From an uncultured bacterium (GTDB taxonomy: Bacteria; Auribacterota; JACPWU01): DNA of 32,000 nt. The stretch covers positions 60,001-92,000 of the forward strand of contig CAZXEQ010000005.1 of assembly GCA_964640155.1 (NCBI GenBank), given 5' to 3'. The position numbers were made by a program, and so were the translations under genes. The notes under the pieces were generated by a model. It did no database searches. It was not told where the DNA came from and saw nothing but the letters and a program-made list of their open reading frames with translations. Positions 1 through 32,000 of the stretch are shown here, piece after piece (within the stretch, counting starts at the first letter, position 1; every line of letters starts with the position of its first letter).

Positions 1-210
1 GCATCTCTTCCTGAAATTCTGGGAGAATCTGCTTTCTGGATCAATCCCCAAGAAGTGGAAAATATTGCAAGTGCCTTTGAAAAACTGGCACAAAATCCCT
101 CTCTCAGGAAAGAGCTGATTCAAAAAGGATTTGAGCAAGTGAAAAATTTTTCTTGGGAAAAAACAGCTGAAAAAACATTAAAAGTCTATTTAAAAGCCCT
201 TCAGTCATAA
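1..210 (+). CDS. Glycosyltransferase (GT-B/GT4-like), C-terminal fragment; 5' end outside window
   Basis: Frame 1 is open from the window edge to TAA at 208-210. The translation ASLPEILGESAFWINPQEVENIASAFEKLAQNPSLRKELIQKGFEQVKNFSWEKTAEKTLKVYLKALQS looks like the usual C-terminal tail of GT4 enzymes. Confidence 0.6.
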   Translation, partial: ASLPEILGESAFWINPQEVENIASAFEKLAQNPSLRKELIQKGFEQVKNFSWEKTAEKTLKVYLKALQS

Positions 211-229
211 AATAATATAAAGGCTACTG

Positions 230-1549
230 CTAACGGGTTAAAATTGCTTTATATTCCTTTTCCACATCCTTCACGTATTGATCCGTCGTACGTACTCTTA
301 GTTGAGAATGTTCGTATATTTTCGATAGCATTTTTGGATTTTTCAATATTTCCTCTAATAATAAACTCAAGGCTTGTACATCTCCTGGAGTAAAAGAATA
401 TCCTTGCACGTTCTCAGCAACCAATTCTGTCATTCCTTCCAAGCGACTGATTAAGACAGGAGTTCCTGCAGATAAAGCTGAACATAAGACAAGTGGCGCA
501 CTTTCATACCATATCGATGGAATAATCAAAGCATGAATATTTATTAAAGTTTTTCCCATATTTTCATGAGGGAAAATTCCTTTAAAAATAACACTTTGCC
601 CCAAAGACTTTGCCTTTTCTTGAAGCATTTTACAAAAAGAATTCTCTTTAAGTTCACCGTAAATCTCAAACTGAACTTTCTTCCCGTTCTCTCCTAGTCG
701 TGACAATGCTTCCAAAATAAGATGAGGGCCTTTCACTTCTGAAAGCGTTCCTATGAAACCTAATTTTAAAGGAATTGTTTCACTAAAAGAATCTGGGATA
801 GAGATAGGTTCAGGTAAAAAACCCACATCCACGCCTGTTTCCACAACTTTCACAAGATTTTTAAGAACCCCATGGCGAATCAAAATGTCAGACAAGAACT
901 TTGTTTCTGTTAGCACCCGATTGGAAGCATTAACGCAATTCACCATAAAACCCAGTCGATGGCTTAAAGAATAAAGAGACTGTAAACGTCTGGAAATATA
1001 TCTTAAAGGGGTATTAGCAATCTTTAACAACCATCGAGCTATCCCATAAGAAACAGGTCGATAACATCGCACACAATTTGTCCCATCTCCAGGCCCTTCA
1101 CAAACCTTTTTTTCATACGTTCTAAATAATGTAATTTTTGGACAAACAGTCCAATAGTCGGTTGGGGTAAAAACCACAGGAATTCCCATCCCTTTGATTT
1201 CTGGAATGATCTTTGCAGAAAATCCCATGATATGATTCAAGTGAACCAGATCAGGACGAACGCTTAAGAGTAATTTTTTGACAAGTTGAATACGGTGAGA
1301 CATTTCCAAGTGAGGAGCAATAATATTTTCATTACCTATTAATCCAAAATGAAGTCGATGAACTTGAAAATCATCATAGATATCTTTGGACAGCCAGGGC
1401 TCTTTCCCTCCCGTGTTTTCCTCTTCACAAGTAAGGATTTGAACTGAATGTCCTAATTTTCTTAAACCCCTGGCTAATTCTAAAGAAAGAACCTCTGTTC
1501 CTGCACGACTCTTTGGGAAAAATTGATGAACTCCAATTAAAATTTTCAT
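230..1549 (-). CDS. Glycosyltransferase, GT4 family (GT-B fold)
   Basis: 439-aa ORF with ATG at 1549. N-terminal MKILIGVHQFFPKSRAGTEV and C-terminal SAGTPVLISRLEGMTELVAENVQGY are typical GT4 donor-binding motifs. Sits in a polysaccharide cluster. Confidence 0.8.
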   Translation of the reverse strand: MKILIGVHQFFPKSRAGTEVLSLELARGLRKLGHSVQILTCEEENTGGKEPWLSKDIYDDFQVHRLHFGLIGNENIIAPHLEMSHRIQLVKKLLLSVRPDLVHLNHIMGFSAKIIPEIKGMGIPVVFTPTDYWTVCPKITLFRTYEKKVCEGPGDGTNCVRCYRPVSYGIARWLLKIANTPLRYISRRLQSLYSLSHRLGFMVNCVNASNRVLTETKFLSDILIRHGVLKNLVKVVETGVDVGFLPEPISIPDSFSETIPLKLGFIGTLSEVKGPHLILEALSRLGENGKKVQFEIYGELKENSFCKMLQEKAKSLGQSVIFKGIFPHENMGKTLINIHALIIPSIWYESAPLVLCSALSAGTPVLISRLEGMTELVAENVQGYSFTPGDVQALSLLLEEILKNPKMLSKIYEHSQLRVRTTDQYVKDVEKEYKAILTR

Positions 1550-1562
1550 TTTTAATTACTTT

Positions 1563-2486
1563 TTAAAAGTTAAAACGTGATTTTATTTTTTTGACGTATC
1601 TTTTCATTTTTAATAAAACTTTTGAATGAAATCGGCATGCCCATTGATCCATAACATCTTGCGCATATAGATTTGCCTCTGACCAATATTCACGAGAAAT
1701 GAGTTCTTGAAAAAGCAAGCGCTGAATCTGAATGAGACGCTGATCCGCTAAATTCTGAATGGAACGATAAAAATCAGGATAATCCTGCAATATATCCAAA
1801 CTACTTTTTAACAATGCTTTATAAAGCTCTTGTTTGTTTTTTGATTTGGATCCTGCATGCCATCGAATCCAGGCACTAGAAGTCGGACAATAAACAGCTT
1901 GGCATTCCAAAGCAACGCGCTGTAGAAAATCAGAATCCTCATTCCATTTAAGATTTTCTCTGAATCTTCTATCCTTGACAATCTGTGCTCTATAGAGAAT
2001 CGCCGAAGATTTTGCTTCGCATGTTAAAAAATGTTGAATAGCAAATTGATCAGGACATCCAGCAGCTGCAACCTTTTGCATTTGCTCACGCTGGGTTTCT
2101 TCGTCAAAAAGAATATGATCGGCATAAGTAAATCCAGCCTTGGGATTCTTGTCCAAAAGATTAATCTCTCGAAATAATTTCCCAGGCAAAAACCGATCGT
2201 CCGAATCTAAAAAGCAAACATAGCCTACTGTATGTGCTTGTTCCAATCCTATATTCCTTGCACTGGCACATCCTCCATTTTCTTTTTTTAAATAGAAAAT
2301 TTCCTGGGGGTGTTCATTTACAAACTTTCTACAAACTTGGTCTGTATGATCTGTCGATCCATCATCGACAATCATTATTTTTTTATGGGGATAATCTTGG
2401 GTCAAAACACTTTGAATCGCCTCAGGCAATAGTTTTTGCCGGTTGTAAGTTGGGATAATGATTAAAACTGTTTTTGAATCAATCAT
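1563..2486 (-). CDS. Glycosyltransferase, GT2 family
   Basis: The tracked ORF runs to 2618, but its first 44 codons read through a GC-rich repeat element. The GT2 signature begins right after Met45 (MIDSKTVLIIIPTYNRQKLL...DDGSTD...DSDD), so I place the start at ATG 2486. A -10-like TATTAA lies 7 nt upstream. Confidence 0.8.
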   Translation of the reverse strand: MIDSKTVLIIIPTYNRQKLLPEAIQSVLTQDYPHKKIMIVDDGSTDHTDQVCRKFVNEHPQEIFYLKKENGGCASARNIGLEQAHTVGYVCFLDSDDRFLPGKLFREINLLDKNPKAGFTYADHILFDEETQREQMQKVAAAGCPDQFAIQHFLTCEAKSSAILYRAQIVKDRRFRENLKWNEDSDFLQRVALECQAVYCPTSSAWIRWHAGSKSKNKQELYKALLKSSLDILQDYPDFYRSIQNLADQRLIQIQRLLFQELISREYWSEANLYAQDVMDQWACRFHSKVLLKMKRYVKKIKSRFNF

Positions 2487-2523
2487 AAGTTTTTTAATAA
2501 ATGAGATATTTATTTGAAAAAAT

Positions 2524-2627
2524 AGCGGGTCCTGCCACTCGTCAGCCCCACCGTGCTCACTAAAAGTTGCGCGCGGCGGGGCTCCCCGCCGAGTGTCACC
2601 CGCGCTTATGAAGAACACATTTAATAA
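2524..2627. repeat. Mosaic copy of a structured intergenic repeat family, with an extra GC-rich hairpin
   Basis: It shares the blocks CTCGT(T)CA, ACC[A/G]TGCTCACT (2550-2561 vs 6170-6181) and CACATT(C)TAATAA (2616-2627 vs 6199-6211) with the 6085-6211 element, in the same orientation. It carries a perfect hairpin CGGCGGGG-CT-CCCCGCCG at 2574-2591. Confidence 0.5.
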
Positions 2628-3442
2628 TATGATTTTTTATTTAGAAAAACAGGTTTACGAATAATGGCCAAGTAATTAACTCTCAAAAAAGGTAAATATG
2701 ATAATAACATGGCCAAACCATAAGATTTTTCAGCCACTCGAGATAGTTTAAAGTCTAAAGATAAACTCTGACACAACATTTCTCCCTTTGAGAAAAGACT
2801 TTGAATTTCAGAAATTTCAAAAGGTTTTATAGGAGTTGGATGTTGAACAGATTCTGATGAAATTTGGATTTTTTTCTTAACTCCCTTTAAAGCACGTAAA
2901 AAAACAATCGTGTAACCATAAATTTTGAGTAAGGCCCTTACAGCAAAAGGAGTTGGTCGAACATCATAAAAAAGAATAGTCCCTCCAGGACGCAAGACAC
3001 GCCACATTTCTTGCGCAAGTTGCTCGCGCATTTGGAAATTTAAAATAGAACTCATGCAAGTAAATTGCATCACCAAATCAAATTGCTCATTCAAAAGAGG
3101 AAGATGAGCCCCATCTGCTTGTAGAAACTGAATGCTCGTATATCTTTCTTTTCCATACCTAAGTCGGTTCTCCATTAAATCTACACCGACAGCTTCTTTG
3201 GCTCCAAATTCCAGAAATCTTTGTAAAATATGTCCATTGCCACATCCTACTTCTAAAACTTTGGATTTTGATAAATCTATTTTTACTTTCTTCAAAGATT
3301 TTAGAATGGCTCTTTCCCTTTCTTGCATATGAAAAAGAAAAGCTGGATTTGTATATGTATATGGGTTAGATAAATTCAAAGCGTCGCGTCTGGTATATTC
3401 ATTGCGAAGGCGATGGGTCTCTTCATTAAATGAAAGGTTCAT
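2621..3442 (-). CDS. Class I SAM-dependent methyltransferase
   Basis: Motif I VLEVGCGNGHIL and post-motif LRPGGTILFYD. ATGA start/stop overlap with the upstream GT4 (3439-3442). Confidence 0.75.
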   Translation of the reverse strand: MNLSFNEETHRLRNEYTRRDALNLSNPYTYTNPAFLFHMQERERAILKSLKKVKIDLSKSKVLEVGCGNGHILQRFLEFGAKEAVGVDLMENRLRYGKERYTSIQFLQADGAHLPLLNEQFDLVMQFTCMSSILNFQMREQLAQEMWRVLRPGGTILFYDVRPTPFAVRALLKIYGYTIVFLRALKGVKKKIQISSESVQHPTPIKPFEISEIQSLFSKGEMLCQSLSLDFKLSRVAEKSYGLAMLLSYLPFLRVNYLAIIRKPVFLNKKSYY

Positions 3443-4581
3443 GAATTTATTAACTCCTGATAAATTTCTGCCAAACGCTCCCCTTGCTTTCTGGCATTAT
3501 ATTCTTCTTCAATATGTCGCCTTGCAGCATTTAAAATTTTTGGCCACTCATCCAAATGCTCCTCCCACCAAACTAGATTAGAAGCAATCCCTTCAACATC
3601 ATGCTCGTTCGATAATAATCCTGTCTGACCATGCTCAATCGCTTCAGGAATATCGCAGTGACGTGTACTCACCACTGGCATTCCACTGGCCATCATTTGA
3701 AGAAGAACCACGGGAAGTCCCCCTTCAGTATCCTGATCAGAAGCTGTCACACTAGGAGCAAGAAAAATGTGATGGCGATACGCCTCTTCAAACAAACGAT
3801 GACGAGGTTGATAACTTAACAATCGAACTTTTTCAGAAAGGCCATTGTCATCAATCGCTTTAAGAATTTTCTTTTTTTCATTCTGACTTCTTTCCTCCTC
3901 ATTGGCATCCCCGATCAGCGTAATTTCTAATACAATCTTTTGCTGAACTTTTCCTAAAGCCTTTAAAGCATCAGGAATCCCCTTTTTCTCCTGAAATGAA
4001 GAAGCTATCAATACCCTCAAAGGCTCCTCTTTATTCCATATTCTTGGCTTAAACGAGATTTCATCTAAATCGACTCCTAGATGGTAAATTCGAATCTTCT
4101 CTTTTGAACAACCTAATTTCATCAGGCTTTCTGACATATGCTTTCCTTCGCATAAAACACGATCTGCTCTTTCAAAAAGTTCATGATAACGCTCTTTCCA
4201 ACACGTTTCTAAAGCAGGAAGATAATTCACATCAAAGCCATAAAAAGAAACGATATGCTTCAAACTTGTATTTTTTAAAATTTTACTATCTTGCCACCCC
4301 ACATTTCCAAAATGAGAATGCAAGCAATCTCCCCTATATTTTTGAATGGTTTTTAGAAAAAAAGAGGAATAATTCTGTCGCCCCCATTTTTTTAAAAAGC
4401 TTGGAACCCAATCCCGTGTATTGCTAGACACATGTATTTTAGATAAAGCAAATTGATCCAAATTCTCAGTTTTCTCACAAATAACATGACACTCAATGGA
4501 TGAGGGAAGAAATCGGACCTGATCATACATCCAATTTTGAGTTAAAGGCAACCATGTCGGAAAACTATGGAAAACAATCAT
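3439..4581 (-). CDS. Glycosyltransferase, GT4 family (WcaL-like)
   Basis: 380-aa ORF. C-terminal block FLAPSVTASDQDTEGGLPVVLLQMMASGMPVVSTRHCDIPEAIEHGQTGLL is a typical GT4 nucleotide-sugar binding region. Confidence 0.8.
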   Translation of the reverse strand: MIVFHSFPTWLPLTQNWMYDQVRFLPSSIECHVICEKTENLDQFALSKIHVSSNTRDWVPSFLKKWGRQNYSSFFLKTIQKYRGDCLHSHFGNVGWQDSKILKNTSLKHIVSFYGFDVNYLPALETCWKERYHELFERADRVLCEGKHMSESLMKLGCSKEKIRIYHLGVDLDEISFKPRIWNKEEPLRVLIASSFQEKKGIPDALKALGKVQQKIVLEITLIGDANEEERSQNEKKKILKAIDDNGLSEKVRLLSYQPRHRLFEEAYRHHIFLAPSVTASDQDTEGGLPVVLLQMMASGMPVVSTRHCDIPEAIEHGQTGLLSNEHDVEGIASNLVWWEEHLDEWPKILNAARRHIEEEYNARKQGERLAEIYQELINS

Positions 4582-4591
4582 CTTTAGATCA

Positions 4592-6043
4592 TTACCTTCC
4601 TTGAGATTTTTTAAAATGTATAAGTTTTATAATTTCTTGCCATCCCTTACGATCCATTCTATAACTTGCAAAGACATAAACCAAACTTCCACCTAAAACA
4701 AGAATGATCAGAATCCAAAGAGAAGAGAGAGTTGAAGGTAATATCATCCTTATTAAAAATATTGCACCCATCATCAAAAGGCTGTTGAGAAAAGGGAAAG
4801 CAAGTTCCTTAAGCAAGTCAAGAAAACTTAAATGAATCAATTTAAATGGAATGAGAAAACTCGGAATCGCTAACAAAAAAGAAACTGTAGTATAAGCTGT
4901 GGCTACACCTAGCACACCCCAATTCAAGCCTAATATAAATGCAAAAATCGTGACAATCCCTGCAAACAGTCCCCAACGAAATAACCAGTCTGTACGTCCC
5001 TTCGCTTGATAAATAATACCTACCGTTGTTCCAATCGATTGTATTAAACCTACAGGAGCAAGAATCATCAACAACCCTATCATCGGAGTCCAACGAGGCC
5101 CAAATACAGCCAAAACTAAAGGGCGAGCTAATACCATCAAAGCAATCATAGCGGGAAAAGTAATCATGGCAATTGTATGCGCAATTTTTAAATAAACTCT
5201 TCGAAAACGTTCGAGATCATCTTGAATTTCAGAATAGAGGGGTAAAAGAACACGCCCTACTACAGAATAAACTGATTGTATGGGATAGAACATGATGCGA
5301 TATGCCAAAGCATAATACCCCAAAGCCTCTGCTCCCAAAAATCGTCCAATCAAAAAATTATCCATATTCCTTGCTAAATAACTGAACAAGTTAAAGCCTG
5401 TAAGATTTAGACTAAAATCTCTAATCATACTCATATGTTGACGAGCAAAAATCCAGCGTGGTTTCCAAGAGCTAAAAAGCCATAATAAACTGGTCATCAT
5501 AATTGTGCTCACCAAAGTCTGATAAACCAAACTCCAAACACTATACCCCTTTAACGCAAATCCAATCGCTACGATAGCTCCCGCCAGGGTTGAAACAATT
5601 TCGAAAAGGGCCAATCGATTAAAGGCTAATTTTTTTTCAAATAAAGATTGGTGAACAACCCCTAATCCTGAGAAAAAAAATGTAAGGCAGAGCACTCTAA
5701 GAATAGGAACCACACGAGGCTCATGATAAAAAAGACCTATACAGAAAGAAAGACTCCAAATAATCAACATTGCTAAAAAACCAATTCCAGCATTTAACCA
5801 AAAAATACTGGATAAAGTTTCTTCAGAAATATCTTTTTTTTGAATCACTGCTGCAGAAGTCCCTAAATCTTTAAACAAAGTCACAAAACCTGTAATAACA
5901 ATAGCCATCCCCACCAAACCAAAATCGCTTGGAGAAAGCAATCGAACTAAAACAAGCGTCGTTCCCCATTGAACGATTTGACGTCCAAATTGAGAAACGG
6001 AAGTCCACTTAATGCCTGAAACAGTACGACTTGAGAGAGTCAT
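4592..6043 (-). CDS. MOP-superfamily polysaccharide/O-unit flippase (Wzx-like)
   Basis: 483-aa, highly hydrophobic multi-span protein. N-terminus GIKWTSVSQFGRQIVQWGTTLVLVRLLSPSDFGLVGMA is typical of PST/Wzx-type polysaccharide biosynthesis proteins. Confidence 0.75.
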   Translation of the reverse strand: MTLSSRTVSGIKWTSVSQFGRQIVQWGTTLVLVRLLSPSDFGLVGMAIVITGFVTLFKDLGTSAAVIQKKDISEETLSSIFWLNAGIGFLAMLIIWSLSFCIGLFYHEPRVVPILRVLCLTFFFSGLGVVHQSLFEKKLAFNRLALFEIVSTLAGAIVAIGFALKGYSVWSLVYQTLVSTIMMTSLLWLFSSWKPRWIFARQHMSMIRDFSLNLTGFNLFSYLARNMDNFLIGRFLGAEALGYYALAYRIMFYPIQSVYSVVGRVLLPLYSEIQDDLERFRRVYLKIAHTIAMITFPAMIALMVLARPLVLAVFGPRWTPMIGLLMILAPVGLIQSIGTTVGIIYQAKGRTDWLFRWGLFAGIVTIFAFILGLNWGVLGVATAYTTVSFLLAIPSFLIPFKLIHLSFLDLLKELAFPFLNSLLMMGAIFLIRMILPSTLSSLWILIILVLGGSLVYVFASYRMDRKGWQEIIKLIHFKKSQGR

Positions 6044-6084
6044 ATAAAAGCTTTCTTATCTTTATAAAAAGGCTACAGCTATCA

Positions 6085-6211
6085 TTATTAGAATGTTCGA
6101 ATACGTTGGTTTGTCCCTGCGAGCCAAACCAACTCAAAGGAGCTCTCGTTCATCCCGATAAATCGGGATACCATGCTCACTCGAGCTCCAATGGTTCTCA
6201 CATTCTAATAA
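6085..6211. repeat. Structured palindromic intergenic element (full-length copy, 127 bp)
   Basis: Perfect 12-bp terminal inverted repeat TTATTAGAATGT/ACATTCTAATAA. Internal hairpins are GTTGGTTTG/CAAACCAAC (6105-6113/6125-6133), GGAGCTC/GAGCTCC (6139-6145/6183-6189) and ATCCCGA-TAAA-TCGGGAT (6152-6169). Confidence 0.7.
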
Positions 6212-6227
6212 CGATTTATTTCATAAA

Positions 6228-6887
6228 TTATTTTTTTCTGACAATAATCATATACATCCAAGTCCACTCTTCAGAATGATCCAATTTATTCAAAACAAAA
6301 GAGATGAGTTGAATTATTACCCCTATAAAAGGAATAATACCCAACCAACGCAAAGGACCTTTGTTAAAACGATACAGGTAATAAACAAAAAGCTGTCCGA
6401 ATGTCACCCAAAAACCAGACAGAGCTTTTATTTCAATCACTTCAAACCCTGTTTTTTCAAAAAGATATTTCAACCCATGTTTTGTAAATCTAAAAAAATC
6501 CCTGGGTTCTTCGTGAGGATGCCAAATGAAAGGAACACTATAAATAGCTACTCCACCTGGTTTCAATACTCTATGACATTCTCTCAACGCTTGCTCAGGT
6601 TCTTCTAAATGTTCTAAAACAGACGTGCATAAAGCCGAATCAAAACTCACATTTTCACAAGGAATTTGATAAGCCGTTCCAAACAAATCAACTTGAGATG
6701 AATCATGCAGGGTCTCATGATGATCCACACCTACATGCTCAGAAACATAACCAGAAAGGAGGCTTTGATAAGGTTTCGTCGCACAACCAATATCAATAAG
6801 ACGTCCCCGAAAATATTTTGAGGCGTAAATCTTTAACGCTTGATCATGAATATGATTTACCAAACGATTCATCAGCTCACGTGCCAT
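6228..6887 (-). CDS. SAM-dependent methyltransferase with C-terminal membrane segment
   Basis: Motif I LIDIGCATKPY, then VLEHLEEPEQAL and LKPGGVAIYSVPF. Hydrophobic tail. Its ATG overlaps the upstream stop (TAATG at 6885-6889). Confidence 0.7.
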   Translation of the reverse strand: MARELMNRLVNHIHDQALKIYASKYFRGRLIDIGCATKPYQSLLSGYVSEHVGVDHHETLHDSSQVDLFGTAYQIPCENVSFDSALCTSVLEHLEEPEQALRECHRVLKPGGVAIYSVPFIWHPHEEPRDFFRFTKHGLKYLFEKTGFEVIEIKALSGFWVTFGQLFVYYLYRFNKGPLRWLGIIPFIGVIIQLISFVLNKLDHSEEWTWMYMIIVRKK

Positions 6888-7561
6888 TAGTCAGATTCCT
6901 TTGGAAAAGAAGCATATGAAACATGGTTGTTATAGATTTTTCTAGCATCCAAAATAACTTTGTTCCAATTTGATCCTAAAACCAAATGTTCCAAATATTT
7001 TACAAATGTTTTTGCTGCTCTTTTAGCAATCATCTTATCTAAAGCCTCAGGATCACAAATCCCCTCTATTGCTATTTCTTCTTGAAAAATAATTTCTCCA
7101 GTATCAATTTTCTCTGTTACCTGATGAAAACTATAACCTGTTTTATTTTCATTATTTTGAATACACCAATAAGAAGGTACAGGCCCTCGGTAAAAAGGCA
7201 GTATAGAAGGATGAATATTAATTAGACTTTTAAACCTCTCAATGGTTTTACAATCAAATATTTGATTAAATCCTGCAATCACCCCAAAATCATCTAAATT
7301 TATTTTTTTACGAAAAAACCAAGAATTAACATTTCTTGCCAACAAAAAGTCTAACCCTGTTTCATTTTCGAATGTTTTTTTCCTATTCTTATTTCTTCTC
7401 CACTCTTTAACATAAGACTGTATTCTTCTAAAAAAATTTTTCGATTGACTCACAGGATCAGAATAAACAACTATGATTTTTATCTTATGAGCCTTGTGAA
7501 AATCATGTGCGGCTTTTAAAAAAGCCTCTCCGTACCCTTCATTGCAAAAAAGATAAATCAT
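6887..7561 (-). CDS. Formyltransferase-family protein (likely sugar N-formyltransferase)
   Basis: INIHPSILPFYRGPVPSYWCI...KTGYSFHQVTEKIDTGEIIF matches the formyl_trans_N catalytic core (Asn-x-His, SLLP-x-x-RG, DTG Asp). ATGA overlap with the upstream gene at 7558-7561. Confidence 0.65.
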   Translation of the reverse strand: MIYLFCNEGYGEAFLKAAHDFHKAHKIKIIVVYSDPVSQSKNFFRRIQSYVKEWRRNKNRKKTFENETGLDFLLARNVNSWFFRKKINLDDFGVIAGFNQIFDCKTIERFKSLINIHPSILPFYRGPVPSYWCIQNNENKTGYSFHQVTEKIDTGEIIFQEEIAIEGICDPEALDKMIAKRAAKTFVKYLEHLVLGSNWNKVILDARKIYNNHVSYASFPKESD

Positions 7562-8553
7562 CTTTTGAATACCTTTCTTGCTAGAGCAGCATACTTTTTG
7601 AGTATCCCAGTCTTCTCTATTATTTCATGATCTATAAAAGGACAAGGTCGAACTTCAGTTCCAAAACTTTTTTTAAAGGCTTTCACCCCCGTATGAGATC
7701 CACTGGGATTAAAGTCAAACCAGAAATACTTTTTTTCACATGCCTCTTTTATGGCCTCATACATCAAAAGATGAACCGGACGCAAATGAAAATAATTTTT
7801 TAAAGCGGCTCCATGCCAGTAAACCACATGATGTTTTGCATAGAAACATAATGCCCCAGCCACAACCCTTTCCTCGCACTTAGCAAGCCACAATTTGATA
7901 TAAGGCGAATTTTTTCGAAGCATTTCTTCAAATAATTCAAAACGGTATTGGGATGAAGCTCTATCTCCCCACCTTTTTAAAGAATCTTCGTACACATGAA
8001 AATAATCCTTCCACTCATTTGAGGTAGAGGCAATATGAACACTGACTCCCAACTTTTTTGCCTGATGAACATCTGCACGATGCCCCTTTGTCCATTTTGA
8101 GAAAACAGCATCAAAGCCTTCCTGAAGATCAATGACTTGAGTTATATCGTCTTGAAAAGAAGAAAGTGAAAGCTCCACTAAAGATCCCTCATAGGGATTA
8201 AGCCTTAGAAAAATAGTCTGAAATTGATTTAAAAGAGAATGAATCAATAAATTTCTATGCTGAATTGAAAGAGGTTCTACTGACAGCCAACCTCCAAAAG
8301 TATCTGCAGGAGAGGAAATATACTTTTGGGGTATTGAACCATCCCCGTCCCTTACGGAAAAAGGGAGTAAAACTTCTTTCCCATCAGAAAAAAGAACCAT
8401 CTGAGCGTTTGGCTGCATGTTCCCATTCGTATAAAATTTCCAAATTTGGGCCCATTCTCTTGAATGAAAAAAAGTTGAGTACTCGCAAGCCTTCCAAATC
8501 GAATCCCATTTCTCATCACTGGCCGATTGTATGCGAGTAATGGATAAATTCAT
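7558..8553 (-). CDS. FemAB-like / GNAT-fold acyl- or aminoacyl-transferase
   Basis: C-terminal VVYWHGAALKNYFHLRPVHLLMYEAIKEACEKKYFWFDFNPSG resembles the FemAB/Acetyltransf_6 family. I chose Met11 (ATG 8553) as the start because it forms an ATGA overlap with the DegT stop at 8550-8552. The tracked start is 8583. Confidence 0.55.
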   Translation of the reverse strand: MNLSITRIQSASDEKWDSIWKACEYSTFFHSREWAQIWKFYTNGNMQPNAQMVLFSDGKEVLLPFSVRDGDGSIPQKYISSPADTFGGWLSVEPLSIQHRNLLIHSLLNQFQTIFLRLNPYEGSLVELSLSSFQDDITQVIDLQEGFDAVFSKWTKGHRADVHQAKKLGVSVHIASTSNEWKDYFHVYEDSLKRWGDRASSQYRFELFEEMLRKNSPYIKLWLAKCEERVVAGALCFYAKHHVVYWHGAALKNYFHLRPVHLLMYEAIKEACEKKYFWFDFNPSGSHTGVKAFKKSFGTEVRPCPFIDHEIIEKTGILKKYAALARKVFKR

Positions 8554-9725
8554 TTTTGGGTTATCACCTGTTTTATAGCGCAAATCACATCTTCAACATC
8601 TTTATCTGAAAGTTTGGCAGAAATAGGTAAACTCATGGTCTGTCTTCCAATACGCATCGCATTTGGAAAATCTTCCGGCCGCCAACCAAATGTTTTTTGA
8701 TAATAAGGATGTTCAGGAATACTCAAGTAATGCACCCCTACCCCAATATGATGCGCTGTCATCGCATCTAGAAAACGATCCCGACTGATTCTAGTCTTTT
8801 CTTCATCAATCAAAATTGTATATAAATGATATGCATGACGCGTGCCCATTTCAGGAGAAGCTGGTAATCGAAGAGGTAACAAAGCAAACGCCTCGTTGTA
8901 GCGTGTCCAAACAGCTTGTCGACGCTGCCAATAATTTTCTATTTTTTTAAGTTGATGAATGCCTACGGCCGCTTGTAAATCCATCATGTTGTACTTAAAT
9001 CCACATTCCATCACATAATAATGCTTATAACCTTCATCTCCAAATCGTTTCCACGCATCTTTATCCATCCCATGAAGCGCTAACATTTTAATTCTTGCAG
9101 CATCCTCTTCACGCTTTGTCAAAACCATTCCACCTTCCCCTGTCACAATATTTTTTGTGACATAAAAACTAAAACAACCAAAATCTCCAAAGGTTCCTAC
9201 TTTACGTCCTTTATATTCTGATTCAATCGCGTGTGCACAATCTTCAATCACTTTTAAATGATGCTTGGAGGCAATGGCCATGATGGCATTCATATCACAT
9301 GGGCGACCTGCAAAATGAACAGGAAGAATAGCTCGCGTCTTGGAAGTGATTCGTCTTTCTATATCCTTCGGATCAATATTAAAAGTCATCGGATTTACAT
9401 CTGTAAGAACAGGGGTCACACCTGCATGAATGATGGCATTGACCGTAGAACAAAAGGTAAGAGCCGTTGTAATGACTTCATCGCCAGGTTTTAAATCACA
9501 CGCCAATAAACTTAAATGCAAAGCTGCCGTACAAGAATTAACTGCAACAGCATGTTCAGCTTTTTTATATGCTCTAAAGTCACTTTCAAATTGGGAAACT
9601 TTAGGACCTGTCCCCAACCAACCGCTTCTCATGCTTGCAACAACTTCCTGAATTTCAGCCTCTTCAATGATAGGGGCCCCAAATACAAGAAATTGATCTT
9701 TAGAACGTATAGGAGAAGAATTCAT
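8550..9725 (-). CDS. DegT/DnrJ/EryC1/StrS-family PLP-dependent sugar aminotransferase
   Basis: 391 aa. Motifs FLVFGAPIIEEAEI, NSCTAALHLSL, and FSFYVTKNIVTGEGGMV with the PLP-lysine. First gene of the cassette. Confidence 0.9.
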   Translation of the reverse strand: MNSSPIRSKDQFLVFGAPIIEEAEIQEVVASMRSGWLGTGPKVSQFESDFRAYKKAEHAVAVNSCTAALHLSLLACDLKPGDEVITTALTFCSTVNAIIHAGVTPVLTDVNPMTFNIDPKDIERRITSKTRAILPVHFAGRPCDMNAIMAIASKHHLKVIEDCAHAIESEYKGRKVGTFGDFGCFSFYVTKNIVTGEGGMVLTKREEDAARIKMLALHGMDKDAWKRFGDEGYKHYYVMECGFKYNMMDLQAAVGIHQLKKIENYWQRRQAVWTRYNEAFALLPLRLPASPEMGTRHAYHLYTILIDEEKTRISRDRFLDAMTAHHIGVGVHYLSIPEHPYYQKTFGWRPEDFPNAMRIGRQTMSLPISAKLSDKDVEDVICAIKQVITQK

Positions 9726-9732
9726 TAAATTA

Positions 9733-9741
9733 ATTCTATCA
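9733..9741 (-). promoter_or_regulatory. Extended -10 promoter element TGATAGAAT, 7 nt upstream of the DegT ATG
   Basis: The minus strand reads TGATAGAAT-TAATTTA-ATG(9725). No SD-like purine tract lies between. The same 9-mer at the same spacing occurs at 29091-29099. Confidence 0.4.
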
Positions 9742-9797
9742 TTTTATAGAACGTTCTGGGGATGAAAGAGTTTTACATACTGCAAATGAATTCATAA

Positions 9798-9874
9798 TTG
9801 TTCATTAGAAAGTTCCTTTGAGTTCGTTTCCCTCGCTGGGGGAAACGAACGCGTCTGAACATTCTGATGAACAA
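9798..9874. repeat. Structured palindromic intergenic element (short copy, 77 bp, opposite orientation)
   Basis: Termini TTGTTCATTAGAA/TTCTGATGAACAA (12/13 complementary). Hairpin GTTCGTTTCC/GGAAACGAAC (9822-9831/9841-9850). Aligns to the reverse complement of 6085-6211 through TCCTTTGAGTT...GAACATTCT[A/G]AT. Confidence 0.7.
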
Positions 9875-9991
9875 TAAGAAATACAATAAGATTAATTAAT
9901 TATTTCTTCGTTTTTGCTAAAAAAGTTTTATACTACTGATAAATAGCTTCTTAATCAGTCATCATTAAATGTTTTTATTACATAAACTTCC

Positions 9992-11230
9992 ATGCCAAGA
10001 CTGTTTTTGTTTATTCTTGTATTATTCACACATCTGGGCCATTTTTCTTTTTCGGATGTTCAATCCAAACTTCCATGGGATCATTTAAAAAAATATAATG
10101 ATGCGCTCACACTTAAAGACTTTAAAGAACTCGCAAAAGTTTATTCTCCTGATGGAAGCCTTTATGCTTATATTGAGATAACGCCTCATTACATTGACAT
10201 TTATTCAGAACCTACAAAAACCAAACCTGCCCTTTTTCGTTTACTTCTTGCTCAAAACCAGAATTCAAAGAAAAAAAATTTACCTTTTTTTAAAAATTTT
10301 AAAGAACAGGCTACATCTCAAAAGCCTCTTCAGGGATTACGAATCTTGATTGATCCCGGCCATATTGGAGGCTCTTACGCAAAAATGGAACAGAGAGTTT
10401 TGCGTCGAGAGGATGGAGCTACTATTCAAGAAGGAGACCTCAATCTTAAAACAGCGTTTCTACTTCAAAAACAACTTACCTACTATGGAGCTAAAGTTTA
10501 TCTCACAAAAAACAAGCTGGCTCCTATTACACAAAAAAAACCCCAAGATTTTCTAAAACAAGCTAAAACAAAAACCAACAAAGAAACCATAGAAAACAAC
10601 AGCATCTCCCAAGAAATTCTTGTTGAGAAAAATATGAATCGTCTTTTTTATCGAGAGAGTGAAATTAGAGCAAGGGCTGAAATGGCTCGAAGAATTAAAC
10701 CTGATTTAACCCTTTGCATTCATTACAATGCTACTCCTGCATCCCTTGAGAACCCATGGACAATTGATAATCGCTTGGTTATTTTTGTGCATGGGAGCTA
10801 CGAACCCAACGAACTCGGCAGTGAAGAACAATTATTTAGACTTTTTTCAAAACTTTTAGAAAATTCATCTCCTACCGAAATTGCAATTGCAGAAAAAATA
10901 GCGACTTCTATGCAAAAAACCACAGGACTCCCTGCCGTGGAATATATTCCTAGCTCCCAATACATTAAAGTTGGCAAAAATCCTTGTCTTTATGCACGTA
11001 ATCTTGCAGCTAACCGACTTTATCCGGGCCCTGTGATTTATCTGGAACCCTATTATCAAAACAACCAGCTGGTATTTGATCGATTGATTGCGGGAGATTA
11101 TAAAGGGATTAGAAAAATTCAGGGACAAGATTATAGAAGTATTTTCAGGGATTATGCAGATGGAGTGACAAAAGGAATTTTAGAATTCTTTAATACCTTA
11201 CGAACATCGAAGCATCGACAAAAAAATTAA
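9992..11230 (+). CDS. N-acetylmuramoyl-L-alanine amidase (Amidase_3 family), secreted
   Basis: N-terminal signal-like MPRLFLFILVLFTHLG. Amidase_3 zinc/catalytic blocks ILIDPGHIGG, EGDLNLKTAFLLQKQLTYYGAKVYLTK, LCIHYNA and VIYLEPYYQNN. Confidence 0.7.
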   Translation: MPRLFLFILVLFTHLGHFSFSDVQSKLPWDHLKKYNDALTLKDFKELAKVYSPDGSLYAYIEITPHYIDIYSEPTKTKPALFRLLLAQNQNSKKKNLPFFKNFKEQATSQKPLQGLRILIDPGHIGGSYAKMEQRVLRREDGATIQEGDLNLKTAFLLQKQLTYYGAKVYLTKNKLAPITQKKPQDFLKQAKTKTNKETIENNSISQEILVEKNMNRLFYRESEIRARAEMARRIKPDLTLCIHYNATPASLENPWTIDNRLVIFVHGSYEPNELGSEEQLFRLFSKLLENSSPTEIAIAEKIATSMQKTTGLPAVEYIPSSQYIKVGKNPCLYARNLAANRLYPGPVIYLEPYYQNNQLVFDRLIAGDYKGIRKIQGQDYRSIFRDYADGVTKGILEFFNTLRTSKHRQKN

Positions 11231-12510
11231 AATATTACGTTTGACTCTAAATCCTTTTTTTCTTCGTACGGCAAAAAGAAAATAGTAATCATCCCAGGAA
11301 TCGTCAATAAACAAACCCATACAAAAAAAGAAACATATCCTAATCTTTCCTGAAGAAAACCACTGATCATCCCAGGAATTCTCATTCCTAAAGCCATAAT
11401 TCCTGTTGAAATTGCAAAATGAGAGGTTTTATAAGGGCCTTTTGAAATATTAACTAAAAAGACCATAAAAGCTGAAAAACCTAATCCATATCCAAACTGC
11501 TCCGCTGCAACCATGGAATAAACATAAGGTAAAGTTGGTTTTGCATAAGCTAAATAGACATAAAAAATATCGGGAAGATTCAAAGCCAACGCCATGGGCC
11601 ACAGACATCGTTTTAAACCAAATTTAGAAATCAGCCATCCCCCCAAGATTCCACCCAGAATCAACCCCCCTACTCCAATGGTCCCATAAATAAGTCCCAC
11701 TTGTTCAGTTCTTAAACCAAGTCCTCCTACCTCAGGGCTATCCAATAAAAAGGGTGATGCCATTTTGACCAGCATCGCCTCTCCCAAACGATACAAGAGA
11801 ATAAACGCTAAGATGCTGATAATTTTCTTTTGTTGAAAATATGAACGAATAATTTCTAAAAATGTTTTAAAACTAAAATCTATTTTTGAAGAAAGGGCTC
11901 CATCTTCAGATGGGAAAGGTAAATTAAAGCGATGATATAAAAAGAGAATAAGAAATATCACGGCGGCAACAGCAAATGTGACTTGCCAGCTGAAAGCAAT
12001 GTTTCCTGTTACTCTTTCCAAACTTCCAGCTAAATAAACAAGAACGCCAGAACCAAAAATCATCGCAAAGCGATAAAATAAGTTGCGAATTCCAACAAAA
12101 AAAGCCTGATCTTTTGGAGAAAGCGCAAGCATGTAAAACCCATCAATTGCCATATCTTGTGTTGCAGATAGAAAGGCTCCAACTGTTAAACCCACAAGAG
12201 AAAGAAAAAAGAAAAAAGAAGAGCCCATCACCAAAGACATATACAAGAGAAAAAAGAAAAGACCCAACTGTGTCCAAAGAATCCAATTTCTCTTTGTTGA
12301 GAAAGAGTCTACACAGGGACCCCAAAACATTTTAATCACCCAGACAAAAGCCACCAACTCTGTCCAAAAGGCAATACTCGAGTTTGCAATACCTAATCGT
12401 TTAAACACAATAATGGCAACACTGTTGATGAGAACATATGGGACTCCTTCTGAAAAATAAAGGGAAGGAATGAAAAACCAGGGATGACGATTGAAAGCTG
12501 TCTTATTCAA
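11227..12510 (-). CDS. ampG: MFS permease, AmpG (muropeptide/PAT) family
   Basis: 427-aa protein with about 12 TM segments. N-terminus WFFIPSLYFSEGVPYVLINSVAIIVFKRLG is AmpG-like. TTG start overlaps the upstream stop (TTGA, 12507-12510). Its 3' end overlaps the amidase gene by 4 nt. Confidence 0.6.
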   Translation of the reverse strand: MNKTAFNRHPWFFIPSLYFSEGVPYVLINSVAIIVFKRLGIANSSIAFWTELVAFVWVIKMFWGPCVDSFSTKRNWILWTQLGLFFFLLYMSLVMGSSFFFFLSLVGLTVGAFLSATQDMAIDGFYMLALSPKDQAFFVGIRNLFYRFAMIFGSGVLVYLAGSLERVTGNIAFSWQVTFAVAAVIFLILFLYHRFNLPFPSEDGALSSKIDFSFKTFLEIIRSYFQQKKIISILAFILLYRLGEAMLVKMASPFLLDSPEVGGLGLRTEQVGLIYGTIGVGGLILGGILGGWLISKFGLKRCLWPMALALNLPDIFYVYLAYAKPTLPYVYSMVAAEQFGYGLGFSAFMVFLVNISKGPYKTSHFAISTGIMALGMRIPGMISGFLQERLGYVSFFVWVCLLTIPGMITIFFLPYEEKKDLESNVIF

Positions 12511-12734
12511 GACATCACATTCTTTTTACGAATGGATCGAATGATCAAAAAAGCAACTGAACCTGTAATCACAAAAGGTAAACTCACCATCAAAAGGATG
12601 CTCCAATAATATCCTTCAGCTAACGCTTTTGCACTTTCTGTCGCCAAGGCATCTTTACAATTGGGGCAAGCAAACAAAAATGATTGCTGAATAAATAAAA
12701 GCCCCGTGAGAAGAAAATATTTCATTTTTTGCAT
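12507..12734 (-). CDS. Small membrane protein with signal peptide, CPNC motif and C-terminal TM helix (unknown function)
   Basis: 75-aa ORF immediately upstream of ampG and coupled to it. A promoter-like TTGACC-N17-TAAGAT ends 6 nt before its ATG. Confidence 0.45.
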   Translation of the reverse strand: MQKMKYFLLTGLLFIQQSFLFACPNCKDALATESAKALAEGYYWSILLMVSLPFVITGSVAFLIIRSIRKKNVMS

Positions 12735-12740
12735 GGACGT

Positions 12741-12769
12741 ATCTTAGAATAAGGAATAAATAAGGTCAA
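12741..12769 (-). promoter_or_regulatory. Sigma-70-type promoter TTGACC-N17-TAAGAT, 6 nt upstream of ATG 12734
   Basis: The minus strand reads TTGACC (12769-12764), a 17-nt spacer, TAAGAT (12746-12741), ACGTCC, then ATG. Confidence 0.45.
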
Positions 12770-12795
12770 TTACTAAGCCCTCTCCATTTTTTATT

Positions 12796-13044
12796 CTAAG
12801 CCCCCATTTCTTTGGCCACTTTTTCAACAAAGGCATTGGCTTCTGTTAATGTAGACTTCTTTTCACGATGATAGAAAATAGCTGCATCTGCTTTCTTACC
12901 CTGACGAATCAGATCTTTAATTTTTTCTGTTGTTTCATCTGGAAATGGCAATTTCAAATGTTCATAAAGAGAAATAAGCTTTTTTTCTAATCTCATCACT
13001 TTATCTTCCAAAGCCTCTACTCTTGCTTGTGCGAATTGGTCCAT
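12796..13044 (-). CDS. Small protein: N-terminal coiled coil plus L7/L12-C-terminal-domain-like motif
   Basis: 82-aa ORF preceded by AAAGGAG 7 nt from the ATG. The C-terminus GKKADAAIFYHREKKSTLTEANAFVEKV resembles the GKKIxAIKxxRExTGxxLKEAKxxVE motif. Confidence 0.5.
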   Translation of the reverse strand: MDQFAQARVEALEDKVMRLEKKLISLYEHLKLPFPDETTEKIKDLIRQGKKADAAIFYHREKKSTLTEANAFVEKVAKEMGA

Positions 13045-13076
13045 AATTAGTCTCCTTTATACTGCTTCGAGTACTA

Positions 13077-13124
13077 CAGGGCCGATCGAAAGTCCTTCGG
13101 ACTATCAAATAAATAGCGGCCCTG
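13077..13124 (-). other. GC-rich nested stem-loop immediately after the rsmA stop
   Basis: CAGGGCCG (13077-13084) pairs with CGGCCCTG (13117-13124). It encloses the hairpin AGTCC-TTC-GGACT (13091-13103). No U-tract follows on the transcribed (minus) strand. Confidence 0.55.
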
Positions 13125-13997
13125 TTAGTATAATAAGTGTGCAAGTTTAACAAAATCTTCTAATTTTAAATCCTCTGCTCTAGCCTGAAGATTAATATGA
13201 CATTGAACAAAAGCATCTTCAAGTTTTAGTTTTAATTGAGGGATTTCTGTGAAACTCGTAAGAGAATTTTTTAAAGTCTTTCTTCGTTGTGAAAAACTTG
13301 CTCTGATCAAACGAAAAAGAAATTCACTCTGAGATTTCGAAAGCCCAAAACCTAAATCTCTGAATCGAAATTCCAAAATCCCTGTATCTATTTCTGGCTC
13401 TGGATAAAAGCAGGTTTTCTTCACACGCATGACTTTTTTAACTTCTGTAAAATATTCAGTCAAAAGCGTCAAACTCCCATAATCTTTAGAGTTTGGTTTG
13501 GCCAAAAGCCTTTCAGCCACTTCCCACTGAAAAGCCAGAACCATTCTTTCGGGTTGAATAGGACATTCTAAAAGCTTTATCAGAATTAAGGTCGAAATAC
13601 GATAAGGAAGATTTCCAATGATTTTAAATTGTCCAGGAGAAACAACTCGTTGAAGTAAGCTAGGAATTAAAACCTCTAAATTTGTTTCTAGAAAATCTTG
13701 ATTTTGAAGAGAAAAATTTTGATTGAGAGAAAATCTTTCTTTTAAAAATTCTGCAAATCTTTTATCAATTTCAATCGCTTGGAGATGATGCACGGCTGGG
13801 ATCAAAAAACCTGTTAAAGCTCCTAAACCTGGACCAATTTCCAAGACAACATCTTGAGGAGAAGGTTCCAAAGCAGTCACAATTTTCTCTAACACATTTC
13901 GATCTACAAGAAAACTTTGACCAAAACGGCGATTAGGAGTGACCAATCGTTCTGAAAGAATTTTTTGAACTTCACGTTTACTTAAGAAAGGGTCCAT
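13125..13997 (-). CDS. rsmA: 16S rRNA (adenine1518/1519-N6)-dimethyltransferase RsmA/KsgA
   Basis: RFGQSFLVDRNVLEKIV, VLEIGPGLGALT and IGNLPYRIST motifs. I chose ATG 13997 (Met39 of the tracked ORF), 4 nt after the pdxA stop. The longer ORF would overlap pdxA by 110 nt. Confidence 0.9.
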   Translation of the reverse strand: MDPFLSKREVQKILSERLVTPNRRFGQSFLVDRNVLEKIVTALEPSPQDVVLEIGPGLGALTGFLIPAVHHLQAIEIDKRFAEFLKERFSLNQNFSLQNQDFLETNLEVLIPSLLQRVVSPGQFKIIGNLPYRISTLILIKLLECPIQPERMVLAFQWEVAERLLAKPNSKDYGSLTLLTEYFTEVKKVMRVKKTCFYPEPEIDTGILEFRFRDLGFGLSKSQSEFLFRLIRASFSQRRKTLKNSLTSFTEIPQLKLKLEDAFVQCHINLQARAEDLKLEDFVKLAHLLY

Positions 13998-14001
13998 AAA
14001 A

Positions 14002-14982
14002 TTAGTCCATTCGATGGACTTTTTTACACAACTTCGCAGCCAATAAGATAGCTTCAAGCATACTCTCTTCTCTGGCCGTATTCTTACCTGCAATATCAAA
14101 AGCTGTTCCATGATCAGGAGAAGTTCTCACAAAAGGAAGACCCAATGTCACATTCACTGCTTCATCAAAAGCAATGATTTTCAAAGGGGCTAAGGCTTGA
14201 TCATGAAACATGGCAACCACTCCATCATATTTACCGCGATACGCATGATAAAATAAAGCATCACCTGAAAAAGGTCCTTCTGCTTTTATATTTTTGCGTT
14301 TCGCCTCTTGTACCGCAGGTTTAATTACTTCTTTTTCTTCTTTTCCCCCATCTTCTCCCCCATGAGGATTAAGGCTAGTCACAGCAATTTTTGGTTTTTT
14401 AATTCCTAGTTTTTTCAACGCATCATTAAAAAGTTGGATCACCTTTAAAATTCTTTCCTTTGTAATAGCACGCGCTATTTTTATGACCGGAAGATGATTT
14501 GTCACCAAAGCTATTTTCAAACGCGAGCTAGCCATCATCATCACAACATCATTTACTTTTGTCCAACCAGCTAACAATTCTGTATGCCCTTGAAAAGGAA
14601 TTCCTGCCTGAACAATGCTTCCCTTATGAACAGGAGCTGTCACCATCCCATGTATTCTACCTTGAGAAATATCTTTAAAAGCAGCACTCAAACAATCAAT
14701 TGCTAGTCTAGCTGTTTCTTTTCTAGGCTTGCCCGAAGAGACCCAATTAAGTGGGATAGAACTAACTGGACGAATAAGAATTTGCTTGGGACGAGAACGA
14801 CCAAAAAGAATTTCACGAAGAGGAATTTTTTGTTTTTGAGCTAGAAATTCTAAGACACCGGCAGGAGCGTAAACCCAAGGCTCACAAACTTTCCAAACGT
14901 TACGATGTACTAGGGCTTTGAAAACAACTTCAGGCCCAATGCCTCCAATATCTCCAATGGTGATTCCAAGAATGGGTTTCAT
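14002..14982 (-). CDS. pdxA: 4-hydroxythreonine-4-phosphate dehydrogenase PdxA
   Basis: ITIGDIGGIGPEV, GHTELLA and RTSPDHGTAFDIAGKNTA motifs. ATG 14982 (MKPILG...) has GGAG 8 nt upstream. The tracked start at 14988 is TTG. Confidence 0.9.
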   Translation of the reverse strand: MKPILGITIGDIGGIGPEVVFKALVHRNVWKVCEPWVYAPAGVLEFLAQKQKIPLREILFGRSRPKQILIRPVSSIPLNWVSSGKPRKETARLAIDCLSAAFKDISQGRIHGMVTAPVHKGSIVQAGIPFQGHTELLAGWTKVNDVVMMMASSRLKIALVTNHLPVIKIARAITKERILKVIQLFNDALKKLGIKKPKIAVTSLNPHGGEDGGKEEKEVIKPAVQEAKRKNIKAEGPFSGDALFYHAYRGKYDGVVAMFHDQALAPLKIIAFDEAVNVTLGLPFVRTSPDHGTAFDIAGKNTAREESMLEAILLAAKLCKKVHRMD

Positions 14983-14988
14983 GAACAA

Positions 14989-15076
14989 GTCTCCAGTCGC
15001 CAGTCTTCGGTCACCAGTTCACAAGGAATATATTTATTTCCTACAAGCTGGAGACAGGAGACCGATGACTAAAAAC
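14989..15076 (-). repeat. Two inverted arrays of heptamer repeats (GTCNCCA-type) in the surA-like/pdxA spacer
   Basis: Plus-strand tandem heptamers GTCTCCA GTCGCCA GTCTTCG GTCACCA GTTCACA (14989-15023). The inverted array is TACAAGC TGGAGAC AGGAGAC CGATGAC TAAAAAC (15042-15076). A GGAA...TTCC mini-hairpin lies between them. Confidence 0.6.
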
Positions 15077-16062
15077 TAATAGATAGCAATATGAGCTTTT
15101 TTCTTCAGCTCACCCACCCACTTTTTATGGATAACCTCAACCTTTTCTTGATAGAGCTGATCTTGTATTTCAGCCCAAGCTTCGGAAAGAGGTTTTACAC
15201 GTGATTGTTTCTTTGCATTCAAAATAACAATATGAAATCCTAGTTCGCTTTCAATAATGTCGCTGGTGTGCCCCACTTCCAAGGAAAAAGCTTCATTCTC
15301 AATTTCCTTCATCAAATCCCCTTTTGAGAAAAAAGGAAGGTTTCCACCCTCTTTTGCATAAGGACCTTCGGAAAACTCCTTCGCAACTGCTTCAAAAGAA
15401 GTCCCTTCATCTAAACGTTTTTTAGCTTCCTGAATTTTATGATAGGCAGCTTCTCGGTCCTTTTCTTTCTTAATCAGAATTTGCCCTACTTGAATTTGTT
15501 CCGGATCAGAATATTTAGAAATATTCTTCTCATAATAATCTGCAATTTCCTTTGGTCTTACAATAACGGATCGAGAAACCTCCTGACGCGTAAGTGTTCG
15601 TACCAAGAGCTGCTCATGAATATCTTCTCGAAGTTGATCAACCGTCATACCTTCTTTCCCTAAAGCAAAATAGAACTCTTCTTCAGAGTCAAACTTGGAT
15701 TTAATTTGTTTTAACCGTGCTTCAGCATCTTTTTCATCCACCTGAAGATTTTTCTTCTTCGCCTCTTGCAAAACAAGCTTTCTTTCAATAAGTTGATCTA
15801 AAGCTTCTTTGCGAGCCTCGACCAATCTTTTCTCTAACTCTTCTCCAGAATAAGATCTTTTATATTTAGCATACAAAGGTCGCAGCATTTGATCGAGCTC
15901 TTGAGAAGTTACAATCTCTCCATTCACATCTGCTACCACACGAGAAATCACAGCTGATTCAGAATAGATGAGATGAGAAAAAAACATCAAAGAAAGGATA
16001 AAAATTGAAGCTACATTTATTTTCAGAGTTTGATTTTTCATTTTCTCGCTTGGGTTATTCAT
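15076..16062 (-). CDS. Periplasmic peptidyl-prolyl isomerase, SurA-like (SurA_N-type chaperone region plus one parvulin domain)
   Basis: Signal peptide. Parvulin block ILIKKE...SEGPYAKEGGNLPFFSKGDLMKEIENEAFSLEVGHTSDIIESELGFHIVIL. Gene order surA-like, pdxA, rsmA as in proteobacterial operons. An alternative start is Met8 at 16041. Confidence 0.8.
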   Translation of the reverse strand: MNNPSEKMKNQTLKINVASIFILSLMFFSHLIYSESAVISRVVADVNGEIVTSQELDQMLRPLYAKYKRSYSGEELEKRLVEARKEALDQLIERKLVLQEAKKKNLQVDEKDAEARLKQIKSKFDSEEEFYFALGKEGMTVDQLREDIHEQLLVRTLTRQEVSRSVIVRPKEIADYYEKNISKYSDPEQIQVGQILIKKEKDREAAYHKIQEAKKRLDEGTSFEAVAKEFSEGPYAKEGGNLPFFSKGDLMKEIENEAFSLEVGHTSDIIESELGFHIVILNAKKQSRVKPLSEAWAEIQDQLYQEKVEVIHKKWVGELKKKAHIAIY

Positions 16063-16081
16063 GATGCTTTTGACAAAGCAG

Positions 16082-19000
16082 TTATACCTTAAACTTAGCT
16101 TTCGATTTGTGTTGATGCCTCAACCTACCATACGCACTTTTCTCTTTCAATACATTTCTCAAACGAATGACTAAACGCAATGGATTTAAATCTGACGGAC
16201 ATTCCATCATATGCTCTATAAAGTCTGCTTTTCGAAAATAAATTCTCTCCTTATGTTTTTGTATAGAAGTAATCTTCTTATCTCTAGCTAATATTTTTAA
16301 ATGCGCAATTTCTATTAAAAGCAGCATTTCTTCAGGCAAAGATCCAAAACGATCCGTCAATTCGTCCACGACTTTTTTCAAATCTTCCGGTGCATCCGTC
16401 TGAAAAATCTTATGATAAACCTCCATTCTTAACCGAGCATCATGAAGGTAAGAATGTGGAATCCCCCATTCAAATCCTAATTGAAGACTCACAGGTTTTT
16501 TCTCAATGACCTTTTCTCCTGAAAGTCGGCGTATGTTCTCATCTAAAAGTCGACAATACAATTGAAATCCAATGGCTATGATATGCCCATGCTGCTCTTT
16601 TCCCAAAATATTTCCAGCTCCTCGAATCTCCAAATCCCGCATCGCAACTTTAAAACCGGAACCCAAATCTGTAAAATCTTCTATGGTTTTTAGCCTCATT
16701 TTAGCTTCGGGACTGAGCATACGATCAGGGGCATAAATCAAATACGCATAGGCCCTTCTTCTGAAACGTCCTACCCGTCCTCTTAATTGATAGAGATCCG
16801 CCAAACCAAAACGATCCGCATGATCAATGATAATGGTATTCGCATTGGGAATATCCAGCCCCGATTCCACAATATTGGTGGCAATCAACACTTGAATCTT
16901 CCCTTCAATAAACGATTTCATCACTTCAGATAATTCTTCCTCATCCATTTGCCCATGTCCCACAGCAAAAGTGGCTTGAGGCACCAATTTTTGCAATTTT
17001 TCTTTCATGCGATGAATGCTCCCCACGCGATTGTGAATAAAGAAAACTTGTCCATCGCGAGAAATTTCACGCACAATGGCATCTCGAATCACACGTTCAT
17101 CAAAAGGGATAAGAATCGTTTCAATAGGAAGTCGATCTTCGGGGGGTGTATGGATCAAGCTCATGTCTCGCGCCTGCATCAAAGATAAATACAAGGTTCT
17201 TGGAATAGGTGTTGCTGATAGGGTAAGAACATCGACAGAAGCCCGCATCTTTTTTAACTTTTCCTTATGAAGAACACCAAAGCGTTGTTCTTCATCAATC
17301 ACCACAAGTCCCAAATCTTTAAAGCAAATATCTTTCGCAAAGAGACGATGTGTTCCGATCACTACATCCAAAGAACCTTCTTTTAATTTTTTGATAATTT
17401 TTTTCTGCTGAGATTCATCTCTAAATCTTGAAAGCATCTCTACTTCAATCGGGTATCCCGCGAAACGCTCCCGAAAGGTATAATAATGTTGCTGAGCCAA
17501 AACAGTAGTCGGAACAAGAATGGCCACTTGCTTTCCTCCCATCACCACTTTAAAAGTTGCCCGAATTGCCACTTCTGTTTTCCCAAAACCCACATCACCA
17601 CAAATCAAGCGATCCATCGGTTTTCCAGATTCTAAATCTTTTTTCACATCTTGAATCGCTTCCCATTGATCTGGAGTTTCTTCAAAAGGAAAAGAGGCCT
17701 CAAAAGTTTTCTGCCATTCTGTATCAACGCCAAAAGCATGTCCCCCCAAGGCTGCTCTTTTGGCCTGAACCTCTAAAAGTTCAGCTGCAAAATCCATGAG
17801 TGCTAATTGAGCCTTTTGTTTGGTTTTCTCCCAATCCTTTCCTCCCAATCGATTTAATTTAGGAGCTCGACCTTTAATCCCAATATAACGTTCCACCAAT
17901 TCAAACTGATCAACAGGGACATAAAGTTTTGCTCCTTGGGCATATTCAATGGTTAAAAACTCTCCATGCGATCCTCGATCATTTAACAAATCCACACCGA
18001 GAAACTTTCCAATTCCATAATTCAAATGAACCACCCAATCCCCAGGACGAAGCTCTCGATAATCTTGAATAGGAAGACCCTGCCTCACACGACGAGGAAG
18101 AGAACGTACTTCTAGACGACCTAAAATATCTCCTTCCGTCAAAAACGCTCTTTTTTCTTTTGGCAAAATAAAACCTTTGGAAAGATGCCCTACCCAAGAA
18201 TGATGTTGTTCCTCATTCCAAATTCCTTTTTCTTTCAACATTTGTGTCCAATGCTCTATTTCAGCTTGTTTTGGAGCAATCAAATGAATTTCATAACCTT
18301 CTTTCATTTTCTCATCGATTTTGGAAAAAATTTCGGCAACATAGCCCAAAGGAGAATCCTGATGACGTTCTATTCCTTGCCATACAACCGAACGTTGAAC
18401 GGGCAAAGATAAAGAAGGCAAGGCATTCTCTTCAGCTGTATCAGAAAGATAAAGCATCGAAGAACTTTTCAAATCTTCTAAATCCAAATAATCTTCACTT
18501 CCTTCTGGGATATCTTCCTTTAAAACATCATATTTTTGAACAATGGCTTGAGAATGATCCCAAACGAGAAGAAATTTTTTGGGGAAATAATTTAAAAAAC
18601 TTCCCCAATGAAGATTTTTTTCAATCAATTCTAATTCACACGCGGGGAAAACTTCTGCGTGTTCAATGATACTTTGAGAAATTTGGGTTTGAGGATTAAA
18701 AAAGCGCAAAGAATCAATTTTTGCCCCATCAAATTCTAAACGTAAAGGATCATCATATTGAGGAGAAAAAACATCAATAATCCCCCCACGTACACTAAAT
18801 TCTGCCTTATTCTCAACCACCGCTTCACGTTTAAAACCAAACTGATCCAAAAACTGAATCAACCCATCAAAAGAAAATTCCTTGCTTTTTGCGACAGATA
18901 GAATCATTTTCTTAAATGAAGAAGGACTTACCACTTTATGAATCAAAGCCTGAAACGGAGCAACCACCCATGATTGACCTGATTTATTTTGCAAGCCCCC

Positions 19001-19306
19001 TAAAGCTGTAAAACGTTCTGCAATAATTTCAATATGAGGAGAAATTTTTTCATGAGGCAATGTTTCCCAAGATGGAAAGAGATAGCCTTTTTCTTCGGAA
19101 AAAAATTTCATATCTGAGAAAAAATTCTCGGCTTCGGTTTGCCCCGCTGTAATGACAAGCACCGGTAAACCCAACTTCTGACGAAGATAGGCCACCAAAG
19201 CAGCTTTGGACGACTCCCACAATCCCTGAACAGAAAGACGCGGACCATCCCGAAGTTTTTTTAAAACATCTTCAAATGCAGTGATATTTTCAAGTAAAGA
19301 TTTCAT
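16082..19306 (-). CDS. mfd: Transcription-repair coupling factor Mfd
   Basis: About 1074 aa. Contains a CarD-like RNAP-interaction region (GDWVVHLNYGIGKFLG), helicase motifs GDVGFGKTEVA, DEEQRFGV, SATPIPRTL and QLRGRVGR, and a TRG region. I preferred ATG 19306 over the tracked GTG 19330. Confidence 0.93.
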   Translation of the reverse strand: MKSLLENITAFEDVLKKLRDGPRLSVQGLWESSKAALVAYLRQKLGLPVLVITAGQTEAENFFSDMKFFSEEKGYLFPSWETLPHEKISPHIEIIAERFTALGGLQNKSGQSWVVAPFQALIHKVVSPSSFKKMILSVAKSKEFSFDGLIQFLDQFGFKREAVVENKAEFSVRGGIIDVFSPQYDDPLRLEFDGAKIDSLRFFNPQTQISQSIIEHAEVFPACELELIEKNLHWGSFLNYFPKKFLLVWDHSQAIVQKYDVLKEDIPEGSEDYLDLEDLKSSSMLYLSDTAEENALPSLSLPVQRSVVWQGIERHQDSPLGYVAEIFSKIDEKMKEGYEIHLIAPKQAEIEHWTQMLKEKGIWNEEQHHSWVGHLSKGFILPKEKRAFLTEGDILGRLEVRSLPRRVRQGLPIQDYRELRPGDWVVHLNYGIGKFLGVDLLNDRGSHGEFLTIEYAQGAKLYVPVDQFELVERYIGIKGRAPKLNRLGGKDWEKTKQKAQLALMDFAAELLEVQAKRAALGGHAFGVDTEWQKTFEASFPFEETPDQWEAIQDVKKDLESGKPMDRLICGDVGFGKTEVAIRATFKVVMGGKQVAILVPTTVLAQQHYYTFRERFAGYPIEVEMLSRFRDESQQKKIIKKLKEGSLDVVIGTHRLFAKDICFKDLGLVVIDEEQRFGVLHKEKLKKMRASVDVLTLSATPIPRTLYLSLMQARDMSLIHTPPEDRLPIETILIPFDERVIRDAIVREISRDGQVFFIHNRVGSIHRMKEKLQKLVPQATFAVGHGQMDEEELSEVMKSFIEGKIQVLIATNIVESGLDIPNANTIIIDHADRFGLADLYQLRGRVGRFRRRAYAYLIYAPDRMLSPEAKMRLKTIEDFTDLGSGFKVAMRDLEIRGAGNILGKEQHGHIIAIGFQLYCRLLDENIRRLSGEKVIEKKPVSLQLGFEWGIPHSYLHDARLRMEVYHKIFQTDAPEDLKKVVDELTDRFGSLPEEMLLLIEIAHLKILARDKKITSIQKHKERIYFRKADFIEHMMECPSDLNPLRLVIRLRNVLKEKSAYGRLRHQHKSKAKFKV

Positions 19307-19420
19307 GTCGTTCAATTTTTCTTTACACACTTTACTACCGATCTTTCAATAAGTCCAAATTGCAATGTCTCACAAAAATTTCAATATTGCATTAGGCCTG
19401 TAAGGAACAACCATAAGATA

Positions 19421-19429
19421 TGATAAAAT
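19421..19429 (+). promoter_or_regulatory. Extended -10 promoter element TGATAAAAT, 6 nt upstream of the KdpD-kinase ATG
   Basis: TGATAAAAT-ATAGCT-ATG(19436). No SD. Confidence 0.4.
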
Positions 19430-19435
19430 ATAGCT

Positions 19436-20932
19436 ATGAACAGTTTAAAAACATCAAAACCTTTTCAAGCTTATCTGATGAGCATTACTTTGGTTGCTTT
19501 AACCACCTTTTTGGGCGAATGGGTTAAGGAAAAACTTGAGCCAACCAATCTCGTTATGCTCTATCTTTTGATGGTCGTGATAGTCGCTACTCTTTGGGGA
19601 CGGGGGCCTGCGATTTTAACTTCCATTTTAAGTGTTCTTGCTTTTGATTTTTTCCTTATTCCTCCTTATTTGACCTTCGTTGTTCATGATATACAATATG
19701 TTTTTACTTTTGCAGGACTTTTAATTGTAGCCTTGGTTATAGGAACATTAACATCTCGAATCAGAGAACAGGCAATACAGGCAAAAGAACAAGAGGCCCA
19801 AACATCTGCGTTATATCGATTAAGTAAAGATTTAGCGGCAGCAGAATCTTTCGAAAAAGCTTTGCAAGCTATTCGAGAAAATGTAGGGAAAATGCTTAAT
19901 GGTCTTATGTGCATTTATTTTCCTGTCCATCATGTTTTAGAACCTGTCAGCTATGATCCGGATTTCCCAATCAATGAACATGAAAAAACAATTGCAACCT
20001 GGGTCTTTGAAAATGGGAAAGCCGCTGGACCCAGTGCAGATACTTTAGTAGCCGCACAAGCCCATTATCGTCCTCTTCAAACATCTCAAAAGACATTAGG
20101 TGTTTTAGGAATACGCCTCAAAGAAGACAGATCCCAGATGACTTTAGAAGAGCAAAATTTATTGAGTGCTCTCGGTAGTCAGGCTGCTATTGCAATCCAA
20201 CGCTCCAAATTTGCCGAGGAAACACGTCAGATAGCGGTCATGAAACAAACTGAAAAACTTCAGACAGCATTATTAAATTCCATTTCTCATGATTTAAGAA
20301 CTCCTCTTGTCTCCATTACAGGGACCTTAAGCAGTCTTTTGCAAGACACAAGTTTGCTTAAAGATCAAAACAGAAAAGAACTTTTGGAAGATGCCTATGA
20401 AGAATCTACCCATTTGAATCGTTTGGTAGGTAATCTTTTGGATATGACAAGAGTAGAATCTGGTACGTTAAAAATTCAGTTAAAACCTTGTGAATTAAGA
20501 GACGTACTCGGATCTGCGTTACAATCATTAAGAGAAAAATTAGAAAAAAGAGAGATTCAAATTTATATTCCTAATGATTTCCCAGAGATCCCAGTCGATT
20601 TTTCTTTAATGATGCGAGTGTTTATCAATCTCATTGATAATGCTGTCAAATATTCTCAAGCAGATTCGCTCATTAAAATAACAGCAAAAATCCTTCAAAA
20701 CAAAGTTGTGATTGAAGTTAGCGATGAGGGTTTTGGCATTCCCAAAGAAGATCTCGAGCGTATTTTTGATAAATTTTACAGAGCTGTCAAAACCAAATCA
20801 GTCATAGGGACAGGCCTTGGACTTTCTATTTGTAAGGGGATTATAGAAGCCCATGGTGGAAAAATTTGGGCTCAAAATAATTTAAATAAGGGAGCGACTT
20901 TCTGTGTTGAACTCCCAATTTTAATAGGATAA
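19436..20932 (+). CDS. kdpD: KdpD-type sensor histidine kinase lacking the N-terminal KdpD/Usp sensor (4-TM DUF4118-like + GAF + HisKA + HATPase_c)
   Basis: 498 aa. TM core NLVMLYLL...FDFFLIPPYLTF is characteristic of KdpD. H-box LLNSISHDLRTPL with His285 (CAT 20288-20290). N, G1 and G2 boxes NLIDNAVKYS, DEGFGIP and GTGLGLSICKGI. Directly followed by kdpE. Confidence 0.85.
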   Translation: MNSLKTSKPFQAYLMSITLVALTTFLGEWVKEKLEPTNLVMLYLLMVVIVATLWGRGPAILTSILSVLAFDFFLIPPYLTFVVHDIQYVFTFAGLLIVALVIGTLTSRIREQAIQAKEQEAQTSALYRLSKDLAAAESFEKALQAIRENVGKMLNGLMCIYFPVHHVLEPVSYDPDFPINEHEKTIATWVFENGKAAGPSADTLVAAQAHYRPLQTSQKTLGVLGIRLKEDRSQMTLEEQNLLSALGSQAAIAIQRSKFAEETRQIAVMKQTEKLQTALLNSISHDLRTPLVSITGTLSSLLQDTSLLKDQNRKELLEDAYEESTHLNRLVGNLLDMTRVESGTLKIQLKPCELRDVLGSALQSLREKLEKREIQIYIPNDFPEIPVDFSLMMRVFINLIDNAVKYSQADSLIKITAKILQNKVVIEVSDEGFGIPKEDLERIFDKFYRAVKTKSVIGTGLGLSICKGIIEAHGGKIWAQNNLNKGATFCVELPILIG

Positions 20933-20935
20933 CTC

Positions 20936-21634
20936 ATGGAACACTCCCCTTTGAGAATTCTTGTCGTCGACGATGAAAAGAGTATTCGACGTTTTTTAAA
21001 AACAACACTGACTTCTCATGGGTATAGAGTATTCGAAGCCTCAGATGGGAAAGAAGCTTTGGAAAACTCTGTTTCCTCACATCCCGATGCAATTGTCTTG
21101 GATCTAGGTCTTCCTGACATGGATGGAATAGATGTCACACGTGAGATTAGAAAAAGAACGAAAATTCCCATTATTATTCTATCTGTACGAGAAGACGAGA
21201 CTGACAAGATTGCGGCCCTAGATGCAGGGGCAGATGATTATTTAACAAAACCCTTCAATGCGGGAGAAATGCTTGCACGTTTAAGGGCTGTGATGAGACG
21301 ATTGATGCCACAAGACGAAGGAACGGTTTTTAAAGTCGGAAAACTTTCAATGGATATTGCAAAACATAGTCTCGAACTTAAGGGGGATCCGATACGTCTT
21401 ACGCCAACAGAATATAATATTCTAAAAGTTCTTGTGATGAATGCGGGAAGAGTCGTTACCCATCAAAGTATTTTGAAGGAAGTGTGGGATAAGTCTGAGG
21501 ATTTAGAAGGAGTTTCGCATCTTTTAAGAGTGACCATTAGTAATCTTCGTAACAAAATCGAACCTAATCCCAATCAACCCACTTACATTTTGACTGAACC
21601 AGGGATTGGATACCGCCTGTCCGTAGACGATTAA
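20936..21634 (+). CDS. kdpE: OmpR-family response regulator KdpE
   Basis: Receiver motifs ILVVDDE, DLGLPDMDG and KPF. Winged-helix C-terminus LTPTEYNILKVL...GIGYRL. Position is 3 nt after the KdpD-type kinase and upstream of kdpFABC. Confidence 0.85.
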   Translation: MEHSPLRILVVDDEKSIRRFLKTTLTSHGYRVFEASDGKEALENSVSSHPDAIVLDLGLPDMDGIDVTREIRKRTKIPIIILSVREDETDKIAALDAGADDYLTKPFNAGEMLARLRAVMRRLMPQDEGTVFKVGKLSMDIAKHSLELKGDPIRLTPTEYNILKVLVMNAGRVVTHQSILKEVWDKSEDLEGVSHLLRVTISNLRNKIEPNPNQPTYILTEPGIGYRLSVDD

Positions 21635-21672
21635 TCTATATTTCTCTTCCTGAATGATTTTTTCAGTCTTAA

Positions 21673-21690
21673 TTTTGACGCCTTTTTGAC
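21673..21690 (+). promoter_or_regulatory. Candidate KdpE binding site: direct repeat TTTTGAC-N4-TTTTGAC
   Basis: Two identical heptamers lie 11 bp apart start to start (21673-21679 and 21684-21690), about one helical turn. They sit 22-39 bp upstream of the -10-like TATAAAT (21712-21718), in front of the kdp structural genes. Confidence 0.35.
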
Positions 21691-21725
21691 TCTCTCTTAA
21701 CTTTATTTCATTATAAATTAAGATT

Positions 21726-21959
21726 ATGAAAAGGATGATTCAGATCTTTTATTTTATTCTTTTGGTGATTGCAGCTGATTTCTCGACTCAAACTCAGCTC
21801 TATGCGATTGTGCCACCCTCTGCCATGCAAGGCAAAGAGTCTCACAAAGAGACCGAGCAAAAATTGATGAATCTTCTCGAGAAACTTGAACGACACGAGG
21901 AAGATCATATTCGTTTTATCCAACATACAAAGGATGAATTACGAGGATTAAAAAGATAG
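21726..21959 (+). CDS. Small signal-anchored/secreted coiled-coil protein (hypothetical), first ORF of the kdp leader
   Basis: 77-aa ORF with a hydrophobic N-terminus. No SD, but TATAAAT ends 7 nt before the ATG, which fits the leaderless pattern seen elsewhere in the window. No homology recognised. Confidence 0.35.
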   Translation: MKRMIQIFYFILLVIAADFSTQTQLYAIVPPSAMQGKESHKETEQKLMNLLEKLERHEEDHIRFIQHTKDELRGLKR

Positions 21960-21969
21960 GAGTATGAAC

Positions 21970-22050
21970 ATGGACATATTATTTTTAGGAATTACTTTTG
22001 CTTTGCTTGCGGTATCCATTGTCTTAATCAACTTTTGTGACAAGCTTTAA
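21970..22050 (+). CDS. 26-aa hydrophobic peptide (MDILFLGITFALLAVSIVLINFCDKL), putative Kdp-associated small membrane peptide
   Basis: AGGAG at 21957-21961 lies 8 nt before ATG 21970. Single TM-length hydrophobic stretch. Sits immediately upstream of kdpF. Confidence 0.35.
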   Translation: MDILFLGITFALLAVSIVLINFCDKL

Positions 22051-22063
22051 AAGGAGGTTTTAT

Positions 22064-22156
22064 ATGTTAGCTGTTTACTGGATTGCTGGCATTATTTCGA
22101 TGATTGTTTTTATTTATCTTTTAGTAGCACTTCTTAAACCGGAGATATTCTCATGA
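22064..22156 (+). CDS. kdpF: K+-transporting ATPase subunit F (KdpF)
   Basis: 30-aa peptide [30 protein letters not shown] with the KdpF-like YLxxALLKPExF ending. AGGAGG lies 6 nt upstream. Stop overlaps the kdpA ATG (ATGA at 22153-22156). Confidence 0.7.
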   Translation: MLAVYWIAGIISMIVFIYLLVALLKPEIFS

Positions 22157-23892
22157 ACAATTTTATTCAATGCATGCTTTATTTGGTTGCTCTTTTGTTA
22201 TGTATCAAGCCACTTGGGGCCTATATGGCACGAGTATATGAAGGAAAGCCGGCTGGGCTCAATGTTTGGTTAGGTGGATTTGAACGACTCATTTATCGTT
22301 TGTGCGGCATTGATGCTAAAAAGGAAATGTCATGGAAAACTTACGCGATTGCCATGATGATTTTTAATGGTTTGGGCATTTTTGTTGTCTATCTTTTTCA
22401 AAGATTACAGCATTGGCTTCCTTTAAATCCCATGCATATGGCTCCTGTGTCTGCTCACTCAGCTTTTAATACAGCGGTTAGCTTTGCAACCAATACCAAT
22501 TGGCAAGGCTATGGTGGTGAATCGACTATGAGTTATTTAACCCAAATGGCCGCCTTAAGTGTACAGAATTTTGTTTCAGCTGCATCTGGCATGGCTGTTT
22601 TAGTCGCACTCATCCGAGGATTTGTTCAGAGACAAAAAGAAACCCTCGGAAATTTCTGGGTTGATTTGGTGAGAACCACTCTTTACATCTTATTACCTTT
22701 GTCACTGATCTTCTCCGTTATCTTAGTCTCTCAAGGTGTACCTCAGACCTTTAAACAAAGTCAGACCGCGTCTTTGAGAAATCCCATCAAGGATGGAAAT
22801 GGGAATGCCTTAACCGAGCAAACACTGGCATTAGGTCCTGTTGCGTCTCAAATAGCTATTAAGCAATTGGGAACCAACGGAGGCGGTTATTATAATGTGA
22901 ATTCTGCTCATCCTTTTGAAAACCCAACTCCTTTTTCAAATTTTCTTGAAGTAGTTGCGATTCTTCTTATTCCTGCAGCGCTTTGTTACACCTTTGGATC
23001 GATGGTGAAAGACAAACGTCAGGGCTGGGCTCTTTTGATTGCGATGACCCTTATTTTTGTTCCATGTCTATGGACATGTATCCATGCAGAACAGGGTGGA
23101 AATCCAGCTTTTACCAAATTAGGGATAGATCAGGCAACAAGCGTCTTGCAGTCGGGCGGAAATATGGAGGGAAAGGAAGCCCGTTATGGCATTGTAAATT
23201 CTGCTATTTGGGCTACAGCCACAACAGCTGCATCCAATGGTTCTGTAAATTCAATGCATGATTCTTTCACTCCATTGGGAGGTTTAATTCCCATGTGGCT
23301 CATGCAGCTTGGAGAAATTATTTATGGCGGAGTCGGATCTGGGCTTTACGGAATGATTGCTTTTGCAATTCTAGCTGTTTTTATTGCAGGACTGATGGTG
23401 GGTCGTACTCCGGAATATCTGGGTAAAAAGATTGAGTCCTATGAAATGAAAATGGCCACTCTAATGATTTTAATCCCCCCATTTTTAGTGCTTTTGGGGA
23501 CAGCTATTGCTGTTGTTGCGCCAGGAGGCAAAGCCACTATTTTCAACCCAGGAGCACATGGTTTTAGTGAGGTTCTCTACGCTTTTTCATCAGCGTCGAA
23601 TAATAATGGAAGCGCGTTTGCAGGATTGGGTGCAAACACCCCATTTTATAACACGGCCCTTGGGCTATGCATGTTTTTTGCACGTTATTGGTTGGCAATT
23701 CCTATCTTGGCGATTGCAGGAAGCCTCGCAAAAAAGAAAATCGTACCTGCGAGTTCGGGAACTCTTCCAACACACACGCCCCTATTCGTATTATTTCTAG
23801 TAAGCGTTATTTTAATTGTCGGGGCCTTGACCTTTTTCCCATCATTGGCACTTGGACCCATTGTTGAACATTTAATGGTTGTCTCACAATAG
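22153..23892 (+). CDS. kdpA: K+-transporting ATPase subunit A (KdpA)
   Basis: 579-aa polytopic protein. Selectivity-filter-like repeats ([45 protein letters not shown]) are typical of KdpA. Confidence 0.95.
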
Positions 23893-23902
23893 GAGAATGG
23901 AT

Positions 23903-25993
23903 ATGAGTATCAATATTATGAAGAAAACGCATAAAGCAATATCTTTGTTTGATCCTGGAATTGCAGGGCCAGCAGTTTTAAGTTCATTAAAGAAACTGGA
24001 TCCTAGGCATCAAATCAAAAATCCAGTCATGTTTGTGGTGTTTATTGGAAGTATTCTGACCACAGGACTTTTCTTTCAAGCTCTTCTGGGGCATGGAGAA
24101 TTGCCAGCGGGATTTATTTTAGCTGTCACATTATGGCTTTGGTTTACTTTAATCTTTGCTAACTTTGCTGAAGCGATGGCTGAAGGACGTGGGAAGGCTC
24201 AAGCGGAAAGCTTACGTAAAACAAGAAAGGATACCTCGGCCAAAAAGCTTTCAAAGCCTAATTATGGATCTCACTTTCAAAAGGTTTCTGCAGCAACTCT
24301 TAAAAAAGGAGATGTGGTATTAGTTGAAATAGGAGACTTTATCCCCATGGATGGTGAAATTATTGAGGGTGCTGCTTCTGTCGACGAAAGTGCAATTACA
24401 GGAGAAAGCGCTCCTGTGATTCGAGAATCAGGAGGAGACAGAAGTGCTGTTACAGGCGGCACACGTGTTTTATCTGACTGGCTTGTTGTCAAAATCAGTT
24501 CTAGTCCAGGCGAAACGTTTTTAGACCGTATGATTGCAATGGTGGAAGGCGCCAAGCGTCAAAAAACACCTAATGAGATAGCTCTATCTATTTTACTTGC
24601 AGGTCTTACCATCATTTTTCTTTTGGTGACTGTTACGCTCCTCCCCTTTTCAATCTACAGTGTTGTGACAGCGGGTGTGGGCGTACCTGTTACAGTGACA
24701 GTACTCGTAGCTCTTCTGGTTTGTTTGATTCCTACCACTATTGGAGGTTTGCTTTCTGCGATTGGGATTGCAGGAATGGACCGTATGATACAAGCCAATG
24801 TTATTGCAACTTCGGGTCGAGCGGTAGAAGCTGCAGGTGATGTAGATGTTTTACTTTTGGATAAAACAGGAACCATTACTCTTGGCAATCGTCAAGCCGT
24901 TGCCTTCATTCCAGCAACTGGAATTACAGCAGAAGCACTTGCGGATGCGGCGCAGTTGTCATCTTTGTCTGACGAAACTCCGGAAGGCAGAAGTGTTGTA
25001 GTTTTAGCAAAAGAAAAATACAAGATCCGGGAACGTAAAGTTCATGAACTCGGAGCAACGTTTATCCCCTTCACAGCTCAAACACGCATGAGTGGTGTAA
25101 GACTAGCGGATGGAAGAGAAATTCAAAAAGGAGCTGTGGATGCCATTGAAGCCTATGTGAAAAAATTAGGGGGAACTTTTCCTGAGGAAGTTAAGAATTT
25201 TTCAGACGGTATTGCCAGAAGTGGTGGCACTCCCCTGGTTGTTGCTGAACGTTCAAAAGTCTTGGGCGTGATTCAGCTTAAAGATATTGTTAAGGGTGGT
25301 ATTAAAGAACGTTTTGGAGAACTTCGCCGAATGGGAATTAAAACCATTATGATTACGGGAGATAATCCCATGACTGCCGCCGCCATTGCAGCTGAGGCAG
25401 GCATGGATGATTTTTTAGCTCAAGCAACTCCTGAAACAAAGTTGAAGTTGATTCGAGAGATGCAAAGCGGTGGACGTCTTGTCGCCATGACAGGAGACGG
25501 AACCAATGATGCCCCTGCTTTGGCTCAAGCAGATGTTGCAGTTGCGATGAATACGGGAACACAGGCTGCCAAAGAAGCAGGAAATATGGTGGATCTTGAT
25601 TCTAATCCTACAAAATTAATGGAAATTGTAGAGATCGGAAAGCAACTTCTGATTACACGTGGCAATTTAACAACCTTTAGCATTGCTAATGATGTCTCAA
25701 AATATTTTGCGATTATTCCTGCAGCCTTTATGGGAACTTATCCTGCGTTAGGAGCGTTAAACATCATGCATTTAGCAACTCCAGCAAGTGCCATTCTTTC
25801 AGCTGTGATTTTTAATGCTTTGATTATTATCGCTTTAATCCCATTGGCTTTGAAGGGAGCTCGTTACAAAGCTCAGCCAGCAAGCCGTTTGCTTCGCAAT
25901 AATCTTTTAATTTACGGTGTAGGAGGAATTATTGCTCCCTTTATTGGAATTAAATTAATCGACATGCTTTTAGTAGCACTTCATTTACTATAG
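23903..25993 (+). CDS. kdpB: K+-transporting P-type ATPase subunit B (KdpB)
   Basis: P-type motifs TGES, DKTGTIT, MITGDN and [15 protein letters not shown] at 23891-23895 favours ATG 23903 (or 23897) over the tracked TTG at 23879. Confidence 0.95.
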
Positions 25994-26057
25994 CACGACA
26001 TAATTCCACTATACATGGAGGATATTTCTAACTGTAGTTTTTACTTTCTTACTAGGC

Positions 26058-26154
26058 CATTCATTAGTGTGAATAGATTTATGTAGGCCAGTACTATGAG
26101 AAACAAAGCATGAATAATCATTCATTAGAAAAATCCTTTGTTTCTCATTAGTAT
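26058..26154. repeat. Repeat-related hairpin insertion in the kdpB-kdpC spacer
   Basis: 13-bp perfect stem ATGAGAAACAAAG/CTTTGTTTCTCAT (26096-26108/26136-26148). The 20-mer at 26121-26140 matches 9801-9820 at 18/20. CATTCATTAG is duplicated (26058-26067 and 26119-26128). Confidence 0.45.
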
Positions 26155-26222
26155 GCTTAGTACTAGCAGAATTGTATAAATGAAGATTTAATGAACTGAC
26201 TTGTAATTTAGGAGGATAGAAC

Positions 26223-26798
26223 ATGATTAAAGAACAATTAAAACCCGCTTTTATCTCTTTTGTCTTACTAACATTGATAACAGGACTTGTTTACCCTTTG
26301 GTGGTGACAGGGATTGCTCAAACTTTTTTCAGACATCAGGCCAATGGAAGTTTGATTAAACAAGAAGATAAAGTGGTTGGATCAAAACTGATAGGACAGA
26401 CCTTTGATGATCCAAAATATCTATGGGGACGTCCTTCAGCAACAGGTCCTTCCTATAATGGAGCTGCTTCTTCGGGGTCTAATTATGGTCCCAATCATCC
26501 TGATTTTTTGAAGGCAGTTGAGGAAAGAGTAAAAGTTTTAAAAGAGTCGGACCCTTCTAATACAAAGCTTGTCCCTGTGGATTTAGTCACAGCTTCTGGA
26601 AGTGGTTTGGATCCTCATATCAGTCTTGCGGGGGCCTATTATCAAGTTGCCAGAATTGCGCGTGTGAGAGGAATGGATGAAGAAAAAATTAGGGGAATTA
26701 TTCTGCAGAATACACAAGGCCGTTTTCTAGGACTACTGGGAGAGCCTGTGGTTAATGTTCTAAAAGTAAATCTTGAATTGGATGCAAATGAAAAATAA
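26223..26798 (+). CDS. kdpC: K+-transporting ATPase subunit C (KdpC)
   Basis: 191 aa. N-terminal TM then GLVYPLVVTGIAQTFF..QANGSLI and ASGSGLDPHIS motifs. AGGAGG at 26210-26215. Confidence 0.9.
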   Translation: MIKEQLKPAFISFVLLTLITGLVYPLVVTGIAQTFFRHQANGSLIKQEDKVVGSKLIGQTFDDPKYLWGRPSATGPSYNGAASSGSNYGPNHPDFLKAVEERVKVLKESDPSNTKLVPVDLVTASGSGLDPHISLAGAYYQVARIARVRGMDEEKIRGIILQNTQGRFLGLLGEPVVNVLKVNLELDANEK

Positions 26799-26812
26799 AG
26801 TACACTTAAAGA

Positions 26813-28999
26813 GTGGATAAAAAAAGACCGGATCCGGATCAAATTCTAAAAACAGTTCAAGCGGAAGAATCTAGGCGAGGAAAGCTCAAGATTTTTTTCG
26901 GAGCTGTCGCAGGTGTAGGAAAAACCTATGCCATGCTTGAAGCTGCCAAACATCGAAAAAAAGAAGGTATTGATGTCATCGTTGGTTATGTTGAAGCACA
27001 TAAACGTGCTGAAACAGAAGCGCTTCTAGAAGGTTTTGAAGTTCTGTCCCTTAAAATTATTCCTTATAAAAATATTGAATTACGTGAATTTGACATCGAC
27101 GCAGCTTTAAAGCGTCGCCCCTCTCTTATCTTGGTAGATGAACTCGCTCATACCAACGCTGAAGGATCTCGACATCTTAAGCGCTGGCAGGATGTGGAAG
27201 AACTGTTAAATGAGGGAATTGACGTTTACACAACTCTCAATGTGCAACATTGTGAGAGTGTCAATGATGTCATTGCTCAAGTTACCAATGTTGTTGTTAG
27301 AGAAACCGTCCCTGATACTTTTATTGAGCAGGCTCATGAAATTGAGCTTGTGGATTTACCTTCTGAAGAACTTCTCAAACGCTTAAAAGAGGGGAAAGTT
27401 TATCTTAGCTCTCAGGCAGACCATGCTGCAGAGCATTTCTTCCAACCCGGAAATCTCATTGCTTTACGGCAATTGGCTCTTCGGTATACAGCCAAAAATG
27501 TAGATGCAAAAATGCGTGCTTATAGACAGATGCATTCCATCTCTAAAGTCTGGAATGTAGGAGAACGCTTTCTACTGGGTGTGAGTTCAGGACCCTCGGC
27601 AATAAAACTTATTCGTACGGCAAAGCGCATTGCTTCTGAAATTGGCGCAGCCTGGACAGTCGCTTATGTGGAAACCCCTTCTTTTCGAAGTTCAAGTGAA
27701 AATATTGCCAGAGTTTCAGACATGCTCAGATTCGCTGAAAAGTTAGGAGCTGAAACAGTTAGTTTAAATGGTCCGGATATCGGCGAAGAGCTTATTTCTT
27801 ATGCCAGATCAAAAAACATTACAAAACTGATTGTGGGGAAACCACAACGGACGAGATTTCAAGAAATTATTTCAGGATCTGTTGTAAATCAACTGGCTCG
27901 CAAAAGTGGTGAAATTGATCTTTATATTATTAGTGGAGAAAAAGCAGACATTTCCGAAAAAATCAAAAGAGATTCACTCTTGAAATTTTCGTGGAAAGGA
28001 ATGGGTTTTGCTATTCTTGCAGTGTTTTTATGTACAGGAGTCAATCACCTCCTCTTTTCTTATTTGTCTCTTGCGAATCTCGTGATGATTTATCTCTTAG
28101 GCGTAGTTTGGATTGCTTTTAACTATGGAAGACGTGTTTCTATCATTGTTTCTTTTTTGAGCGTACTTTGCTTTGACTATTTTTTTGTTCCTCCTTATTT
28201 AACTTTTTCTGTTTCAGATACTCAGTATCTAGTGACATTTACAGTGATGTTAACCATTGGGCTTTTGATCAGCGAGTTGACAGAAAGACTACGTCGACAA
28301 ACAGTTGCCATGAGACTCCGTGAAGAGCGTACCTCGGCTTTATATGCGTTGACGCGAGATCTCTCTAAAACATCTAATCCGGATGAACTTTATCAATTGG
28401 GAGTTCAACATATCTCAGATTTTTTCAAGTGCCCCGTTGTGGCCTTGGTACGTGATGTTAAAAAAGGGCTTATTGTTAGAGCTGGGAATATTGAAAGTCA
28501 TATTCTAGATTCTAGTGAAAGAGCCGTAGTTGAATGGTGTTATGAACAGAAAAAAATAGCGGGGAAAGGAACGGATACTCTACCTGGATCTTTAGGGCTT
28601 TATCTTCCTCTCTTAGGAGCTGAAAGAGTTGTCGGCGTTTTGGGAATATTCCCAAAAGACGAAAAACAATTTTTGAGTCCTGAAGCCTTCCACATGTTTG
28701 AAATGTTTGCAAATCAAACTGCACTGGCTATTGAAGGAACCGAACTTTCTGCTGCAGCCATTCAGTCACAGTCTCAATTTGAAAATGAGAGATTAAGAAG
28801 TCTTCTCTTAACGACATTCTCTTATGATTTGCCAGAACAATTTTTAGATATTTCAAAAGCCGCCGATGAGCTTTTAAGGCTCAAGACATCTGATGATATA
28901 TCAAAGCACAGAGATTTAATTCAGAAAATCAAAGATGAAGCAGAGCGCTTAACCAATCTTGCTAAAGAGCTTCCTGGAATTATTGATTCAAAAAGTTAA
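26813..28999 (+). CDS. kdpD: KdpD sensor paralogue without kinase: KdpD N-terminal domain + Usp + 4-TM + GAF + degenerate DHp (His replaced by Tyr), no HATPase_c
   Basis: GTG start. RPDPDQIL and Walker-A-like FGAVAGVGKTYAML match the KdpD N-terminus. A Usp-like region follows. TM core NLVMIYLL...FDYFFVPPYLTF is paralogous to the kinase at 19436. The H-box position reads LLTTFSYDLPEQ (Tyr671, TAT 28823-28825). The protein ends 57 aa later with no ATP-binding boxes. Confidence 0.85.
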   Translation: MDKKRPDPDQILKTVQAEESRRGKLKIFFGAVAGVGKTYAMLEAAKHRKKEGIDVIVGYVEAHKRAETEALLEGFEVLSLKIIPYKNIELREFDIDAALKRRPSLILVDELAHTNAEGSRHLKRWQDVEELLNEGIDVYTTLNVQHCESVNDVIAQVTNVVVRETVPDTFIEQAHEIELVDLPSEELLKRLKEGKVYLSSQADHAAEHFFQPGNLIALRQLALRYTAKNVDAKMRAYRQMHSISKVWNVGERFLLGVSSGPSAIKLIRTAKRIASEIGAAWTVAYVETPSFRSSSENIARVSDMLRFAEKLGAETVSLNGPDIGEELISYARSKNITKLIVGKPQRTRFQEIISGSVVNQLARKSGEIDLYIISGEKADISEKIKRDSLLKFSWKGMGFAILAVFLCTGVNHLLFSYLSLANLVMIYLLGVVWIAFNYGRRVSIIVSFLSVLCFDYFFVPPYLTFSVSDTQYLVTFTVMLTIGLLISELTERLRRQTVAMRLREERTSALYALTRDLSKTSNPDELYQLGVQHISDFFKCPVVALVRDVKKGLIVRAGNIESHILDSSERAVVEWCYEQKKIAGKGTDTLPGSLGLYLPLLGAERVVGVLGIFPKDEKQFLSPEAFHMFEMFANQTALAIEGTELSAAAIQSQSQFENERLRSLLLTTFSYDLPEQFLDISKAADELLRLKTSDDISKHRDLIQKIKDEAERLTNLAKELPGIIDSKS

Positions 29000-29090
29000 T
29001 CATCTAAGAAGGTTATTTCCTCTATTTACAGCACACATTTCTATTTTCCTATTGCTACACTTACTCGTATTTCTTTTGAATGGGGCATTG

Positions 29091-29099
29091 TGATAGAAT
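29091..29099 (+). promoter_or_regulatory. Extended -10 promoter element TGATAGAAT, 7 nt upstream of ATG 29107
   Basis: TGATAGAAT-TTAGAAA-ATG. No SD. Confidence 0.4.
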
Positions 29100-29106
29100 T
29101 TAGAAA

Positions 29107-29676
29107 ATGAAACTTCTTTGGACTTTCACTCTAATTCTCTTCACATCACTACAAATCGCTCAAGCTGATACTCGCCTCGATGAACGTCGGAAGGAATTCT
29201 TTCATGAAAAAATCAGAAAATCATCTCCTCTCAAAGAAGAAAAGAGAAAAGAAGATATCGAAATTCTTTCTATCTCCAAAAATATCATCACAGGCTATAC
29301 CTATGATGGAGCAACACAAGCTAACTGCATTGAGATAAAGTTTAAAATTAATACTGAGGGAGAAATGACACTCCCCTATTTTTATGTTTATCTTTACGAC
29401 TCAAAAAAAGAACTGGTTGAGCGCTTAGGACAGACCATGCTTAAAGAGACAACAGGAAGTCATCCTATTGATCCTCTCTCTTTTCCCTTTAAAGGCAAAA
29501 AAACTTACATTGTCCAATTTGATTATCCCAACCATATTCAATTTAAATATTCACTCTGTGTCATGGGAAATGACAAAATGCTTTCAATTAAAATGAAACC
29601 TGAGCAAACCCGTTGGGAAGAATTTGAGTTTGATGAAAAAGATAAAGTTCTTTCTACCACAAAACTTGAGGGTTAA
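29107..29676 (+). CDS. Secreted protein of unknown function
   Basis: 189-aa ORF with signal peptide MKLLWTFTLILFTSLQIAQA. TGATAGAAT lies 7 nt upstream of the ATG. No family recognised. Confidence 0.5.
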   Translation: MKLLWTFTLILFTSLQIAQADTRLDERRKEFFHEKIRKSSPLKEEKRKEDIEILSISKNIITGYTYDGATQANCIEIKFKINTEGEMTLPYFYVYLYDSKKELVERLGQTMLKETTGSHPIDPLSFPFKGKKTYIVQFDYPNHIQFKYSLCVMGNDKMLSIKMKPEQTRWEEFEFDEKDKVLSTTKLEG

Positions 29677-30539
29677 AGATCTGGAATATTGGAACGCTTT
29701 TTTTTCTTCGCCAGGCTTTTCAACTCTTTCAGCCAAACTTCCTCTAGAAAATCAAGAGAGATAAAACGTTCTAAAGAAACCCCCTGTTTAGTTTTAAGAG
29801 CTTGAATATAATTAAAAAAAGAAATTCGCTCTTTTTCGCCAGATCCGTGAAAAAGGAAATAAATCAATCCCCAGGCTTGCGCATATTGAAGTTTTCTCAT
29901 ATGTCCATCCAAATAGGATTCCAGACTTATCAACTTTGATAAGGGAATCAACGTTCCTGCACGATCAGATTCCAAAATCAATTTCATATAAGATTCATCG
30001 AGTGAAACCTTTTTAAATTTTCCCCAACGAATTTGACTGAGTCCAATGTACTCTGCAAAACCCTCATTAAACCAGAGAGGGGGATGTTTCATGACCTGAT
30101 AAATCACCGCATGTGTCAATTCATGCGCCAAAATAGGCAAAGTATGCTTAAGCGATTGATGCCACACCACTATTTCATTCTTTTCCTCGCTAAAAAAACC
30201 TCCAATAAATTGAATCTCTCCCCTATCTTTTTTTACATACTTCCAAAAAGCATTTTTATTCTCCAAAATTTTGATTTTGACAGGATTTGAACTCTCAGCG
30301 TTCAAATCTAAAATACGATATAAATTTTCATAAACAGTTGAAATCCCTTTTGCATAATGGCGTGTTTGTGTTTTTGAAGCCCAACTTTCTAAAACCCAGG
30401 CTTTAGTCTCAACTTTAAAATAGTCTGCCTCCTTTTGCAGTGTAAAATGCTCCTGCTTCCCCGCAAAACTAAAAGAGACCATTAGAAACATGATCAAAAT
30501 CAAACCATTTATTCTTTGGATGTTCTTAAGATTTTTCAT
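29673..30539 (-). CDS. Secreted HExxH zinc metallopeptidase, DUF1570/peptidase-MA-like
   Basis: Signal or anchor sequence. HELTHAVIY followed by WFNEGFAEYIG (gluzincin-type third ligand Glu). Its 3' end overlaps the convergent gene by 4 nt. Confidence 0.6.
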   Translation of the reverse strand: MKNLKNIQRINGLILIMFLMVSFSFAGKQEHFTLQKEADYFKVETKAWVLESWASKTQTRHYAKGISTVYENLYRILDLNAESSNPVKIKILENKNAFWKYVKKDRGEIQFIGGFFSEEKNEIVVWHQSLKHTLPILAHELTHAVIYQVMKHPPLWFNEGFAEYIGLSQIRWGKFKKVSLDESYMKLILESDRAGTLIPLSKLISLESYLDGHMRKLQYAQAWGLIYFLFHGSGEKERISFFNYIQALKTKQGVSLERFISLDFLEEVWLKELKSLAKKKKRSNIPDL

Positions 30540-30614
30540 ATTCTTATGATAAGATGGAAATAAAATAGGGTAAAGCGTTGTTATCTTATAAAGAAAGAAA
30601 AGGTGTTATTTTCT

Positions 30615-31247
30615 ATGCCTACAAAAGAATTTGAATCTTTAGCACAAGATCATCTTAACGCCCTCTATCGCACAGCGTTACGTATGACAAGAAATGAACA
30701 TGACGCTCAAGATCTCGTGCAGGAAGCTGTTCTTAAAGCATTCCGAAACTTTGATCAATTTCAAAAAGGGACTAATTTCAAGGCTTGGATTTTTAGAATC
30801 ATGACCAATACGTACATTAATCAGTATCGAAAAAAGGTAAAGGAACCTGCCTTTACTGATTTTAGCCTCATTGAACCCATTTATGAAGAAATCGTGAAAG
30901 AACCCGTTCACTTCTCAATGGCAGAAATTGATTCTTTAAGAGAAAACCTTTCGGACGAAGTAGCCCTTGCCTTAGATCATTTAGCCCCCGAACATCGTTT
31001 GGTTTTTCTTTTAGCGACGGTTGAAGATTTTTCCTATCAAGAAATTTCTAAACTTACGGATTGCCCCATCGGAACAGTGATGTCCAGACTTTTTAGAGCT
31101 CGAAAATTGCTTCGTGAACAGTTATGGAATTATGCTCAAAAACAAAGAATCGTTTCTGCTAAACAAAATTCACAATCACTGAGCATCTCCTCTCCTCCAA
31201 AAGATCTCTCCCTAGAAGAAAGGAGCTCTTATCATGAAATGTCCTGA
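30615..31247 (+). CDS. ECF (sigma-70 group IV) RNA polymerase sigma factor
   Basis: Region 2 DAQDLVQEAVLKAFRNFDQF...WIFRIMTNTYINQYR and region 4 SYQEISKLTDCPIGTVMSRLFRARKLL. ATG 30615 is preceded by AAGGTG (30600-30605). The tracked start is GTG 30603. Confidence 0.85.
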   Translation: MPTKEFESLAQDHLNALYRTALRMTRNEHDAQDLVQEAVLKAFRNFDQFQKGTNFKAWIFRIMTNTYINQYRKKVKEPAFTDFSLIEPIYEEIVKEPVHFSMAEIDSLRENLSDEVALALDHLAPEHRLVFLLATVEDFSYQEISKLTDCPIGTVMSRLFRARKLLREQLWNYAQKQRIVSAKQNSQSLSISSPPKDLSLEERSSYHEMS

Positions 31248-32000
31248 GGTTCGTCAAAAGCTCTATCTTTTTCTGGATAATGAACTCGATATCGAAAACA
31301 ATCTAGATATTCTTACTCATTTGGATTTTTGTCCGGATTGTAGTACCAGCTTTGAAAATGAAAGAAATATAGAAGAACTTTTAAAAGAGAAAATTCCTCG
31401 AGAAATTGCTCCAAAACAATTATGGAATGAAATTCGTTCTAAACTTCATGTAGCCGATAAGTTTTCCCCTCGTGAAAATATTTTTGGAAAAAGATTTTTT
31501 CTGGTTGCCTCTACCATTGCAGCAACTCTAGTCATGGGTGCCAGTATCGTTTACTATTTAGCTTGGCCATCTCGAGTCAATGCAGATACTTTGATTAACC
31601 AATCTGTGCAACTACATCAGCAAGCTTTAAAAGGACAACTCCCCACAGAAACTCCAGAAGCAATCGGGGAAAGCATAGAAAAAAATCAAACGCCTATCTC
31701 ACACTCTGGCTTATATGCTTGTAACCATGATCTCTCAAAGTTAGGGTATTCAGCAGATGGACCTTGTGTCACTTCTGACCATCTCTTTCCCCGCCAACGT
31801 GTAGCCCTTGTCATCTATCACAAGGGGCCTCAACATTTATCGCACTTTATTTTAAGGAATACTGACATTACATTACCTCAAAGCGCGTTTCGTAAAGTTC
31901 CTAAAACACAACGTCGGTATTACCTTTTTATAGCCAGACCTTATAAAATCATTGTTGTGAGAAAAGGCAAAAACCTTTGTCTTTTTGTGGGCAATTTAAA
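31234..32000 (+). CDS. Anti-sigma factor, zf-HC2 (ZAS) type, single TM; 3' end outside window
   Basis: The ORF is absent from the track because it runs off the window. I read it by hand with no stop to position 32000. It overlaps the sigma gene by 14 nt. It has the H-x3-C-x2-C motif (LTHLDFCPDC) and the TM helix FFLVASTIAATLVMGASIVYYLAW. Confidence 0.7.
   Translation, partial: MKCPEVRQKLYLFLDNELDIENNLDILTHLDFCPDCSTSFENERNIEELLKEKIPREIAPKQLWNEIRSKLHVADKFSPRENIFGKRFFLVASTIAATLVMGASIVYYLAWPSRVNADTLINQSVQLHQQALKGQLPTETPEAIGESIEKNQTPISHSGLYACNHDLSKLGYSADGPCVTSDHLFPRQRVALVIYHKGPQHLSHFILRNTDITLPQSAFRKVPKTQRRYYLFIARPYKIIVVRKGKNLCLFVGNL

Follow-up and report, generated by a model that had tools for sequence, protein, structure and literature searches.

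Two intergenic palindromes of the window, elements A and B, are probably lineage-specific, non-coding DNA repeats of a MITE/REPIN-like type, bounded by terminal inverted repeats (TIRs). The window is the whole stretch of 32,000 nucleotides analysed here, and its host is an uncultured Candidatus Auribacterota lineage. A copy consists of a terminus T (..TTCATTAGAATGT..), a hairpin H1 and the linker CTCAAAGGA, to which a nested hairpin M2 may be added. At least two further types of short palindromic repeat in the same genome, elements C and D, share these modules in mosaic fashion. The elements measure 77-135 bp and have no coding capacity. An open reading frame across A (82 aa) gave no Pfam match, and its three matches among 1.84 billion representative proteins were all to very long proteins and not real homologues. 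The features are as follows.

Element A, 6085-6211, 127 nt: the complete copy (T-H1-M2-T'), flanked on one side by the stop of a methyltransferase gene (6228-6887, - strand) and on the other by the start of a MOP flippase gene (4592-6043, - strand).
A left TIR, 6085-6096: TTATTAGAATGT, pairing with 6200-6211.
A hairpin H1, 6105-6133: GTTGGTTTG..CAAACCAAC.
A linker, 6133-6141: CTCAAAGGA, directly after H1.
A nested module M2, 6139-6189: outer stem GGAGCTC/GAGCTCC; the inner part is the hairpin ATCCCGAT-AA-ATCGGGAT, then ACCATGCTCACT.
A right TIR, 6200-6211: ACATTCTAATAA.
Element B, core 9798-9874 (77 nt), palindrome 9787-9885: modules T-H1-T' without M2, H1 at 9822-9850; in the divergent spacer between genes for a DegT aminotransferase (8550-9725, - strand) and an amidase (9992-11230, + strand).
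Element C, 2511-2626: a second, GC-rich type of palindromic repeat, core 2523-2603 running from GCGGGT to ACCCGC; between a methyltransferase gene (2621-3442, - strand) and a GT2 gene (1563-2486, - strand).
Element D, 26070-26154: an AT-rich palindromic insert (28% GC) in the 230-nt kdpB-kdpC spacer.

The lineage DNA covered comprises about 46 kb of the window strain and 23.5 kb of a sister genome. The latter is a single close relative, JAYRIK010000215.1 (contig L086), with a nucleotide identity to the window of about 87-89% and an Mfd protein that is 94% identical. This DNA holds two full copies (A and B), one orthologous copy and, within the 46 kb, one terminal fragment. The surroundings of A and C form a polysaccharide biosynthesis cluster.

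A and B have the coordinates and sequences originally described. The TIR of A is perfect over 12 bp in the window (16 bp with one mismatch) and over 15 bp in the orthologue. B ends in TTGTTCATTAGAA/TTCTGATGAACAA, an imperfect TIR of about 18-20 bp. Repeat search resolved its palindrome into two arms of 46 nt with 76% complementarity, separated by a 7-nt loop. M2 is a hairpin within a hairpin, and about 58 nt of A (6142-6199) are missing from B. The linker is the same in A, its orthologue and B. The two elements are also homologous in opposite orientation, as had been proposed: 6087-6147 pairs with 9808-9868 over 61 nt, without gaps and with 77% complementarity. In nhmmer searches against 1.4 Mb the E values were 3e-5 for A versus B and 1.5e-7 for B versus the A orthologue. 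Smith-Waterman scores lay 17-22 standard deviations above those of shuffled sequences (z = 17-22), and none of 500 shuffles scored as high. A covariance model matched only A, its orthologue and B in 445 kb.

These values bear directly on the reading that A and B are unrelated hairpins, such as terminators, that resemble each other by chance. In its favour, each is no more than a hairpin of higher GC content within an AT-rich spacer. Against this stand the homology statistics and the specificity of the covariance model, as well as the absence of a T-run behind either element and the position of B in a divergent spacer. The probability of chance likeness is negligible. Scans likewise rejected a sigma-70 promoter or an intrinsic terminator as the identity of A or B, for which no promoter-like or terminator-like signal was found. 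A Rho-independent terminator, with a T-run directly behind a compact GC-rich hairpin, is absent from A and B, the latter lying between divergent gene starts; C alone has a weak signal, in one orientation.

Base composition sets most of the elements apart from their surroundings. A and B have 44% GC and the C core 70%, compared with 21-27% in the spacers, a difference that implies maintenance or recent arrival against an AT mutational bias. The description of the elements as GC-rich islands in AT-rich spacers is therefore apt for A, B and C and fails for D. The further statement that they always sit at gene or operon junctions merely repeats that they are intergenic.

The relationship of C and D to the A/B type is one of shared parts. 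In C, ACCGTGCTCACT is an M2-like motif and CACATTTAATAA a terminus like that of A. Within the window, C and A have in common only ACC[A/G]TGCTCACT and a terminus-like CACATT..TAATAA (z = 1.4). Their sister orthologues share CCCCGATG..CATCGGGGT..GTGCTCACT, and there the M2 match reaches z = 10. The 'mosaic copy' proposed at 2524-2627 is borne out in part. Logan contig L003 has another C-like core at its end (7531-7562). On its gene strand, C of the window ends with a GC-rich stem and then T6, a weak terminator-like arrangement that is lost in the sister orientation. As for the 'related fragment' proposed at 26058-26154, only 26114-26140 can be retained: it matches the left terminus of B plus CCTTTG at 23/27 nt (z 7.8), and the rest does not. 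The string TTCATTAGAAANNTCCTTTG is exact in both B and D (18/18 specified bases, with 0.01 chance matches expected). The kdpB-kdpC spacer that holds D is 12 nt long in another MAG, compared with 230 nt here. As the kdpB relatives with 86% identity belong to another organism, of 44% GC, D has no orthologous comparison.

Assembly structure gives an indirect view of copy number. Logan contigs (k = 31) of the same strain end 30 nt into the C core on both sides, 30 nt into the second C-like core, and around D. The positions of these ends imply separate graph nodes of 81 nt at 2523-2603 and 85 nt at 26070-26154. This suggests that the C and D cores are exact interspersed repeats. A variable centre of 21-25 nt, or a drop in coverage at the hairpin, would give the same pattern. 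Logan contigs cross A and B unbroken, and there is consequently no exact copy of either, of at least 31 nt, elsewhere in that sample.

Both elements common to the window strain and the sister genome are inverted in place. The orthologue of A (L086:9826-9960) occupies the same nucleotide position and is inverted relative to the flanking genes; that of C (L086:13425-13545) is likewise inverted relative to its genes and is flanked by an imperfect inverted repeat of about 17 bp. B is missing from the sister, where the corresponding spacer measures 116 nt instead of 266 nt. Such presence and absence, together with inversion in place, agrees with the REP/MITE-like option of the original prediction. 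Copies come and go, as shown by the absence of B from the sister and by the presence of D in a normally tight kdpB-kdpC junction. Despite its inversion, A is identical to its orthologue at 117/127 positions (92%), compared with 58-71% at nearby four-fold sites (p = 5e-9); against other spacers the excess has p = 2e-5. A run of 50 nt (6103-6152), which contains H1 and takes in loops and linkers, is identical in the sister. This conservation points to a sequence-specific constraint on A, beyond that of a mere selfish hairpin.

Opposite orientation, identical position and high identity would jointly be explained if an active, strongly site-specific element had inserted independently at the same sites in both lineages, and the exact multi-copy cores suggested for C and D would fit such activity. 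The scheme nevertheless requires nucleotide-exact re-use of two sites by two element types. It also sits poorly with the fact that A and its orthologue both bear M2, whereas the paralogue B is only 77% identical and lacks it, and the flanks of A, B and C show neither a recognizable common target motif nor a duplication of the target. Repeated insertion is accordingly regarded as very unlikely.

A different reading of the same inversions is that A and C are invertible DNA switches (invertons) flipped by a site-specific recombinase. A flip would alter the expression of downstream polysaccharide genes, for example if it exposed or concealed a one-directional terminator or some other signal that depends on orientation. 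The inversion of both shared elements, the flanking inverted repeats (12-15 bp at A, about 17 bp and imperfect at the sister C) and the conservation of the A interior well above neutral are all in keeping with this, as is the stem plus T6 of C, which is present on the gene strand in the window orientation and lost in that of the sister. In the available part of the inverton literature, a polysaccharide biosynthesis cluster is moreover the classic setting. On the other side, a scan for the sigma-70 consensus found no such promoter in A, B or C, and neither the window nor its flanks encode a serine or tyrosine invertase, although a global one elsewhere is possible; recombinase domains are absent from all window open reading frames and from the called genes of the flanks. 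The Logan contig is unbranched across A, which means a single orientation in that sample, and the contig ends at C are, by our own reasoning, misplaced for an in-place flip. B is a near-perfect, dispensable palindrome without a unique interior. Nor does inversion demand an invertase, since plastid loops between short inverted repeats flip recurrently without one (PMC6342102). Look-alikes of sigma-54 promoters and of Mpi-type invertase sites were dropped by eye, their spacing or pairing being unfit. The orientation of A is the same in two independent assemblies of the window strain and opposite only in the sister; a search for contigs of opposite orientation via the flanking proteins returned only the same Logan contig, the GT2 protein having no record. 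Taken together, recombinase-driven switching at A and C is distinctly improbable.

A related proposal dispenses with the promoter. Here A and C would be promoter-less invertible hairpin cassettes in a polysaccharide operon, held under sequence constraint, whose orientation sets downstream read-through, decay or translation. This is unlikely. If true, flippase and glycosyltransferase genes of an uncultured PVC-related phylum would be under a hairpin- or terminator-type phase switch whose modules are those of the mobile palindromic repeats of the genome.

Evidence for pairing comes from substitutions within the stems. In the alignment of A, its orthologue and B, 43 pairs are 92.5% paired. The two compensatory swaps originally reported are present, as G:C to C:G changes at alignment columns 32-54 and 37-49. 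Five pairs are changed on both sides, compared with 2.1 +/- 1.0 in shuffled alignments (5/500) and 0-1 with slid partners, and one pair is changed on one side; the number of sequences is three, which is below R-scape grade. The inner stem of M2 shows a double change, T:A to C:G, in the A orthologue. Change in the TIR is also symmetrical: the window reads TT-ATTAG.../...CTAAT-AA on both sides, and the sister and B read TTCATTAG... on both sides. Two terminal repeats about 100 nt apart thus carry a matched change. Whichever strand is folded, A and B each give a long hairpin (z -6 to -7.5), of about the same stability on both. Predicted RNA folds reach -52.1 kcal/mol for the - strand of A (z -6.8), -43.5 kcal/mol for its + strand (z -6.4) and -43.8 kcal/mol for B (z -7.5).

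Could the elements be a dedicated structured RNA family, that is, a cis-regulatory leader, an intercistronic element or a small RNA? Selection would then act on the fold of the RNA, and the element would be repeated for its function, not through mobility. Folds of this stability and five pair-preserving double changes are what such a family should display; conservation of A exceeds that of four-fold sites and other spacers and extends to its loops and the invariant linker (CTCAAAGGA / UCCUUUGAG), and A, C and D lie within strings of co-directional genes. The inverted orthologue is difficult to reconcile with this, as the sense RNA of one genome is the reverse complement of that of the other. 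Because of this inversion, a conserved C.A / U.G position in H1 (columns 40-46) is a wobble in the sense strand of one genome and a mismatch in that of the other. Further points against it are the similar folding of the two strands, the position of B between divergent genes and its absence from the sister, the lack of promoter-like or terminator-like signals beside A and B, and an Rfam search with no match at E <= 5. The G:C to C:G swaps and the matched TIR change, moreover, are unlike the usual route of RNA covariation via G:U intermediates. A role as a dedicated RNA is therefore doubtful.

Covariation in A and B does not show RNA function. Homogenization of the arms as DNA, or selection that favours a DNA hairpin, explains the paired changes equally well or better, given the matched TIR change, the G:C to C:G double transversions, folding on both strands and the inverted orthologue. 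On the same four grounds, the original argument that structure-preserving covariation implies selection on the fold lacks support in that form. The general caution is that 'compensatory' substitutions within a DNA palindrome are not evidence for RNA function.

Searches outside the lineage agree with a family restricted to it. Rfam (Rfam 15) gave no match at gathering score, and none on any element even at E <= 5. A blastn search with A against E. coli genomes and plasmids was empty, and this ruled out A as a member of the ERIC, REP, BIME or related families. Eighty loci from other phyla and 445 kb of PVC-superphylum loci held no matches outside the lineage. Viral contigs scanned for the M2 hairpin motif and, separately, for the terminal repeat yielded five matches, high-GC contigs among them, all unrelated and due to chance. 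The strict core pattern TCCTTTGAGTTNGTTTN{15,35}GAACATT, which misses even the A orthologue by one base, occurred zero times in GTDB representative genomes; its single match in JGI metagenomes was a chance one, without a hairpin. With no match in Rfam, E. coli, plasmids or viral contigs, the original proposal of an undescribed family of modular palindromic intergenic elements with pair-preserving changes is borne out.

Signatures of mobility were sought as well. No transposase was found in about 70 kb of lineage DNA. No direct repeat indicative of target-site duplication flanks A; B has TAA on each side, which has little meaning in spacer DNA of about 25% GC. As regards REP-type tags, A has neither GTAG nor CGTC, and the single CGTC inside B has no counterpart in A. 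CGTC occurs in C of the window, and GTAG only in the sister copy of C (ATAG in the window).

The interpretation as mobile palindromic DNA repeats suggests the following. (i) Copies may be spread by a transposase encoded elsewhere, either RAYT/IS200-like or TIR-recognizing. (ii) Recombination or strand switching between the inverted arms would invert a copy in place. (iii) Arm-to-arm exchange, or selection for a DNA hairpin that serves mobilization, would preserve complementarity of the arms, and either process would account for the 'compensatory' substitutions as well as for the change matched between the TIRs. (iv) A, C and D are probably co-transcribed, given their position between co-directional genes, and would form very stable mRNA hairpins (-44 to -59 kcal/mol). 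(v) By analogy with other bacterial MITEs, such hairpins may modulate read-through or decay. Since the elements are palindromic, only a small effect of orientation is expected. Should the family prove multi-copy, it would offer a strain-typing marker and a recognized cause of assembly breaks, and would supply surface-polysaccharide and kdp operons with intercistronic mRNA hairpins.

Among Proteobacteria, Firmicutes and Cyanobacteria, short palindromic repeats are a well-known feature. ERIC elements are also about 127 bp long and have variants with internal insertions, and BOX elements are modular. The portions of the literature that mention Auribacterota suggest that such repeats were previously undescribed in this phylum. 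Bacterial MITEs are 70-300 bp long with TIRs, are transcribed and work via hairpins (PMC3733652). The elements described here resemble ERIC/IRU, Correia/NEMIS, RUP, BOX and EFAR in size, in being non-coding and intergenic with TIRs, and probably in being often co-transcribed, as well as in forming robust hairpins of the sort that stabilize or destabilize mRNA (the MITE effect; PMC3733652). They differ from these MITEs in having no sequence similarity to E. coli genomes, plasmids or Rfam, and in TIRs of just 12-15 bp, at the short end of the typical 15-30 bp. They also differ in that the lineage DNA examined shows no target-site duplication or parent IS, that two elements are inverted in place between sisters, and that A is conserved above neutral.

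REPINs provide a second comparison. B has a REPIN-like design, in which a short loop separates two arms, inverted and about 35-46 nt each, that pair into a single long hairpin. As with REP/REPIN systems (RAYT, IS200/IS605-like), the elements are extragenic, lineage-specific and vertically persistent, and have no evident target duplications. A REP is a palindrome of 20-40 bp with one end tagged GTAG or CGTC (PMC3733652), and the available part of that source reports GTAG-tagged REPs from PVC phyla. The present elements are longer and more modular, and the defining tag is not conserved in them.

Two inverting systems complete the picture. Invertons, for example those of Bacteroides polysaccharide loci as described in the available part of the literature, share the segment flanked by short inverted repeats, the occurrence of both orientations relative to the genes, and the polysaccharide cluster. 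In the elements described here, however, the orientations differ between two genomes, the interior is itself a set of palindromes, the sigma-70 scan showed no promoter inside, and no invertase was found in the window and its flanks. Plastid 'flip-flop' loops are similar in undergoing recurrent inversion between inverted repeats of 18-19 bp, free of any recombinase, among close relatives (PMC6342102). Those loops are 5-50 bp long, compared with about 100 bp inverted here, and belong to another genetic system; the present elements are in addition repeated and modular. The elements are of an ordinary kind, as bacterial MITE or REP repeats. What goes beyond the ordinary is that A and C are both inverted in place, and that A is conserved far above synonymous sites in spite of its inversion.

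Two palindromic intergenic elements of the window, A (6085-6211) and B (9798-9874), are homologous in opposite orientation. These and related elements are probably lineage-specific MITE/REPIN-like DNA repeats. Sequences and coordinates agree with the original prediction, as does the perfect 12-bp terminal inverted repeat (TIR) of A. The predicted homology holds: 6087-6147 pairs with 9808-9868 over 61 nt, gapless and 77% complementary. In 1.4 Mb of fetched DNA, nhmmer matched A to B (E = 3e-5) and B to the sister-genome copy of A, its ortholog (E = 1.5e-7). Local alignment of A and B stands well above shuffles (z = 17-22), and a covariance model of the shared core, run on 445 kb, matches solely A, its ortholog and B. 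The prospect of chance similarity is negligible. Both strands of each element fold far more stably than shuffled sequence (A, z = -6.8 and -6.4; B, z = -6.1 and -7.5). The parts of A, in plus-strand writing, are:

6085-6096, left terminus T: TTATTAGAATGT, then a spacer
6105-6133, hairpin H1: GTTGGTTTG-loop-CAAACCAAC
Linker after H1: CTCAAAGGA
6139-6189, nested hairpin module M2: GGAGCTC .. ATCCCGAT-AA-ATCGGGAT .. ACCATGCTCACT .. GAGCTCC
6200-6211, right terminus T': ACATTCTAATAA

B is a single long imperfect hairpin, whose palindrome reaches 9787-9885 in an inverted-repeat search. Its architecture is T-H1-linker-T' without M2, and A carries about 58 nt extra by comparison (6142-6199). Adjoining B, at 9752-9797, DNA that is extra relative to the sister genome includes TTCATCCCCAGAACGTTC, which resembles the family terminus TTCATTAGAATGTTC plus an insertion and is maybe a remnant second terminus.

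The window has a GC content of about 38% and the following genes:

About 230-9725, minus strand: polysaccharide biosynthesis cluster (DegT, FemAB-like, formyltransferase, methyltransferase, element A, MOP flippase, GT4, methyltransferase, element C, GT2, GT4)
Other genes: Mfd, SurA, PdxA, KsgA
kdpABC operon, with split KdpD-type sensors

B occupies the divergent spacer heading the polysaccharide cluster. A and the GC-rich palindromic repeat C (about 2511-2626) lie within the cluster, flanked by co-directional genes, and the AT-rich palindromic insert D (26070-26154) lies between kdpB and kdpC. KdpD function is apparently split across 19436-21634 and 26813-28999: a histidine kinase (DUF4118-GAF-HisKA-HATPase) and a KdpE-like regulator are encoded upstream of kdpA, and downstream of kdpC a 728-aa protein has KdpD-N, Usp, DUF4118 and GAF domains and no Pfam match to a kinase domain. 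The nearest public genome is 'MAG: Candidatus Auribacterota bacterium SZ_szas25bin.51' (contig JAYRIK010000215.1), with 94% identity in Mfd, nucleotide identity of about 87-89% and synteny from window position 19306 down to about 1. Runner-up relatives are only 47% (Mfd) and 57% (flippase) identical, which leaves this sister genome as the sole informative relative. The window's own strain is present in Logan contigs of SRR8893623 and SRR31893870, which extend its sequence by about 5 kb to the left and 9 kb to the right.

B is absent from the sister genome, where the amidase-DegT spacer measures 116 nt versus 266 nt in the window; the AT-rich DNA around this locus is too diverged to delimit a clean empty site. 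Within the amidase gene, both the sister-genome nucleotide alignment and one Logan contig stop at 10042-10075 in the 5' part, apparently at a variable N-terminal region or a site of strain variation. A occupies the identical nucleotide position in both genomes and its TIRs align, yet relative to the genes on either side its interior reads as the reverse complement: at A, the window plus strand matches the plus strand of the sister locus L086, and the genes are on opposite strands. C is likewise inverted in place. That A and C are invertible switches is unlikely. In favour are the inversion of both shared elements (2/2) and their place in a polysaccharide locus; against it, a sigma-70 scan gave no promoter inside the elements, no invertase was found in the window or the fetched flanks, and the single readable sample shows one orientation only. 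Repeated site-specific insertion is very doubtful. Under the MITE/REPIN-like reading, a putative transposase encoded elsewhere would mobilise the elements, and the inverted repeats would recombine or allow strand switching, causing both inversion and homogenisation of the arms. In plastids, sequence between short inverted repeats flip-flops independently of recombinase (PMC6342102). The hairpins may also affect polycistronic mRNAs, as is precedented in ERIC, NEMIS and RUP-type MITEs (PMC3733652).

A is conserved beyond its surroundings. It matches its ortholog at 117/127 positions, with an exact 50-nt run (6103-6152) spanning H1 and its loop, the linker and half of M2. Identity at four-fold degenerate sites is 71% across eight neighbouring genes and 58-64% in the pair of genes on either side of A, and other spacers are about 78% identical; the respective binomial p values are 5e-9, 2e-16 and 2e-5. 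C (90/107 identical) is indistinguishable from other spacers. Across the cluster (230-9725 versus L086:6313-15820), four-fold-site identity ranges from 0.58 (flippase) to 0.89 (FemAB-like) in adjacent genes, which suggests a recombination mosaic inside the locus. Elsewhere, the 80-nt spacer that separates the KsgA gene from a conserved 82-aa ORF (13045-13124) matches the sister genome at 78/80 positions, much more than the 76-79% of other spacers. It holds a GGGCCG...CGGCCC hairpin and is a possible conserved regulatory or RNA element.

Compensatory changes were assessed in a three-sequence alignment (A, its ortholog and B) over 43 proposed pairs, 92.5% of them paired. Five pairs changed on both sides and one on a single side. 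The double changes comprise two G:C to C:G swaps in H1 (A versus B), one T:A to C:G in the inner stem of M2 (window versus sister genome) and two in the terminal stem. Shuffles gave 2.1 +/- 1.0 double changes, with 5/500 reaching the observed number, and slid controls gave 0-1. The symmetry is real. The further claim that such covariation implies selection on the fold does not follow for RNA in particular. (i) The change in the terminal stem is matched between the two TIRs, which lie about 100 nt from each other: the ortholog and B have TTCATTAG../..CTAATGAA, and the window has TTATTAG../..CTAATAA. (ii) Each H1 swap is a double transversion, and no G:U route connects its two states. (iii) The two strands fold about equally well. 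(iv) Owing to the inversion, sense transcripts of the two genomes bear opposite strands, and at a conserved H1 wobble position one forms a U.G pair where the other has a C.A mismatch. The same symmetric pattern would arise if the arms of a DNA palindrome exchanged sequence, or under selection on a DNA hairpin, for example a single-strand transposase substrate. A dedicated structured RNA is given little probability: conservation of the loops and an invariant linker speaks for it, whereas the inversion of A relative to its operon, the position and dispensability of B and the absence of an Rfam match speak against.

The original description of the elements as modular and mosaic is correct. M2 is not confined to A: in the sister genome, CCCCGATG..CATCGGGGT..GTGCTCACT occurs both in A's M2 and in the left half of C (z = 10; 0/500 shuffles as high). 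The left end of B recurs in D as ATAAT..TTCATTAGAAA..TCCTTTG (23/27 nt); both sequences fit all 18 specified bases of the pattern, against a chance expectation of 0.01 matches. The core of C has 70% GC and D 28%, and the two are best seen as separate repeat types sharing modules with A and B rather than copies of the same element. A stand-alone hairpin in the spacer between the RNase Y and 5-FTHF cyclo-ligase genes (L005:11965-12005; CATCCCCGA-GTGTCTCTG-TCGGGGATC) looks like the M2 inner hairpin (CCCGAT..ATCGGG), a similarity too short for testing. The kdpB-kdpC gap holding D is 230 nt, versus 12 nt in another MAG. In the sister genome, a c-di-AMP (ydaO-type) riboswitch (L006:702-882, minus strand; 63.9 bits, E = 1.5e-12) adjoins a response-regulator gene where the window holds the entire kdpFABC-kdpD block; an Rfam search of the corresponding window site gave no match. 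The kdp operon thus appears to be an insertion/deletion difference beside a c-di-AMP-controlled gene.

About 46 kb of the window's strain contains A, B, C, the D fragment and, where Logan contig L003 ends, a second C-like core; the 23.5-kb sister contig contains A and C only. Strict pattern scans of public collections found nothing elsewhere. Logan assembles with k = 31, keeps every 31-mer distinct and leaves contigs below 150 bp unreported (PMC12424806). The strain's contigs stop at 2552 and resume at 2574, and stop at 26099 and resume at 26125. With 30-nt overlaps, these breaks imply unreported graph nodes at 2523-2603 (81 nt, TA plus the GCGGGT...ACCCGC core of C) and 26070-26154 (85 nt, D). 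L003 breaks off 30 nt inside the second C-like core (L003:7533-7562), after an asparagine-synthase gene, and node boundaries fall within 0-2 nt of the palindromic core of C and of this second copy. On the simplest reading, the cores of C and D are exact interspersed repeats; the alternatives are a variable 21-25-nt centre or reduced coverage over the hairpin. Contigs run unbroken through A and B, so that sample has no exact copy of at least 31 nt of either. This fits their 77% mutual identity, which hints that they are old copies.

The feature is real and its class familiar. The MITE/REPIN-like reading takes in what was observed: A and B are homologous and palindromic, modules are shared, B is missing from the sister genome, A and C are inverted in place, substitutions are symmetric and A is conserved. 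That both shared elements are inverted in place, and that A is in addition conserved above the neutral level, is an unusual combination. The elements gave no sequence-level match in Rfam, E. coli genomes, plasmids or viral contigs. They differ from REP sequences in lacking the conserved GTAG/CGTC tag, and from invertons in lacking an internal sigma-70 promoter. As to a target duplication, A has no flanking direct repeat, and B has TAA on either side, a match of little weight in spacers of about 25% GC. Their size, non-coding nature and TIRs are those of MITEs, and by analogy they are organised, and would work, like bacterial MITEs and REPINs.

Follow-up and report, generated by a model that had tools for sequence, protein, structure and literature searches.

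The window, a 32,000-nucleotide stretch of DNA from an uncultured bacterium, carries a kdp locus in which the genes of the pump lie between two KdpD-derived genes (Table 1). The shorter gene, coding for 498 aa, and the longer gene, coding for 728 aa, are 5.9 kb apart and enclose the genes for a KdpE-like response regulator, KdpF, KdpA, KdpB, and KdpC. The open reading frame (ORF) of the regulator starts 4 bp past the short kinase gene; its product matched the NCBIfam KdpE model with E=1e-65, which is below the curated cut-off, and shares 70–80% identity with the regulators encoded beside short kinases in loci L048–L055. The stop codon of the kdpF candidate overlaps the start of kdpA, and its 30 residues are 73–74% identical to peptides annotated as Potass_KdpF in L133 and L049. 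The long gene starts 15 bp past kdpC. On the other side of the locus, the short gene lies only 105 bp from the start of a divergent mfd gene. Consensus scans for promoters and terminators between positions 19000 and 29800 gave nothing above shuffled expectation, and no Rfam families, c-di-AMP riboswitches included, were found within the window.

Table 1. Genes, domains, and key residues of the kdp locus (positions in the window).
Feature	Position	Strand	Details
Short KdpD-type histidine kinase	19436..20932	+	498 aa; ORF confirmed
Short kinase DUF4118/4-TM	19472-19789	+	Pfam, residues 13-118
Short kinase GAF (GAF_3)	19853-20203	+	Pfam, residues 140-256
Short kinase HisKA/DHp	20264-20464	+	Pfam, residues 277-343
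Short kinase phospho-acceptor His285	20288-20290	+	within H-box SHDLRTP
Short kinase HATPase_c	20606-20920	+	Pfam, residues 391-495
KdpE-like OmpR-family response regulator	20936..21634	+	232 aa; Response_reg + Trans_reg_C (Pfam)
kdpF candidate	22064..22156 (about)	+	30 aa, from internal ATG of ORF 22037-22156
kdpA	22153..23892	+	Pfam KdpA E=1e-249
kdpB, P-type ATPase subunit	23879..25993	+	Pfam; 70% identity to E. coli KdpB
kdpC	26223..26798	+	Pfam KdpC E=3e-75
Long non-histidine-kinase KdpD	26813..28999	+	728 aa; ORF confirmed
Long protein KdpD-N/putative atypical serine kinase	26873-27502	+	Pfam KdpD (PF02702) residues 21-230, E=1e-93
Long protein Walker A GAVAGVGKT	26900-26926	+	alignment to E. 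coli KdpD
Long protein Walker B D109/E110	27137-27142	+	alignment to E. coli KdpD
Long protein R190	27380-27382	+	alignment to E. coli KdpD
Long protein Usp	27566-27907	+	Pfam, residues 252-365
Long protein DUF4118/4-TM	28004-28315	+	Pfam, residues 398-501
Long protein GAF (GAF_3)	28376-28735	+	Pfam, residues 522-641
Long protein pseudo-DHp tail	28748..28996	+	residues about 646-728; two-helix hairpin homologous to HisKA
Tyr671 in place of phospho-acceptor His	28823-28825	+	BLASTP + MAFFT alignments

An earlier note, made from the sequence alone, had described two proteins derived from KdpD whose domain sets complement each other, and Pfam annotation bears this out. The 498-aa protein consists, as described there, of a 4-TM core (DUF4118), GAF, HisKA with an intact H-box SHDLRTP, and an ATPase domain (HATPase_c), and no Pfam match to KdpD-N or Usp was obtained; with the phospho-acceptor His in place and a KdpE-like neighbour, this is the composition of a KdpD-type sensor histidine kinase. 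In the NCBIfam KdpD model, the protein matches only the C-terminal half (positions 397–881; E=2e-116), and it reaches 390 bits against the cut-off of 1123 set for the full-length KdpD equivalog NF007793. More than 110 listed homologues of 476–517 aa have an identical domain set. In a three-way alignment, the short and long proteins show 35% and 41% identity, respectively, to KdpD from E. coli.

In the case of the 728-aa protein, KdpD-N (with the motif GAVAGVGKT), Usp, the 4-TM core, and GAF were recovered and HATPase_c was not matched by Pfam, as the note had stated, whereas a pseudo-DHp tail past GAF had been missed. The best 120 listed homologues measure 720–733 aa and none of them has HATPase_c. 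The protein had been regarded as a sensing subunit without a catalytic domain. However, published biochemistry on E. coli KdpD identifies the KdpD-N domain itself as an atypical serine kinase, and published mutagenesis of the same protein showed that Walker A (G-x5-GKT), D109/E110, and R190 are required for phosphorylation of KdpB at S162. Walker A G30AVAGVGKT38 of the long protein aligns with G30ACAGVGKT38 of E. coli, and G-x5-GKT, D109, E110, and R190 are invariant in all of the best 120 listed homologues; the position of E. coli W39 is taken by an equally invariant Tyr in the same 120 proteins, which is an aromatic substitution. KdpD-N is the most conserved part of the long family (80% mean pairwise identity). 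The KdpB encoded in the window has an intact TGES motif, in which Ser177 (24407–24409) corresponds to Ser162 of E. coli, the residue phosphorylated there by the KdpD serine kinase; T159, G160, E161, and S162 of E. coli KdpB are all kept and the surrounding stretch of 17 residues is identical. Usp motif I of the long protein is of the E. coli type (RxxxR-x8-W..Y) and not of the c-di-AMP type of S. aureus, which fits sensing via the protein's own TM/GAF. Conserved residues and the analogy with E. coli suggest that the 728-aa protein is probably a serine kinase and not a passive sensor.

The pseudo-DHp tail lacks both hallmarks of a sensor histidine kinase, the H-box His and HATPase_c. Tyr671 aligns in BLASTP and MAFFT with His673 of E. 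coli and with His285 of the short protein, and the protein ends 57 residues past it. Among the best 120 listed members of the long family, this position is occupied by Ser (52), Tyr (51), Leu (9), Met (5), or His (2), the phospho-acceptor being lost in 118. Pfam HisKA was matched by 9 of 16 individual tails (best E=2.4e-6), and a PDB profile search with the tail returned KdpD (6lgq) weakly, with E=0.025 and amid coiled-coil noise; an AF2 model predicts a helix (623–689), a loop, and a second helix (696–725). Mean pairwise identity of the tail is 57%, about the level of TM/GAF, compared with 38% for the linker. E. coli KdpD deprived of DHp and CA was reported to still phosphorylate and inhibit KdpFABC, and because the DHp is dispensable for serine-kinase activity there, the pseudo-DHp of the long family may, by analogy, have another role. 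We speculate that the protein's own serine kinase could phosphorylate the Ser or Tyr that replaces His in 103 of the best 120 listed members, which would make it a regulatory site.

The peptides quoted in the note as signs of paralogous TM-to-GAF cores are present, and BLASTP aligned the two proteins with 30% identity over 328 aa (E=3e-44). As both keep homologous TM-GAF cores, a simple gene fission was rightly discarded. The duplication of a full-length kdpD at this locus followed by complementary domain loss, which had been proposed in its place, does not hold. The long and short cores share 30% identity, whereas the short core is 51% and the long core 41% identical to the best full-length KdpD. 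In a neighbour-joining (NJ) tree of the cores, the long and the short family are each monophyletic in 100/100 bootstraps, are grouped together in 0/100, and the short family joins Anaerolinea-type full-length KdpDs in 99/100, although in such a distance method a faster evolution of the long core after kinase loss could exaggerate the separation. Since each core resembles full-length KdpDs more than it does the other core, the pair did not arise by duplication at this locus and reciprocal decay, and the two genes appear to represent separate, deeply diverged KdpD lineages. The NJ bootstraps and identity comparisons rule out a recent duplication, whether tandem or local, in which each copy lost what the other kept.

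The survey of related genomes suggested in the note found the same pairing again in Ca. Kuenenia and on several metagenomic contigs. Wherever enough sequence was available (5/5 loci: the window, L050, L133 from Kuenenia, L134, and L136), kdp(F)ABC and a kinase-less KdpD lie downstream of a short-family kinase, and the long gene is always 3' of kdpC, both in paired loci and in 22 GTDB loci with full context. In the flanks of these 22 loci, about 3.8 kb upstream of kdpA and 10 kb downstream, neither a short kinase nor KdpE was found, and their long proteins nevertheless keep the pseudo-DHp. Most long-family loci found (Omnitrophota, Sedimentisphaerales, Phycisphaerales, Desantisbacteria, and others) have no kinase or KdpE nearby, and all-vs-all clustering of flanking ORFs detected no conserved neighbour beyond kdpABC. 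The two cores that share a locus are no more than 27–38% identical in any of the six pairs, and in two of these loci, L136 and L078, the partner proteins stop directly past GAF and lack any trace of a DHp. In the tree, long proteins from paired loci are mixed among those from unpaired ones, and S/Y variants are common to both; such KdpD pairs had at least three independent origins. A metagenome scan with the short-kinase core returned mostly canonical full-length kdpABC-D-E loci (40–46% identity) and listed four close short-family loci (L053–L056), offering little pairing statistics, and at least three co-resident pairs, matched by the length of the longest contig, occur between the best 120 listed matches of each protein.

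We consider it likely that the locus encodes a split KdpD, with the two kinase activities of canonical KdpD on separate membrane proteins that sense K+ independently. Most likely, as judged from conserved residues and characterized homologues, one half would inactivate the pump by phosphorylating a serine, and pump transcription would be controlled by the other. The 728-aa protein, presumably co-transcribed at the end of kdpFABC, would be a dedicated atypical serine kinase, and its KdpD-N Walker A/B site would phosphorylate the TGES serine of KdpB (Ser177; Ser162 in E. coli) at high K+, shutting the pump off; this activity, its target, and its direction are projected from published E. coli and Deinococcus biochemistry. 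Histidine-kinase function would have been lost with the CA domain and the phospho-acceptor His, TM/GAF would render the serine kinase K+-responsive, and the dead DHp hairpin would keep the homodimer together. The 498-aa protein and KdpE, in a putative separate operon upstream, would respond to low K+ with the formation of KdpE~P and thereby with kdpFABC transcription, each TM/GAF copy presumably sensing K+. This reading draws on the observed domain sets, on the conserved catalytic residues and the missing His and CA, and on gene order and phylogeny.

A DHp-like hairpin conserved despite the loss of His could also point to a dual role, in which the serine kinase, not being part of any mixed dimer, would modulate the KdpE pathway in trans, by docking or scaffolding on the pseudo-DHp or N-terminal domain or as an anti-kinase. 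DHp helices are the usual docking surface of response regulators, and the N-terminal domain of E. coli KdpD reportedly stabilises the binding of KdpE to DNA. However, no OmpR-type regulator was seen near most long-family loci, and KdpE is absent from 54 of the 61 surveyed species which have only a DHpCA-truncated KdpD; KdpE can therefore not be the main reason for the tail, and a dual role seems rather unlikely. The heteromeric sensor predicted in the note, in which autophosphorylation of the short kinase is controlled by a non-catalytic long protein paired with it via TM and DHp helices, is judged improbable. In its favour, both proteins keep homologous TM/GAF/DHp modules, the pseudo-DHp is conserved close to the TM/GAF level, and every short-family kinase with enough sequence downstream had a kinase-less KdpD in the same locus, a co-occurrence that fits physical coupling equally well; also, the N-terminal half of E. 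coli KdpD and its C-terminal half are reported to show mutual complementation in trans (Heermann et al. 2000). Yet the low identity of co-resident cores from separate deep lineages, the persistence of the pseudo-DHp in the 22 loci with no short kinase or KdpE in the flanks covered, the absence of any DHp remnant in the L136 and L078 partners, and the interleaving of paired and unpaired long proteins with the same S/Y variants all argue against mixed dimers. To our knowledge, paralogous histidine kinases generally do not heterodimerise, and the invariant serine-kinase residues suggest that the long protein is not non-catalytic. A long-short heteromer is not needed to explain the locus. It is doubtful that the dead DHp and duplicated TM/GAF couple the serine-kinase protein to the histidine kinase or KdpE, by mixed oligomer or regulator docking; if they did, pump inhibition and transcription shut-off would stay reciprocally linked across two polypeptides, and a pseudo-histidine-kinase would be an allosteric partner in a two-component system. 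Domain sets that complement each other may at first sight suggest a broken gene, but it is extremely improbable that one or both genes are decaying remnants, either as pseudogenes or through an error of sequencing or assembly in what would be one full-length kdpD. The note had named errors of this kind as a refutation, yet the identical 728-aa ORF is present in an independent Logan assembly, tblastn found neither a CA-domain remnant downstream of 28999 nor a KdpD-N/Usp remnant elsewhere, kdpE and kdpFABC fill the 5.9 kb between the genes, and the more than 100 listed homologues of each protein with the same length and domain set (57–80% domain conservation) exclude a frameshift or assembly artefact and support selection on both genes.

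The note had known of no description of such an overlapping split, but 33 of 5495 species are assigned to a class 'Truncated DHpCA + TM/GAF/DHpCA' in a published survey (Silberberg et al., 2024; Nat Commun 15:3223, Supplementary Data 2); the two-protein arrangement is recurrent and already catalogued and reveals no new kind of system. Those 33 species comprise 28 Bacillota, 2 Actinomycetota, 2 Pseudomonadota, and 1 Synergistota, with no Planctomycetota, and uncultured phyla were outside the survey (Silberberg et al., 2024). The present loci extend this record to a large set of uncultured lineages not surveyed before (Omnitrophota, Sedimentisphaerales, Phycisphaerales, Brocadiaceae including Ca. 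Kuenenia, Desantisbacteria, and others). Database entries of the long family named 'sensor histidine kinase KdpD' have neither the His nor the ATPase domain and are therefore mis-annotated; we put their number in the hundreds, and at least 120 homologues are listed here. As a natural DHpCA-less KdpD with a putative K+-sensing module, the long family could allow the K+ control of the serine kinase to be studied free of a histidine kinase, and its conserved pseudo-DHp poses a small, testable question, namely why a dead DHp is retained.

The window shares with the catalogued class a Walker A/B chain lacking a working DHpCA, a separate TM/GAF/DHpCA kinase with its catalytic His, and KdpE, a likeness in architecture alone to what is there a count without further analysis, so that independent lineages may be involved. 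Silberberg et al. (2024) also discuss atypical serine kinase chains retained downstream of the pump with the histidine kinase separate, and the location of the long gene 3' of kdpC agrees with this remark. The stand-alone 'Truncated DHpCA' KdpD of 61 species in the published survey (Campylobacterota, Archaea, some Pseudomonadota) has the same architecture as the 728-aa protein, whereas in the window, Ca. Kuenenia, L050, and L134 the locus of this protein also encodes a KdpD-type kinase and KdpE. The split KdpD of cyanobacteria, Deinococcus, Alicyclobacillus, and Acidobacteriota/Chloroflexota likewise has its serine-kinase chain at the 3' end of the kdp operon and histidine kinase and regulator encoded apart, and its kinase half has the architecture of the 498-aa protein. 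Its serine-kinase half, however, is soluble (about 370 aa; NCBIfam NF038185 'KdpD-like non-kinase potassium sensor') and in Deinococcus controlled by c-di-AMP via Usp, whereas the long protein has its own 4-TM/GAF module and a dead DHp; against NF038185 (about 373 aa, KdpD-N and Usp only) it scores 370 instead of 550 bits over residues 4–374, and 350 more residues follow. All domains of the full-length KdpD from E. coli, a tandem serine/histidine kinase, are represented in the window and the catalytic residues are kept on the respective chains, but the predicted activities reside on two polypeptides with a sensor module each, and one input need not control both outputs.

Pfam annotation of the two KdpD-like proteins of the locus gave complementary domain sets, as read earlier from the sequence, and the peptide strings quoted in that reading were all found in the window proteins. 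The 498-aa KdpD-type kinase (short protein) and the 728-aa kinase-less KdpD (long protein), in which Pfam detected no ATPase domain, align over 328 residues with 30% identity (E=3e-44). A single kdpD broken by a frameshift or an assembly artefact was excluded on four grounds: the two genes are kept apart by kdpE-FABC, no trace of remnants of the missing domains was found by tblastn across the whole window, the identical 728-aa ORF is also present in an independent assembly, and more than 100 homologues with the same length and domain content were found for each protein.

Features of the window and of related kdp loci (L numbers: loci from other genomes or metagenomic contigs)
Feature	Location	Strand	Content or basis
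Polysaccharide biosynthesis cluster	window 230-9725	-	glycosyltransferases (families 1, 2, 4), methyltransferase, Polysacc_synt_3 flippase, FemAB-like acetyltransferase, DegT aminotransferase
328-aa ORF	window 13125-14111	-	
328-aa ORF	window 14002-14988	-	
328-aa ORF	window 15076-16062	-	SurA/PPIase-like
Short protein, 498 aa	window 19436-20932	+	DUF4118, GAF_3, HisKA, HATPase_c (Pfam)
Response regulator KdpE, 232 aa	window 20936-21634	+	
77-aa ORF	window 21726-21959	+	signal-peptide-like N-terminus
28-aa ORF	window 21964-22050	+	MNMDILFLGITFALLAVSIVLINFCDKL
kdpF candidate	window about 22064-22156	+	
kdpA	window 22153-23892	+	
kdpB	window 23879-25993	+	
kdpB-kdpC spacer	window 25994-26222		230 bp, AT-rich, non-coding
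kdpC	window 26223-26798	+	
Long protein, 728 aa	window 26813-28999	+	KdpD-N (E=1e-93), Usp, DUF4118, GAF_3 (Pfam)
Tyr671 codon (His replacement)	window 28823-28825	+	family alignment
189-aa ORF	window 29107-29676	+	
ORFs similar to 77-aa ORF	L134 12282-12542; L050 12364-12786; L051		E=3e-7 (L134)
31-aa match to 77-aa ORF	L015 3547-3639		
Inserted genes	L048 12381-17373		HigBA, 1268-aa protein
Inserted genes	L133 12670-13240		VapBC
Inserted genes	L135 12445-17399		CTD10/MC6/DUF2326, PemK/MazE
PTS_EIIA_2 gene (EIIA-Ntr-like)	L136 17187-17642		
PTS_EIIA_2-P-type ATPase fusion	L135 6752-9949		
Truncated KdpDs, 651-668 aa	L111, L118, L120 about 8800-10800		

The earlier note had described the long protein as having no catalytic domain; this holds for the CA domain, which is absent, but it missed that the alignment of the two proteins, also of both with E. 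coli KdpD, continues past GAF through the DHp region (...LLNSISHDLRTPL... in the short protein and ...LLLTTFSYDLPEQF... in the long protein, which terminates 57 residues further on). Among 120 long-family homologues listed, the position of the phospho-acceptor His is occupied by Ser in 52, Tyr in 51, Leu in 9, Met in 5 and His in 2, and E659, R660, L666, T668, F669, S670, L673, I680, S681 and L687 are conserved around it. Pfam HisKA is still matched by 9/16 tails (best E=2.4e-6), the tail shows 57% mean pairwise identity, on par with the TM and GAF parts (linker, 38%), and in an AlphaFold2 model of the long protein (mean pLDDT 69) it forms a helix, a loop and a helix. Because of this alignment, the lost His, the HisKA matches, the tail conservation and the model, the long protein is a pseudo-histidine-kinase, in which a DHp hairpin is maintained but dead and the CA domain is absent. 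A hydroxyl residue (Ser/Tyr) replaces His in 103/120 members listed, the rest having Leu, Met, Phe or His, and may be a regulatory phospho-site or reflect mere structural tolerance. The 120 homologues (P0001-P0120, 720-733 aa) are named 'sensor histidine kinase KdpD' by their sources, without phospho-acceptor His and ATPase domain, and this label is a systematic mis-annotation.

In E. coli, KdpD-N works as an atypical serine kinase, phosphorylating KdpB-Ser162 and inhibiting the pump when K+ is high; this activity needs Walker A, D109/E110 and W39/R190 and is unaffected by deletion of DHp and CA (Silberberg et al. 2024, PMC11018627). In the long family, KdpD-N is the most conserved domain (80% mean pairwise identity), all 120 members listed share G30-x5-G36K37T38, D109, E110 and R190, and position 39 (E. 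coli W39) is an invariant Tyr. The window KdpB matches E. coli exactly at the 10 residues of the target motif, and Usp motif I of the long protein follows the E. coli pattern (RxxxR-x8-W..Y) rather than the S. aureus c-di-AMP-binding one. The long protein is thus probably a kinase of another kind, a putative serine kinase.

As to the origin of the pair, duplication of a full-length kdpD followed by complementary domain loss had been proposed. In a neighbor-joining tree of the TM-GAF-DHp core (Kimura distances, 330 trimmed columns, 101 sequences, including 49 full-length KdpDs from an exhaustive representative search), the long and the short family were each monophyletic (bootstrap 100/100 for both), they never formed a joint clade even when up to 10 extra taxa were tolerated (0/100), and the short family grouped with Anaerolinea-type full-length KdpDs to the exclusion of the long family (99/100), this being a distance method only, with rate acceleration in the long core possible. 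Core identities agree with the tree (long versus short, 30%; short versus best full-length, 51%; long versus best full-length, 41%), and co-resident cores are just 27-38% identical in 6/6 paired loci. Therefore, the pair did not arise by recent duplication at the locus and reciprocal decay of the copies. Instead, it brings together two old lineages of KdpD, and combinations of this sort arose at least three times.

Scanning GTDB species genomes with a family-specific C-terminal profile yielded 36 long-family loci from Omnitrophota, Planctomycetota (Sedimentisphaerales, Phycisphaerales), Desantisbacteria, Margulisiibacteriota and others, all with the order kdpA-kdpB-kdpC-long gene and without any further conserved flanking gene. 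In none of the 22 loci with full context does a short-family kinase or KdpE lie in the roughly 3.8 kb before kdpA, and most have none in the 10 kb downstream; the resulting pairing rate is a lower bound, because in Brocadiaceae the kinase-regulator pair sits up to 8 kb upstream, beyond inserted toxin-antitoxin/defence genes. Conversely, all short-family loci with sufficient downstream sequence (the window, L050, L133 from Ca. Kuenenia sp. GCA_021646465.1, L134 and L136) carry a kinase-less KdpD gene after kdp(F)ABC, and those whose sequence ends before kdpC (L048/L049 from Ca. Jettenia, L055 and L135) are consistent with the same arrangement. In L078, the order is kdpABC, short kinase, KdpE and a 686-aa truncated KdpD. 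Paired long proteins are dispersed throughout the long-family tree, whose lineage does not include the truncated partners of L136 (653 aa) and L078; these two belong to other lineages and end directly after GAF. In L111, L118 and L120, kdpABC is followed by KdpDs stopping right after GAF, which are of the Anaerolinea-type lineage, not the long family, have no regulator behind them and represent independent losses of DHpCA.

A division of labour is the likely mechanism: the long protein would act as a K+-responsive serine kinase and inhibit KdpB at the post-translational level, transcription would be controlled by the short protein together with KdpE, and each half would have retained a TM/GAF copy because each requires its own K+ input. 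That the pseudo-DHp modulates in trans or acts as a scaffold is unlikely, and about equally unlikely is the heteromeric sensor of long and short proteins proposed in the earlier note, a model that is unnecessary and does not generalise.

Several small ORFs and neighbouring genes were also observed. The 77-aa ORF between kdpE and kdpF has no Pfam family, weakly similar ORFs lie at the same position in related loci and in an Omnitrophota locus a shorter match directly precedes kdpA; the ORF may encode a small, exported accessory protein conserved among these kdp loci. Directly before the kdpF candidate lies a strongly hydrophobic 28-aa ORF, which may encode another small membrane peptide or be open by chance. 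The kdpB-kdpC spacer, only about 10 bp in related loci, matches no Rfam family and contains no ORF that has homologues, and AGGAGG directly before kdpC is a ribosome-binding site. The 189-aa ORF that comes next after the long gene has no Pfam or NCBIfam match; a counterpart was found solely in the other assembly of the same organism (L001), and the ORF is not conserved among related kdp loci. In Brocadiaceae-type loci, toxin-antitoxin and defence-like genes were acquired between the kinase-regulator pair and kdpF, and this site looks like an insertion hotspot. EIIA-Ntr interacts with KdpD in E. coli; in L136, a PTS_EIIA_2 gene separates kdpC from the truncated KdpD, and in L135 such a domain is encoded just upstream of the short kinase. 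Upstream of mfd lie three consecutive 328-aa ORFs, the two overlapping ones of which may be alternative frames, and the polysaccharide cluster is unrelated to the kdp locus.

A split kdpD was reportedly described in Alicyclobacillus in 2006. The present architecture pair, for which the earlier note knew of no description, is already catalogued, only as a count covering 33 species (Silberberg et al. 2024); that catalogue does not record it for Planctomycetota or uncultured phyla, nor does it analyse the pseudo-DHp or the phylogeny of the pair. According to the same survey data, 61 species have only a 'Truncated DHpCA domain' KdpD, KdpE being absent in 54/61, and split systems are discussed as keeping the serine-kinase chain downstream of the pump with the kinase separate (PMC11018627). 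Soluble KdpD-N/Usp proteins depend on c-di-AMP, whereas the two halves in the window each keep a TM/GAF copy instead.
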